Below, in pieces: positions 1-38,838 of a DNA stretch of 38,838 nucleotides (positions within the stretch are counted from its first letter, which is position 1; every line of letters starts with the position of its first letter). Location: the IMG/VR virus record IMGVR_UViG_2531839130_000015. One strand, given 5' to 3'. The stretch comes from a virus (lineage: Duplodnaviria > Heunggongvirae > Uroviricota > Caudoviricetes). Under the pieces are notes generated by a model. The model did not search any database and was not told the DNA's origin. It saw nothing but the letters and a program-made list of their open reading frames with translations. Both the position numbers and the translations under genes were made by a program.

Positions 1-1362
1 ATGTTTAAACCGGAACTCCTTTCCCCGGCGGGAACGCTGAAAAATATGCGTTACGCTTTCGCTTATGGCGCAGATGCTGTTTATGCGGGCCAGCCGCGTT
101 ATTCCCTGCGTGTGCGCAACAACGAATTCAACCACGAAAATCTTCAGCTCGGCATCAATGAAGCCCACGCGCTGGGGAAAAAGTTTTATGTCGTGGTCAA
201 CATTGCACCGCACAACGCCAAGCTGAAAACCTTTATCCGTGACCTGAAACCGGTGGTGGAAATGGGGCCGGATGCGCTGATTATGTCCGATCCAGGGCTG
301 ATTATGCTGGTGCGTGAGCACTTCCCTGAAATGCCGATCCACCTTTCGGTGCAGGCTAACGCCGTGAACTGGGCGACGGTGAAATTCTGGCAGCAAATGG
401 GCCTGACCCGCGTGATCCTCTCTCGCGAGCTGTCGCTGGAAGAGATTGAAGAGATCCGCAATCAGGTGCCGGATATGGAGATCGAGATCTTCGTTCACGG
501 CGCGCTGTGCATGGCCTACTCCGGTCGCTGCCTGCTCTCTGGCTATATCAACAAGCGCGACCCGAACCAGGGCACCTGCACCAACGCCTGCCGCTGGGAG
601 TACAACGTCCAGGAAGGGAAAGAAGATGATGTTGGCAACATCGTACACAAGTACGAGCCGATTCCGGTGCAAAATGTTGAGCCGACGCTGGGTATCGGCG
701 CACCAACCGACAAAGTGTTTATGATCGAAGAGGCCCAGCGTCCGGGCGAGTATATGACCGCGTTTGAAGATGAGCACGGCACTTACATCATGAACTCGAA
801 AGATCTGCGCGCCATCGCCCATGTAGAACGCCTGACCAAAATGGGCGTGCATTCGCTGAAAATCGAAGGTCGTACCAAATCTTTCTACTATTGTGCACGC
901 ACCGCACAGGTTTACCGCAAAGCTATCGATGACGCCGCTGCGGGAAAACCGTTCGATACCAGCCTGCTGGAAACTCTGGAAGGTCTGGCGCATCGTGGCT
1001 ATACTGAAGGTTTCCTGCGTCGTCATACTCACGACGATTATCAGAACTACGAATACGGTTATTCAGTTTCTGACCGCCAGCAGTTTGTTGGTGAGTTTAC
1101 CGGTGAGCGCAAGGGGGACCTCGCGGCGGTAGCGGTGAAAAATAAATTCTCCGTTGGCGACAGCCTTGAGCTGATGACGCCGCAAGGCAACATTAATTTT
1201 ACCCTTGAGCACATGGAAAACGCCAAAGGCGAAGCTATGCCGATAGCACCAGGCGATGGTTATACTGTGTGGCTCCCGGTCCCGCAGGATCTTGAGCTCA
1301 ATTACGCGCTGCTGATGCGTAATTTCTCCGGGGAAACCACGCGTAATCCCCACGGTAAGTGA
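1..1362 (+). CDS. yegQ: Peptidase U32-family protein YegQ (RlhA, 23S rRNA hydroxycytidine synthase), 453 aa, host gene
   Basis: Full-length ORF starting MFKPELLSPAGTLKNMRYAFAYGADAVYAGQPRYSL, recalled as E. coli YegQ; typical enterobacterial GC-rich codon usage. Confidence 0.85.
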   Translation: MFKPELLSPAGTLKNMRYAFAYGADAVYAGQPRYSLRVRNNEFNHENLQLGINEAHALGKKFYVVVNIAPHNAKLKTFIRDLKPVVEMGPDALIMSDPGLIMLVREHFPEMPIHLSVQANAVNWATVKFWQQMGLTRVILSRELSLEEIEEIRNQVPDMEIEIFVHGALCMAYSGRCLLSGYINKRDPNQGTCTNACRWEYNVQEGKEDDVGNIVHKYEPIPVQNVEPTLGIGAPTDKVFMIEEAQRPGEYMTAFEDEHGTYIMNSKDLRAIAHVERLTKMGVHSLKIEGRTKSFYYCARTAQVYRKAIDDAAAGKPFDTSLLETLEGLAHRGYTEGFLRRHTHDDYQNYEYGYSVSDRQQFVGEFTGERKGDLAAVAVKNKFSVGDSLELMTPQGNINFTLEHMENAKGEAMPIAPGDGYTVWLPVPQDLELNYALLMRNFSGETTRNPHGK

Positions 1363-1446
1363 TTAATTTCGATTATTTTTCCCGGATGGAAAATTCTTAG
1401 AAACCGATCACATACAGCTGTATTTATTAAGGTTATCATCCGTTTC

Positions 1447-1532
1447 GCTGAAAAACATAACCCATAAAATGCTAGCTGTACCAGGAACCACCTCCTTAGC
1501 CTGTGTAATCTCCCTTACACGGGCTTATTTTT
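1447..1532 (+). ncRNA. cyaR: CyaR (RyeE) sRNA; 3' terminator hairpin overlaps the prophage att core
   Basis: Sequence gctgaaaaacataacccataaaatgctagctgtaccaggaaccacctccttagcctgtgtaatctcccttacacgggcttatttttt matches my recollection of cyaR; position directly downstream of yegQ as in E. coli K-12; ends in a stem (gcctgtgtaa/ttacacgggc) plus T-run. Ends approximate. Confidence 0.7.
1504..1530. other. Prophage attachment site core, cyaR-proximal copy
   Basis: About 27-bp sequence aatctcccttacacgggcttatttttta repeated exactly at about 38337..38363; matches the recalled P2 att core; lies between host cyaR and phage ogr. Confidence 0.8.
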
Positions 1533-1635
1533 TACGTACAACAAATTGAAATAAAAGGATTTATTTCTGGTCACGTCCACACATTGACCACATCGACAAA
1601 AAAAGCCCCTCGACTGAGGGGCTTCCTGTTTCTAA

Positions 1636-1854
1636 TTACATCCACATAATTTGCTGCCCTGACGGCAACGGGTGCGGCCTTACGGCGTGGACTTCTCCCG
1701 GCTTCACGATGTATCGCTGTACCGACTCATAAGTGATGAACGTGGCGCTGCAATTCACGTTCTGACACTGGTGATAACGCTCTTTTGTCGTGTCAGTGAT
1801 ATAGCGGCTTGTACGCGCATGTGCGGCATGCTGGCATAAAGGACAATGAAACAT
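1636..1854 (-). CDS. ogr: Ogr, zinc-finger late-gene transcription activator (72 aa); track ORF is N-terminally over-extended
   Basis: MFHCPLCQHAAHARTSRYITDTTKERYHQCQNVNCSATF matches recalled P2 Ogr; start placed at the internal Met (MFHCPLC). Confidence 0.9.
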   Translation of the reverse strand: MFHCPLCQHAAHARTSRYITDTTKERYHQCQNVNCSATFITYESVQRYIVKPGEVHAVRPHPLPSGQQIMWM

Positions 1855-1935
1855 CGCGAGCACCTCTTCCGGTTTTGTTGATGGTGCCATTTTAGTTAAC
1901 TTATCCTTATAAAACAAACAGATAAAATAAAAACA

Positions 1936-3099
1936 TCACTCATCATCTTCTGTTTCGTACTCCACATCAGAAAGCCTGACCTCAAGCTCTAAGGACGTCG
2001 TGAAGCCGGAATTATTCAGAAAGTGTGTCACCTTAGTGATTGTCCAGTCCTGCTCGTCTATGACGCGCTTAAAGCCTGACACTTTGACCGGTGTTTCCGT
2101 GTAAATATCTGCCCGACCGGTAGCCAGGCTGATGGAGAACTCCGCAACGCCCCGTTGCAGTTTATCCCACTTCGCCTGAGCGGCGCGCATGGCCTGCGCT
2201 TTCGTGGCATATACCGTAGTCAGGGCAAAAACGTTGTCAGCCTCACCGGCCATGTATTCACCTTCGCGCGCTTCCGGTACTTTTGGCGCTTTCTTCTGCG
2301 TGACCGGTTTCGCTTTCGGGTGCTCCAGTGCGCGCAGGTGTTTTTCTTTCTTTTTGCGTTTCAGTTTTACCTTCTGCTTTTGTGGTTTCGGGTCTTTGGT
2401 GTGTAACCACTTTGCCGTTACGCCGGTATAGGCTCCACGGTCAGCAATCGCAAAATGATGGCGGTCGCCGTCGTTGCGGGTGATGGTGACCTGCGGGATT
2501 TTTTTACCGCTGGCCGTCACCCCCTGCCCCGCTTTGAGAAACAACAGTTTTCCCATTTTTACCGACACCTCACCGCCGTTGCGTTCTGCAAGACGGGTCA
2601 GGAATTTCGCATCAGACTCCTGCGACTGGTCGATGTGCGGGATTTTAATTCCGGCCAGTGACGGAGCGACACTGGCTTCCAGCCTGTTACGGGAGGCTAT
2701 CGCCTCAACAATCGCACCGAGCGTGGTGTCATGCCAGGAGCCTTCCCGGCGGGAATTGAGCGTCCCGCGGAAATCTGCACTCCGGGCGCGGATGGTGACC
2801 ACATCCGGTGCGCCCCGGTGTTCAACCTCATCAACGGTAAATTTCCCTTTGCATACCAGGGCAAAACCTTTCCAGCCGATATACACCGTCAGGACAGCGC
2901 CACGAACCGGCAGCCCGACCTGCCCGTCGGCATCGTTCAGTTCAATATCAAGCTGGTCAGCCTCAAAGCCCCGGTTATCCGTCAGGGTCATGCTCATCAG
3001 ACGGTCACTGATATTGCCGGTAATATCCCTGCTGTCGAGCATCAGCATGTAATCCGGCGTCAGCGTACTGCCTGCATCAAATGTCAGCGCATCCAGCAT
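1936..3099 (-). CDS. D: Tail protein D (387 aa)
   Basis: Length and sequence match recalled P2 gpD; position between ogr and U. Confidence 0.9.
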   Translation of the reverse strand: MLDALTFDAGSTLTPDYMLMLDSRDITGNISDRLMSMTLTDNRGFEADQLDIELNDADGQVGLPVRGAVLTVYIGWKGFALVCKGKFTVDEVEHRGAPDVVTIRARSADFRGTLNSRREGSWHDTTLGAIVEAIASRNRLEASVAPSLAGIKIPHIDQSQESDAKFLTRLAERNGGEVSVKMGKLLFLKAGQGVTASGKKIPQVTITRNDGDRHHFAIADRGAYTGVTAKWLHTKDPKPQKQKVKLKRKKKEKHLRALEHPKAKPVTQKKAPKVPEAREGEYMAGEADNVFALTTVYATKAQAMRAAQAKWDKLQRGVAEFSISLATGRADIYTETPVKVSGFKRVIDEQDWTITKVTHFLNNSGFTTSLELEVRLSDVEYETEDDE

Positions 3100-3578
3100 T
3101 ATCCCGCCCCCGTCATACCCGTGAATCTGGTCGCCATACTGCCAGCCTTACCGATGAGCGATTCCGCCTGTTTACCGATATCGCCATAAAGCGCGGCCAG
3201 TGATTCATCAACGCGGGTGAGCGACAGCGTAAAATCAATTTTCCGGGGTGTGCCGTCTGCAAAGAAAATACTCCCTGTTTCACTCACCCTGCTGATGACA
3301 TACATGCCGTAAATCATGCCGGTGCCATCCAGCAACGGCCACGCCCGGCCTTCCTCTGCCATCAGCCTGAGCGTGGTCATCGTCAGCTTCCCGCCGGTCA
3401 GTTCGGGATAAAGCACGCCGGCAAGCGTCATGTTTTCCTCACCCACACCGAGAAACTGAAAGGCATCCCGTTTACCGATACGGGAATTTGACGGCCAGCG
3501 ATAATCTGATTCGCGCTGCATGGTCTGGTGTGGCAGCGTCTGGCGCATAAAAACAAACATACCTAACGCGAGCATCAT
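3099..3578 (-). CDS. U: Tail protein U (159 aa)
   Basis: Size and synteny with P2 gpU; start overlaps D stop. Confidence 0.85.
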   Translation of the reverse strand: MMLALGMFVFMRQTLPHQTMQRESDYRWPSNSRIGKRDAFQFLGVGEENMTLAGVLYPELTGGKLTMTTLRLMAEEGRAWPLLDGTGMIYGMYVISRVSETGSIFFADGTPRKIDFTLSLTRVDESLAALYGDIGKQAESLIGKAGSMATRFTGMTGAG

Positions 3579-3592
3579 TTTTCGTCACCTCC

Positions 3593-6040
3593 TTAACCGT
3601 CATGCATCATGCTGGCACGGGCGCGCGCACGTTTATCCCGCTCGTATTTTTCGAGCGCATCCTGTAACTGGCGGTCGAGCTGAGTCCCCGGCGCAGTACC
3701 GCCCGTCAGACTGATGTGATATTCGTTTTTACTCTGGTCCACATAAGAGCGGCCAGCCGGTGCCGTAACCGGCTGATAAGCCTGATAGCCTGCATAAGAG
3801 CTGGTCGCCGGAATATAACCACCGGTGCCATACGTGGCGGCATGAGTCCTTGCGGCGGTCTGGTCAAGTGTGTCTGACTCTTTGTTGATAACACCGAGTT
3901 TTTCCAGTACCCAGTCAATACCACTGCGCAGTTTGTTGAACGCATTAAGCGGCAGCATCAGCACGTCAGCCAGTGCTTGCCCGAACATGACGCCCGTGTC
4001 ACGGCAACGGTTCAGGGTGTCCTGGGTGGCTTTAACCGGGGCAATCAGGTTTTTAAACCACTGCCACGCGGCCTGTAACTTTTCGCCCAGCCAGTCAAAC
4101 ACCGGTTTAAGTGGCGTGAACAGTTCCCCCACCGGCGCAAATGCTGCTTTCAGCCCTTCAACCACACCGCCAAAGAATGCGCTGACAGGCTCCCAGTATT
4201 TACGGATAAGCAACGCCCCGGCGACAATTGCAGCCACCACGGCCACAACCGGCCAGCTAATCGCCCCGATGGCCGTCATAACAGCACTGCCAACCGTCGT
4301 GAAGATTGCCCCCATTGCGCCTGCTGCCGCGATGATGGCATTGATGCCGGTGATAACCGGCCAGGCTACGAGGCCAATTGCACCGATGATGCCAGTCAGC
4401 GCCAGTGCGCCACCGGCAATGATGCCGATGGTTGACGCCAGTGATTTGTTTTTCTGTATCCAGCCGTCGAGTTTTAACACATACTTTGTGGCCGTCTGCG
4501 TGAGCTTACGCAGTGCGCCTTCCTGCTGGTCAAACAGGTCAGTCCCCACTGCCTCATAAGCGGACTGAAACTCTTTAAAGTCACCGCCTAGGTTGTCCTG
4601 CATGATATTTACCAGCTCGGCAGTCTTCCCGTCTGAGGCTTTAAACGCAGCGGTCAGTTTGTCCAGCTTTCCGGTTGAGGCGGCAGTCATCAGCACGGCG
4701 GCGGCTGAGCTGGCCTCCTCCCCGAAAATAGTTTTCATGTATTCAGCCTGCTGGGCAGTACCGAGCCGGTTTTTCTCAAAACTGGCCTGCATTTCTTTCA
4801 GAATGGTAAATATTGGCCGGGTGTTTCCCTTGCTGTCTGAGGTTTTCACTCCAAGCTCTTTGAGTGCATCCCATGCTTTTCCCGTCGGTGCCTGCAGGCG
4901 GCTTAACACGGCACGGCTTCCCGTCCCTGCCATTGAGCCTGTGATTTTTGCATCATGCAGCGCCCCGACCATTGCGGCGGTTTCTTCAATGCTGACACCG
5001 GCATTTTTTGCCACAGGTGCGGCATAGGTCAGCGCATCGCTCATGCCGTCAAAATCGGCGGCGGTTTTGTTCATCGTCATGGAGAGAACATCCCCGATAT
5101 GAGCGACCTTATCGTTTGAAAGCTGAAAGGCGGATTTCATCCCCATCAGCAGGGCGGCGTTTTCTTCCATCGTGCGGCGGTTCGCCAGCGCCATATTCAG
5201 CGTGACCGGCGTTGCCGCCTGAATGGCATCAACATCCCCACCCGCTTTCGCGATGATTATCTGTGCACCGGCCGCATCATCCGCCGAGGCGGCAGTATTG
5301 TCACCGAGCTGGCGCGCCTGCTTGCGGAGTGCGGCCATTTCGGCGGAGTCTTTTGCCACACCTAGCACGGCCTGCAATTCTGAGTTTTTCTGCGCAAACT
5401 CATAACCGGGCATCAGTAGCTTAACACCGGCCATCGTTCCCGCCGCCGCAATCCCCACACCGGCAGCGCCCACCGAGGCCATATTTCCGGCCAGTTCCTT
5501 TCCGGCCTGATAACGCTGTTTGACTGCGTTAAGTTTTGCCTGTTGCGCACTGACACGCGCCAGCGCGTCACGCTGACGGTTAAGCTGTACGGTGGTTTCA
5601 CTGATACGATTTTTCAGTCCCTGCTCATCATGTGCAAGATTGCGGGTATTAATTCCCACAGCGGCCAGTTCCCGCTGCTGGCGTTTAACGGAATCTGTCA
5701 GGCGGTTATATTTCGCCTGTAAGTCCTCCGCCGCACGCTTTGCGGATTCCAGGACTTTCGCCTGAGCACGGGTCGGACGTTCGGTGTTTTTAAACTGTGT
5801 GGCAAGGGCTTCAGCTTCCTGCCGTGCCTTTTCAAGTGCATGACCAGTCACGGCAAGCTGTGCACTGGTCTTGCGAAATCCCTCAATACGGGATGCGTGA
5901 CCGTTCAGCTCGCGCAGTGATTTTTGTGTTTCCCGGATATCCCCCGACAGCGACTTACTCGCTGTGCGGATGGATTTAAACGGGCGGGATGCCTGGTCAA
6001 CAGCCCTGAGCAATACCTGTAATTTTACATTGTTACTCAT
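3593..6040 (-). CDS. T: Tail tape measure protein T (815 aa)
   Basis: Long Ala/Gly-rich coiled-coil protein with central hydrophobic block, size and position as P2 gpT. Confidence 0.9.
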   Translation of the reverse strand: MSNNVKLQVLLRAVDQASRPFKSIRTASKSLSGDIRETQKSLRELNGHASRIEGFRKTSAQLAVTGHALEKARQEAEALATQFKNTERPTRAQAKVLESAKRAAEDLQAKYNRLTDSVKRQQRELAAVGINTRNLAHDEQGLKNRISETTVQLNRQRDALARVSAQQAKLNAVKQRYQAGKELAGNMASVGAAGVGIAAAGTMAGVKLLMPGYEFAQKNSELQAVLGVAKDSAEMAALRKQARQLGDNTAASADDAAGAQIIIAKAGGDVDAIQAATPVTLNMALANRRTMEENAALLMGMKSAFQLSNDKVAHIGDVLSMTMNKTAADFDGMSDALTYAAPVAKNAGVSIEETAAMVGALHDAKITGSMAGTGSRAVLSRLQAPTGKAWDALKELGVKTSDSKGNTRPIFTILKEMQASFEKNRLGTAQQAEYMKTIFGEEASSAAAVLMTAASTGKLDKLTAAFKASDGKTAELVNIMQDNLGGDFKEFQSAYEAVGTDLFDQQEGALRKLTQTATKYVLKLDGWIQKNKSLASTIGIIAGGALALTGIIGAIGLVAWPVITGINAIIAAAGAMGAIFTTVGSAVMTAIGAISWPVVAVVAAIVAGALLIRKYWEPVSAFFGGVVEGLKAAFAPVGELFTPLKPVFDWLGEKLQAAWQWFKNLIAPVKATQDTLNRCRDTGVMFGQALADVLMLPLNAFNKLRSGIDWVLEKLGVINKESDTLDQTAARTHAATYGTGGYIPATSSYAGYQAYQPVTAPAGRSYVDQSKNEYHISLTGGTAPGTQLDRQLQDALEKYERDKRARARASMMHDG

Positions 6041-6460
6041 TCGTGTTTCCGCTTCGCCGGAGCGCCTTTTCGCGCCATGTGATGAGTTCGGTCAGGCTCA
6101 TGGGATACAGTTCTGATGGCGGCCAGTGAAATATCACTGCCACATCCGCCATCAGGTCATCGACCGAGAGATTTTTCGGAAACGTCACTGCACCGAGTTC
6201 GGCGACAAAAAACCGACCACCTTACCGGCCAGCGCCACAAGGTCAGGCAGTTCCAGCGCGGCGACTTCCTGCTCGGTCAGCATCGGTGCCGTCATGCGCG
6301 GCAGCACCTTAATCAGTGCATCGACTTCGGAGTTTGCAACCGCAGCCAGACTGACACCGCGCAGCGTCCCGGCATTGGGTTTTATCAGCGTGACCTGTTC
6401 GATAACCTGCTCACCACGTTTGACCGGATTGTCCAGGGTAATGACATTTTCTTTGTTCAT
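6033..6460 (-). CDS. E+E': E+E' fusion made by programmed -1 translational frameshift at the slippery run GGTTTTTTG (minus strand, about 6203..6211)
   Basis: Codons GGT TTT TTG (G-F-L) near the 3' end of E form a T-run slippery site; the hand-translated -1 frame continues about 57 codons (VAELGAVTFPKNLSVDDLMADVAVIFHWPPSELYPMSLTELITWREKALRRSGNTNE) to a TAA just inside the start of T, giving about 142-145 aa as for P2 E+E'. Confidence 0.7.
6185..6460 (-). CDS. E: Tail assembly chaperone E (91 aa)
   Basis: MNKENVITLDNPVKRGEQVIEQVTLIKPNAGTLRG matches recalled P2 gpE. Confidence 0.9.
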   Translation of the reverse strand: MNKENVITLDNPVKRGEQVIEQVTLIKPNAGTLRGVSLAAVANSEVDALIKVLPRMTAPMLTEQEVAALELPDLVALAGKVVGFLSPNSVQ

Positions 6461-6516
6461 GGTTTTCTCACTTCTGAATCAGGGTTAACCGGTCAGCCTG
6501 GCTGACCGGATGAAAA

Positions 6517-7035
6517 TCACAGGCCGATATTTCGGCGGTGTTGCTCCAGCCGGTCGACGCCGTTCACCTTCTCAATCATGTTAATGGTGTCGATTTCGAC
6601 CAGCTCCTTACCGTCCATCGTCAGCCGGAAATAGGTGCAGACCACGGAGATTTTCGACTCAGTGTCTTCTCCCTGTTTCCCCTCGCCGGTGTCGATTTCT
6701 TTCTGACGTCCACGCATGACCACCTCGACGGCCACCGTTTCGCCGGTATCGTCGCGCTGGTAAGAGCCAGCAAAACGAATCGGTACGGCATCCACACCGG
6801 TTGCGGCGTAAAGCTCCCAGATAACCGAATCCGGGAAGCCACCGAGCGACCACTCCATTGACAGCGCATCGTCATCAAGGCCGAGGTCTACCGGTGCGCT
6901 GCCGTTCATCCCCGCACCGCGATAGTTTTCGAGTTTACGGGTCAGTTTTGGTAGCGTGACGGACTTTGCAACGCCCTGATAGCTGTAGCCGTTCAGAAAG
7001 ACGTTCATTAACTTGAGTTTGCGCGGCATTGCCAT
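6517..7035 (-). CDS. FII: Tail tube protein FII (172 aa)
   Basis: Size and synteny with P2 gpFII. Confidence 0.9.
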   Translation of the reverse strand: MAMPRKLKLMNVFLNGYSYQGVAKSVTLPKLTRKLENYRGAGMNGSAPVDLGLDDDALSMEWSLGGFPDSVIWELYAATGVDAVPIRFAGSYQRDDTGETVAVEVVMRGRQKEIDTGEGKQGEDTESKISVVCTYFRLTMDGKELVEIDTINMIEKVNGVDRLEQHRRNIGL

Positions 7036-7047
7036 CGGTCAGGCTCC

Positions 7048-8238
7048 TTAATTGCTGTTAACCGAGGTGACCAGATTCGCCAGGTATTTATCGGTAATAC
7101 GCTGGCGCAGGGTCAGGTTTTCAAGAGGAGGCACCGGGGTATAGTCGTAGTCGATATACAGTTTTCCGGCCTTGAGGGTTTCCGCATCGTTGGATTCTTC
7201 GCTGAACCAGCATGAGCCATCCACGATATAGCCGTTTGTTTTCAGCTCACGGAATTTGGCATTGATGCCGTCAACGATGTCGCGAATCAGCGTTGCGGTG
7301 ATGGGCTTGTCCACCGCCCACATGTGCGCCTCAGCCATCGTGTCGGCCAGCACCTGCGCGGTGCGTGTGTAGTTTTCAAAGAGAAACAGCGGGTCATCAG
7401 AGCAGGTACGGTTACCCCAGAAGCGGAAACCGTCGCGGCGAATCAGCGTAGTGACGCCTGACTCGTTAAGCAGGTCAGCATCGGTGCCGGACTCCTGCAA
7501 ATCCCAGAATACAGAGGCGCTGATGCCGGTAACACCGTTCACCCCGACGTTGGACAGCGTTTTATGCCAGCCCTGCTCCTGGTCGATTTTAGCGCGCAGA
7601 CCCAGCGCACGGGCGGTGGCATACGCGGTGGCAGTGGTACTGGTGACCGTATCCCATGCGAGGAAATCCGGCCAGATGACCATCAGCTCACGCTGGCTGA
7701 AATTCTGGCGGTAGGCTTTCACCTCGGAAATGGTCTTACAGCCCCATGCGCTGATATATCCGAAAGCGCGCAGCTTCTGACAGACGGATGCCAGTGCAAC
7801 AGCCACCTCTTTGGTGTCCAGCCCCGGCACACCGAGAATACGCGGTTTAACACCGGTTACCGACTCCGCCGCCAGCAGGGCTTTCAGTCCGGTGTACTGA
7901 CCGTTTTCGTCGGTGGTTCCGATGATATTGGAAACAGTCTGCGCGAGTTTCGTTTCTTCGTCTTCGCCGGTGCCGTCTTCCACACGCACGACAACGGTGA
8001 CCGGTTTTGACTGGTCGGCGATGGCCTGCAACGATGCCGCCAGCGTGCCTTTTTTACCGGCCTTTGCAATTGCGCTCTGCACATTGGTAATCAGCACCGG
8101 TTTATTGAGGGGGAAGGTTTCCGCATCCGCATCGCTGGCTGTGCAGACCATGCCGACAATGGCGGTGGATACGGTGGAAATGACGCGGGTGCCGTCGTTA
8201 ATCTCCAGCACCTGCACGCCGTGATGATAGTCACTCAT
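7048..8238 (-). CDS. FI: Contractile tail sheath protein FI (396 aa)
   Basis: Size and synteny with P2 gpFI; MSDYHHGVQVLEINDGTRVIS start. Confidence 0.9.
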   Translation of the reverse strand: MSDYHHGVQVLEINDGTRVISTVSTAIVGMVCTASDADAETFPLNKPVLITNVQSAIAKAGKKGTLAASLQAIADQSKPVTVVVRVEDGTGEDEETKLAQTVSNIIGTTDENGQYTGLKALLAAESVTGVKPRILGVPGLDTKEVAVALASVCQKLRAFGYISAWGCKTISEVKAYRQNFSQRELMVIWPDFLAWDTVTSTTATAYATARALGLRAKIDQEQGWHKTLSNVGVNGVTGISASVFWDLQESGTDADLLNESGVTTLIRRDGFRFWGNRTCSDDPLFLFENYTRTAQVLADTMAEAHMWAVDKPITATLIRDIVDGINAKFRELKTNGYIVDGSCWFSEESNDAETLKAGKLYIDYDYTPVPPLENLTLRQRITDKYLANLVTSVNSN

Positions 8239-8327
8239 CCGTTTAACTCCGTGGTTAATGGGTGCAACTATTTTCTGTTGGGCAGAGCATGAGACGCTAT
8301 TTGACCTGGCTGGTCAGTGGATGAAAC

Positions 8328-8361
8328 AACAGATAAAGAAAAGGCGGGCAATTCGCCCGCC
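8328..8361 (-). terminator. Intrinsic terminator on the minus strand upstream of FI, separating the cargo locus from the FI operon
   Basis: Minus strand reads GGCGGGCGAATTGCCCGCC followed by TTTTCTTTAT; the late promoter for the FI operon should lie in the about 90 bp between this hairpin and the FI start (not resolved). Confidence 0.55.
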
Positions 8362-8661
8362 TGTCCTGATTTGTACTCACTCATTTTCCGCCTGACAATT
8401 TACATAGCCCAAATGCTATCAAATCTGACAGTCTGCTTTGAGCGAGAAACGGACGTTATAGATAGTGTGTTAAGGTTTTCTCTTTAATTGCAATGTCATA
8501 TCCTCAACGACCAAGTAGTGACATTTTTCGTTATTATATGGTATTGTGTTAGAATTAATTTATTGATGCGAAATCATTCAAAGCTTCATTGGTACTTATA
8601 TTTAACTTATAATCTTAATTAAAGAATTTCTTATTTTTAGATATTTTTATGCAAATACTTA

Positions 8662-9414
8662 ATGAAAGGAGGCATAAATTTGGATACTAACAGTCCATTA
8701 ATTGAAGTCGAGCAGAACACTTCAGACATATATATTCCGTTGCAAGCCTGGTTCGAGGGGAGAAAATTCCTTTCACACAGATTTTCGGGCCAAAACTGTA
8801 GTGATAATCCATCAAGTGATTGGGAGGCTTGGTTATCAATACAGGAATGCTGTCCTCTCCATCAGGTCAATAGTCTTAACTGGGTCGGACTGCATGAAGC
8901 CAGGAAAAATACAGATTCATTCTTGGGGAATGTGAAGAGTGAATTTAATGGAAAGCTTCCCATTTTTATTCATGAAAAGGAGAGGGTGATAATCGAAAAA
9001 AAAATCGGCATTCCTCCCAAACCCTCATTACCAATCTATTTAATATCATGCTCTGATATGGATGATACCAATGAACACATTGTTTATGTCGGAAAAACCG
9101 TTAACTCCAAAAGGTTTATTGGCGGTCACTCGGCTGCCTTAAAGTTGCTAGATCCCAAATATAATAATATGAAAAAGAGGATATATAGAGCCACCCCATG
9201 GTTTTATGATGGAAAAGACTATATTTCACTGGATTGGATTAGTCCGACATCATTAGCTATAGAATTACTTGACTTTATAGAGTCTCATCTTATTTACAAT
9301 CTCAAGCCGGAACTCAACACATCGAAGAAAAAAAATGAAGATACACGTTATTCTTTTTATCTTCACATTCAGAACTTTTTATCAACAGGCTTTCTTAATG
9401 ATGAGTTTATTTAA
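8662..9414 (+). CDS. AT-rich cargo protein with a C-terminal GIY-YIG nuclease-like domain and an unknown N-terminal domain (about 244-250 aa)
   Basis: PIYLISCSDMDDTNEHIVYVGKTVNSKRFIGGH fits the GIY...YVG(K/S)(A/T)...R...H pattern of I-TevI/UvrC-type domains, with a downstream IESHLIYN...N segment consistent with the catalytic Glu/Asn. Strong AAGGAGG Shine-Dalgarno at about 8666..8672 suggests the real start may be TTG at about 8680 rather than ATG at 8662. Occupies the P2 Z/fun position. Confidence 0.6.
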   Translation: MKGGINLDTNSPLIEVEQNTSDIYIPLQAWFEGRKFLSHRFSGQNCSDNPSSDWEAWLSIQECCPLHQVNSLNWVGLHEARKNTDSFLGNVKSEFNGKLPIFIHEKERVIIEKKIGIPPKPSLPIYLISCSDMDDTNEHIVYVGKTVNSKRFIGGHSAALKLLDPKYNNMKKRIYRATPWFYDGKDYISLDWISPTSLAIELLDFIESHLIYNLKPELNTSKKKNEDTRYSFYLHIQNFLSTGFLNDEFI

Positions 9415-9440
9415 TATCATTACTTATTAACATAGTAGAG

Positions 9441-9464
9441 ATTAAACTACGTCCGCTCCTGGCA
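9441..9464. repeat. Palindromic hairpin GTCCGCT-N10-AGCGGAC, copy 1 of a three-member family
   Basis: Read directly from sequence: gtccgctcctggcaagcagcggac. Confidence 0.6.
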
Positions 9465-9484
9465 AGCAGCGGACATTGCTGGCT

Positions 9485-9506
9485 GAGTTGAGGGTCCGCT
9501 GTGAGC
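9485..9506. repeat. Palindromic hairpin TCCGCT-N10-AGCGGA, copy 2
   Basis: Read directly from sequence: tccgctgtgagcgaggagcgga, 20 nt after copy 1. Confidence 0.6.
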
Positions 9507-9789
9507 GAGGAGCGGAAGTTCAAAATTTTTCATAACGACTGATGAGAACAACACTAATTTTCGAACTTACTGGTACAAAAAATTTCCATAATCTTATAAA
9601 AAGTGGGGGAGTCAGTATGGTTCAATATTTGAAATACTACTTGTTTATGTTGAGAAAATTTTAAGCTTGACCTGGTTACCAGATTACAGCCGATCAACAC
9701 CTAGACATCGAAACTTAGAGGTACCTCTGCTTTCAGGCATACTTAGAGGTCTATGTCTAAACCACCCGCTATGCAGGTGGTTGATTTAC

Positions 9790-11325
9790 CTAATTCGGCC
9801 TTGCTTGAATAGCAGACTCTATAGCTGCTCGGAATTCCGGGGCATCAGTTCTTAATCGATAATCATCAAGGGTATTGAATATTTCTAGAAGTTCTCTACG
9901 ATAATGCAGCGGTGCTGAATTACCTTCGCCTCTAGTGGTGAAAATTAATAATGAGTCAGCGACGTCTTTTAATTTTTTATTCCTTTTCAACCTAATATAA
10001 CAAGATACAACTATATCAAGAATATGCTTTCTAGATTTCAAGGTGAGTTTATTATTAGGCATAACCAACTGCAGCATAGCACCAAGTAATTTGGTAGCCT
10101 CTTTTGAAATATAATGAAGATCGAAATTATCTATTTCTTTATTTTCTTGAGGAATCTCCTTTTCATCTATCCATTCGCATTGTTCTGCCCAATCTGTAGC
10201 GACGCTAAATAAATGACAGAGAAGGAAGTGAAAAGGTGTTTCCCATTCACCACTATATTCATCTGATTGCCTATTCATATTCTTTATAATTTTCCTTGCG
10301 AAATATGAATAGTAATGCAACCATAAATGATCCTGAAGACCCTGGTGAATACCTTCATGAACCATAATTTCAAACAGCGTGACACCTGAGTAAATAGGAC
10401 ATTTATATTTTGAAGCATCGTAATAGGAACCTAAAGACTTATTAAGTGCAGCAATAATTTTTTCATCTTCATCTAACCTCCAGTAGAGATAGTCACCGAT
10501 ATCACGGTATATTGCTAAATCAGCTGCAAACTTAGCATTGGAAAAGAAAAAATGTAATATACGGTTGTTTTTTGGAATCAATAAACGATGTCCTCGACTA
10601 ACGTTAAGATTATTTTTAAGCTCAACATATAGACGACTGTTAGGTGAACCAAGTAATGCACTGATAAAATTAGAAGTAAAGTCAGAACGAACTATTGGCT
10701 CGATCTTGATTAACTCAAGGCAGAGGGATGGGTGCGCAAGTGCAAAGTGATTGGTAAGTTCAGGTGATGAGACAATATTTAACAATGCTTCATGTGCATG
10801 TTCAGCAGCTGTCTCGCGATTAGAGATGCGGAGATTGTTAGCTATCTTATCACAAAGTCGATTCTTCACAGGTCTATCAATTATTGATATTAATTTTTCT
10901 AGTTGAGGTGCCAACAATTGTGCCAGATCGTCGTATCGTTTAGTAAGGTGCAAATTTTCCACTAACTCTAGAAATATCCCTGTTCTTCCAATTGAGAGTT
11001 TAGGGTTTTTTAAGCGAAATGAAATGTAAATAGCAACTGCGAGTGATATCAGGTATACGGCACTTGAACTATCTAATCCCCATTTCCAGGGGCCAAAGCT
11101 AAAATATAAGTCTAGTGATTTTAAAGCCGGTGCAAACACCAAATAATTGCTTAGTAAGAATGCAAACCCAACAATTACCCAATCCCACCACGCTAGGCAG
11201 AACCTTAAACGTAGTCGAGCGTTTGGCGTAATAAGGGCCCATACAGCAGCAATAACGCCCAATATGGTAAGTAGACTTGATGTATCAATTTTGGTTGGCG
11301 GTGTCATAATTTCTCTTGTAATCAT
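9790..11325 (-). CDS. AT-rich cargo membrane protein (511 aa): about three N-terminal TM helices plus a large soluble domain with an HExxHxxxxxH motif; function unknown
   Basis: Hydrophobic segments LLTILGVIAAVWALI, WVIVGFAFLLSNYLVFAPAL, AVYLISLAVAIYISF; motif VHEGIHQGLQDH resembles zinc-metallopeptidase HExxH/metzincin spacing; no P2 backbone gene of this kind recalled; convergent with the upstream GIY-YIG gene. Confidence 0.6.
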   Translation of the reverse strand: MITREIMTPPTKIDTSSLLTILGVIAAVWALITPNARLRLRFCLAWWDWVIVGFAFLLSNYLVFAPALKSLDLYFSFGPWKWGLDSSSAVYLISLAVAIYISFRLKNPKLSIGRTGIFLELVENLHLTKRYDDLAQLLAPQLEKLISIIDRPVKNRLCDKIANNLRISNRETAAEHAHEALLNIVSSPELTNHFALAHPSLCLELIKIEPIVRSDFTSNFISALLGSPNSRLYVELKNNLNVSRGHRLLIPKNNRILHFFFSNAKFAADLAIYRDIGDYLYWRLDEDEKIIAALNKSLGSYYDASKYKCPIYSGVTLFEIMVHEGIHQGLQDHLWLHYYSYFARKIIKNMNRQSDEYSGEWETPFHFLLCHLFSVATDWAEQCEWIDEKEIPQENKEIDNFDLHYISKEATKLLGAMLQLVMPNNKLTLKSRKHILDIVVSCYIRLKRNKKLKDVADSLLIFTTRGEGNSAPLHYRRELLEIFNTLDDYRLRTDAPEFRAAIESAIQARPN

Positions 11326-11596
11326 TGTTTGATGTACATCGGAATGGTTTCAAATGATAAGGCTCTGTGTATGATAAATCAGAACGTTATGCACGTTTAA
11401 GAATACCCTCAAAATGGCACATTTTAATCTAAAAATGGCATTAAATGGACACTACTTGTCCACACAAGTTTTTTTCAGTCGGCTTTTCCCGACTAACGTT
11501 TGGGGTGTCCTATTGAAACTACGCTCCTTATAAAAGCAATACTGTAGCTGTATGTTTATCAAAGGGGTTGTGCTAACCAAATTACTGAAGCCTAAG

Positions 11597-11620
11597 GTCC
11601 GCTCTTGGCACAGAGCGGAC
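11597..11620. repeat. Palindromic hairpin GTCCGCTCT-N6-AGAGCGGAC, copy 3
   Basis: gtccgctcttggcacagagcggac between the cargo membrane gene and tail gene G; shares the GTCCGCT/AGCGGAC stem with copies 1 and 2. Confidence 0.6.
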
Positions 11621-11681
11621 TGTCAGATCAGGCTTTACTCTGTGCCATAGATATGTAAGCTCACACCAGAGCTCATACAAC

Positions 11682-12209
11682 TTATTGTGGCATTTTCGGC
11701 CATTCGGGATTTGCAGGATCCACACGGCTGACCAGAACACTGTAGCGTTCCCATGCTTCCAGTCGGCTATGCTCCTCATCTGTTGCCATGTTCAGCCTGA
11801 CAGCGCGCTCCAGTGGCTGAATAACGCTTTCCGCTTCGGAAAGTAACGCGGCCTTTTGTGATTCTGTCTGTTGTTGCTGTTCGTCTGCCGTATAAATCCG
11901 CTTAATCACGGCACCATCCTTAAACATCCATTTACCTGAGTCATCAGCACGTCGGTTGGCGGTAATATCAGGAACCTCGACAACGCTAAAACCTTCAGGG
12001 TTAAGCGTTGAAGCATCTCTGGTGATGCCGACAATTATATTATTCTCGTCGTAAACAATCTTTATCGTGTCTTCCTGAAAATTACTTACTTCCTCATACC
12101 AGTTTTTTCCGTCTTCGGACCATAACCAGATAACATCAAAATTTTTTGTCAGTTGATATTGAGCAACAGTTTTTGGATTACCCGCAGTAATATTTTTTAA
12201 ATGCTGCAT
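11682..12209 (-). CDS. G: Tail fibre assembly chaperone G (175 aa)
   Basis: MQHLKNI...[29 protein letters not shown] matches recalled P2 gpG. Confidence 0.9.
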
Positions 12210-12212
12210 AAA

Positions 12213-14435
12213 TTACACCTGTGCGACGTTATACCATGTGCCATTGATGTATTTTTGTATCGGTCTGAATACTGCGGGGTCATCACCATCGACTTCACCG
12301 ACAATACCAAGCCCTGTAATTACGTGCCCTGCTTTCTCATACATAACCCCTTTCTGCATAGTCTGAACAACACGAGTGCCCAGGCGAATATCCCGGACAT
12401 AGCGAGAATCTGATTCAGCTTTGGTGTATGCACCAACATCTCCCGCTGATGGTTTTCGTGTTGTGGTATAGAAATCAGACCAGCCAGATTCAAAACCATA
12501 ACCATCACGGGCTGACCTGTAAGATATACCGCCATTTTTATAATTCACACGAAACTGTACAGCCGGGCAGCTACCAGCATTTATATTAAAGTGAAGAATT
12601 AATGCAGATGCTCCCCCAATCAGAGCGTTGTATGCGCCACTGTCCCAATTCCATCCAACGGCTGTATCACCATTAACCGTATTACCTGTCTGCCGAAGTG
12701 CAAATGCACCGACATTTCTGGCATTAAGGGTAATATCTCCAGAACCATCAAAGGCAACACCTGCTATTTTCCTCGGTGTTTCGAGTTTTGAGGCTGTTGC
12801 AGCATTTCCTGAAAGGCTGGAAATAAATGGATGTGAACAGTAATAACCACGTCCATTTTTAAAATCCAGAATAGCCTGTACGTTCGTGCTTTCTGTAGCG
12901 GGATTAGTTGCCCCCCACTTATATGTCGTCTGACCGACGACATAATCCTCTGTCGGAACAATAACCGTTAGCCCTTCCTCTGCAAGAATTTGTACTGGGA
13001 AAGCTCTGGCTTCAACATAAAAAACACTACATACATCATCATCTTTCAGGCTTGTAACAATGGAATGGATTGAACGCTCATTAGTCTGATACGTCCAGAA
13101 ATAACCTGCCGCATATGAACCACGATCGGTCCAGCCTCCGGGCATAACCATGCCATTAAACTCGCAGTTATTCATTACATAATCGCCGTTATAACAACCA
13201 GTTGAAATAACGACGCGGGATGCCATTTCTCCTGAAAGGCTGGCAGCACGGCGAAAGATAACGGGATACCACTTCCCGGCAACGACATTTGCAGGGGCTG
13301 CAAACGAATACTTTCGCATTCCCTTTTTCTTATCCACTTCACCTTTGCTGTAAACATTAATGTTACTCAGGAAGCGTCCTTTATCAGGAATATCCGCACC
13401 GTTCTGATCTTTCTGAAGACGTTTTTCAGCATTGTCATAGGCAGACTTCACCGCTTTTGGTGTTGCAGCCAGCGTTTCAGAATCACTGTTGGTGGCGCTA
13501 CTGAGCTGGACAAGACCTTTTCGCGCTGTGGTGGCATCCTGTGCAGTGTATTTCCCGTTAGCAAGGTCATACGCTGTCTTAACCGCCTTTGGCGTTGCCG
13601 CAAGCGTTTCAGAATCGCTGTTGGTGGCGCTACTGAGCTGGACAAGGCCTTTTCGCGCGGTGGTGGCGTCCTGTGCAGTGTATTTCCCGTTAGCAAGGTC
13701 ATATGCTGCTTTTACCGCTTTTGGTGTTGCGGCGAGCGTTTCAGACGTGCTGTTGGTGGCACTACTGAGCTGGACAAGGCCTTTTCGCGCTGTGGTGGCG
13801 TCCTGTGCAGTGTATTTCCCGTTAGCAAGGTCATATGCTGCTTTTACCGCTTTTGGTGTTGCGGCGAGTGTTTCAGACGTGCTGTTGGTCGCACTGCTTA
13901 ACTGAGTAAAACCTTTGGCGGTCAGCGAGGCGTCCGGGTGACGTCGTGACTGTTCATGTTCTGCAATTTTGTCATCAACGTAATCCTGCGTTGCCATCAC
14001 CGTTGTGGTGTCAATGGTCAGCGCCACTGAGGCCACACTGCTGACGATGATGACCATGCGGCAGGTCTGCGAACGCCCTGAGCCTTCGGCAAGAGCTGGC
14101 TTATAACTTTCAGCCATGTTCGCCACGGCAATTAACGTTCCAGCATCATCGTACAGGCCAAGCTCACGCATCCAGAAACCGCCCACCTCCGGCGGAATAA
14201 CCAGCTCTGCGATAATATAATTACTGTTTCGTTTGTCCTGGCTGATTTTGTTCAGCGCATGTCGCCAGACTTCGTGGATAAGCCCGGTCTGTCCGGCATC
14301 CGGGACAGGCAATTTACCACCGCCATCCCCGACGGCCATCGTGGTAATGTTGACCTTCCGCCCTCCCGGCGCGGTTGCCGCTGCCAGCTTTGCTGCACCA
14401 GCAGTGGTGATAACGGTTCTGAATTTTGTGCTCAT
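12213..14435 (-). CDS. H: Tail fibre protein H (740 aa) with internal tandem repeats and an AT-rich distal receptor-binding region
   Basis: N-terminus P2 gpH-like; four tandem copies of an about 40-aa unit (…LSSATNSTSETLAATPKAVKAAYDLANGKYTAQDATTARKGLVQ…); product longer than recalled P2 gpH (about 669 aa). Confidence 0.85.
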   Translation of the reverse strand: MSTKFRTVITTAGAAKLAAATAPGGRKVNITTMAVGDGGGKLPVPDAGQTGLIHEVWRHALNKISQDKRNSNYIIAELVIPPEVGGFWMRELGLYDDAGTLIAVANMAESYKPALAEGSGRSQTCRMVIIVSSVASVALTIDTTTVMATQDYVDDKIAEHEQSRRHPDASLTAKGFTQLSSATNSTSETLAATPKAVKAAYDLANGKYTAQDATTARKGLVQLSSATNSTSETLAATPKAVKAAYDLANGKYTAQDATTARKGLVQLSSATNSDSETLAATPKAVKTAYDLANGKYTAQDATTARKGLVQLSSATNSDSETLAATPKAVKSAYDNAEKRLQKDQNGADIPDKGRFLSNINVYSKGEVDKKKGMRKYSFAAPANVVAGKWYPVIFRRAASLSGEMASRVVISTGCYNGDYVMNNCEFNGMVMPGGWTDRGSYAAGYFWTYQTNERSIHSIVTSLKDDDVCSVFYVEARAFPVQILAEEGLTVIVPTEDYVVGQTTYKWGATNPATESTNVQAILDFKNGRGYYCSHPFISSLSGNAATASKLETPRKIAGVAFDGSGDITLNARNVGAFALRQTGNTVNGDTAVGWNWDSGAYNALIGGASALILHFNINAGSCPAVQFRVNYKNGGISYRSARDGYGFESGWSDFYTTTRKPSAGDVGAYTKAESDSRYVRDIRLGTRVVQTMQKGVMYEKAGHVITGLGIVGEVDGDDPAVFRPIQKYINGTWYNVAQV
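13430..13925. repeat. Four tandem about 120-bp coding repeats inside tail fibre gene H
   Basis: Near-identical repeated DNA blocks seen directly (e.g. tggtggcgctactgagctggacaag... recurring); corresponds to the repeated peptide unit in H. Confidence 0.8.
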
Positions 14436-14445
14436 TATTCCTCAC

Positions 14446-14976
14446 TTATCCGGGGTAAACCGTAATTACATCGCCGTCATAAGCCACACCACCGGCGAAC
14501 AGGTAGCCGGGAATGTCCCGGGTAATGTTCAGACCAATAAGGTGACGGCTTGCAGGTTTGGCATCAGCAATCAGCCGTTCCATTTCCTGATACATTGCCT
14601 CTGTGATACCGCTTTCCAGTACACCAATATCAAGGCGGAAGGTGCCGGGCGGGTCACTGTTTTCCCACCACTCCGTCACGTTGATGAGATAGCCGAGCGG
14701 CTCCACCACACGCCGGATTGCGCCGATAGTGCCTTTATGACAGTGGATGAAATAGGCATCGCGGATAACGGCGCGTTTTGTCGCTTCCGGCCACTTTTCA
14801 TCCCACCTGTCGACCGAAAACGCCCACGCCAGCCACGGCAGCAGATTTGCCGGGCAGGTGTCCGGGTTCCACAGCTCACGAATCCTGACCGGCGTTTTTT
14901 CAATTTCCGCACAGGCTTTTGCGGCGGCAACTTCAAGCGGTGATGAGCCGGTCGGCAGCAGGCGCGAATCACTCAT
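14446..14976 (-). CDS. I: Baseplate assembly protein I (176 aa)
   Basis: Size and synteny with P2 gpI. Confidence 0.85.
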   Translation of the reverse strand: MSDSRLLPTGSSPLEVAAAKACAEIEKTPVRIRELWNPDTCPANLLPWLAWAFSVDRWDEKWPEATKRAVIRDAYFIHCHKGTIGAIRRVVEPLGYLINVTEWWENSDPPGTFRLDIGVLESGITEAMYQEMERLIADAKPASRHLIGLNITRDIPGYLFAGGVAYDGDVITVYPG

Positions 14977-15877
14977 CCGAGCCTCCGGTCACGACGCGGT
15001 ATTCGGTACAGAAAGACGCCTGCGTACTGTTGAGCACGATGTCAGCCAGTGGTGCAGCCAGTTCGACACGCTGCACGCCTTCCACATGCAAAGCGGCATA
15101 AATGGCAGACAGACGGATGTCGCGCCCCAGTCGGTGCTGTGCCGTGATATACGCTTCCAGCTTTTTCACAGCGGCAGCGCGGATGGGTTCGCTTTCGGGA
15201 CCAGGGTAAAGGTAAAGCGTGGCGTTTATCTGGTATTCAACGATGGCAGCAGACTGCACGGTCACGCGGTCGGCCACCGGCCTGACGTCCTCGCCATTAA
15301 GGGCGTTACGCACCACAGCCAGCAGGTCTTCGGATGCGACGCCGTTATTTTCACGTGACAGCACAGAGATGGTGACACAGGCAGGAGACGGACTGGTGAC
15401 AGAAATATCCGCGACACGCCCGTCAGCACTGCGACCATGATACTGATAGGCCCCCACCGACCCGGCGACGCTTAAACCTTCAAACGCCTGCTGAATACGC
15501 AGACGATAATCGGTGTCAGATTCCATCACGGCCGGTGTCGGCGGGAGGGTCGAATCATCTGCCGGGGTGATAATCAGGCGCGTGGTGTTGTAATTGGCAC
15601 CAATCACATCAAGGTCATTACCGGCGGCACAGGCCAGCATCACCGCCCGTGCGGCCTCATTCACACGCTGACGCCAGATAAGCTCACGATAAGCATTTTC
15701 TTCCAGCAGTTTGACGAGAGGCTCAGATTCCATTGTCAGGGTACGGGCGACCGCCTCCTGCTGATCTTCCGGGTAAAGGGAAATCAGTGTCGCCTTGCGT
15801 TCAGCGAGAATGCTTTCAAAGTCCAGCTCCTCGACCACATCCGGTGCGGGTAGCTGGTTCAGGTCGATAATCGGCAT
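14969..15877 (-). CDS. J: Baseplate assembly protein J (302 aa)
   Basis: Size and synteny with P2 gpJ. Confidence 0.85.
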   Translation of the reverse strand: MPIIDLNQLPAPDVVEELDFESILAERKATLISLYPEDQQEAVARTLTMESEPLVKLLEENAYRELIWRQRVNEAARAVMLACAAGNDLDVIGANYNTTRLIITPADDSTLPPTPAVMESDTDYRLRIQQAFEGLSVAGSVGAYQYHGRSADGRVADISVTSPSPACVTISVLSRENNGVASEDLLAVVRNALNGEDVRPVADRVTVQSAAIVEYQINATLYLYPGPESEPIRAAAVKKLEAYITAQHRLGRDIRLSAIYAALHVEGVQRVELAAPLADIVLNSTQASFCTEYRVVTGGSDE

Positions 15878-15881
15878 GGTT

Positions 15882-16229
15882 TCAACTCACAGGGATGGTT
15901 AATGAAAGTGGCTGGCCGGTGTCGTTGTGCTGGCCGGTTAACGTGACCGTCATTCGCCCGTCAAAACTGCGCTCAGTGGTGACGGATGACAGGGTGACGC
16001 GGGGTTCCCATTTCAGCACCGCCATGTAACAGGCGACCTTAATCTGCAACTCAAGCGCCGGGGTCTGCGGCTGGTCAATCATTGATGCCAGCAACGAGCC
16101 GTAATCACGACGCATCACCCGTGAGCCGACCGGTGTGCGCAGGATATCGCCGATACTCTGGCTGATATGCTCAAGGTCAGTGACAGTCAGGCCATCACTG
16201 CGATTCATTCCGAGATAACGCGCTGTCAT
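15882..16229 (-). CDS. W: Baseplate protein W (115 aa)
   Basis: Size and synteny with P2 gpW. Confidence 0.85.
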   Translation of the reverse strand: MTARYLGMNRSDGLTVTDLEHISQSIGDILRTPVGSRVMRRDYGSLLASMIDQPQTPALELQIKVACYMAVLKWEPRVTLSSVTTERSFDGRMTVTLTGQHNDTGQPLSLTIPVS

Positions 16230-16861
16230 AAAGGACTCCCGGTTGTGCCGCCGCTGTCGCCGGGGTGTTTATGGGTATGCAGTACCTTACCGTTTGATGA
16301 GAGTTCACCGCCGGTGTGTTCAATGTTGCCGCGCATCGTCCCGCCCTTCTGCACTTCCAGCGTGCCGGTAATCAGCCTGTTGGTGCAGACCACCTCCGGG
16401 GTGTCCAGGGTGACGCGGGTTGATGCTTTCACCATGACCACCGGCACCGTGGCAGTAACAGAATCAGAAGCCGTCACGCTGGCCGTTTTAATTCCGCTTA
16501 CCGTAAGTGCACTGGTTTCGGGTTCATATTCAATCACCGCCCCGTCAGGGAAACGGATATGCAGGGCATCCGCCGACGCAGACGGCGCGGGGTTATCGCC
16601 GGAATAAATCCCCGACAGAACGAACGCCGTGTCGAGTTCACCGCCGACGGCCAGAATCAGCACCTGTTCCCCCACGGAAGGTGCCCACCATGTGCGCGAA
16701 CGCCCGGCGCGATGGGTCAGCCACTGAAGCCAGTCGGTGCACATGCCGCCGGTCTGCACACGGCAGCGACCGGCGTTAAGGTCGGTTTCGACGACAATGC
16801 CGGTGCGTATCATGTTGCGCAGTGCGCGCGCGAGTTCCTGAATATTTGATAATGTGCTCAT
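16226..16861 (-). CDS. V: Baseplate spike protein V (211 aa); track ORF over-extended at the N-terminus
   Basis: MSTLSNIQELARALRNMIRTGIVVETDLNAGRCRVQTGGM matches recalled P2 gpV; start moved to that Met. Confidence 0.85.
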   Translation of the reverse strand: MSTLSNIQELARALRNMIRTGIVVETDLNAGRCRVQTGGMCTDWLQWLTHRAGRSRTWWAPSVGEQVLILAVGGELDTAFVLSGIYSGDNPAPSASADALHIRFPDGAVIEYEPETSALTVSGIKTASVTASDSVTATVPVVMVKASTRVTLDTPEVVCTNRLITGTLEVQKGGTMRGNIEHTGGELSSNGKVLHTHKHPGDSGGTTGSPL

Positions 16862-16944
16862 ACGGCAATAATGAGAGATATATACTCGATAAACCATTAC
16901 AACCCGTTGTATCATTTTTGGCACAATCAAGAAGGAACTGAAGT

Positions 16945-17688
16945 ATGGATAAATATCAAATCTGGGAAAATCAAAAAGACACCATCGCCCACCAAGAGTA
17001 TTTAAAAATCTCCGACACCAATTTACTTGGACATATGCATATTGCCAATTACGAAGTTGTCCAACATGAATTAAGCAAATTCAACTCCCCTGACATTGTT
17101 TCCCGTCATTCATTTAACAGAGACAAATTTAAAAAAGAACATTTAAACATATCAAGACACCTTTTCAATTATATATCTTCAGCATTATCATTTAGAGATT
17201 CAACGCGCAACCTACTTAAAACAAAAGCATTAAATATTGCCGACATTAAAATCAAATCAGAGGCATTCATCAATCATGAATTCCGAAATAATCCAGTAAT
17301 AAAATTAATGGAGGATTTAAGAAACATCCTGACGCATCAAAACATGATCGCCCCATCAATATCATCATTCATGCACCTCCAAAGAAATATAAACATGCAC
17401 GGCTTTTCATTTAAGATTGAAAGAATCTTAAACAATGACAGAACCACCAAACAAACAAAAGAATATTTAATCTCACTAAAGCAAAAAAACTTATTCATTT
17501 TACCGATAATAGAAGAATACCAATACACGACTCTTAAGTATCAACACTGGCTTTTAGCAAGTATCTACACTGTTCATCAAGATACTTACCAAGAATACTG
17601 GAATGCGAGAAAAAACATCATGAACGAATGGGGAGGAGACACTCAGCTAATACCTAAAGAGAGTGAGCTCACTTATTTAACCAGATAA
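16945..17688 (+). CDS. AT-rich cargo protein (247 aa), unknown function, with an R-N-x3-H (HEPN-like) motif
   Basis: Clean ORF with AAGGAA Shine-Dalgarno; inserted between V and S and divergent from V; motif LRNILTHQN; no confident family assignment. Confidence 0.55.
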   Translation: MDKYQIWENQKDTIAHQEYLKISDTNLLGHMHIANYEVVQHELSKFNSPDIVSRHSFNRDKFKKEHLNISRHLFNYISSALSFRDSTRNLLKTKALNIADIKIKSEAFINHEFRNNPVIKLMEDLRNILTHQNMIAPSISSFMHLQRNINMHGFSFKIERILNNDRTTKQTKEYLISLKQKNLFILPIIEEYQYTTLKYQHWLLASIYTVHQDTYQEYWNARKNIMNEWGGDTQLIPKESELTYLTR

Positions 17689-17721
17689 CAACCTGGTCAG
17701 TTCGCAAACGGAAAAAACTGG

Positions 17722-17742
17722 CCGCGACATTTTATCGCGGCC
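17722..17742 (-). terminator. Hairpin terminator between the 247-aa cargo gene and S (functions for the minus-strand O-to-S late operon)
   Basis: GCCGCGAcattttaTCGCGGC; on the minus strand the hairpin is followed by CAGTTTTTTCC. Confidence 0.5.
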
Positions 17743-17892
17743 TTAAACATTCAAACGATCACCATTGATGAATCCTTATGCCCCAATCGACTGTATATTT
17801 TCAAGTGGCAATTAAAACTTATCCGACGAAAATACAAAGAGTGTTATACAACAATCAACAACTCAGCAATAAAGCGTAAAAAAATTGCACAA

Positions 17893-18345
17893 CTAACGAT
17901 CGAGGTGAGCCAGGATAATCTCTTCAATCATCTGCACATCCTTACCGGTAAAGCCGAGCAAAGGACGCGCCGGATAATCAATTTTCTTACCGTCTTTCCG
18001 GGTTTCTTCCGACAGACCAAACTGATGCACGCTGGCGATTTTCGGTGACTTCCCGCCGTAAAATTCCATTGATGCCTGTTCCGGGCTGGCGCGGATATGC
18101 AAAAAACGACTGGTGATAAGTTTCGCAAACATTTTTCGCTTAACGCGACCGGTCTTTTTTCTGGCGCTCTGCTGCTGGCGTGGCGCGTAGGGTGTGCCGT
18201 CCGGGGCTTTCTGTGCCATCACCCGACGCTGCTGACTCTGACGCAGACGTTTCGCCAGTTCGGCGCTCAGTCGCCGACGCCCTGACGGTGACAGCGATTC
18301 AATCAGCCCGGTCAGCCGGTCTTCAAAACGCTTAAACTCATTCAT
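17893..18345 (-). CDS. S: Tail completion protein S (150 aa)
   Basis: Size and synteny with P2 gpS; start overlaps the stop of the R remnant. Confidence 0.85.
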   Translation of the reverse strand: MNEFKRFEDRLTGLIESLSPSGRRRLSAELAKRLRQSQQRRVMAQKAPDGTPYAPRQQQSARKKTGRVKRKMFAKLITSRFLHIRASPEQASMEFYGGKSPKIASVHQFGLSEETRKDGKKIDYPARPLLGFTGKDVQMIEEIILAHLDR

Positions 18346-18538
18346 CCCACTTACTCACCAGTTCGCCATTGATATAAAGCTCCATCGGGCGGGTGACCGG
18401 CTCCGGCGGCGGGGGTTCCGGGATATTCTTCACATGCAGTGCGCCGTCAACCTTGCGTATTACCGTGAAGGAGATCGGTGAGTAACATCGATGGAGATCG
18501 GTTCGTGTCACTTTCACAGAACCGTTTTTAAATTACCT

Positions 18539-19288
18539 TCACTGATCTCCTTCGGTCAACGGAGATTGTATTTTCCGCATTGATTCTCCTTTAAGTTCGA
18601 TCTTGATACTGCCATGAACCAGTCGATCTAGGATGGCATCCGCATGTGTGGAGTCTCCGATCATTTTGTACCAGTTTTCCACCGGCAACTGGCTCACTAC
18701 GATGATTGAGCCTCGTTGGTACATCAGATCCACTATTTCCAGCAGGTCGCTACGCTGTTCTGATGAGAGAGGTTCCAGCCCCCAGTCATCCAGAAGCAGC
18801 AGATCGCTATTATTCAGCCTGGTCAAAAGTTTGCTGTATCTTCCATCAGCATGCCCCTGATAGCACTGTTCCATCAGCGCTTTAAGGCGATAATAGTAGA
18901 CCTTGTATCCCTGTCGGCAGGCATTATGACCAAGTGCACATGCCAGGAACGTTTTACCGCTGCCGGTGGCCCCGGTCAGTAAAATATTTTGTTTCAGGGT
19001 TAACCAGTTTCCCTGACTGAGTGAACGGATGAGGGCCCTGTCCAGCCCTCTATTGTTACGATAATCCAGCTTTGATAACTCAGCATTAAGTCTGAACCGT
19101 GCATGTTTGATCAGACGCTCTGCCTTCCTGTTTTCACGGCAGGTTAGTTCTTCTGCTGTCAGTAATGACAGGCGTTCTTCGAAGCCCAGCTCCTGGTATG
19201 TGCCCGGTTGAGCAAGTTGCTTTTTAAGCGCATCACGGAAGCCGGTGAGTTTAAGTGCGGTCAGTTGTTCGTAAAGATGATTCATCAT
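18539..19288 (-). CDS. istB: IS21-family helper ATPase IstB (249 aa)
   Basis: Walker A LLTGATGSGKT and Walker B LLLLDDWG, DnaC-like AAA+ architecture typical of IstB. Confidence 0.85.
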   Translation of the reverse strand: MMNHLYEQLTALKLTGFRDALKKQLAQPGTYQELGFEERLSLLTAEELTCRENRKAERLIKHARFRLNAELSKLDYRNNRGLDRALIRSLSQGNWLTLKQNILLTGATGSGKTFLACALGHNACRQGYKVYYYRLKALMEQCYQGHADGRYSKLLTRLNNSDLLLLDDWGLEPLSSEQRSDLLEIVDLMYQRGSIIVVSQLPVENWYKMIGDSTHADAILDRLVHGSIKIELKGESMRKIQSPLTEGDQ

Positions 19289-19299
19289 TGGATCCCGTA

Positions 19300-20841
19300 T
19301 CAGTGGTAATACTCACTGCCGCGTACGTTTTCGTGTTCCATCGTGGATAACAGATCTGGTTTTGGATCCTGAACAGGTTGTTTATCCAGACCTTTTTCCA
19401 GGATCGATTTAATACCTGACAGACGCCATACCTTTGTTTTCAGAGCTCTTGCACATGCTGCATTAAGTCTGGCTTTACTGTATTTTTTATGAAGGTTCAG
19501 GAGTCCAAGGCAGAAGCGATAGCTTTGTTCCGGATGTGGACGAGAGTTCAGTATATGAAGCACATAACTATGAGTTTCACTGCCTATGTGCCCCGCCCAT
19601 TCCAGAAGACGCTCTGGCGTCCAGGTGGCATGCTGTCGATGAGCTTCAGGCATGTGCTCGTTGCGGGTACTGTAGCCATAAGTACGCTTGCGCGGGTGCA
19701 CAGCAACCTCCTGCCCCTGATTGAAGAGTCTTACCAGTTCTCCGGAGATCCATGCTTCCAGTTGCTGGCCTAACAGCGAACATGGAACCGAGTAGTAATG
19801 TTTGTCGATTTCCACGTGGTAATCGGCATGAACTCTGACTTTCTTCACCAGGGTGTAACTGTAACTGGCTTCAGGAAGAGGCTTCAGTGCGGGTTTATCA
19901 AGCTGGATGAAGAGTTCTGCACGTGAATAACCCAACTTCTGCATTATTTTGTTATTCAGTCTTTCCAGCAACTCCCGAATGCGCTGATTAAGCGATGCAA
20001 GGCTGTAGAAGATCTCATGCCTGATTCGGGCCATGATCCAGCGTTCAACAACCTGAACGCCAACTTCAGCTTTGGCTTTATCTTTCGGTTTACGTGGCCG
20101 CGCAGGCAAAACTGCGACATTATAATGCTCAAGCATCTGCTGGTAGGTAGGGTTAACGTCAGGATCATACTTACATGCCCTGGATGTGGCGCTTTTCAGA
20201 TTGTCCGGAACAACAAGTTCAGGAACGCCACCCAACCACTGGAAGCAGCGAACATGACTCATCACCCAGTCTTCAGGCTGCTGAGACCAGGTGGCCTCTG
20301 CCCATGTGTAACTTGATGCCCCGAGAACAGCTACGATGACCTGAGCAGTTCTTATTTCTCCGGTCTCAGGGTCGGTAACGCCAACGGTAGGTCCACAGTA
20401 ATCAACGAAAAGTTTTTCGCCAGCTTTATGTACCTGACGCATTGATGGTGAAGTGGTTTTGAGCCATTCACGGTACATCCGGCAGTAATGGTTATAGCTG
20501 TAAAAACCGCCTGGATTACGCTCACAGTATTCTTCCCAGAGTAGCTGCAGCGTCACGCATTTATTACGCAGTTCCCGGTGTACTGTAGCCCAGTCAGGCA
20601 GAGAGTGCTTCTTCATCTTAACCTGGGTCTGAAGGAACGCATGTTTTAGTTTTGTATCATCCCATCCTGTAGGTAAGGGCCACTGCTTTATGCCAAGTTG
20701 AGCCGCCCGATTAGCATATCTGGATACAACGGAAGGGGAGATTGCAAGACTACGACCAATTTGTCGATGGCTGAGTCCAACACCGTATTTAAGCCTAAGA
20801 ATTTCTTTAAGTTTTCTCATAGAAATTGGAACTGTTGGCAT
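19300..20841 (-). CDS. istA: IS21-family transposase IstA (513 aa)
   Basis: N-terminal HTH plus integrase-like core, directly upstream of istB in the same orientation; family recognised by recall, specific IS name not assigned. Confidence 0.8.
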   Translation of the reverse strand: MPTVPISMRKLKEILRLKYGVGLSHRQIGRSLAISPSVVSRYANRAAQLGIKQWPLPTGWDDTKLKHAFLQTQVKMKKHSLPDWATVHRELRNKCVTLQLLWEEYCERNPGGFYSYNHYCRMYREWLKTTSPSMRQVHKAGEKLFVDYCGPTVGVTDPETGEIRTAQVIVAVLGASSYTWAEATWSQQPEDWVMSHVRCFQWLGGVPELVVPDNLKSATSRACKYDPDVNPTYQQMLEHYNVAVLPARPRKPKDKAKAEVGVQVVERWIMARIRHEIFYSLASLNQRIRELLERLNNKIMQKLGYSRAELFIQLDKPALKPLPEASYSYTLVKKVRVHADYHVEIDKHYYSVPCSLLGQQLEAWISGELVRLFNQGQEVAVHPRKRTYGYSTRNEHMPEAHRQHATWTPERLLEWAGHIGSETHSYVLHILNSRPHPEQSYRFCLGLLNLHKKYSKARLNAACARALKTKVWRLSGIKSILEKGLDKQPVQDPKPDLLSTMEHENVRGSEYYH

Positions 20842-21353
20842 AGGTATCCTTTACCGGAATGGCAAAAGATACAGATCAACACACCTGTGAAGTTCCAATA
20901 ACATTGATGGAGATCACTGAATAACAAAATGAGTCAAAAGTGATCTCCATCGATGTTATTCAGCGATCTGTTCAAATGTTATTACCCGATCTCGATGGAA
21001 GTTATTGAGTGATCTCCTTTCATGAAAATACGCAAACCTCACTGACCAGCGTGCGCTCGGTCAGCATCAGGCTGATGCTGATATCAAAGCTGCTGTCATT
21101 GTTGATGTCTGCATAAAACGTGAAGCCCTTTTTCTGGCCTTCGTCGGTGGTCATGATGTCGGGCTGATTTTCCCGCAGCCACGCCAGCACCGGCACGATG
21201 AGCAGGTCAAAATCACCGGTAAAGTCGGTCACAATCACATTGAGCGTGTAACGCTTTTCGAACGACAGCGACGTCGCCAGTGTGGAGGCAATACTCCCGT
21301 TATCCACGAATATCCGCAGCATATCGGGGTTAGTTTTCAGCACCGTGACGGCA

Positions 21354-21644
21354 TCAGTCAACGCCCTGCGCAGGCTGTCGGGTTTGAGCATCGTTTTCGT
21401 CCTGACAGTGTTTAATCATTTTTACCTGGCTGGCACAGCGTGCCAGCGCGTTCTCAAGCTGCCTGATATCAGCACTTAAATCGCCGTTCGTCTGCGGGTC
21501 ACTGCCCGGCATCGGGCAAAGACTCACTTTCGGGCAGGCGTTGGCGACAATCACTGGCGTCGGTGCAGGCCGGACGCTGGTGCAACCGGCGCACAGCATC
21601 AGGCAGGTCAGCACCGTACCAGCGGCGAAAATCTTCGTTTTCAT
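21354..21644 (-). CDS. lysC: LysC, outer-membrane lipoprotein spanin (Rz1-like), embedded out of frame in lysB
   Basis: MKTKIFAAGTVLTCLMLCAGCTS lipobox signal; nested in lysB as in P2. Confidence 0.7.
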   Translation of the reverse strand: MKTKIFAAGTVLTCLMLCAGCTSVRPAPTPVIVANACPKVSLCPMPGSDPQTNGDLSADIRQLENALARCASQVKMIKHCQDENDAQTRQPAQGVD

Positions 21645-21924
21645 TGAGTAACCTCGTGATGGTTTTCTCGCGCTGTGCTTCACGCTTCGCGGCGTTTTCC
21701 AGTTCCTGACGCAGTGCAACCTGCGCCAGCTCGTTTTTGTCTGCCCTGGTGATGGCAACATGAAGCTGATTTTTCAGCATGGTGATGGTCGCCTGCTGCC
21801 CGCTGGCGACGTTGTTCGCCCTGTCCAGCGAGGCGCGCAGGCTGGCATTTTTATGTTTCACCAGAAACAGACCGGCCACCGCCAGTGATAACAACACAAC
21901 CAGCACAGTCATCAGCTTTGACAT
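21499..21924 (-). CDS. lysB: LysB, inner-membrane spanin (Rz-like), 141 aa
   Basis: N-terminal TM helix plus coiled-coil; size and synteny as P2 LysB. Confidence 0.85.
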   Translation of the reverse strand: MSKLMTVLVVLLSLAVAGLFLVKHKNASLRASLDRANNVASGQQATITMLKNQLHVAITRADKNELAQVALRQELENAAKREAQREKTITRLLNENEDFRRWYGADLPDAVRRLHQRPACTDASDCRQRLPESESLPDAGQ

Positions 21925-22337
21925 GGTTCCCGCCCCTCAAAACGCTGACGGCAGGCCGTACGTATCAACCGGAAGAACACCGATACCACGAGATAAATCA
22001 GCGCGGTAAAAATCCACCCGGCAGCGACCAGCGAGATAAACGTCGCCACCATCACTACCAGAGCCGCCGCCCGTCTGCGCCACGGCACCGGCTGCAAAAA
22101 CAGCGACGTGACAATCTTCACGGCCAGCGATTCCGGCGGCAGCTCCCGCCCGTAGCGTTCCAGTACATACTCTGTGGCATACACGCCGACACCACCGGCA
22201 ACCACACAGATAACCGTCGCCAGAATCGCCCAGGTGGCGACAAAACTGACGGCCACGCTCTGGGGGTAAATCAGGGACAGTGCCAGCATCAGCGCCAGCG
22301 ACACGTTCAGCATCAGTGAAAGAGATAATTTCTTCAT
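21912..22337 (-). CDS. lysA: LysA, lysis-timing membrane protein (141 aa)
   Basis: Multi-TM hydrophobic protein in the P2 lysA position. Confidence 0.8.
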   Translation of the reverse strand: MKKLSLSLMLNVSLALMLALSLIYPQSVAVSFVATWAILATVICVVAGGVGVYATEYVLERYGRELPPESLAVKIVTSLFLQPVPWRRRAAALVVMVATFISLVAAGWIFTALIYLVVSVFFRLIRTACRQRFEGREPCQS

Positions 22338-22351
22338 GGTGTTTACTCCGT

Positions 22352-22849
22352 TTAAGCCGGTACGCCGCCAGCGGTACGCCAGACGGTGACCAGTTTTTCC
22401 AGTGAATACTCACGCTGACCGTAACCGGCACCCGGCAGGGACGCCCAGATATTGCGACAGCGTGAAATGGCGCGCTCAATGCGTCCCGCCCGGATGTCAT
22501 CCAGTGCACCGCGTTCGCGGATCAACTGAATGGCAAGTCTGTCCTGTGACAACGGACTGAAATCCGGCAGGGCAAGTTGTTTGCGGTAGTGCGGCCAGAA
22601 CAGGTAAAGCTGCTGATAGCGACCGGAGGCCGTGGATTTTTCACCGCGACGGTTAAACACCTTCGCCGGTCGGCCATGTGCGAACGGGTGGTCACTGTAG
22701 TCGGTGAAGATTTCCGGCTTCCCGTCCAGTCCGGTGACTATCACGTCATAGCCCCGGTTTTTCGTCAGCGGATGATTCGCCGTCCCTTCGGACACGGCCA
22801 GCATGTCGAGAAAGGCGGCGATATTCTGATGCGTGTTAATTACTGGCAT
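22352..22849 (-). CDS. K: Endolysin K (165 aa)
   Basis: MPVINTHQNIAAFLDMLAVSEGT... lysozyme-like, size and synteny as P2 gpK. Confidence 0.9.
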   Translation of the reverse strand: MPVINTHQNIAAFLDMLAVSEGTANHPLTKNRGYDVIVTGLDGKPEIFTDYSDHPFAHGRPAKVFNRRGEKSTASGRYQQLYLFWPHYRKQLALPDFSPLSQDRLAIQLIRERGALDDIRAGRIERAISRCRNIWASLPGAGYGQREYSLEKLVTVWRTAGGVPA

Positions 22850-23130
22850 TACGGTTTCCCCCTGCCCTTAAAGCGGCGCTGAATGGCAATCTCAATCACC
22901 TGATAACCGGCGATACCCAGCATGGAGCCGATGCCGCACACCGCAGGCAGTGACAGGTCAGGAAACTGCACCAGAACAACACCGGCAACCATCGAGACAA
23001 AACCACCGAGCAACATGCGCCCGATAAACAGACGCGGGGTGATAGGTTCACCACCGGCAAGCACCTTGCCGACAACAATCAGCACCCCAATCATGAAAAG
23101 CGACAGGACGCTTTTTTCTTCTGCTGTCAT
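22849..23130 (-). CDS. Y: Holin Y (93 aa)
   Basis: Small multi-TM protein directly upstream of the endolysin, as P2 gpY. Confidence 0.85.
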   Translation of the reverse strand: MTAEEKSVLSLFMIGVLIVVGKVLAGGEPITPRLFIGRMLLGGFVSMVAGVVLVQFPDLSLPAVCGIGSMLGIAGYQVIEIAIQRRFKGRGKP

Positions 23131-23133
23131 GCG

Positions 23134-23337
23134 TTACTCCCACAGATTGACAGTTTCAGCCACGGGCGCGGTCTGAACGTCGGGCAGTTCGACGGCGGTG
23201 CCGTGTGGCAGCACCGCGCCCAGTTCAGCCAGTCCCGGATTTGCGGCGAGCACAGCCTCGACCACGCCCTCAGTGCGCCCGTAATACCGGACACAAATGG
23301 CGTCGAGCGTGTCGCCCTGTAGCGCAAAAGCCTTCAT
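23134..23337 (-). CDS. X: Tail protein X (67 aa); track ORF over-extended
   Basis: MKAFALQGDTLDAICVRYYGRTEGVVE matches recalled P2 gpX. Confidence 0.85.
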   Translation of the reverse strand: MKAFALQGDTLDAICVRYYGRTEGVVEAVLAANPGLAELGAVLPHGTAVELPDVQTAPVAETVNLWE

Positions 23338-23843
23338 CAGATTTGACTCACGATGCAGCGCGGCTTGTCCTGGATGCGCGCCACTGCCCAGCGCATATCC
23401 CGCCACAGTTCATCGATGGTGCTGTCAATGCTGTCAGCCTTCTTGTCGCCTTTCGCACTGGCATCCACGCCGCGATAACGCTCATAAAGCGACGCGGTCG
23501 CCATCGCACACACGGCGCGCTCGTAGTAAAAAACTTTGATGCTTTCACCGTCGATGTCGTCCGCCGGGACGTCCGCCAGACGCGTAAAACCGGCAGCAAT
23601 TTTCTGTTCGCGGTACTCGTACAGCTCCGCATTCGTTTCAGCCATGCCTGACTTGATGGCCTCACGCAGACGGGCGGGAGCGACGGTCTGCTCAAGGCGC
23701 ATACGTTCCCGGACGCGCTTCGGGTCGATATCGGGAAAAAAGAACGTGTTTTTAATCACCGGCTCATCGCCTGCCGGTTGCGGGATGACCACCGTACCCT
23801 CACCGGACACGGGAGCCTCCTTTCGCGGAATAATCAGCGTCAT
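23337..23843 (-). CDS. L: Capsid completion protein L (about 169 aa); track ORF over-extended
   Basis: MTLIIPRKEAPVSGEG... matches recalled P2 gpL. Confidence 0.85.
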   Translation of the reverse strand: MTLIIPRKEAPVSGEGTVVIPQPAGDEPVIKNTFFFPDIDPKRVRERMRLEQTVAPARLREAIKSGMAETNAELYEYREQKIAAGFTRLADVPADDIDGESIKVFYYERAVCAMATASLYERYRGVDASAKGDKKADSIDSTIDELWRDMRWAVARIQDKPRCIVSQI

Positions 23844-23945
23844 CATGACTACCTCTGAAAAGTCGGGCGGTGGACGCCGGTACAGTGTCAGGTGATTCAC
23901 CCTTACAGACCGGCGTGCCGCCCTGGCGCGGGGCGCATTCGGTTG

Positions 23946-24689
23946 TTAACTGGCTTTCTTTTTCGGGCGTCCACGTTTTGCCGGTGTCGCACTCCGGGTC
24001 TTACGCGGGGCGCGGGTGGCCGCTTTGGGTTGCGGCTCCGGCTTCGGTTTCAGCTCCCGCTCCAGTCGTTCAATCTCTTTTTTGACGCCTGCCTGACAGT
24101 CGAGCTGTGTCGCACGTTGCAGGTGAGCCAGCGCACCGGCGGCATCACCACCGTCACGCAGAAACAGACCGGTAATTTTGTGCAGCTTTGCGCGCACTTC
24201 ATCAGGCATGTCAGCCGTGGCGGTCAGTTCAAGGGTCTCCGTCAGCAGGCGGGTATCCACAGACTCACCGGCAGCGTGAGCGCGCATGGCCGCAAGCGCT
24301 ACCTCCTCGGTGAACATGTACGGCGGGGTACGGCGGTGTTTACCCGGCATGGTCAGACCGTACTTCAGGGCATAACGGGCAATCTCCAGCGCACCGGCAA
24401 TATCGCCGGTATCCAGACGCCACAGCATGACCGTCATCAGAATGTCATCCTGTGCACCTTTGCCCTGCTCCAGCACGCCGTTCACCCACGGCAACCAGAA
24501 CGGCAGCAGTTCGCGTTTTTTCGCGGCCTTCAGCTCTTTTGAATAAATCGCTTTCAGTGTGCGCTGGTCTGCGGCGAGCTTAACCAGCATCTGCTCATAG
24601 ACAGTTGCATGTCGCAGCGGGGCGGCTTCCCGCTGCGCGGTCATCGCTGCCGAGACCCGCATCATGTGGCGCTGTGCGGGACTCGTCAT
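23946..24689 (-). CDS. M: Terminase endonuclease (small) subunit M (247 aa)
   Basis: Size and synteny with P2 gpM; basic C-terminal tail. Confidence 0.85.
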   Translation of the reverse strand: MTSPAQRHMMRVSAAMTAQREAAPLRHATVYEQMLVKLAADQRTLKAIYSKELKAAKKRELLPFWLPWVNGVLEQGKGAQDDILMTVMLWRLDTGDIAGALEIARYALKYGLTMPGKHRRTPPYMFTEEVALAAMRAHAAGESVDTRLLTETLELTATADMPDEVRAKLHKITGLFLRDGGDAAGALAHLQRATQLDCQAGVKKEIERLERELKPKPEPQPKAATRAPRKTRSATPAKRGRPKKKAS

Positions 24690-24692
24690 CGG

Positions 24693-25766
24693 TTACGCTC
24701 CAGGCTCTGCGGTCGCTTTAGCCAGTGTGGAGAAATCACCGACCTTAATTTTTTCCACCAGACAACCGGCGGCGTAGTCTTCCACCACGTAATCAATGTT
24801 CATTGACTCGTAGTTCTCCACGCGGTCGAGTTTCGGGTTTTCCTCAATCACGCGGCGATGGCTGTCATCCATGTAGTAGATGGACAGGTTTTCCAGCTTT
24901 GTGATGAGCATCGCATCCGCCGGGAAGTACGGGACGCGTACCGCCGGCAGGTTACCGATGCGTTTCTGGCTGATGATGACGTCAGCGGCCAGCATTTCGC
25001 TGTTGTCCTGCTCCTTGTTGACGATGGGAAAATACTTGTCCGCCAGTAGCTGACGTCCCACAACCACCACAAGGTCAGGGTCTTCCTGATACCACGGCTC
25101 AATCAGGTTGTTGGTCGCATCCATCACCAGTGCGTCAAGGCTGGCATAATCACCGCCCTTACCCACGCGGATAACCTCAGAGGTGGTGTGCCCTTCCTCG
25201 TCAGTGACCTTGCTCATCACGCGCGCCGGGGCTTCATTGCGGTATTTCTGCAGCCAGCCGACCGCCACATCCTGCAGCATCGGATTGCTGCTGCGGTCAG
25301 AGGTTTCGGCACGCCTCACGCCGTTAAAACCGGCCATGATTAAATCAAGGGACTGGCGTTTGATAATGGCGTTACGGACACGGAGCTGGAAATCCTGATA
25401 ACGCGCCCACAGGTCCAGCGTTTTGTAGCGGATATAAAAATCGAAGTTAATCTGGTCGCATTCGTACTTGTTTGACGCCAGCTTCGAGAAGTCCTTCGGC
25501 TGACGCTCGGTGCCACCGGCGGTGTCGGTGGTGCTGGCGATGGAGCCGGTGACACCGATGCCAATTTTTTCCCCTTTCATTTCGCTGACCGGCACAATGT
25601 TGATGCGGGTCAGAAAGTCAGAGGACTCCTGCATGGTGTTCATCAGGGTCTGGGTGACCGACGGTTCAACGGTGAATTTTTTCGACACATCACCGGCGTC
25701 GATGCCGTTCAGTTCGGCAACACGGGACAGGTAGGCATTAAATTTAAAGCGGGTTTCCTGGCGCAT
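24693..25766 (-). CDS. N: Major capsid protein N (357 aa)
   Basis: Size and synteny with P2 gpN. Confidence 0.9.
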   Translation of the reverse strand: MRQETRFKFNAYLSRVAELNGIDAGDVSKKFTVEPSVTQTLMNTMQESSDFLTRINIVPVSEMKGEKIGIGVTGSIASTTDTAGGTERQPKDFSKLASNKYECDQINFDFYIRYKTLDLWARYQDFQLRVRNAIIKRQSLDLIMAGFNGVRRAETSDRSSNPMLQDVAVGWLQKYRNEAPARVMSKVTDEEGHTTSEVIRVGKGGDYASLDALVMDATNNLIEPWYQEDPDLVVVVGRQLLADKYFPIVNKEQDNSEMLAADVIISQKRIGNLPAVRVPYFPADAMLITKLENLSIYYMDDSHRRVIEENPKLDRVENYESMNIDYVVEDYAAGCLVEKIKVGDFSTLAKATAEPGA

Positions 25767-25824
25767 AGTTTTTCCTGAAATTAAGGGTTAATCGTGAAGG
25801 TTTTCCCGGACTGACTGACGCCGG

Positions 25825-26679
25825 TCAGCAGTTCGTCATCAGGGCGTCACCGCCACCACCGGTGGCCTTGCTGCGGCGCTGCTGGGTCAGACTTTCGGTG
25901 TGGTCGAGACTGTTTTTCAGGCGGGTGAATGCCTGGCTGGTTTCATCCGCCCTGTCAGTCACATCCTGCTTAAGTGCGGAAAAAGCGGTTTCCATCTCAG
26001 CGAGGCGCTGCTCAGTGGCGCTCAGTTTTTCCTGCACATGTTCAGCAACAGCGGTCACCGCTTCATGCACGTCATTCAGACGGGCGTCATCGCTGGCCTG
26101 TTTGCGGCCAAAAATGGATTTCACCTTTTCGGTCAGGGCGGTGAACACGGTTTCAGGCAGGTCTTCAAATTCCAGCTCAACAGGCGTTGCCACTGAAATC
26201 AGGTTTTCAGGGCTTAATTTGAAGCGGTTCAGGGGGTTGTGTTTTGCCGTGCGGCAGAATTCCAGGTATTCCGTGCCGAGGCTTGCCGGGTCATCGGTGA
26301 CGGCCAGACCCACCAGATAACATTTGCCGGTGTTGGCAAAGTTCGGCTGAATTTCCATTGAGGTGTAGACCTTCTGCGCGGCCTTGTTCATCGCGATAAG
26401 GTCATCGGTCGGGGTGATTTTCGCAAACAGCGCCCATTTGCCTTTCAGCGCCGAATCATCGTCAATCTTTTCGGCCTTCAGTTCGGCCACATCGCCATAA
26501 CGCTTAAAAATACCGTCAGGCAGGATGCCGCGCAGATGTTCCAGGTTAATGCGGCAACCATAGACTCGCGGGTCAAAGGTTTCGGCCATTTCCTGAATAT
26601 CCTGCGCACTGATGACACGCCCGTCACAGGTGTCACCCTCAACGCCGATACGAAAGAATTTTGAGACTTTTTTTGCCAT
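25825..26679 (-). CDS. O: Capsid scaffolding protein O (284 aa); track ORF over-extended
   Basis: MAKKVSKFFRIGVEGDTCDGRVISAQDIQEM matches recalled P2 gpO. Confidence 0.9.
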   Translation of the reverse strand: MAKKVSKFFRIGVEGDTCDGRVISAQDIQEMAETFDPRVYGCRINLEHLRGILPDGIFKRYGDVAELKAEKIDDDSALKGKWALFAKITPTDDLIAMNKAAQKVYTSMEIQPNFANTGKCYLVGLAVTDDPASLGTEYLEFCRTAKHNPLNRFKLSPENLISVATPVELEFEDLPETVFTALTEKVKSIFGRKQASDDARLNDVHEAVTAVAEHVQEKLSATEQRLAEMETAFSALKQDVTDRADETSQAFTRLKNSLDHTESLTQQRRSKATGGGGDALMTNC

Positions 26680-26852
26680 TGTCAGGAGTCCTGAATAGTG
26701 ATTAGAGGAGTCACATGTCGGCATCAGTTTCCCGACGATGCGCATCCTCCGCCATCAGTCCCGGATGGCTTATCACTGACACAACAGCACCTTAGCGAAT
26801 CGCGGGGCGCGACTCAGTAGCCTTGCCGTGTATTCATCACGGCGAGGTATTC
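26680..26852. promoter_or_regulatory. Divergent late promoter region between O and P (Ogr-dependent promoters expected)
   Basis: Inference from P2 organisation only; I looked for a clean TGT-N12-ACA Ogr site by eye and did not find an exact match. Confidence 0.4.
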
Positions 26853-28625
26853 ATGACCATCACCACAGACACCACTCTTTTACACGACCCGCGTCGTCAG
26901 GCGGCGCTGCTGTACTGGCAGGGATTTTCCGTGCCGCAGATTGCCGCCATGTTGCAGATGAAACGCCCGACGGTGCAGAGCTGGAAACAGCGCGACGGCT
27001 GGGACAGCGTTGCCCCCATCAGCCGTGTCGAAATGAGTCTGGAAGCGCGGCTGACCCAGCTCATCATCAAACCGCAGAAAACCGGCGGTGATTTCAAGGA
27101 AATTGACCTGCTCGGACGCCAGATTGAACGACTGGCACGGGTAAACCGCTACAGCCAGACCGGCAACGAGGCAGACCTTAATCCGAACGTCGCTAACCGC
27201 AACAAAGGCGGGCGGCGCAAACCGAAAAAGAATTTTTTCAGTGACGAGGCCATCGAAAAGCTGGAGCAGATTTTCTTTGAGCAGTCTTTCGATTATCAGT
27301 TGCACTGGTATCGCGCCGGGCTTGAGCACCGCATCCGCGATATCCTGAAATCCCGCCAGATTGGCGCGACGTTTTATTTTTCCCGCGAGGCGCTGCTGCG
27401 CGCCCTGAAAACCGGTCATAACCAGATTTTTCTGTCGGCCAGTAAAACGCAGGCGTATGTGTTCCGTGAATACATCATCGCCTTTGCCCGTCTGGTTGAT
27501 GTTGACCTGACCGGTGACCCGATTGTCCTGGGCAATAACGGCGCAAAACTGATTTTTCTCGGCACCAACTCCAACACCGCGCAGAGCCATAACGGCGACC
27601 TGTACGTCGACGAGATTTTCTGGATCCCGAATTTTCAGGTGCTGCGTAAGGTGGCATCAGGTATGGCCTCACAGAGTCACCTGCGATCGACCTATTTCTC
27701 CACCCCGTCCACGCTGGCGCACGACGCCTACCCGTTCTGGTCGGGTGAACTGTTCAACCGGGGACGCGCCAGCGCCGCCGAACGCGTGGAAATCGACGTC
27801 AGTCATAACGCCCTTGCCGGTGGGCTTCTCTGTGCGGACGGCCAGTGGCGGCAGATTGTCACCATTGAGGACGCCCTGAAAGGCGGCTGCACGCTGTTCG
27901 ACATTGAGCAGCTCAAACGCGAAAACAGCGCCGACGATTTTAAAAACCTGTTCATGTGTGAATTTGTTGACGACAAGGCGTCGGTGTTCCCGTTCGAGGA
28001 GCTGCAATGCTGTATGGTCGACACGCTGGAAGAATGGGAAGACTATGCGCCGTTTGCCACCAATCCGTTCGGCTCCCGCCCGGTATGGATTGGTTACGAC
28101 CCGTCACACCGTGGCGACAGCGCCGGATGCGTGGTGCTGGCACCGCCGGTGGTGGCCGGTGGCAAATTCAGAATACTTGAGCGTCACCAGTGGAAAGGCA
28201 TGGACTTTGCCACCCAGGCTGAATCCATCCGCAAACTCACCGAAAAATACAACGTCGAATACATCGGTATTGATGCCACCGGCCTCGGTGTCGGCGTGTT
28301 CCAGCTCGTGCGCTCGTTCTATCCCGCCGCGCGCGACATCCGCTACACGCCGGAAATGAAAACCGCAATGGTGCTCAAGGCAAAAGACGTCATCCGCCGT
28401 GGCTGTCTGGAATATGACGTCAGCGCCACCGACATCACCAGCTCGTTTATGGCTATCCGCAAGACCATGACCAGCAGCGGACGCAGCGCCACCTATGAGG
28501 CCAGCCGCAGCGAGGAAGCCAGCCACGCCGACCTCGCCTGGGCGACCATGCACGCCCTGTTAAATGAGCCACTCACCGCCGGTATCAGCACCCCGCTGAC
28601 ATCCACCATTCTGGAGTTTTACTGA
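26853..28625 (+). CDS. P: Terminase ATPase (large) subunit P (590 aa); track ORF starts 10 codons early
   Basis: MTITTDTTLLHDPRRQAALLYWQGFSVPQIAAMLQ matches recalled P2 gpP. Confidence 0.9.
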   Translation: MTITTDTTLLHDPRRQAALLYWQGFSVPQIAAMLQMKRPTVQSWKQRDGWDSVAPISRVEMSLEARLTQLIIKPQKTGGDFKEIDLLGRQIERLARVNRYSQTGNEADLNPNVANRNKGGRRKPKKNFFSDEAIEKLEQIFFEQSFDYQLHWYRAGLEHRIRDILKSRQIGATFYFSREALLRALKTGHNQIFLSASKTQAYVFREYIIAFARLVDVDLTGDPIVLGNNGAKLIFLGTNSNTAQSHNGDLYVDEIFWIPNFQVLRKVASGMASQSHLRSTYFSTPSTLAHDAYPFWSGELFNRGRASAAERVEIDVSHNALAGGLLCADGQWRQIVTIEDALKGGCTLFDIEQLKRENSADDFKNLFMCEFVDDKASVFPFEELQCCMVDTLEEWEDYAPFATNPFGSRPVWIGYDPSHRGDSAGCVVLAPPVVAGGKFRILERHQWKGMDFATQAESIRKLTEKYNVEYIGIDATGLGVGVFQLVRSFYPAARDIRYTPEMKTAMVLKAKDVIRRGCLEYDVSATDITSSFMAIRKTMTSSGRSATYEASRSEEASHADLAWATMHALLNEPLTAGISTPLTSTILEFY

Positions 28626-29659
28626 TGAGCAAGAAAAAAGGGAAAACACCGCAACCTGCGGCAAAAAAAATGACCGCCAGCGCCCCGAAAATGGAGGCAT
28701 TCACCTTTGGTGAGCCGGTGCCGGTACTCGACCGCCGTGACATTCTGGATTACGTCGAGTGCATCAGTAACGGCAGATGGTATGAGCCACCGGTCAGCTT
28801 TACCGGTCTGGCAAAAAGCCTGCGTGCTGCCGTGCATCACAGCTCACCGATTTACGTCAAACGTAATATTCTGGCCTCAACGTTTATCCCGCACCCGTGG
28901 CTTTCCCAGCAGGATTTCAGCCGTTTTGTGCTGGATTTTCTGGTGTTCGGTAATGCGTTTCTGGAAAAGCGTTACAGCACCACCGGTAAGGTAATCAGAC
29001 TGGAAACCTCACCGGCCAAATATACCCGTCGTGGCGTGGAGGAGGATGTTTACTGGTGGGTGCCGTCCTTCAACGAGCCGACAGCCTTCGCGCCCGGCTC
29101 CGTGTTTCACCTGCTGGAGCCCGATATTAATCAGGAGCTGTACGGCCTGCCGGAATATCTCAGCGCCCTTAACTCTGCCTGGCTGAATGAGTCGGCCACG
29201 CTGTTCCGCCGCAAGTATTACGAAAACGGCGCACATGCCGGATACATCATGTACGTTACCGATGCCGTGCAGGATCGCAACGATATCGAAATGCTTCGCG
29301 AAAACATGGTTAAGTCGAAAGGCCGCAATAACTTTAAAAATCTGTTTCTCTATGCCCCGCAGGGGAAAGCCGACGGCATTAAAATTATCCCCCTCAGTGA
29401 AGTGGCAACGAAGGACGATTTTTTTAATATCAAAAAAGCCAGCGCCGCTGACCTGCTGGACGCGCACCGTATCCCCTTTCAGTTGATGGGCGGCAAGCCG
29501 GAGAACGTCGGGTCACTGGGAGATATTGAGAAAGTGGCAAAGGTCTTTGTCCGCAATGAGCTTATCCCGTTACAGGACAGAATTCGGGAAATAAACGGCT
29601 GGCTCGGTCAGGAGGTCATCCGCTTTAAAAACTACTCACTGGACACTGACAACGGCTGA
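28625..29659 (+). CDS. Q: Portal protein Q (344 aa)
   Basis: Size and synteny with P2 gpQ; start overlaps P stop. Confidence 0.9.
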   Translation: MSKKKGKTPQPAAKKMTASAPKMEAFTFGEPVPVLDRRDILDYVECISNGRWYEPPVSFTGLAKSLRAAVHHSSPIYVKRNILASTFIPHPWLSQQDFSRFVLDFLVFGNAFLEKRYSTTGKVIRLETSPAKYTRRGVEEDVYWWVPSFNEPTAFAPGSVFHLLEPDINQELYGLPEYLSALNSAWLNESATLFRRKYYENGAHAGYIMYVTDAVQDRNDIEMLRENMVKSKGRNNFKNLFLYAPQGKADGIKIIPLSEVATKDDFFNIKKASAADLLDAHRIPFQLMGGKPENVGSLGDIEKVAKVFVRNELIPLQDRIREINGWLGQEVIRFKNYSLDTDNG

Positions 29660-29661
29660 AC

Positions 29662-29695
29662 ATCGCCGCCTGCGGGCGGCTTTTTTACACCCCGT
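29662..29695 (+). terminator. Intrinsic terminator after Q
   Basis: GCCGCCtgcgGGCGGC followed by TTTTTT. Confidence 0.7.
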
Positions 29696-29828
29696 CATCA
29701 CGCCCTCACACGCTCACCACTGCACAAAACACCCCGCAGACACACCAACGCCCCAGCAGGCCAAGTAAACACCTTCACGACGCGCTCAGACGCTGAAAAA
29801 ATAAAATCAGCACCACCGCCAGCGCGCA

Positions 29829-29847
29829 GTGCTTTCCCCGCCTCGCC
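29829..29847. other. cos site (19-nt cohesive end sequence), internal to the prophage
   Basis: gtgctttccccgcctcgcc is the reverse complement of the recalled P2 cohesive end GGCGAGGCGGGGAAAGCAC; located between Q and the tin/old-position cargo as expected. Confidence 0.7.
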
Positions 29848-29990
29848 CGCCCGCTTCATGGGGCGGTTTTAATGCAGGTGCATCATCCCCCCCCGGCAAG
29901 CGCCTGTTCTGGTGCTCGCTGTCAAAAGATATATTTGAAAATGAATGCAAATTTATGCACCTAATGCAGGCGAGGCTAAAAAGAACATCT

Positions 29991-31313
29991 TTAGTTTGTT
30001 TTTTTAACTCCACTGTATTCCGCTATCATCCTCTCAACCGCTGGAAGCAACTCAGCAGGAACGCAAATAGACCTATCTGCCTTTCCAACATCTTTTGGCG
30101 TTTTGTAAGTACCATTATAATTAAGGACGCATTCTTTAAGAATTTCAAAAAGAGAAACAATAGGGTCCACGCCATAGCTATCAATAAACTTTCGATAGCT
30201 ATCATTATCAGATAACGATGAAATATCTCCATGAACAAACTTACACCTAAGCTCATAGATTATTCCTATTTTTGAATCAATATCAATAATTTTCGCCGCA
30301 TCTCTGCAAACACCGCCAACAATTGAATTTTTATTACCATTATTGGTTCCATACATAGCATCCAATGCTATAAATTGATTCAAAAACCTTTCACGTTTGT
30401 CATCCCTCCACCCGTGCGCTATAAAGGAAAGAGCAGACAACATCCTTTTATCAGGTGATGAAAGTATTTTTGTAAGTATCGCCAAGGCTGAATCCGTTAT
30501 ATTTAAATTATATACAGACGGAATATTCACCCGAAACTCACTTTCATGATATTTCCCGACACCAAAAGACTCAACTAGATTATTAACAGCAACTCGATTA
30601 ATCGCAAAAGGATTATCAACCGCAAGACATAAAGCTCCAAACAAACTATCAAACATTTTCACCGCTTTATCCTCTGATGAAGCATATGCCACCACCAAGC
30701 AGGATTTTGACTGTCGAAAATATTTCCCAATTGGTTTATGCCGCATATATTCATCATCATAAAAATCAACAGGAACCTTGATGTCAGTTTTGTCTTTAAT
30801 ATCAGAAAGTAATTCCACCCCTAGCCCCGGGCCATATAAAAATAAATTTTCTCTAAGCTCAAGCTTCCCATCAAAGCCAGCACACCCAAGATTATAAATA
30901 TACGGACAGGATTTTATTCGTGAAAGTATATAATACTTAAACATCTCACTAAGATTTTTTCTATGAACTTGCGTTATAATATCATCAACACAAATCTTAT
31001 CAGGATTAAGCGACAGAAAATCAGCATCAATGCGATTGAAGGCTTCAGAACAAAAACCTAACAATAATCTTTTCGCATTGTGAAGGTCACTTATACCTAA
31101 TTGGGGGCCATATGCTTTTAATAACCTACTAGCACATTTTGCAATCTCCTCATCATTATATGCAAGCCAAAAAACAAAATCTTCTAATGCTTTACCGACT
31201 TGAATACAAGGCTGCTCCTTACCATGACTATAAAAAAAACTTTTGCATAATTTGTTTATCATGCCATTAGAGAACGCAACCTTCATAGATACTTCATCCC
31301 TTAACGCACTCAT
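29991..31313 (-). CDS. AT-rich cargo protein (440 aa), unknown function, at the P2 orf91/tin/old position; possible C-terminal HEPN-like R-x4-H motif
   Basis: Clean ORF with AAGGA Shine-Dalgarno about 9 nt upstream; same orientation as gene A, between A and cos; motif ELRCKFVHGD; no Walker or other catalytic motif recognised. Confidence 0.6.
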   Translation of the reverse strand: MSALRDEVSMKVAFSNGMINKLCKSFFYSHGKEQPCIQVGKALEDFVFWLAYNDEEIAKCASRLLKAYGPQLGISDLHNAKRLLLGFCSEAFNRIDADFLSLNPDKICVDDIITQVHRKNLSEMFKYYILSRIKSCPYIYNLGCAGFDGKLELRENLFLYGPGLGVELLSDIKDKTDIKVPVDFYDDEYMRHKPIGKYFRQSKSCLVVAYASSEDKAVKMFDSLFGALCLAVDNPFAINRVAVNNLVESFGVGKYHESEFRVNIPSVYNLNITDSALAILTKILSSPDKRMLSALSFIAHGWRDDKRERFLNQFIALDAMYGTNNGNKNSIVGGVCRDAAKIIDIDSKIGIIYELRCKFVHGDISSLSDNDSYRKFIDSYGVDPIVSLFEILKECVLNYNGTYKTPKDVGKADRSICVPAELLPAVERMIAEYSGVKKTN

Positions 31314-31396
31314 CGATAATAATTCCTTATAAGTTATTAATGCACGACTACTAAAGCATTGCTTCAGATTTGTTAATGTATCATGATGACATCAGT

Positions 31397-33670
31397 TTAA
31401 GAAAACATCACCCAGTCGTCTTTTACAGCATAACTAAACCGCTCACCGTCATAAATTACTGTTGCCCCGCGCGCCAACGCCTCAAGCTCCCATCGCTGCG
31501 GCCTGATACCGTTCTGAGCAAGGTCAACGCGGATACGGGTAATTTGCATTCTTTCCGACCGGGTCAGTCTGGCCGATGGTGCAATTTCATGTGGTTTTAA
31601 CGGGCTTCCGTTTCTTTGCTGACGATTTGGCGTTCTCAGGCCGTGTTTTAATGCGCCCCTGAGCGCCCTAACAACCTCCGGGTCATTCCATTCTATAACC
31701 CCGTCATCAACCAGATTAAGCACTGCTGCAGCGTGCTCAGACGGTGTGGGAGCCTGTAATGAAGTATCACCACCGGTGAGCTTTCCACAGTTATTGACAG
31801 GACTCCGAGGCGCGGCGATGCCGCTTTTTAAAGTCAAAGGCTCAACGACCGGAACTTTCGGAACAATGCGCCAGTCCGTCGTTCTGGTGATATGAATATG
31901 ACGCGCGCCGAGATGCGGCGCGTAAATGCCGACCACTCTCTCGACTTCTTCCTCGTACTCGTTAACTTCATCCGACGGGCTACGGGCAACCCTGACAGTC
32001 TGACAATCGCGCGGGACATTTGCCCCACCCTGCGCGCTGATATACAACGCAAAATCACCACTGTCTGCGGCGGCGCGTGCAGCCTCGACGCGCTCGTCAA
32101 ACTCATCAGCAATGCTGACGCCGCTAGGCAATTTGCGTAGTTCACGGTAAGCCCCCATTGTCGGCAGGCCAACCGTTTTAAATTGTGGGATACGCCACGT
32201 TGACGCCCATGCGGTAACAGCCGCTGCAGTATCTTTCAGCGGCTTGCCGGTATCGTTATCGAGCTGACCATCCAGTGCATAGCCGTCGATGTTTTTTGAA
32301 ATGTATTTCGCGATATACCCCGCAGCACCGCCCCGGTTAAGATGTTTTGCCTGAAAACGGTTTCGCGCAGCTCCTCTTTCGTCGCCATCCTCTTTGAGCG
32401 CGTAGCGACGCATGATTTCAATAATCTGGTTACGCTGGCGTGGATTACAAAAAAGCATCATATGCCAGTGCGGCGTTCCGTCGTGGTGTGGCTCGACGAC
32501 TCGCAAACCGTAGACCTGTAAATCATTATCCTTGAATGCCGTGCGCATCAGGCTCCAGATACGGCAGAGATATCGCTGCGCATCCTTTGGATTAAATGCC
32601 TCATCATTCCAGCCGTGATTAAGCTGGACGGTTTTACTTTCGCCTTTTCCGACCTGACGTGTCGGGTGATACTTTGACGGCGCGGTCAGCGTGATAAACA
32701 TCCCCACATCGCCCTCTGCGGCGGCGTAACGCTCAATACCGGCAATGGTGTTCATCAGCTCCATCCGGCGAATTTCAGGATTAGAAATACTGCCCATCAC
32801 CTTACTGATAAGGTCGATGCGCTCGCCGGTTTCCCTGTTTTCAAGGTCACACGATTTAAGAAATTCCAGATTTGCCTGGCGGCGCGCACGCACATCACGA
32901 ATGGCATGTTTACTGGCATAAGGAGAACGGTCTTTATTCACCTCCCCGACAGCAATCAGTAACGCCTCATGCCAGCGCATACGCTGGCCTTTAAGCTGAC
33001 TAATCCACCACTCATCGTTAAACAGGCGGGCAATGGCAGAATATGCCTGCCTCGTGGTCATCTGTCCTTTACGGTATTTTTTCCAGAAAAGCGGGGAAAT
33101 ATTGAAAGCACGTGCAGCGCCAGCAACATGACCATACAGATGCGCCTGCGCCTCATCTGTAAACAGCGATTCTTTCTCGCCATGTGCATCAACCCAGGCA
33201 TCGCAGAGTTCCTCATACATCATGAAAAGCTGCGATGAAATACGGGCGGCAAACTTTTTCAGCTCCTTGTCATTCATCCCCGGCAGACGCGCATAATGGT
33301 CACGCTCTGCCAGAAACAGCAACGACGCGTCGGTGTTCATTTCATGGCGCTGATTCACGCGCTCAATACGCGGCCATAAACGGCGCTGAAAAGTGGATGT
33401 GAGGAAATAAAACCCGTGTAGCGGGCTTTTATTGCGCCGTATGTAGTCATAACGTGAAGTAAACAGCGAGCGCAAAAAGTAAGGCAGGCGGTTAATCGTG
33501 GATAAAACACCTTGCACCTGACGCATCTCGTCACGTGTAAGGGGTCTTTCGCGCCCGACAGCCTCGCGTGGCGTATTCCATGCATAAGCACCGGTAAACG
33601 CCTTACCGGTGCCTGCGGCAAACGCAGACGGAGGTACGCAGGTGTATTGCTCCTGGAAAGAATGACTCAT
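31397..33670 (-). CDS. A: Replication initiation endonuclease A (757 aa)
   Basis: Sequence matches recalled P2 gpA (rolling-circle initiator, about 761 aa). Confidence 0.9.
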   Translation of the reverse strand: MSHSFQEQYTCVPPSAFAAGTGKAFTGAYAWNTPREAVGRERPLTRDEMRQVQGVLSTINRLPYFLRSLFTSRYDYIRRNKSPLHGFYFLTSTFQRRLWPRIERVNQRHEMNTDASLLFLAERDHYARLPGMNDKELKKFAARISSQLFMMYEELCDAWVDAHGEKESLFTDEAQAHLYGHVAGAARAFNISPLFWKKYRKGQMTTRQAYSAIARLFNDEWWISQLKGQRMRWHEALLIAVGEVNKDRSPYASKHAIRDVRARRQANLEFLKSCDLENRETGERIDLISKVMGSISNPEIRRMELMNTIAGIERYAAAEGDVGMFITLTAPSKYHPTRQVGKGESKTVQLNHGWNDEAFNPKDAQRYLCRIWSLMRTAFKDNDLQVYGLRVVEPHHDGTPHWHMMLFCNPRQRNQIIEIMRRYALKEDGDERGAARNRFQAKHLNRGGAAGYIAKYISKNIDGYALDGQLDNDTGKPLKDTAAAVTAWASTWRIPQFKTVGLPTMGAYRELRKLPSGVSIADEFDERVEAARAAADSGDFALYISAQGGANVPRDCQTVRVARSPSDEVNEYEEEVERVVGIYAPHLGARHIHITRTTDWRIVPKVPVVEPLTLKSGIAAPRSPVNNCGKLTGGDTSLQAPTPSEHAAAVLNLVDDGVIEWNDPEVVRALRGALKHGLRTPNRQQRNGSPLKPHEIAPSARLTRSERMQITRIRVDLAQNGIRPQRWELEALARGATVIYDGERFSYAVKDDWVMFS

Positions 33671-34674
33671 TCACATACACCGGCATAGACACTACTGCAA
33701 ACGGCTTTATCATTCGCCGAAGCCAGTAAATCAAACTGAGTACCCCCACGCGTTGTCATTGTCCAGTCATGGTAGGTTTCAATTCCGTATGCCTCGACTG
33801 TTACAACCTCAATACGACGTTCTGCGCGTAACGGATCATGTGTGGATGGGAAAAAAGTGGAATTTCCCCGACGGGAGCACGACGCAACCAGTCGTTCCCA
33901 TTCAGCAACCCGCTTTATTTCCTCCGGCCACCGGCGAAAAATTTCTGCCAGTTCAGATTTACGGACATGAATACATGGCATACAACCAACACGGCCACAC
34001 CCCTGCTGATATAACGGATTTGGCTTAATGTCATGTCTTCTGGCTATTGCAAATACATCTTCATGCTTCCAGTGCAAAATCGGGCGATATACATGCAATC
34101 CGGGGGTGTTGTCTGCATCCTCTTCCCAGACAGGTAAAGCTGCGCGTGATGGCGATTCCTGAGCACGCACTCCCTGCCAGCTAATCACTTCCTCAAATTC
34201 ATTGAGTAAAGGCAGGATTACCTGAGAACGCACGGGTTCATGTTTCAGTTCAAATGTGCAAAATCTGGCTTTGGTTGATGGGAAACGCCCCTTCCACAGA
34301 CACAAATCAAGAAACGGGATACCCGTTGGTTTGAGAATTTCCAGCGCACAACTGATGCGCTGGTGCGCTTCTTCTTCCGACATTCCACAATCGTTAACCA
34401 ACAAATCAGGCCATTTGGTCTGGATAAACTTGCGCTTTGATTCAATCCGGCAGGAAAAATCAGCCCTGACCCTTTTAATTGGGCCAAGCCGTTTTTCCAG
34501 ATAATCCAGATATTTCATTGTCTGTGGATGTTCATGTCCCGTATCAGCAAAAACCGGCAATATGGGTACATTTTCTTCAATAGCGACAAGCCACTGAGCA
34601 AGGCTGTCCTTTCCACCTGAAACAAAAATAACATTGATGGTATTTTCAGTATGGCAACGAGCATCAGTAATCAT
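33667..34674 (-). CDS. PAPS-reductase-like PP-loop ATP pyrophosphatase family protein (335 aa) with a C-terminal Cys cluster
   Basis: PP-loop motif VIFVSGGKDSLA; cysteine cluster GCGRVGCMPC; stop overlaps the ATG of gene A. Confidence 0.7.
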   Translation of the reverse strand: MITDARCHTENTINVIFVSGGKDSLAQWLVAIEENVPILPVFADTGHEHPQTMKYLDYLEKRLGPIKRVRADFSCRIESKRKFIQTKWPDLLVNDCGMSEEEAHQRISCALEILKPTGIPFLDLCLWKGRFPSTKARFCTFELKHEPVRSQVILPLLNEFEEVISWQGVRAQESPSRAALPVWEEDADNTPGLHVYRPILHWKHEDVFAIARRHDIKPNPLYQQGCGRVGCMPCIHVRKSELAEIFRRWPEEIKRVAEWERLVASCSRRGNSTFFPSTHDPLRAERRIEVVTVEAYGIETYHDWTMTTRGGTQFDLLASANDKAVCSSVYAGVCE

Positions 34675-34949
34675 TCAGACGCTCCTCTGGAGAACGCCTC
34701 TGAACAACGCTTGCTGAGCTGCTCAACCTGCGTGTTTAAATCGGCAAAAGATTTTGCGCTTCCGGTCAGAATATCGTGATGCATCAGGCCGGAAACGAGC
34801 TGGCTTAATTTCGGATAATAACCAACCACCGCCAGCCATTCCTGACCGGCGTTTTTACCGCTTTCCGCTCTCTTTTTCTCGTGGAGAATAAACTGAAAGC
34901 TGTCACTGGTAACGACATAACGTTCGCCAATTTCAATACGAATACTCAT
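34671..34949 (-). CDS. Early-operon small protein (92 aa), function unknown
   Basis: Overlapping start/stop coupling within the B-to-A early operon. Confidence 0.5.
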   Translation of the reverse strand: MSIRIEIGERYVVTSDSFQFILHEKKRAESGKNAGQEWLAVVGYYPKLSQLVSGLMHHDILTGSAKSFADLNTQVEQLSKRCSEAFSRGASE

Positions 34950-35170
34950 GCCGTTCTCCGGTAATGCTTGTTTTTTGCTTCAAAGACTGACTGGCAGGAA
35001 ACACAACGCGTGGCTGACGGATAAGCCGCACGACGGGCAGCAGGTATTGGCGCGTCACACTCTTCGCAAACCAGCGCAGAAACACCGCAATGTTTTACCC
35101 TTGCCGCGTTAATCTGGCGCTCCAGTAATTCAGCCTGTTGTTCCTGAATAAAATCTACGTTGTCCGGCAT
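34946..35170 (-). CDS. DksA/TraR-family C4 zinc-finger protein (74 aa)
   Basis: CxxC...CxxC pattern (CEECDAPIP...CVSCQ) typical of TraR-like proteins; similar protein recalled in the P2 early operon. Confidence 0.7.
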   Translation of the reverse strand: MPDNVDFIQEQQAELLERQINAARVKHCGVSALVCEECDAPIPAARRAAYPSATRCVSCQSVFEAKNKHYRRTA

Positions 35171-35475
35171 TACCAGCTCCTTTTGTCGTTCAGCTTCTTA
35201 AATTCATCAGCGCAATAACTGGCGATTTCTGTCGTTAATTTCGTCAGTTCATCCACTGAGGAAATTTGCTTGTGGAATACAGCGCGTTTAACAAGTAAAT
35301 TGACCACATCAGACAGGAGGTTTAATTCATTCTGATAAATCGCGATAACAGATTCAGTGATGTCGCGTTTTTCTTTATCAAGACAAAGTTGAATAAGAGA
35401 CAAATCACCATTTTCCATAACGGCGATTTTTAAGGCGTTATTCAGTAATACAACTGAATGAGAACAGGACATCAA
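35170..35475 (-). CDS. Early-operon small protein (101 aa), function unknown
   Basis: Translationally coupled ORF in the early operon. Confidence 0.5.
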
Positions 35476-35729
35476 AGTACCTCCCCGCGAGACAATCCGA
35501 TATTGTGAAATTTTTCCGACTCCTGACTGAGCAGCTCAACTATCTCCACGCGGGATAACTCCGCCTTTGTGATGTGGCGAATCATGGCGTCAAGATGAGA
35601 AGAAAAGCGCGTCGCCGCGTCGGCCTGTGCTTCGGTTCTGGCCTGTTGCAGCAGTAATGCGTATTTACCGCACTGATTTTCAGAAACTGTATGCATGACT
35701 TTCTCCAGGCAAAAAGAAGCCCCGCACAA
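35472..35729 (-). CDS. Early-operon small protein (85 aa), function unknown
   Basis: Translationally coupled ORF in the early operon. Confidence 0.5.
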
Positions 35730-35759
35730 TTAAGTGCGTTAAAAACTCTGGTTAATTAC

Positions 35760-36266
35760 TTAATGCAGATATTGCTCTGGTTTTACCGACGTCAGAATTG
35801 TCGGTGCATACTCAAACAGGCTGAATAATTCACGTAATGCACGGAATAAAGCATCACGCCAGTAACATGACTCTTCATTAATTCGCCAGTATGGCTGGTT
35901 GAATTCTTTTTCAGTCAATCCGGCATGCATAAATAAAGTACGACGCTGACTGACTGTTAAAAAACTAATATATGCATACTCACTTGCACCGACCTGACGG
36001 CGTTTTGAGAATGCCCCACGCAATTCATCAATTGCACAAACCAGCCGTTCACGTTCGACGTCGTTCATTTCTTCAAAACGCATCGTTGCGTGACGTTGTT
36101 TTAACTGCGCATGAAAGCAAACTGTTAGCCGTTCGCGCTCCATCATCTGATTATAATAATCACATGTATCCTGCCAGCGAGGAACGGCAAGATGCTTACC
36201 AATTATCCGGCGCATGGTTGCTGGCTGTTTTTCAACGAGATTGAGCGTCATCACTGTCATTTCCAT
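35760..36266 (-). CDS. B: Replication protein B (helicase loader), about 166-168 aa
   Basis: MTVMTLNLVEKQPA.MRRIIGKHLAVPRWQDTCDYYNQMMERERLTV matches recalled P2 gpB; true start may be 2 codons downstream of the track start. Confidence 0.85.
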   Translation of the reverse strand: MEMTVMTLNLVEKQPATMRRIIGKHLAVPRWQDTCDYYNQMMERERLTVCFHAQLKQRHATMRFEEMNDVERERLVCAIDELRGAFSKRRQVGASEYAYISFLTVSQRRTLFMHAGLTEKEFNQPYWRINEESCYWRDALFRALRELFSLFEYAPTILTSVKPEQYLH

Positions 36267-36451
36267 ACCCTCCGGCTTTTCAGAAAGGTCAGAGCCTTTT
36301 TTAACGGACTCTGTTTTTTGGTGCGGATAATGATTCCCTTACGCCCCTTACCGTGGGTGATGGTGAAGTCAATCGCCCTGGGGCTTTCGTTACGCAGTAA
36401 CTGAGCAATACAACGAGGCTCACTCATACGGTTCTCCTTAACGTGGTTCAC
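36257..36451 (-). CDS. Small ORF between cox and B (orf78-like), uncertain
   Basis: Position corresponds to the small ORF between cox and B in P2; internal AAGGAG then ATG (MSEPRC...) suggests a shorter product; my manual coordinate count here disagreed with the track by 1 nt. Confidence 0.35.
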   Translation of the reverse strand: MNHVKENRMSEPRCIAQLLRNESPRAIDFTITHGKGRKGIIIRTKKQSPLKKALTFLKSRRVWK

Positions 36452-36713
36452 CGAGACCTAACCACATCAACCAGCCGTCACGAATCTCTTTAGGGCGGCT
36501 TTCATAAGCCAGTTTTAGTCCATTATTCCATGCCGGAAGGTATACCCAATATTCACCTGCACGACCTGAAGCTGATTGTGGATCGGTCATATCAATTACA
36601 GGCAGCTTTCCTTTATCGATCATCCGACGAACCGCTCCTGTCGATTTTCCTATTAGTTTTGCGAACTCCTGATAAGGAATCGCATCAGTCATGAGTGTTA
36701 CTTGCTTGCTCAT
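36438..36713 (-). CDS. cox: Cox, excisionase and repressor of the lysogenic promoter (91 aa)
   Basis: MSKQVTLMTDAIPYQEFAKLIGKSTGAVRRMIDKGKLPVIDMTD matches recalled P2 Cox. Confidence 0.9.
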   Translation of the reverse strand: MSKQVTLMTDAIPYQEFAKLIGKSTGAVRRMIDKGKLPVIDMTDPQSASGRAGEYWVYLPAWNNGLKLAYESRPKEIRDGWLMWLGLGEPR

Positions 36714-36827
36714 GTCGTCCCCCAGCCCTCATGAATTGCGTTTAATGCCTTATAATGCCTTTTAGTGCCCACATCCAAGCACTAAACAATCTACATCTAA
36801 ACTAAATACTATTGAGATCTAAACACT
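36714..36827. promoter_or_regulatory. Immunity switch region: divergent early (cox side) and lysogenic (C side) promoters with direct-repeat operator half-sites
   Basis: ATCTAAAC occurs twice in direct orientation about 22 bp apart (acATCTAAACtaaatactattgagATCTAAACac), consistent with P2 C-repressor operators. Confidence 0.65.
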
Positions 36828-37127
36828 ATGTCAAACACGATAAGCGAGAAGATAGTCTTAATGCGAAAATCAGAGTATTTGAGCAGACAACAACTTGCTG
36901 ATTTAACAGGGGTACCGTATGGCACGCTGAGTTACTATGAAAGTGGTCGTTCAACACCTCCAACAGATGTCATGATGAACATCCTGCAGACCCCACAATT
37001 CACCAAATACACTTTATGGTTCATGACCAATCAGGTCGCTCCTGAGTCCGGGCAAATTGCGCCCGCTCTCGCACACTTTGGGCAAAACGAAACAACGTCG
37101 CCCCACTCCGGTCAAAAGACTGGTTAA
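36828..37127 (+). CDS. C: Immunity repressor C (99 aa)
   Basis: MSNTISEKIVLMRKSEYLSRQQLADLTGVPYGTLSYYESGRS matches recalled P2 C. Confidence 0.9.
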   Translation: MSNTISEKIVLMRKSEYLSRQQLADLTGVPYGTLSYYESGRSTPPTDVMMNILQTPQFTKYTLWFMTNQVAPESGQIAPALAHFGQNETTSPHSGQKTG

Positions 37128-37242
37128 CAATTCATCGTGAATATATTCATCACAAGTGCCTACTATTGGTGGCTAAATTTCAGCCACCACGAAAAAAGCG
37201 ATTAGTAGTCGCAAAAAAACACACCACTCGGAGGGTTTTCTG

Positions 37243-38256
37243 ATGGCAATCAAAAAACTCGATGATGGTCGATATGAAGTGGACATCCGCCCTACTGGAC
37301 GTAATGGAAAACGCATCCGTAGGAAGTTTGATAAGAAAAGCGAAGCTGTCGCTTTCGAGAAATACACGTTGTACAACCACCACAATAAAGAATGGCTATC
37401 AAAACCAACAGACAAGCGACGTCTGTCGGAGCTGACACAGATCTGGTGGGATTTAAAGGGTAAACACGAAGAGCATGGGAAATCTAATCTTGGAAAAATT
37501 GAAATCTTCACAAAAATAACGAATGACCCATGCGCATTTCAAATTACGAAATCGCTTATCAGCCAGTACTGCGCCACCCGAAGAAGTCAGGGTATTAAAC
37601 CTTCGAGTATCAATCGTGATTTAACATGTATTAGCGGCATGTTTACAGCCCTGATTGAAGCGGAGTTATTCTTTGGTGAGCACCCTATCAGAGGGACAAA
37701 AAGGCTTAAGGAGGAAAAACCAGACACAGGCTATCTCACGCAGGAAGAAATTGCCTTACTGCTTGCTGCTCTTGACGGCGACAACAAAAAGATTGCGATT
37801 CTTTGCCTGAGCACTGGAGCACGTTGGGGAGAAGCAGCTCGTTTGAAAGCAGAAAATATCATCCATAACCGCGTCACGTTTGTTAAAACGAAAACAAACA
37901 AACCACGCACCGTCCCGATCTCAGAGGCTGTTGCCAAAATGATCGCGGATAACAAACGAGGTTTTTTATTCCCTGATGCTGATTACCCTCGCTTCAGACG
38001 AACAATGAAAGCAATAAAACCGGATTTGCCAATGGGGCAAGCCACACATGCACTAAGGCACAGCTTTGCCACTCATTTCATGATTAATGGAGGAAGTATT
38101 ATCACGCTACAACGGATACTAGGTCACACGCGGATTGAGCAAACTATGGTTTACGCTCATTTTGCGCCAGAGTACCTTCAGGACGCCATTTCTCTTAATC
38201 CGCTAAGAGGTGGTACTGAGGCCGAGAGTGTCCACACAGTGTCCACAGTAGAGTAA
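37243..38256 (+). CDS. int: Tyrosine integrase Int (337 aa)
   Basis: P2 Int-like sequence with C-terminal R...HxxR...Y catalytic pattern (ALRHSFATH ... MVYAHF); directly upstream of the att core. Confidence 0.9.
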   Translation: MAIKKLDDGRYEVDIRPTGRNGKRIRRKFDKKSEAVAFEKYTLYNHHNKEWLSKPTDKRRLSELTQIWWDLKGKHEEHGKSNLGKIEIFTKITNDPCAFQITKSLISQYCATRRSQGIKPSSINRDLTCISGMFTALIEAELFFGEHPIRGTKRLKEEKPDTGYLTQEEIALLLAALDGDNKKIAILCLSTGARWGEAARLKAENIIHNRVTFVKTKTNKPRTVPISEAVAKMIADNKRGFLFPDADYPRFRRTMKAIKPDLPMGQATHALRHSFATHFMINGGSIITLQRILGHTRIEQTMVYAHFAPEYLQDAISLNPLRGGTEAESVHTVSTVE

Positions 38257-38336
38257 CGTTTAAGGGCTTTCAGTGGTAATTTATGCCGCTCAAACCCGCA
38301 TTGTACCGTTGAAAGCCCCTACTGGTGACACCCTAA

Positions 38337-38363
38337 ATCTCCCTTACACGGGCTTATTTTTTA
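38337..38363. other. Prophage attachment site core, int-proximal copy
   Basis: Exact second copy of aatctcccttacacgggcttatttttta. Confidence 0.8.
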
Positions 38364-38520
38364 TGCATAAGCCCTATCCCTGGTCACCGTCTTCCATTGA
38401 CCACATCGATAGAATCTCCCTTCATAGCACGATGCCTTTCACGTAACGGCATCGTGCTCGCACAGGTTCCGGCTAAGCACAACCAGAACGCGCATGTTTG
38501 ACGCTTACCAAAAAATATTC

Positions 38521-38838
38521 TCACTCTCCACATTTGAATGTCAGACGAGCGACGCCATGTAATCCTGCACCTTCTGTCTTCAGGTCAACTATCTGCATTT
38601 TTTTGCCCTGAGTAACACAGAAATGGGCTGCATCATTTTTTACTATATTTTCTGCACCAGATATTCTGCCCCTGGCTAAAGAAGCTTCGGCTTCGGTGTA
38701 GTATTGGTTATCGAGTTTACGCTGAATATTACTTTTATATGCAAGACCAAATTTACCGATACTTGTCTCATCATTATGCACAGCACAACCAGACATAATA
38801 AAAATACTAATTAATGATATAGCAGCTATCTTTTTCAT
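38521..38838 (-). CDS. yegR: Lipoprotein YegR (105 aa), host gene
   Basis: MKKIAAISLISIFIMSGCAVHN lipoprotein signal; recalled as E. coli yegR, the next gene after the cyaR-associated prophage remnant in K-12. Confidence 0.75.
   Translation of the reverse strand: MKKIAAISLISIFIMSGCAVHNDETSIGKFGLAYKSNIQRKLDNQYYTEAEASLARGRISGAENIVKNDAAHFCVTQGKKMQIVDLKTEGAGLHGVARLTFKCGE

What the first reader, a model, noticed from the sequence alone, without database searches (positions are those of the whole stretch)
29848..31396. Unknown 440-aa cargo gene replaces orf91/tin/old between A and cos
In P2 the interval between replication gene A and cos carries orf91, tin and old, and tin and old are classical anti-phage genes. 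Here the interval holds a single 440-aa ORF (29991..31313, minus) with a good Shine-Dalgarno site, in the same orientation as A. It is visibly AT-rich against the GC-rich P2 backbone. It matches no P2 protein I can recall, and the only motif I see is a C-terminal R-x4-H (ELRCKFVHGD), which would fit a HEPN-type RNase. It is the strongest single-gene defence candidate in the window.
Basis: partly seen in the sequence, partly recalled or inferred. Interest (0 to 1): 0.85.

Follow-up and report, generated by a model that had tools for sequence, protein, structure and literature searches.

The report
Untested HEPN RNase gene in P2 hotspot
A P2-like prophage of E. coli carries, in the slot next to its packaging site where phage P2 keeps its anti-phage genes, a single foreign gene for a predicted RNA-cutting (HEPN) protein with an unrecognised front half. 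It is a credible but untested phage-defence gene of a known general kind.

Summary
A 440-aa ORF (29991..31313, minus strand) is the only gene between replication gene A and cos, at 35.7% GC against about 52% in the flanks.

The HEPN guess is supported:
- R356 and H361 (RCKFVH) are the only invariant columns among 53 relatives of 12-49% identity.

The N-terminal ~270 residues match no known fold. No Pfam, NCBIfam or PADLOC model detects the protein, and there is no partner gene, RNA family match or tandem repeat beside it. Orthologues at 62-64% identity occupy the same A-cos slot in Enterobacter and Citrobacter P2-like prophages. Other relatives lie in another P2 cargo slot and in defence islands. 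dN/dS is 0.16-0.28.

It is not unknown to the field. Rousset et al. 2022 list a ≥99% identical protein at this hotspot as 'HEPN_Apea', and PGAP calls it 'HEPN domain-containing protein'. I found no record of it being tested. It is at most a distant relative of the validated tRNase ApeA (hhalign probability 36%) and has a different architecture.

Best reading: a single-gene abortive-infection RNase (confidence 0.6). I class it as a new variant of a known kind, of moderate interest.

The parts
29991..31313 (-). CDS of the 440-aa cargo protein (stop codon included). It may alternatively start at M10 (ATG at 31284..31286).
   Evidence: - ORF listing.
- Full-length match to PHROG 23812, function unknown.
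- Copies at ≥99% identity in 46 of 5426 complete E. coli genomes.
- dN/dS 0.16-0.28.
30498..31313 (-). N-terminal alpha/beta region (residues 1-272). Presumed sensor or regulatory module, with no recognised fold.
   Evidence: - AF2 secondary structure.
- No Pfam hit.
- 26 invariant residues within the close family, many of them aromatic.
30114..30494 (-). C-terminal HEPN domain (residues about 274-400).
   Evidence: - This is the region matched by most of the 234 remote relatives.
- Translation of the region.
30231..30248 (-). Predicted catalytic R-x4-H motif (R356 CKFV H361).
   Evidence: - Translation.
- R356 and H361 are the only invariant columns in the 53-sequence alignment A2.
- hhalign places them on the catalytic R502/H507 of Ec2ApeA and R521/H526 of Ec1ApeA.
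29994..30113 (-). Variable C-terminal tail (residues 401-440), including a terminal helix at 420-436. It is absent from several homologues.
   Evidence: Alignment A1 shows five homologues ending near residue 402-414. pLDDT is below 50 for residues 408-415.
31314..31396 (-). 83-nt A-to-cargo intergenic region. It holds the Shine-Dalgarno sequence (AAGGA) and a conserved TG-n-TACATT element that could be an extended -10 promoter (inferred, not shown).
   Evidence: - Sequence.
- Conservation with the Enterobacter and Citrobacter loci.
- The consensus promoter scan found nothing here at its threshold.
29884..29990 (-). 3' flank of the cargo, between the stop codon and the conserved cos region. It is partly conserved with the Enterobacter and Citrobacter versions (GGTGCAT...TTGCAT).
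   Evidence: Similarity to P2 phages ends at about 29883. Alignment of the 3' flanks.
29829..29847 (-). cos core (19-nt cohesive-end sequence shared by P2 and P4).
   Evidence: Exact single match. The same sequence abuts the P4 hotspot inserts cloned by Rousset et al.. Identifying it as the P2 cohesive end rests on my own knowledge.
31397..33670 (-). gpA replication endonuclease, the upstream boundary of the hotspot.
   Evidence: ORF. The equivalent gene is annotated 'replication endonuclease' / Phage_GPA in homologous loci.
28625..29659 (+). gpQ portal protein, the boundary beyond cos.
   Evidence: ORF. The equivalent gene is annotated 'phage portal protein' in strain S65EC.

Best explanation
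The gene encodes a stand-alone HEPN-domain ribonuclease that the P2-like prophage carries as interchangeable cargo in its cos-proximal defence hotspot. It most likely works as a single-gene abortive-infection system.

**Proposed mechanism**
1. The protein is made in the lysogen in an autoinhibited form. (inferred)
2. The ~270-residue N-terminal alpha/beta region, or a pocket it forms with the HEPN domain, senses a cue of infection by another phage. (inferred; the cue is unknown)
3. This releases the C-terminal HEPN active site built on R356 and H361. (fold and motif shown; activity inferred)
4. By analogy with other HEPN nucleases the active site probably forms across a homodimer. (inferred)
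5. The nuclease cuts cellular RNA, most plausibly tRNA anticodon loops as in ApeA, DARNA and PrrC/RloC, or otherwise mRNA. (inferred; the tRNA target carries only about 0.3)
6. Translation stops and the infecting phage fails to propagate.

**What is shown**
- The gene, its position, its foreign composition and purifying selection.
- The HEPN fold and the invariant RxxxxH.
- The absence of any partner gene.
- Residence of homologues in prophage cargo slots and defence islands.
For: **HEPN identity**
- R356 and H361 are the only invariant columns among 53 relatives of 12-49% identity. G362, D318 and R290 are nearly invariant.
- hhalign places R356/H361 on the residues whose mutation abolishes ApeA defence.

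**Hotspot**
- Rousset et al. show that the gpA-gpQ interval of P2-like phages is a defence hotspot (1,650 arrangements). P2 itself has old and tin there, and cloned cargo protects against phages.
- A 98.5%-identical prophage backbone in strain 300444 carries a different three-gene cargo in the same slot.

**Orthologues and relatives**
- The same slot is occupied as a single gene in Enterobacter hormaechei (62% identity) and Citrobacter freundii (64%) P2-like prophages.
- In Serratia the homologue sits in the gpV-gpS slot. That slot holds the validated defence gene Ec2ApeA in an E. coli P2-like prophage.
- A Vibrio homologue lies beside CBASS and HEPN-RES genes.
- A Pseudoalteromonas homologue lies in an integrase island with Schlafen-like and DEAD-helicase genes.
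- A remote relative lies in an smpB-adjacent integrase island between Kiwa and a type IV restriction enzyme.

**Selection and origin**
- dN/dS is 0.16-0.28, and the gene is 34-39% GC in every host.
- It is present in only 46 of 5426 complete E. coli genomes.

**Precedents**
- Single-protein HEPN defence nucleases that cut tRNA: ApeA and DARNA.
Against: - I found no experimental test of this protein or of any family member. No paper cites WP_032190067. The 'Putative HEPN' that Rousset et al. cloned from a P2 hotspot (pFR103) is a different protein.
- No PADLOC, NCBIfam or Pfam model recognises the protein or 52 relatives at E ≤ 0.01.
- About a quarter of P2 hotspots carry non-defence cargo such as partition systems.
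- Two homologues are solo chromosomal genes without visible mobile or defence neighbours.
- No sigma-70 promoter was found between A and the gene at the scan's threshold. Expression in the lysogen, which defence requires, is therefore unproven.
- The sensor role of the N-terminal region is pure inference, because it has no fold match.
Confidence: 0.6

Rival explanations
1. It is a true member of the ApeA family: a shortened ApeA that works the same way, as a doughnut-shaped oligomer activated by a small nucleotide ligand bound between the N-terminal and HEPN domains, and cutting tRNA anticodon loops.
For: - Rousset et al. annotate a ≥99% identical protein as Pfam 'HEPN_Apea', and UniRef names one homologue 'Apea-like HEPN'.
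- Profile-profile hhalign against an ApeA family alignment gives E 3.9e-4 over 136 columns.
- The catalytic motifs align, IYELRCKFVHG against IYRTRNLIVHTG.
- One of 53 relatives hits Pfam HEPN_Apea at E 0.018.
- ApeA and a homologue of this gene occupy the same P2 gpV-gpS slot.
Against: - The hhalign probability is only 36%, and the match covers 24% of Ec2ApeA.
- This protein is 440 aa against 583-601 aa for ApeA.
- Its N-terminal half is alpha/beta, whereas ApeA is described as predominantly helical with catenin-like and PafA-like domains.
- The region matched by hhalign ends at residue 339 here, 17 residues before R356. It ends at residue 393 in Ec2ApeA, 109 residues before R502. ApeA's large HEPN insertions are therefore missing.
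- The ApeA pocket residues lie in domains with no detectable counterpart here.
- PADLOC and NCBIfam give no hit at all.
Confidence: 0.12
2. It is an RNase toxin that serves the prophage in some way other than anti-phage immunity. Examples would be post-segregational stabilisation of the prophage, interference with P4-type satellites, or modulation of host physiology.
For: - HEPN domains are common toxins of toxin-antitoxin and conflict systems.
- The hotspot also carries non-defence cargo.
- Some homologues are solo chromosomal genes.
Against: - No antitoxin-sized ORF, Rfam family match or tandem repeat lies next to the gene. The flanking gaps are 83 nt and 143 nt.
- No partner is conserved across contexts. 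The neighbouring HNH genes in two loci are unrelated to each other.
- A free toxin without an antidote would need built-in autoinhibition, which is the architecture of defence sensors.
- The neighbours of distant relatives are defence genes.
Confidence: 0.15
3. The HEPN domain is non-catalytic, acting as a ligand- or protein-binding module, or the protein has a role in P2's own replication or packaging, given its position between A and cos.
For: - Some HEPN domains, such as those of kanamycin nucleotidyltransferase-type proteins, are binding modules (general knowledge).
- The gene is co-oriented with the early replication operon and lies 83 nt after A.
Against: - Strict invariance of both R and H across a family diverged to 12-20% identity argues for catalysis.
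- P2 itself and most P2-like phages lack the gene. There is no tblastn match in 50,697 phage records, and it occurs in under 1% of complete E. coli genomes. It cannot be needed for replication or packaging.
- Its foreign GC content marks it as cargo.
Confidence: 0.05

Closest known systems
ApeA (Gao et al. 2020; Juozapaitis et al. 2026, bioRxiv 10.64898/2026.01.26.701840)
   Same: - Single-gene system with a C-terminal HEPN domain carrying R-x4-H, preceded by a large non-catalytic region.
- The catalytic motifs align, IYxxRxxxxHxG.
- Weak profile-level similarity of the first HEPN helices.
- Both are carried as cargo of P2-like prophages.
- Abortive infection by tRNA anticodon cleavage is the model I borrow.
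   Different: - 440 aa here against 583-601 aa.
- No detectable homology of the N-terminal half.
- An alpha/beta N-terminal region here, against helical N-terminal and Mid domains in ApeA.
- The large HEPN insertions of ApeA are lacking.
- No hit from PADLOC or NCBIfam.
- Ligand pocket, oligomeric ring and tRNA target are all untested here.
DARNA (Puteikiene et al. 2026, bioRxiv 10.64898/2026.02.22.705581)
   Same: A single ~450-aa HEPN protein acting as an abortive tRNase, with a large non-catalytic sensor domain.
   Different: The domain order is reversed. DARNA has HEPN at residues 1-159 and a helical Pds5-like C-terminal domain that reads ssDNA. Here HEPN is C-terminal and the other region is alpha/beta. 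No sequence similarity was detected.
P2 old and tin (the reference occupants of the same slot)
   Same: Same genomic position between gpA and cos, and the same presumed role as prophage-encoded exclusion genes.
   Different: Unrelated proteins. Old is an ABC-ATPase/TOPRIM nuclease. There is no tblastn match of this protein to any phage record, P2 included.
RnlA/LsoA toxins (HEPN 'DBD' domain preceded by TBP-like domains)
   Different: hhalign probability against E. coli RnlA is 0.1%. There is no RnlB-like antitoxin gene. The TBP-like hits did not recur when the N-terminal region was searched alone.
Minimal HEPN toxins (HepT of HEPN-MNT) and AbiV
   Different: Those proteins are 130-150 aa and are controlled by a separate antitoxin or partner. 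This protein carries about 270 extra N-terminal residues and has no partner gene.

Membership tests
HEPN superfamily | Four-helix up-down bundle fold of the catalytic domain | tested here: met
   [not shown]
HEPN superfamily | Conserved R-x4-6-H motif | tested here: met
   R356-CKFV-H361. These are the only invariant columns in 53 relatives of 12-49% identity, and they are also invariant or nearly invariant in the 22 close homologues.
HEPN superfamily | Metal-independent endoribonuclease activity, with the active site formed across a dimer | not testable with these tools
   Needs biochemistry or a multimer structure.
ApeA defence family (as defined by Juozapaitis et al. 2026: PSI-BLAST from Ec1ApeA with >80% query coverage) | Full-length homology to Ec1/Ec2ApeA | tested here: not met
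   - hhalign of the family profile against an ApeA profile: 136 columns, probability 35.6%, E 3.9e-4, covering residues 256-393 of 583.
- Against single ApeA sequences, only the 21-23 residues around the motif align.
- PADLOC and NCBIfam give no hit.
- Caveat: PGAP also fails to name Ec2ApeA, so those two models are narrow.
ApeA defence family | Three-domain, mostly helical architecture (N-terminal, Mid, split HEPN_ApeA with insertions; about 580-600 aa) | tested here: not met
   This protein is 440 aa, its N-terminal half has strands at eight places, and there is no long insertion before the RxxxxH helix.
ApeA defence family | HEPN domain of the Apea-like subtype (Pfam PF18739) | tested here: inconclusive
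   - No hit to the current Pfam model at E ≤ 10, and only 1 of 53 relatives hits it, at E 0.018.
- The control also fails: Ec1ApeA and Ec2ApeA do not hit it either.
- Third-party labels say HEPN_Apea.
ApeA defence family | tRNA anticodon-loop cleavage, ring oligomer and ligand pocket | not testable with these tools
   Described for ApeA. There is nothing comparable that I can compute here.
P2-like phage gpA-gpQ (cos-proximal) defence hotspot cargo (Rousset et al. 2022) | Located between gpA and gpQ next to cos, with variable content between otherwise near-identical prophages | tested here: met
   - Position.
- Different cargo in a 98.5%-identical backbone.
- A ≥99% identical protein is listed for this locus in their Table S5A.
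P2-like phage gpA-gpQ defence hotspot cargo | Demonstrated anti-phage activity | not testable with these tools
   I found no record of a test. The HEPN candidate they cloned from a P2 hotspot (pFR103) is a different protein.
RnlA/LsoA toxin-antitoxin | Sequence homology to RnlA and an adjacent antitoxin gene | tested here: not met
   hhalign probability 0.1%. There is no adjacent small ORF in the 83-nt and 143-nt gaps.
HEPN-MNT type II/VII toxin-antitoxin | Adjacent MNT nucleotidyltransferase gene | tested here: not met
   It is a single gene in every P2 context, and no partner is conserved elsewhere.

The most novel reading that the evidence does not exclude
The protein founds an experimentally untouched defence family: about 234 clusters at 50% identity, absent from Pfam and PADLOC. 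Its ~270-residue N-terminal region would be a new sensor fold that recognises an infection cue different from those of ApeA (deoxydinucleotides) and DARNA (SSB-presented ssDNA). It would gate a compact ApeA-like HEPN nuclease without any partner protein.
Probability: 0.4. Interest if true: 0.6.

Novelty: new variant of a known kind. Interest (0 to 1): 0.45.

Why it matters
If the gene is active, it adds a compact single-gene HEPN immune protein to the small set whose triggers are being worked out (ApeA, DARNA). Its sensor region has no known fold, so finding its trigger could reveal a new way in which bacteria recognise infection.

It would also turn one of the 'domain-annotated but untested' entries of the P2 hotspot catalogue into a validated system, and supply a model that defence-annotation tools currently lack.

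The gene is small, has no partner and sits in E. coli, so it is cheap to test. If it is inactive, it is one more reminder that hotspot location plus a toxin domain does not prove defence.

Tried and rejected
- **Profile libraries.** Pfam, NCBIfam and PADLOC scans of the protein and of 52 relatives gave nothing at E ≤ 0.01. At E ≤ 10 there were only stray hits.
- **PDB by sequence.** Neither the single sequence nor the profile found anything.
- **Structure searches.** Foldseek against viral structures (BFVD) found nothing with E ≤ 0.001. The AFDB50 library was unavailable.
- **RnlA/LsoA-like architecture.** Suggested by weak TBP and LsoA hits, then rejected by hhalign.
- **Rousset's tested 'Putative HEPN' (pFR103).** I read the sequence. 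It is a different protein, so its presence in their 'additional tested systems' table says nothing about this gene.
- **Two-gene HEPN+HNH system.** Suggested by HNH neighbours in Vibrio and in a metagenomic island. Rejected because the two HNH proteins are unrelated and one is a type IV restriction enzyme.
- **RNA antitoxin or structured RNA beside the gene.** No Rfam match of note and no tandem repeats.
- **Homologues in isolated phages or plasmids.** None.
- **Sigma-70 promoter in the A-cargo gap.** None at the scan's threshold. Only a conserved TG-n-TACATT element was seen by eye.
- **Gene contexts.** The look-up for P0020 found no record.
Full report
**1. What is in the sequence**

The window is a P2-like prophage of E. 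coli. On one side are terminase P (26823..28625, plus strand) and portal Q (28625..29659, plus). On the other are the replication endonuclease A (31397..33670, minus), the early genes and the integrase.

The 19-nt cos core GGCGAGGCGGGGAAAGCAC lies at 29829..29847. The same sequence abuts the P4 hotspot inserts cloned by Rousset et al..

Between cos and A there is one long ORF, 29991..31313 on the minus strand, 440 aa. AAGGA lies 10 nt before the ATG.

The gene is 35.7% GC against 52.1% for the 5-kb flanks. Nucleotide similarity to P2-family phages ends at about 29883.

A second conserved in-frame ATG (M10) has its own AAGGG. The pattern of synonymous changes in codons 1-9 among orthologues suggests that the first ATG is used.

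**2. It is a real, selected gene and it is cargo**

- The exact protein is on record in E. coli. Its 90% cluster has 398 member sequences and includes Salmonella enterica and E. albertii.
- Copies at ≥99% identity occur in 46 of 5426 complete E. coli genomes, all on chromosomes.
- Orthologues of 62% and 64% identity sit in the same A-to-portal slot, as the only gene, in P2-like prophages of Enterobacter hormaechei and Citrobacter freundii.
- A 54% homologue in Serratia lies in a different P2 cargo slot, between gpV and gpS.
- dN/dS against these orthologues is 0.16-0.28 (dS near saturation for the more distant pairs), and the gene is 34-39% GC in every host.
- A prophage 98.5% identical in backbone carries a different three-gene cargo in the same slot. 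The slot is therefore being swapped.
- No homologue exists in 50,697 phage records or 72,556 plasmids.

**3. What the protein is**

No profile library recognises it. Pfam, NCBIfam and PADLOC give nothing, and PHROGs only returns its own family, phrog_23812, function unknown.

A word-indexed search found only 29 clusters, all gammaproteobacterial. A full HMMER profile search of 1.84 billion representatives found 234 relatives (E ≤ 0.001). Most are 400-440 aa and match through residues about 270-390.

In an alignment of 53 of these (12-49% identity to the query) the only invariant columns are R356 and H361. R290, D318, A319, L320, G322, G362 and P384 are nearly invariant.

Residues 401-440 are variable and are missing from several homologues.

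**4. Partners**

There is no room for a second gene. The gaps are 83 nt and 143 nt. No tandem repeats and no Rfam family of note lie beside the gene.

No neighbour is conserved across contexts. The gene is alone in all the A-portal loci. In Vibrio it is flanked by a 222-aa ORF and an HNH_5 protein, and a remote relative is also followed by an HNH protein. Those two HNH proteins are unrelated to each other, and the second is a type IV restriction enzyme. The protein therefore works alone, or with host factors.

**5. Context as evidence of function**

Rousset et al. 2022 (PMC9122126) showed that the gpA-gpQ interval of P2-like phages is a hotspot with 1,650 arrangements in E. coli. It holds old and tin in P2 itself, and several cloned cargos protect against phages. 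About a quarter of the loci carry partition systems rather than defence genes.

Outside P2, relatives of this protein lie in three further defence or mobile contexts:
- next to CBASS and a HEPN-RES protein in Vibrio;
- in an integrase island with Schlafen-like and DEAD-box helicase genes in Pseudoalteromonas;
- between Kiwa and a type IV restriction enzyme in an integrase island next to smpB.

Two homologues, in Shewanella and Vibrio rotiferianus, are solo genes among housekeeping genes.

**6. Relation to known systems**

The field already lists this gene. Rousset's Table S5A gives WP_032190067 (≥99% identical, same locus in strain S65EC) as a single-gene 'HEPN_Apea' occupant, and PGAP names it 'HEPN domain-containing protein'. 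I found no test of it:
- the 'Putative HEPN' they cloned from a P2 hotspot (pFR103) has a different sequence;
- no paper in the library cites the accession.

The obvious comparator is ApeA. It is a single-gene HEPN defence protein (Gao 2020), now shown to be a tRNA anticodon nuclease. It forms decameric or dodecameric rings, and in Ec2ApeA it is switched on by 5'-phosphorylated deoxydinucleotides bound between the N-terminal and HEPN domains.

I recovered full Ec1ApeA and Ec2ApeA from E. coli genomes. Ec2ApeA turns out to be cargo of a P2-like prophage, in the gpV-gpS slot. The comparisons gave:
- Against single ApeA sequences, the family profile aligns only the catalytic stretch. It does so exactly on the residues whose mutation kills ApeA (R502/H507 and R521/H526).
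- Against a 29-sequence ApeA profile, hhalign gives probability 35.6%, E 3.9e-4 over 136 columns. The match runs from residue 212 to 339 here (the last part of the pre-HEPN region and the first HEPN helices) against residues 256-393 of Ec2ApeA.
- As a control, Ec1ApeA and Ec2ApeA themselves do not hit the present Pfam HEPN_Apea model. The lack of a Pfam hit for this protein is therefore uninformative.

Taken together, the catalytic domain is probably a distant, compact relative of the ApeA-type HEPN. The protein is nevertheless not an ApeA. It is 140-160 residues shorter, lacks the HEPN insertions, and has an N-terminal half with no detectable similarity and a different secondary-structure class.

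Other comparators fail more clearly. DARNA has the opposite domain order. RnlA shows no profile similarity.

**7. Mechanism proposed**

Shown:
- a stand-alone, selected, horizontally mobile gene in a defence hotspot;
- a HEPN fold with an invariant catalytic dyad;
- a large conserved non-catalytic region;
- no partner.

Inferred, with my confidence in each:
- the protein is an autoinhibited RNase whose N-terminal region senses infection, and whose activation arrests translation and aborts the infection (0.6);
- the substrate is tRNA anticodon loops (about 0.3);
- it acts as a dimer or higher oligomer (likely for a HEPN nuclease, but untested);
- it is expressed in the lysogen from a promoter in or just upstream of the 83-nt gap. 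Only a conserved TG-n-TACATT element supports this, and the consensus scan found none.

**8. Verdict**

The claim of novelty needs tempering. The locus is a published hotspot, the gene is catalogued and domain-annotated, and single-gene HEPN defence is an established kind.

What remains new is an untested family, absent from Pfam and PADLOC, with an unrecognised sensor region. I rate it a new variant of a known kind, with interest 0.45.

Noticed in passing
window 33667..34674 (minus): A 335-aa PAPS-reductase-domain protein (Pfam E 5e-35) lies directly upstream of gene A and overlaps its start. It has PADLOC similarity to SspD, BrxP and DndC (E 3e-21 to 5e-5). The same gene is present in another P2-like backbone (L017). 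It may be a DNA-modification or anti-restriction function of the early operon.
   Followed up: partly
window 18539..20841 (minus): An IS21-family element (istA, 513 aa, rve + Mu-transposase C-terminal domain; istB, 249 aa) is inserted in the prophage next to an AT-rich ORF. The prophage may therefore be disrupted.
   Followed up: partly
window 16945..17688 (plus); AT-rich island about 17000..18000 (35.6% GC): A 247-aa ORF with no Pfam or PADLOC hit sits in a second AT-rich island. It looks like cargo, possibly in the gpV-gpS slot, which holds Ec2ApeA in another E. coli P2-like prophage and the Serratia homologue of the finding. I did not map the slot in this window.
   Followed up: partly
window about 8300..11500 (36-42% GC): ORFs 8662..9414 (plus, 250 aa) and 9790..11325 (minus, 511 aa): A third AT-rich island lies between a 396-aa ORF (7048..8238) and ORFs of 175 aa (11682..12209) and 740 aa (12213..14435). 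I take these for tail genes from memory of the P2 map, which would make this the Z/fun position, but I did not verify it. Its two ORFs have no Pfam or PADLOC hits, so this is another uncharacterised cargo candidate.
   Followed up: partly
L015 3001..4752 (E. coli JNQH497): The experimentally validated defence gene Ec2ApeA is cargo of a P2-like prophage between baseplate gene V and the virion morphogenesis gene. PGAP annotates it only as 'hypothetical protein'.
   Followed up: yes
L002 7079..10521; L003 7042..10484; L004 349..3791 (Vibrio and a metagenome): In three loci the Vibrio homologue is flanked by the same 222-aa ORF (no domain) and a 374-aa HNH_5 protein, followed in two of them by a 198-aa integrase-family gene. 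A 198-aa integrase-family gene also follows the Pseudoalteromonas homologue (L010). This could be a small mobile cassette.
   Followed up: partly
window 29884..29990 and L005/L012 3' flanks: The ~100 nt between the stop codon and the cos region is partly conserved with the 62-64% identical Enterobacter and Citrobacter versions (motif AGGTGCAT-N5-TTGCAT). The cargo therefore seems to travel with its own 3' flank. Its function is unknown; it could be a terminator or part of the extended cos region.
   Followed up: no
L017 8936..12345 (E. coli 300444): The same prophage backbone carries a different three-gene cargo in the A-portal slot: a 673-aa 'ATP-binding protein' plus two hypothetical proteins.
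   Followed up: no
window 1..1362 and 37243..38256: The window starts in a host peptidase U32 gene and ends just past the prophage integrase, so one prophage end lies inside the window. I did not map the attachment sites.
   Followed up: no

What the first reader, a model, noticed from the sequence alone, without database searches (positions are those of the whole stretch)
33667..34674. PAPS-reductase-like PP-loop protein translationally coupled to replication gene A
The SGGKDS PP-loop and C-terminal CGRVGCMPC cluster mark an ATP-pyrophosphatase/PAPS-reductase-like enzyme, the same superfamily as DndC/SspD-type DNA sulfur-modification enzymes. Its stop overlaps the ATG of gene A, so it is made in the early replication operon. 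It may modify phage DNA or nucleotides for anti-restriction or self-marking, or be a metabolic moron; its function in this context is undefined.
Basis: partly seen in the sequence, partly recalled or inferred. Interest (0 to 1): 0.6.

Follow-up and report, generated by a model that had tools for sequence, protein, structure and literature searches.

The report
Phage 186 orf84-type sulfur enzyme gene
This is a real and well-conserved phage gene, the counterpart of the long-known but never explained orf84 of phage 186, and its sequence says it is an ATP-using iron-sulfur enzyme related to DNA sulfur-modification enzymes, not a true sulfate-assimilation reductase; its target is still unknown.

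Summary
Window 33667..34674 (-) encodes a 335-aa PF01507 protein with an intact SGGKDS PP-loop, and ATGA stop/start overlaps join it to the upstream gene and to replication gene A.

It is not new. It is the homologue of phage 186 Orf84 (76.6% identity). GenBank describes Orf84 as non-essential, of unknown function, and needed in translation for A to be made. The identical protein is already annotated in RefSeq E. coli genomes.

Here it sits in a 1,061-bp segment that replaces the short orf83/A junction in an otherwise P2-like early operon (about 97% identical to P2). It is a rare accessory gene: 68 of 5,426 E. coli genomes carry it, against 1,725 with P2-type gene A.

The family conserves the PP-loop, three cysteines (C139, C231, C234) at APS-reductase Fe-S ligand positions, and a cysteine one residue from the C-terminus. 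dN/dS is about 0.04. It fails every CysH, APS-reductase and DndC model cut-off. SspD is its nearest defence-system relative.

Relatives often lie next to DNA methyltransferases; in 33 of 80 close loci a Dam gene is upstream. Others follow a ParB-like gene.

My best reading is an early-expressed ATP-dependent sulfur-transfer enzyme acting on phage DNA, or against phosphorothioate-based defence. That function is inferred, not shown.

The parts
33667..34674 (-). 335-aa PAPS-reductase-family protein, homologue of phage 186 Orf84
   Evidence: ORF. PF01507 E = 5e-35. 76.6% identity to 186 Orf84 and 81.5% to Yersinia phage P37. AF2 model pLDDT 94.
34603..34620 (-). PP-loop SGGKDS (residues 19-24), the ATP alpha-phosphate-binding motif
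   Evidence: Each position is conserved in at least 87% of 86 representatives; G21 and S24 are invariant in the 65-sequence alignment. True CysH has SSSFG at this position.
34531..34545 (-). DTGxE motif (D44, T45, G46, E48)
   Evidence: D44 and E48 are invariant. It aligns with the DTG motif of CysH and APS reductases.
34258..34260 (-). Cys139 in the RFCTxELK motif, a predicted Fe-S ligand
   Evidence: 100% conserved. By offset from the conserved Lys it corresponds to the first Cys of the CC pair of APS reductases (inference).
34144..34173 (-). GVRxxESxxR loop (G168 to R177)
   Evidence: G168, R170, E173, S174 and R177 are at least 95% conserved. It aligns with GLRREQSxSRA of CysH.
33973..33984 (-). 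Cys231-x-x-Cys234, predicted Fe-S ligands
   Evidence: 100% and 97% conserved. It aligns with GCEPC of P. aeruginosa APS reductase 2goy and GCAPC of M. tuberculosis 7lhr.
33670..33675 (-). C-terminal Cys334-Glu335 (family motif YGLCE-COOH, here AGVCE)
   Evidence: C334 is 97% conserved and invariant in A1. The protein ends exactly in CE (77 AGVCE, 3 AGICE) in 80 of 81 close homologues, counting the window, and in CE in 29 of 34 diverse ones. The tail has lower pLDDT, 62-78.
33667..33670 (-). ATGA stop/start overlap with replication gene A
   Evidence: Read directly from the sequence. Coupling is reported for phage 186.
34671..34674 (-). ATGA stop/start overlap with the upstream orf83-like gene
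   Evidence: Read directly from the sequence. A GGAG Shine-Dalgarno lies about 10 nt upstream of the ATG.
33635..34695 (-). 1,061-bp segment absent from phage P2; it replaces P2's roughly 40-bp orf83/A junction
   Evidence: Alignments with P2 AF063097. Most E. coli gene A matches start at base 34 or 37 of the window's gene A.
31397..33670 (-). Replication gene A (rolling-circle nickase), 757 aa
   Evidence: About 96% identical to P2 gene A from base 34 onwards. Annotated as replication endonuclease.
34671..34949 (-). orf83-like DUF5405 protein, 92 aa
   Evidence: PF17399 E = 4e-14. P2 Orf83 occupies this position.
36806..36834 (-). Pe-like early promoter that drives the operon containing the gene
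   Evidence: TTGACA-17-TAGTAT, 10 of 12 matches, at the position of P2 Pe between C and cox. No promoter-like site lies on the minus strand between 34675 and 36150.

Best explanation
**Identity.** The gene is the homologue of phage 186 orf84. It is a non-essential accessory gene carried here on a 1.06-kb segment recombined into a P2-type early operon, exactly between orf83 and gene A.

**Expression.** It is transcribed only from the repressor-controlled early promoter Pe. It is translated in a chain of overlapping genes, so it is made at the onset of lytic growth, just before the replication nickase A.

**Enzyme class (inferred from sequence and model).** It is a stand-alone ATP pyrophosphatase with an intact PP-loop. 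It probably holds an iron-sulfur cluster on C139, C231 and C234, and it carries a mobile C-terminal cysteine (C334).

**Most likely chemistry (inferred by analogy to DndC/SspD, TtuA and LarE).** It adenylates an oxygen on its substrate, then replaces it with sulfur. The sulfur would come from the cluster or from a persulfide on C334, ultimately supplied by the host cysteine desulfurase IscS.

**Most likely substrate and purpose (inferred from context and literature).** The target is phage DNA. The enzyme would mark that DNA, or hijack or counter host phosphorothioate-based (Dnd/Ssp-type) or restriction defences. It would be an anti-defence enzyme, not a sulfate-assimilation enzyme.

**How sure I am of each step.**

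| Step | Confidence |
|---|---|
| Identity as orf84 homologue | ~0.95 |
| ATP-dependent Fe-S/Cys enzyme class | ~0.7 |
| DNA-directed anti-defence role | ~0.35-0.4 |
For: **Identity and placement.**
- 76.6% identity over the full length to 186 Orf84, at the same position abutting gene A.
- The flanking operon is 96.6% identical to P2, with the gene as the only large insertion.
- No promoter of its own.

**Enzyme class.**
- PF01507 scores 121 bits.
- SGGKDS is conserved, whereas CysH has SSSFG.
- C231 and C234 align with the Fe-S CxxC of APS reductases.
- C139 and C334 are invariant or nearly so.
- Strong purifying selection, omega 0.042.

**Relationship to DNA-sulfur enzymes.**
- All 65 family members hit PADLOC SspD (best E = 6.5e-32), 64 hit BrxP and 50 hit DndC.

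**Genomic context.**
- In 34 diverse viral loci, 10 of 82 flanking proteins are DNA methyltransferases and 1 is Mom. Among 148 more distant ORFs of the same loci, 2 methyltransferases and 1 Mom appear in the listed families.
- In 80 close loci, a Dam-class methyltransferase lies upstream on the same strand in 33, and directly abuts the gene in 22. After dereplication this is 16 of 41.
- A ParB-HTH protein lies directly upstream in lambdoid contexts, and ParB-like genes flank the phiE125 and Riah homologues. This mirrors the dndB-dndC pairing.
- Further methyltransferase islands are seen.

**Literature.**
- A phage PAPS-domain/Dam fusion locus confers escape from Dnd.
- An orphan prophage sspD is associated with Ssp-bearing A. 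baumannii.
- PAPS reductases occur in acr-aca anti-defence operons.
- DndC needs its [4Fe-4S] Cys for phosphorothioate modification.
Against: - No experiment on this family was found in the searched literature.
- 186 Orf84 is non-essential with no phenotype recorded.
- From my own knowledge, no sulfur modification of 186 or P2 DNA has been reported.
- The window encodes none of the partners that Dnd and Ssp systems need: no desulfurase, nickase/DNA-recognition subunit or ATPase. It also has no dam and no parB.
- The protein is far below the DndC model cut-off, 21 against 290 bits. Its SspD match is partial.
- The methyltransferase enrichment rests on crude ORF calling. The background table listed only the top 25 of 55 families, so the fold-enrichment is uncertain.
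- The Piel protein is a shorter PAPS domain fused to Dam, and a second gene was transferred along with it. I did not show that it belongs to this subfamily.
- Fe-S binding and the role of C334 come from alignment only. The model coordinates could not be inspected.
Confidence: 0.4

Rival explanations
1. It acts on something other than DNA. Candidates are tRNA thiolation, a nucleotide or small-molecule immune signal, or covalent modification of a protein. PP-loop enzymes such as TtuA, ThiI, QueC and the CBASS protein Cap9 do these things.
For: - There is no obligatory DNA-handling partner in the window.
- Most neighbours in diverse loci are generic early-region genes.
Against: - The nearest family-level relatives are SspD, BrxP, DndC and CysH, not the tRNA thiolases, which belong to a different Pfam family.
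- The gene recurs directly next to DNA methyltransferases and ParB-HTH proteins.
Confidence: 0.2
2. It is a non-catalytic decoy or sequestering protein. It would bind host Dnd/Ssp components or IscS and so blunt phosphorothioate-dependent immunity without doing chemistry itself.
For: - It is homologous to the sulfurtransferase subunit of those systems.
- It stands alone, without the other subunits.
- There are published associations of orphan PAPS/SspD genes with Dnd- and Ssp-bearing hosts.
Against: - Catalytic features are almost invariant across a family spread over 309 representative clusters at 50% identity: the PP-loop, DTGxE, the Arg loop, three cysteines and the C-terminal Cys.
- Omega is 0.04. 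A decoy would not need an intact ATP site.
Confidence: 0.12
3. It is a genuine assimilatory PAPS or APS reductase, an auxiliary metabolic gene that boosts sulfite and cysteine supply during infection. This is how phage 'PAPS reductases' are usually annotated.
For: - The database names are 'phosphoadenosine phosphosulfate reductase' and even 'cysH'.
- PHROG places it in the category 'moron, auxiliary metabolic gene'.
- The best solved structural matches are CysH and APS reductases.
- The metabolic reading is used in the literature.
Against: - It is below every curated cut-off: PRK02090 67 against 154 bits, TIGR00434 47 against 165, TIGR02055 53 against 235, TIGR02057 40 against 254.
- Only the region from about residue 140 to 260 aligns with those models.
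- It keeps SGGKDS where reductases have a degenerate loop.
- It lacks the C-terminal ECGLH catalytic motif and ends in ...GVCE.
- E. coli already has cysH (own knowledge).
- It is expressed only in the lytic early operon.
Confidence: 0.06
4. The ORF matters only as a translated spacer that delivers ribosomes to the weakly initiated gene A. The protein itself would have no function.
For: - There is an ATGA overlap and no good Shine-Dalgarno sequence before the ATG of A.
- The 186 record says translation to the end of orf84 appears necessary for A translation.
Against: - P2 itself and about 96% of E. coli P2-type prophages make A without this gene: 1,725 genomes carry gene A against 68 with the orf84-type gene.
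- The protein is under strong purifying selection, omega 0.042.
- The family occurs at similar identity in phages with no gene A, in 12 of 80 loci, and in unrelated phages and plasmids.
Confidence: 0.02

Closest known systems
Phage 186 Orf84 (GenBank U32222, AAC34185.1) and its relatives in Eganvirus/Peduovirus phages such as Yersinia phage P37
   Same: - 76.6% (186) and 81.5% (P37) identity over the full length.
- Same length.
- Same position directly upstream of gene A with an overlapping stop/start.
- Same preceding DUF5405 gene.
   Different: - Here the backbone is P2-type (C/Cox immunity region, P2 gene A) and not 186-type.
- The gene sits on a 1,061-bp segment not present in P2 itself.
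SspD and DndC, the ATP-pyrophosphatase/PAPS-reductase-like sulfurtransferase subunits of the Ssp and Dnd DNA phosphorothioation systems (and BrxP of type 4 BREX)
   Same: - Same Pfam family.
- Intact PP-loop.
- Conserved cysteines consistent with an Fe-S cluster.
- Every family member matches the SspD HMM. DndC needs its cluster Cys for modification.
- Pairing with a ParB-like gene in some phages resembles dndB-dndC.
   Different: - The matches are partial: SspD 74 bits over residues 127-282, DndC 21 bits against a cut-off of 290.
- There are no SspA/B/C or DndA/D/E partners.
- It has its own 100-residue C-terminal domain ending in Cys-Glu, with no solved or named relative.
Assimilatory APS reductase (P. 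aeruginosa 2GOY, M. tuberculosis 7LHR) and PAPS reductase CysH (1SUR, 6VPU)
   Same: - Shared DTG motif and Arg loop.
- The CxxC aligns with the Fe-S CxxC of APS reductases.
- A reactive Cys on a C-terminal tail is a shared design idea.
   Different: - The reductases have no functional PP-loop and use no ATP.
- They have ECGLH, not ...CE-COOH.
- APS reductases have a CC pair where this protein has C139-T140.
- All curated model cut-offs are missed.
PAPS-domain/Dam fusion protein p0018 of Vibrio crassostreae podoviruses (Piel et al.; preprint 10.1101/2021.05.05.442762)
   Same: - A phage-borne PF01507 domain linked to a Dam methyltransferase.
- In 33 of 80 close relatives of the window gene, a separate Dam gene lies just upstream.
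   Different: - There the PAPS domain is short (about 170 aa) and fused to Dam.
- Anti-Dnd activity was shown for a two-gene transplant.
- The window protein is 335 aa, unfused, and has no dam neighbour. Membership of the same subfamily was not tested.
IncC conjugative-plasmid PAPS-reductase-family protein (WP_000946102.1)
   Same: - Distant homologue, 26% identity over residues 132-328.
- Same layout: LSGGKDS, RWCSSALK, SCMTC and a Cys three residues from the C-terminus.
- It is on a mobile element, close to repA and mobI.
   Different: - 371 aa, with a different N-terminal part.
- Plasmid and not phage.
- Function also unknown.

Membership tests
Pfam PF01507 PAPS_reduct domain / PP-loop ATP-pyrophosphatase fold | HMM score above the gathering threshold, and an alpha/beta PP-loop fold | tested here: met
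   [not shown]
PP-loop ATP pyrophosphatases | Intact SGGxDS motif | tested here: met
   SGGKDS at residues 19-24. Each position is at least 87% conserved in 86 representatives.
Phage 186 Orf84 group (PHROG 424) | Full-length similarity, and position immediately upstream of gene A with overlapping stop/start | tested here: met
   76.6% identity over residues 2-335. PHROG 424 E = 8.6e-86. ATGA overlap with A in the window, and orf84 abuts A in 186.
Phage 186 Orf84 group | Translation of the gene is required for translation of A | not testable with these tools
   Stated for 186 in GenBank U32222. In the window only the ATGA overlap and the lack of a clear Shine-Dalgarno before A can be seen.
CysH, assimilatory PAPS reductase | Score above NCBIfam equivalog/subfamily cut-offs | tested here: not met
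   PRK02090 67.4 against 154; TIGR00434 46.7 against 165.1; TIGR02057 39.9 against 254.2.
CysH, assimilatory PAPS reductase | C-terminal ECGLH catalytic cysteine motif and a degenerate (non-ATP) P-loop | tested here: not met
   The protein ends ...YAGVCE and has no ECGLH. It has SGGKDS where V. vulnificus CysH has SSSFG. That these motifs define the family rests on my own knowledge.
Fe-S APS reductase | Four cluster cysteines, CC...CxxC, and the TIGR02055 cut-off | tested here: not met
   Three of the four positions are present (C139, C231, C234); the second Cys of the pair is T140. TIGR02055 scores 53.1 against 235.3.
DndC | TIGR03183 equivalog score, and a dndA/D/E gene neighbourhood | tested here: not met
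   21.3 bits against 290.4. The neighbours are P2 early genes and gene A.
SspD | Match to the SspD profile | tested here: inconclusive
   PADLOC SspD 74.3 bits, E = 3e-21, but only residues 127-282 against profile positions 73-216 of 277. No curated cut-off exists. All 65 family members match.
SspD | Operon with sspA/sspB/sspC | tested here: not met
   No such genes are near the gene. The four unassigned window ORFs have no PADLOC hit.
BrxP (type 4 BREX) | PAPS-reductase domain fused or linked to DUF4007 within a BREX locus | tested here: not met
   Partial 45-bit match to positions 212-336 of a 779-position profile. There is no BREX context. The architecture is as described in PMC12839542.
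[4Fe-4S]-dependent sulfurtransferases (TtuA/NcsA/LarE type; functional analogy) | Cluster bound by three Cys with an open iron site; ATP-dependent adenylation, then sulfur insertion | not testable with these tools
   Three invariant Cys plus a C-terminal Cys, and structural similarity. Cluster binding and activity need biochemistry.

The most novel reading that the evidence does not exclude
The orf84 family would be a self-contained, single-polypeptide ATP- and Fe-S-dependent sulfur-insertion enzyme of mobile elements. It would write a sulfur mark on newly replicating phage DNA, either a phosphorothioate or a thio-base. It would need no DndD/E or SspB/C partners, drawing sulfur from host IscS through its C-terminal Cys-Glu tail. 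DNA targeting would come from whatever lies next to it: a Dam methyltransferase, a ParB-like protein or, in P2/186 phages, the nick or single strand made by gene A. This would give the phage immunity to Dnd/Ssp-type or other restriction.
Probability: 0.2. Interest if true: 0.7.

Novelty: already known. Interest (0 to 1): 0.33.

Why it matters
Phage-borne 'PAPS reductases' are routinely counted as auxiliary metabolic genes for sulfur assimilation. For this large family (5,826 clusters) the sequence argues otherwise. The family has an intact ATP site, Fe-S-type cysteines and a conserved C-terminal Cys-Glu. It scores below every reductase model cut-off. It is expressed in the lytic early operon, next to DNA methyltransferases or ParB-like genes.

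Phage 186 and P2 are among the most tractable temperate phages. orf84 is non-essential, so a clean deletion and point mutants could test directly whether orphan SspD/DndC-like enzymes on phages and conjugative plasmids modify DNA or defeat phosphorothioate-based immunity. That question currently rests on one transplant experiment in a Vibrio phage and one statistical association.

As a scan finding it is ordinary: the gene is real, annotated and described in the 186 GenBank record, and only its function is open.

Tried and rejected
- **Single-sequence AlphaFold model.** It was unusable, pLDDT 32. It was replaced by a model built from a 65-sequence alignment.
- **Foldseek against afdb50.** Not available on the machine.
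- **Sequence and fold searches of the PDB.** They found no solved DndC, SspD or orf84-family structure, and nothing for the C-terminal 100 residues.
- **PptA (21fy_C).** A weak profile hit, E = 5e-5, could not be identified in the literature.
- **Literature searches.** Searches for orf84, IbrA/IbrB, ParB with PAPS reductase, and leading-region PAPS reductases gave no functional study of this family. The Eganvirus paper does not mention the gene.
- **N-terminal fusion domain.** PHROG 424 has about 150 unmatched N-terminal profile positions, which suggested a fusion. Ten longer representatives showed only PF01507.
- **Host Dnd/Ssp correlation.** I could not test whether the E. coli hosts of this prophage carry Dnd or Ssp systems, because no dndC or sspD query sequence was available and annotations cannot be searched by name.
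- **Readings considered and rejected.** A lysogenic-conversion moron is rejected because there is no promoter and the gene is in the repressed operon. A pure translational spacer is rejected because omega is 0.04 and P2 lacks the gene.


Full report
**1. What is in the sequence**

- The minus-strand ORF 33667..34674 encodes 335 aa.
- Its stop TGA overlaps the ATG of the 757-aa gene A (31397..33670), giving ATGA.
- Its own ATG overlaps the stop of the upstream 92-aa DUF5405 ORF (34671..34949) in the same way.
- A GGAG lies about 10 nt before its ATG. No clear Shine-Dalgarno precedes the ATG of A.
- SGGKDS is at residues 19-24 and CGRVGCMPC at residues 226-234.

**2. Where it sits**

The window is a P2-type prophage integrated between host genes.
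- The left flank is a peptidase U32 gene and the right flank is yegR-like. A sibling prophage in E. coli AH21I008 lies next to yegR.
- The early operon runs Pe, cox, orf78, B, orf80, orf81, orf82, orf83, this gene, A. Outside this gene it is 96.6% identical to phage P2.

Compared with P2, a 1,061-bp segment (33635..34695) replaces the roughly 40-bp orf83/A junction.
- The segment brings its own ribosome-binding site, the whole ORF and the first 12 codons of A.
- This fits the gene A matches in other E. coli genomes, most of which begin at base 34 or 37 of the window's gene A.

No sigma-70-like promoter lies between this gene and Pe on the coding strand, apart from one site inside B. The gene is therefore part of the repressor-controlled lytic operon and is not a lysogenic-conversion gene.

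**3. It is a known gene**

- The best phage matches are Yersinia phage P37 (81.5%) and phage 186 Orf84 (76.6%, full length).
- The 186 GenBank record says of Orf84: 'unknown function; not essential. translation to end of orf84 appears necessary for translation of A protein'.
- The identical protein is annotated in RefSeq E. coli genomes as a 'phosphoadenosine phosphosulfate reductase domain-containing protein'.

It is a rare accessory gene in E. coli.

| Feature | E. coli complete genomes (of 5,426) |
|---|---|
| orf84-type gene (about 70% or more nucleotide identity) | 68 |
| of which at least 99% identical to the window gene | 30 |
| P2-type gene A | 1,725 |

The wider family is large: 5,826 clusters at 90% identity with E up to 1e-5, and 309 clusters at 50% identity with E up to 1e-30.

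**4. What kind of protein it is**

*Family scores*

| Model | Result |
|---|---|
| Pfam PF01507 | 121 bits (cut-off 22.5) |
| NCBIfam CysH, APS-reductase and DndC models | all far below cut-off; only residues ~130-260 align |
| PADLOC SspD | 74 bits, partial |
| PADLOC BrxP | 45 bits |
| PADLOC DndC | 29 bits |

All 65 aligned family members hit SspD, 64 hit BrxP and 50 hit DndC.

*Structure*
- An AlphaFold model built from the 65-sequence alignment is confident, pLDDT 94.1 and pTM 0.91.
- Nothing matches the last 100 or so residues.

*Conserved residues, in 86 representatives and the 65-sequence alignment*
- The PP-loop: S19, G20, G21, K22, D23, S24.
- D44, T45, G46 and E48.
- D123.
- C139 and K144.
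- G168, R170, E173, S174 and R177.
- N219, L221 and Y222.
- V229, G230, C231, P233 and C234.
- G332, C334 and E335.

*C-terminus*
- The protein ends exactly in Cys-Glu (77 AGVCE, 3 AGICE) in 80 of 81 close homologues, counting the window.
- It ends in CE in 29 of 34 diverse homologues, mostly as YGLCE.

*Comparison with the reductases*
- C231 and C234 align with the CxxC that binds the cluster in APS reductases (GCEPC in 2goy, GCAPC in 7lhr). Cluster-free CysH has no Cys there.
- By its fixed offset from K144, C139 matches the first Cys of the reductases' CC pair (inference).
- The reductases lack the PP-loop. CysH has SSSFG and APS reductase has SFSGAED at that position.

The protein therefore combines an ATP-pyrophosphatase site, three Fe-S-type cysteines and a cysteine on a flexible C-terminal tail (pLDDT 62-78). 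This is the design of ATP-dependent sulfur-insertion enzymes such as DndC/SspD, TtuA/NcsA and LarE. That comparison rests on established knowledge of those families. For DndC, the need for a cluster Cys is cited from PMC11662687.

**5. The protein matters, not only its translation**

- Median dN/dS among orf84-type genes is 0.042 over 289 pairs with dS between 0.1 and 1.5.
- P2 expresses gene A without this gene.
- Proteins about 78% identical occur in lambdoid phages that have no gene A: 12 of 80 loci lack a gene A match.
- These three points rule out the 'spacer for gene A' reading.

**6. Genomic company**

No universal partner gene exists. Even so, DNA-modification genes recur next to the gene.

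*Individual phages*

| Phage or contig | Arrangement |
|---|---|
| phiE125 | methyltransferase, this gene, ParB-like gene, replication genes |
| Rivra | methyltransferase, this gene, methyltransferase |
| Parlo | this gene, one ORF, dam |
| A metagenomic contig | EcoRI methylase ... C5 methylase, N6/N4 methylase, this gene |

*34 dereplicated diverse viral loci*
- Of 82 proteins within two genes on the same strand, 10 are DNA methyltransferases and one is Mom.
- Of 148 more distant ORFs in the same loci, 2 methyltransferases and one Mom appear among the listed families.
- Only 25 of 55 families were listed for the distant ORFs, so the true background may be somewhat higher.

*80 closest viral loci*
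- Gene A lies downstream in 68.
- A Dam-class methyltransferase lies upstream on the same strand in 33, and directly abuts the gene in 22.
- After dereplication at 95% identity, 16 of 41 clusters have dam in the flank and 8 have it adjacent.
- A ParB-HTH protein lies directly upstream in 5 loci without gene A.

The window itself has neither dam nor a parB-like gene.

A distant relative with the same motif layout sits near repA and mobI of IncC conjugative plasmids. In all, 1,560 plasmid records match and 1,135 of them are conjugative.

**7. Literature**

I found no functional study of the orf84 family. Related evidence is as follows.
- A PAPS-domain/Dam fusion gene, moved together with one neighbouring gene into a sensitive Vibrio phage, allowed growth on a Dnd-carrying host (preprint 10.1101/2021.05.05.442762).
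- An orphan sspD in the A. baumannii prophage DgiS1 is associated with Ssp-bearing hosts (PMC12421847).
- PAPS reductases occur in anti-CRISPR-associated operons and were proposed as anti-defence candidates (PMC13551039).
- Others interpret prophage PAPS reductases as sulfur-metabolism genes.

**8. Interpretation**

*Shown*
- The gene is real, conserved and under purifying selection.
- It is the orf84 homologue, inserted in a P2 backbone.
- It is in the lytic early operon and overlaps gene A.
- It has an intact PP-loop and conserved cysteines.
- It is not a canonical CysH, APS reductase or DndC.

*Inferred*
- It binds an Fe-S cluster.
- It adenylates a substrate and inserts sulfur.
- The substrate is DNA, and the purpose is protection from host defence, particularly phosphorothioate-based systems.

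*Main weaknesses*
- None of the Dnd or Ssp partner proteins is present.
- No modification is known in 186 or P2 DNA (own knowledge).
- There is no direct experiment.

*Rivals and rough weights*

| Rival reading | Weight |
|---|---|
| A non-DNA substrate | 0.2 |
| A non-catalytic decoy | 0.12 |
| True sulfate assimilation | 0.06 |
| A mere translational spacer | 0.02 |

**9. Verdict**

Its cautious interpretation is largely right, but the finding is a long-annotated gene of unknown function, not a new feature. Interest is modest. The value lies in a clear, testable prediction in a tractable phage, and in correcting the common 'metabolic PAPS reductase' label.

Noticed in passing
window 18539..20841 (-): An IS21-family insertion sequence sits inside the prophage late region. 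It has an IstA-like transposase of 513 aa (rve plus Mu-transposase C domain) and IstB of 249 aa (PF01695, E = 2e-67). It may have inactivated the prophage.
   Followed up: partly
window 29991..31313 (-): A 440-aa ORF lies immediately downstream of gene A, at the P2 tin/old accessory hotspot. It has no Pfam or PADLOC match. In the sibling prophage of E. coli AH21I008 the same site carries a retron Ec48 system, so this is a candidate unknown defence gene.
   Followed up: partly
window 9790..11325 (-), 8662..9414 (+), 16945..17688 (+): Three further ORFs of 511, 250 and 247 aa inside the prophage have no Pfam or PADLOC match. They may be cargo at other P2 variable sites.
   Followed up: partly
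L169 4494-5609 (IncC plasmid NZ_KY887596.1, record 3728-4843): IncC conjugative plasmids carry a 371-aa distant relative with the same motif layout: LSGGKDS, RWCSSALK, SCMTC and a C-terminal ...EACGSD. It lies about 1.5 kb from repA and about 3 kb from mobI. 1,560 plasmid records match the window protein, and 1,135 of them are conjugative.
   Followed up: partly
family-wide; window 33670..33675: The family ends almost invariably in Cys-Glu at the very C-terminus (YGLCE in diverse members, AGVCE here). I know of no description of this motif. It resembles the tail cysteine of CysH in concept but not in sequence.
   Followed up: yes
L008-L087, about 1 kb upstream of the orf84-type gene: In 33 of 80 close relatives a Dam-class N6-adenine methyltransferase gene precedes the orf84-type gene, giving the order dam, orf84, A. 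The Dam proteins are diverse, 36-68% identical to one another's reference. In five lambdoid loci a ParB-HTH gene overlaps the start of the gene instead.
   Followed up: yes
window 34671..34949 and 35170..35475 (-): The early operon holds two paralogous DUF5405 genes, the counterparts of orf83 and orf81. The second overlaps the start of the PAPS-family gene. Their function is unknown.
   Followed up: no
PDB chains 21fy_C (PptA) and 9nto_B (Cap9): The family profile gives weak hits to a chain named PptA (E = 5e-5, profile positions 182-246) and to the CBASS QueC-like protein Cap9 (E = 2e-5). I could not find what PptA is in the literature.
   Followed up: partly

What the first reader, a model, noticed from the sequence alone, without database searches (positions are those of the whole stretch)
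38364..38520. Vestigial phage-arm sequence and partial att core between the int-proximal att and yegR
The 60 bp after the right att core (…ctggtcaccgtcttccattgaccacatcgatagaatctccctt…) resembles the sequence after the left att core on the ogr side (…ctggtcacgtccacacattgaccacatcga…). It also contains a partial core (aatctccctt) about 45 bp downstream, followed by an 11-bp-stem hairpin (agcacgatgcc...ggcatcgtgct). This looks like the scar of an older P2-like prophage at the same site, into which the present prophage integrated.
Basis: seen in the sequence. Interest (0 to 1): 0.4.

Follow-up and report, generated by a model that had tools for sequence, protein, structure and literature searches.

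The report
Fossil P2 phage arm beside attB
The stretch between the prophage's right end and yegR is ordinary E. coli chromosome found in nearly every strain, with or without a prophage, but its first ~50 bases are a decayed copy of a P2-type phage attachment arm left by a much older integration at the same site.

Summary
Window 38375-38414 matches the ogr-side phage arm 1562-1601, with exact CTGGTCAC and an exact 15-mer CATTGACCACATCGA. The local alignment scores 21 against 8.5±1.4 in 5000 shuffles, none reaching it. The matching part is the homologue of P2's annotated Int "P arm" site.

The scar is not private to this strain. The 158-bp flank is single-copy in 5418 of 5426 complete E. coli genomes. 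A composite "empty site" is 100% identical in prophage-free strain 13KWH46. So this is the normal right flank of P2's preferred attB (locI, 3' end of cyaR).

Escherichia sp. E1V33 and most of the 80 Enterobacteriaceae loci fetched have cyaR 74-144 nt from the yegS start. E. coli instead has an ~811-bp AT-rich insertion that starts exactly after the 27-bp core. Its order is arm relic, hairpin, yegR, spacer, then a possible decayed second core.

The relic lacks 16 nt including the IHF site, and its first Int repeat is mutated. A minority allele keeps nearly full spacing.

The partial core is weak (p≈0.005, polymorphic). The hairpin is real but has no T-run and no covariation.

Verdict: an ancient, fixed P2-type arm fossil, most likely inert. 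Modest interest.

The parts
1445..1530 (+). cyaR sRNA gene. Its terminator loop, 3' stem and T-run form the att core.
   Evidence: Rfam RF00112, 100.7 bits
1507..1533 (.). Left copy of the 27-bp P2 att core, AATCTCCCTTACACGGGCTTATTTTTT
   Evidence: Identical to the right copy. Identical to the P2 attP core annotated in NC_001895. Core sequence quoted in PMC3931495.
1534..1568 (.). IHF-site region of the present prophage's P arm (…TGAAATAAAAGGATTTATTTC…)
   Evidence: Homologous to the annotated IHF protein_bind feature of P2. Conserved in P2-like arms after cyaR in about 11 loci from several genera.
1569..1596 (.). Int arm-type binding region (P arm) of the present prophage, GGTCACGTCCACACATTGACCACATCGA
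   Evidence: Identical to P2's annotated 'Int, P arm' site. Arm repeat consensus tgTGGaCa from PMC3448106.
38222..38248 (.). Int arm-type sites of the P' arm, inside the 3' end of int (context only)
   Evidence: Same sequence as P2's annotated 'Int, P' arm' site
38336..38362 (.). Right copy of the 27-bp att core (int-proximal junction)
38363..38381 (.). Shortened spacer of the relic arm. It is 24 nt from core to …GGTCA against 40 nt in phage arms, and the IHF-site core is deleted.
   Evidence: MAFFT alignment with phage arms shows a 16-nt gap. A long-form allele in other E. coli has a 36-nt spacer that keeps GGATTGAT.
38382..38409 (.). Relic of the Int P-arm binding region, GGTCACCGTCTTCCATTGACCACATCGA. 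It matches P2's site at 22 of 28 positions ungapped. The first repeat is mutated (GTCTTC for GTCCAC) and the second is intact.
   Evidence: Positions 38387-38416 are invariant in 13 diverse E. coli, while 38385 (C/A) varies.
38413..38422 (.). 10-nt match to the first 10 nt of the core (the 'partial core'). Significance is doubtful.
   Evidence: p≈0.005. Polymorphic among strains.
38426..38458 (.). Hairpin with an 11-bp perfect stem and 11-nt loop. No T-run on either strand.
   Evidence: Uncompensated stem changes in B2 and WP4-S18 strains. No Rfam match.
38459..38520 (.). Rest of the conserved E. coli flank, which is the region downstream of yegR. B2-type strains carry 170 extra bp here.
   Evidence: The extra bp hold a truncated second lipoprotein gene.
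38521..38838 (-). yegR (105-aa lipoprotein, PF27694). It is part of the same E. coli-specific insertion.
   Evidence: Absent downstream of cyaR in 80 other Enterobacteriaceae loci. 73% DNA identity to a two-gene module at a different locus in other enterics.

Best explanation
Window 38363-38520 is the normal chromosomal right flank (B' side) of P2's preferred bacterial attachment site, locI, at the 3' end of cyaR. It is not part of the present prophage and not a product of its integration.

Its first ~50 nt are a decayed copy of a P2-type phage P arm, the region where the integrase's N-terminal domain binds. The most likely history is as follows. A P2-type integrative element integrated at the cyaR core in an ancestor of E. 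coli. It was then eroded until only its cyaR-proximal arm remained, joined to an AT-rich segment carrying yegR. This ~811-bp islet became fixed in the species.

The left core stayed intact because it is the cyaR terminator. It therefore still serves as attB. The present prophage entered it by ordinary Int/IHF recombination within the 27-bp core.

The relic itself is most likely inert. It has lost the IHF site and 16 nt of spacing, and one of its two Int repeats.

What is shown: the homology, the species-wide presence, the insertion relative to sister taxa, and the missing parts. What is inferred: the single-element origin, yegR as cargo, and the lack of function.
For: - **Homology is beyond chance.** z=9, 0 of 5000 shuffles. 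It is the top hit between the insertion and the whole prophage, and it lies at the syntenic position.
- **The matched phage segment is P2's annotated Int P-arm site**.
- **Common descent rather than convergence.** In an alignment of P arms after cyaR from about 11 loci in several genera, the relic shares the conserved repeat ACATTGACCACATCGA. It also shares the otherwise variable spacer CTGGTCAC with P2 proper. That spacer is not perfectly conserved within E. coli: about half of the sampled strains have CTGGTAAC at 38385.
- **A long-form allele keeps nearly full spacing.** It occurs in about 125-346 of 5426 genomes, for example at the empty site of PCN033. Its spacer is 36 nt against 40 nt in phage arms and retains GGATTGAT, matching phage GGATTTAT. 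Spacer alignment gives p≈0.004.
- **Species-wide and independent of prophage.** 5418 of 5426 genomes, single copy. The composite empty site is 100% identical in 13KWH46, and 4565 genomes cover at least 80% of it in one place. K-12 has the same flank beyond its ogrK-D' remnant.
- **It is a derived insertion.** In Escherichia sp. E1V33 and most of the 80 other Enterobacteriaceae loci, yegS starts 74-144 nt after the cyaR terminator, with no yegR. E. coli has 811 extra bp that begin exactly at the end of the core.
- **Composition.** The insertion is 40% GC against 50-54% in the neighbouring genes.
- **Possible second core.** The 21-22 nt before the T-run at the far boundary match the core at 13-14 of 21 positions, background p≈0.002-0.006.
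- **The same kind of erosion is seen elsewhere.** The cyaR-proximal arm survives in K-12, in E. albertii and in arm-only relics in other genera.
Against: - No phage coding remnant (int, ogr, D) is detectable anywhere in the 811-bp insertion.
- The right-end core-like sequence is not significant in an unanchored alignment.
- yegR homologues elsewhere sit in non-phage contexts. yegR may therefore have arrived separately from the arm.
- The polarity of the long and short alleles is unresolved, because basal B2 strains carry the short form.
- Only one close outgroup with an unoccupied site (E1V33) was available. E. fergusonii, E. marmotae and E. ruysiae were not examined.
- Lack of function is inferred, not tested. 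A 30-nt stretch of the relic (38387-38416) is invariant in 13 strains, which could hint at constraint.
Confidence: 0.8

Rival explanations
1. One reading: a recent, lineage-specific scar. An older P2-like prophage in this strain's recent ancestry was deleted, leaving an arm fragment and a partial core, and the present prophage then integrated into that scar.
For: The arm homology is real. A partial core lies just after it. K-12 shows that such remnants do form at this site.
Against: The flank is present at 90-100% identity in 5418 of 5426 E. coli genomes of all lineages sampled. It is base-for-base identical in prophage-free strains. K-12's own, younger remnant lies to the left of this same flank.
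Confidence: 0.03
2. Functional arm-type site. The relic is kept because P2-type integrase still binds the intact repeat (TTGACCACAT) in the bacterial flank. This would help synapsis at locI, explaining why locI is preferred, or alter excision. It would also make the int-side junction (P'-core-relic P) attP-like.
For: The second Int repeat is intact, and 38387-38416 is invariant in 13 diverse strains while neighbouring positions vary. The long-form allele has near-native spacing. The right junction has P' arm, Cox region, core and relic P arm in attP order.
Against: In the common allele the IHF site is missing, the spacing is 16 nt short and the first repeat is mutated. In the canonical lambda-type model the bacterial site needs only the core (established knowledge; PMC3448106 describes attB as identical to the core). 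The preference for locI is already explained by 27 of 27 core identity (PMC3931495). One 30-nt invariant stretch among 13 sequences is weak, post hoc evidence.
Confidence: 0.07
3. Reverse direction. The sequence is ancestral bacterial flank, and P2's ancestors captured it into their P arm by imprecise excision. On this view the phage arm resembles the chromosome, not the other way round.
For: Imprecise excision can transfer flanking DNA into phage genomes (general knowledge). The similarity alone does not give a direction.
Against: The E. coli flank is itself an insertion relative to E1V33 and other genera. Complete P arms (IHF site plus two repeats) occur in prophages at cyaR in several genera whose empty sites lack any such flank. 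The arm repeat is shared with the P' arm on the other side of the core and with P2-type phages that use other cores (PMC3448106). The relic looks like a deleted and mutated derivative, not a precursor.
Confidence: 0.04
4. Chance resemblance, or an RNA or terminator element unrelated to phage. On this view the region is the yegR 3' UTR or terminator and only coincidentally resembles the arm.
For: The minus-strand RNA downstream of yegR folds unusually well (z=-4.1). yegR and cyaR converge here, so some termination signal is expected.
Against: 0 of 5000 shuffles reach the arm alignment score. No terminator-like site was found and no Rfam family matched. Stem mismatches are not compensated. A 3'-UTR role for the hairpins would not explain the arm homology and is compatible with the fossil reading.
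Confidence: 0.05

Closest known systems
P2 remnant of E. coli K-12 at locI (ogrK-yegZ/D'; Barreiro & Haggård-Ljungquist 1992, as summarised in PMC3931495 and PMC3032704)
   Same: Same site (cyaR core). Same polarity of erosion, with the cyaR-proximal, ogr-side arm kept and the int side lost. The right end of the K-12 remnant is a truncated core.
   Different: The K-12 remnant is young. Its arm is nearly identical to P2's, ogr is intact and 213 nt of D remain, and it is lineage-specific. The relic here has no phage genes, is about 75% identical over 40 nt, lacks the IHF site, and is fixed in essentially all E. coli. In K-12 it lies to the right of the ogrK-D' remnant.
P arm of P2 attP (IHF site plus two Int arm-type repeats)
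   Same: Same position relative to the core, same strand and the same order of elements. The second repeat and the flanking CATCGA are identical.
   Different: 16 nt including the IHF consensus are missing, or 4 nt in the long allele. The first repeat is mutated. No ogr terminator or ogr follows.
Degraded ('grounded') prophages and att-site scars in general, such as decayed elements next to tRNA or sRNA genes
   Same: Insertion begins exactly at an att core at the 3' end of a small RNA gene. AT-rich foreign content. A possible decayed second core at the far end.
   Different: Extremely reduced (~0.8 kb). Its only intact gene is a small lipoprotein with no phage relatives.

Membership tests
P2 bacterial attachment site locI (attB) | 27-nt core identical to the attP core (AAAAAATAAGCCCGTGTAAGGGAGATT, or its complement) | tested here: met
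   Both junction cores equal the P2 attP core. Sequence quoted in PMC3931495.
P2 bacterial attachment site locI (attB) | Left flank, one core and right flank are contiguous in strains without a prophage | tested here: met
   The composite empty site is 100% identical in 13KWH46. At least 80% of it is covered in one place in 4565 of 5426 genomes.
Functional P2-type attP P arm | Two direct arm-type Int repeats matching tgTGGaCa | tested here: not met
   Only the second repeat (TTGACCACAT) is intact. The first reads GTCTTCC instead of GTCCACA.
Functional P2-type attP P arm | IHF site between the core and the arm repeats, at native spacing (~40 nt) | tested here: not met
   16-nt gap that removes TGAAATAAAAG in this window. 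The long allele elsewhere has 36 nt but a degenerate site.
Functional P2-type attP P arm | Bound by Int N-terminal domain | not testable with these tools
   Needs a footprint or gel shift
Cryptic prophage or prophage remnant | Recognisable phage-derived coding sequence | tested here: not met
   tblastn with Int, and blastn and tblastx of the 811-bp insertion against the whole prophage, find only the arm. YegR's only phage-database hits are host flank included in prophage records.
Cryptic prophage or prophage remnant | Insertion relative to related genomes, starting at an att core | tested here: met
   E1V33 and most of 80 Enterobacteriaceae loci lack it. The boundary lies exactly after the core T-run.
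Cryptic prophage or prophage remnant | Second (direct-repeat) att core at the far end | tested here: inconclusive
   Tests anchored at the boundary give p≈0.002-0.006. The unanchored local alignment is not significant.
Intrinsic (Rho-independent) terminator, for the hairpin at 38426-38458 | GC-rich stem followed by a T/U run | tested here: not met
   No terminator-like site on either strand. The sequence after the stem is not T-rich.
Structured RNA (any Rfam family) in 38250-38838 | Match to a covariance model, or covariation in the stem | tested here: not met
   Only an E=8.8 noise hit. Stem changes among strains are uncompensated.

The most novel reading that the evidence does not exclude
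The fossil arm is not inert. P2-type integrase may still bind the intact repeat in the bacterial flank. In that case locI would be an attB with an arm-type site, which could contribute to P2's strong preference for locI. Alternatively, it could make the int-side junction of every lysogen (P' arm-core-relic P arm) a pseudo-attP that affects excision. A related possibility is that the ~0.8-kb yegR islet, bounded by a perfect core and a decayed core, can still be excised by Int and Cox from a resident P2.
Probability: 0.07. Interest if true: 0.55.

Novelty: new member of a known kind. Interest (0 to 1): 0.27.

Why it matters
The result shows that the classic P2 attachment site of E. coli is itself the edge of an older, almost fully erased integration event. 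P2-type elements were therefore using the cyaR core before E. coli diversified. It also points to a horizontal origin for the E. coli-restricted gene yegR.

There is a practical consequence. The flank is repeatedly swept into "phage" records: ON470606, "Phage TP" AY639599, 91 IMG/VR contigs and phrog_21109. The arm-like sequence and yegR should therefore not be taken as prophage content when prophage boundaries are called.

It does not change what is known about how P2 integrates, unless the relic turns out to bind Int.

Tried and rejected
- **Closer phage donor arm.** Searched the phage database for a phage whose arm matches the relic better than P2's. The only long hits were prophage records that include host flank (ON470606, AY639599).
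- **Hairpin in another context.** Scanned IMG/VR for the hairpin. All 91 hits are the same E. coli flank.
- **int, ogr or D remnants in the insertion.** None found.
- **Right boundary as a displaced copy of a longer piece of cyaR.** The unanchored alignment was not significant.
- **YegR as phage cargo.** phrog_21109 matches at 1e-71, but that is explained by host flank in prophage records. More distant YegR homologues lie in non-phage chromosomal contexts.
- **More divergent ortholog of the relic.** The 88%-identical YegR contig (L101) proved to be a B2-type E. coli with homopolymer errors.
- **Rfam and terminator scans.** Both negative.
- **Primary literature.** Barreiro & Haggård-Ljungquist 1992 is not held, so I cannot say whether they noticed the arm-like flank. 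Four full-text searches found no paper describing it.

Full report
**Layout of the window.** The window runs yegQ (1-1362, +), then cyaR (1445-1530; Rfam RF00112, 100.7 bits), then a 27-bp core AATCTCCCTTACACGGGCTTATTTTTT (1507-1533). A P2-like prophage follows, with ogr next to the left core and int ending near 38256. A second identical core lies at 38336-38362, then 158 bp of flank (38363-38520), then yegR on the minus strand (38521-38838). The core is the P2 attP/locI core (sequence quoted in PMC3931495).

**Observation.**
- The flank segment 38375-38414 matches the ogr-side arm 1562-1601 at 75% over 40 nt. It includes exact CTGGTCAC and an exact 15-mer CATTGACCACATCGA.
- With the cores excluded, the local alignment scores 21. 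Dinucleotide shuffles give 8.5±1.4, and 0 of 5000 reach 21.
- The same pair is the top blastn hit between the whole E. coli-specific insertion and the whole 36.8-kb prophage.
- The 10-mer AATCTCCCTT lies at 38413-38422. One other chance 10-mer of the core exists in the window, so its nominal significance is about 0.005. It is altered in K-12 and Nissle.
- The hairpin has an 11-bp perfect stem at 38426-38436 and 38448-38458.

**What the matching phage segment is.** In the annotated P2 genome the order is: Int P' arm site (inside the 3' end of int), Cox sites, core, IHF site, Int P arm site (GGTCACGTCCACACATTGACCACATCGA), the ogr terminator, then ogr. The flank's similar segment (38382-38409, GGTCACCGTCTTCCATTGACCACATCGA) is the homologue of that Int P-arm site. 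Of the two arm-type repeats (consensus tgTGGaCa, PMC3448106), the second is intact and the first is mutated.

I aligned the sequence after cyaR from P2, K-12 and about nine other enterobacterial loci that carry P2-like arms. All have the core, then 8-14 variable nt, then TGAAATAAAAGGATTTATTTC (the IHF site), a variable spacer, GTCCAC, and ACATTGACCACATCGA. The E. coli flank has a 16-nt gap that removes the IHF consensus. It also shares the variable spacer CTGGTCAC with P2 itself, although about half of the sampled E. coli strains read CTGGTAAC there. This pattern argues for common descent rather than convergence on an Int site.

**It is not a private scar.** I joined the left flank, one core and the right flank into a composite "empty site" and searched 5426 complete E. 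coli genomes.
- The composite is 100% identical and uninterrupted in prophage-free strain 13KWH46.
- At least 80% of it is covered in one place in 4565 genomes.
- The 158-bp flank alone is single-copy in 5418 of 5426 genomes at 90-100% identity.
- K-12 carries its known remnant (core, P arm, ogrK, 213 nt of D) joined to a truncated core (TACACGGGCTTATTTTTTT). The same flank follows it.

So the region is the ordinary B' side of attB locI. It rules out a recent scar but not an ancient, fixed one.

**It is nevertheless a derived insertion.** Among 80 yegQ loci from other Enterobacteriaceae, none has a yegR homologue within 3 kb, and in most of them yegS starts 74-144 nt after the cyaR terminator. 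The closest outgroup with an unoccupied site is Escherichia sp. E1V33. There the core is followed directly by GCCTCACGACTTTCATCCTGTTCTGAC…, which is the yegS leader.

Aligned with it, E. coli has 811 extra bp (L088 2033-2843). They begin exactly after the core's T-run and end at CGACTTTCATCC. The order within the insertion is: arm relic, partial core, hairpin, yegR, about 330 bp of AT-rich spacer, and a core-like sequence. The insertion is 40% GC against 50-54% in yegQ and yegS.

The 21-22 nt before the T-run at the far boundary match the core at 13-14 of 21 positions. Background frequency is 0.002-0.006, and the broader anchored test gives p≈0.003. An unanchored local alignment of that region with cyaR is not significant. 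I therefore treat a decayed second core as probable but unproven. No int, ogr or D remnant is detectable.

**More support for phage-arm ancestry.** Some IMG/VR contigs, and about 125-346 of the 5426 genomes, carry a long allele of the flank. PCN033 is an example with an empty site. In this allele the spacer between the core and the arm repeats is 36 nt (GTGCATAAACCATAGAGACGGATTGATCCCAGGTGA), against 24 nt in the common allele and 40 nt in phage arms. It retains GGATTGAT opposite the phage's GGATTTAT. Its alignment with the phage spacer beats all but 21 of 5000 shuffles.

Independent arm relics after cyaR occur in other taxa. E. albertii has the core, IHF site and first repeat, then IS debris. 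Several other genera have arms with no P2 coding homology behind them. Erosion that spares the cyaR-proximal arm is therefore recurrent.

**yegR.** YegR (PF27694) is almost confined to Escherichia. Homologues at 76-81% identity lie at a different locus in other enterics (glutaminase, yegR-like gene, a 110-aa lipoprotein, nitroreductase, ivy). The E. coli DNA is 73% identical to that module, from 9 nt upstream of yegR to about 120 nt into the second gene. B2-type strains keep 170 bp that encode the first ~38 codons of that second gene, and the window's lineage has deleted them. So the islet is a mosaic. Whether yegR arrived with the P2-type element or separately cannot be decided here.

**Hairpin and possible function.** No T-run terminator was found on either strand and no Rfam family matched. 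Stem changes in B2 and WP4-S18 strains are uncompensated. The minus-strand RNA downstream of yegR does fold well (z=-4.1), so a role in the yegR 3' end is possible but untested.

The arm relic lacks the IHF site, the native spacing and one repeat. I therefore judge it non-functional (inferred). The alternative cannot be excluded without binding and recombination assays: Int may still bind the intact repeat, which would make locI an attB with an arm site and the int-side junction attP-like. I give that about 7%.

**Direction of transfer.** Three observations argue against a phage arm derived from the chromosome.
- The flank is itself an insertion relative to sister taxa.
- Complete arms exist in prophages of genera whose empty sites lack any such flank.
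- The repeat is shared with the P' arm and with P2-type phages that use other cores.

**Comparison and novelty.** The closest known case is the K-12 ogrK-D' remnant at the same site (PMC3931495, PMC3032704). The present feature is an older, far more eroded, species-wide counterpart. I found no description of it in the held literature. The primary 1992 paper could not be read.

It is a new member of a known kind, a degraded prophage scar at an att site. It is of modest interest as evolutionary history, and useful as a warning for calling prophage boundaries.

Noticed in passing
L201 1128-1163 (E. coli PCN033), also L133, L136 and L185; corresponds to window 38363-38386: A minority 'long' allele of the attB flank has 12 extra nt between the core and the arm relic and keeps GGATTGAT, matching the phage IHF-region GGATTTAT. 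It is found in roughly 125-346 of 5426 E. coli genomes.
   Followed up: partly
L002 888-1058 and L006 3182-3351; insertion point corresponds to window ~38512: B2-type strains (DA33135, Nissle 1917 and others) carry 170 extra bp just downstream of the yegR stop. These encode the first ~38 codons of a second lipoprotein gene that follows yegR-like genes in other enterics. The window's lineage has lost this segment.
   Followed up: yes
L008 3001-4533 and the sequence downstream: A genome labelled Enterobacter hormaechei B17-3 has yegQ through the att core 98.4% identical to E. coli, while other Enterobacter are ~80%. Immediately after the core the sequence switches to Enterobacter-type (93% to E. 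asburiae). This looks like a horizontal-transfer or recombination junction at or near the att core, or an assembly chimera.
   Followed up: partly
L035 4530-4975 (Pseudescherichia MAG): A small membrane-protein gene is inserted right after cyaR and is flanked by direct repeats of the 3' part of the core (AGGCCTATTTTTTT). This is another mini-insertion at the same att core with no phage genes.
   Followed up: no
L010 4534-4590 (E. albertii); also L012, L069, L082, L060 and L065: Independent P2-type arm relics lie after cyaR with no P2 coding homology behind them. In E. albertii the arm is cut after the first Int repeat and followed by IS-like fragments and a long AT-rich stretch.
   Followed up: partly
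Phage records ON470606 (L006 2938-5848) and AY639599 'Phage TP' (L005); phrog_21109: Public 'phage' records and one PHROG family contain host chromosome (yegQ, yegR, yegS, gatR) from this att site. YegR's 1e-71 match to phrog_21109 is best explained by this contamination.
   Followed up: partly
window 38350-38357 and 38367-38374: A perfect 8-bp inverted repeat, GGGCTTAT / ATAAGCCC, straddles the core-flank boundary of attB. It is absent from the phage side (the left junction).
   Followed up: no
window 13428-13916: Three tandem copies spaced 132 nt apart (83-88% identical) lie inside a 740-aa ORF (12213-14435, minus strand) of the prophage.
   Followed up: no
Four IMG/VR contigs among L110-L200; corresponds to window 38363-38370: In a few E. 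coli the 8 nt after the core read ACGCGTAA, as in the K-12 ogrK arm and E. albertii, instead of ATGCATAA. They are followed by the normal flank. This may be conversion or crossover with a phage arm just outside the 27-bp core.
   Followed up: no
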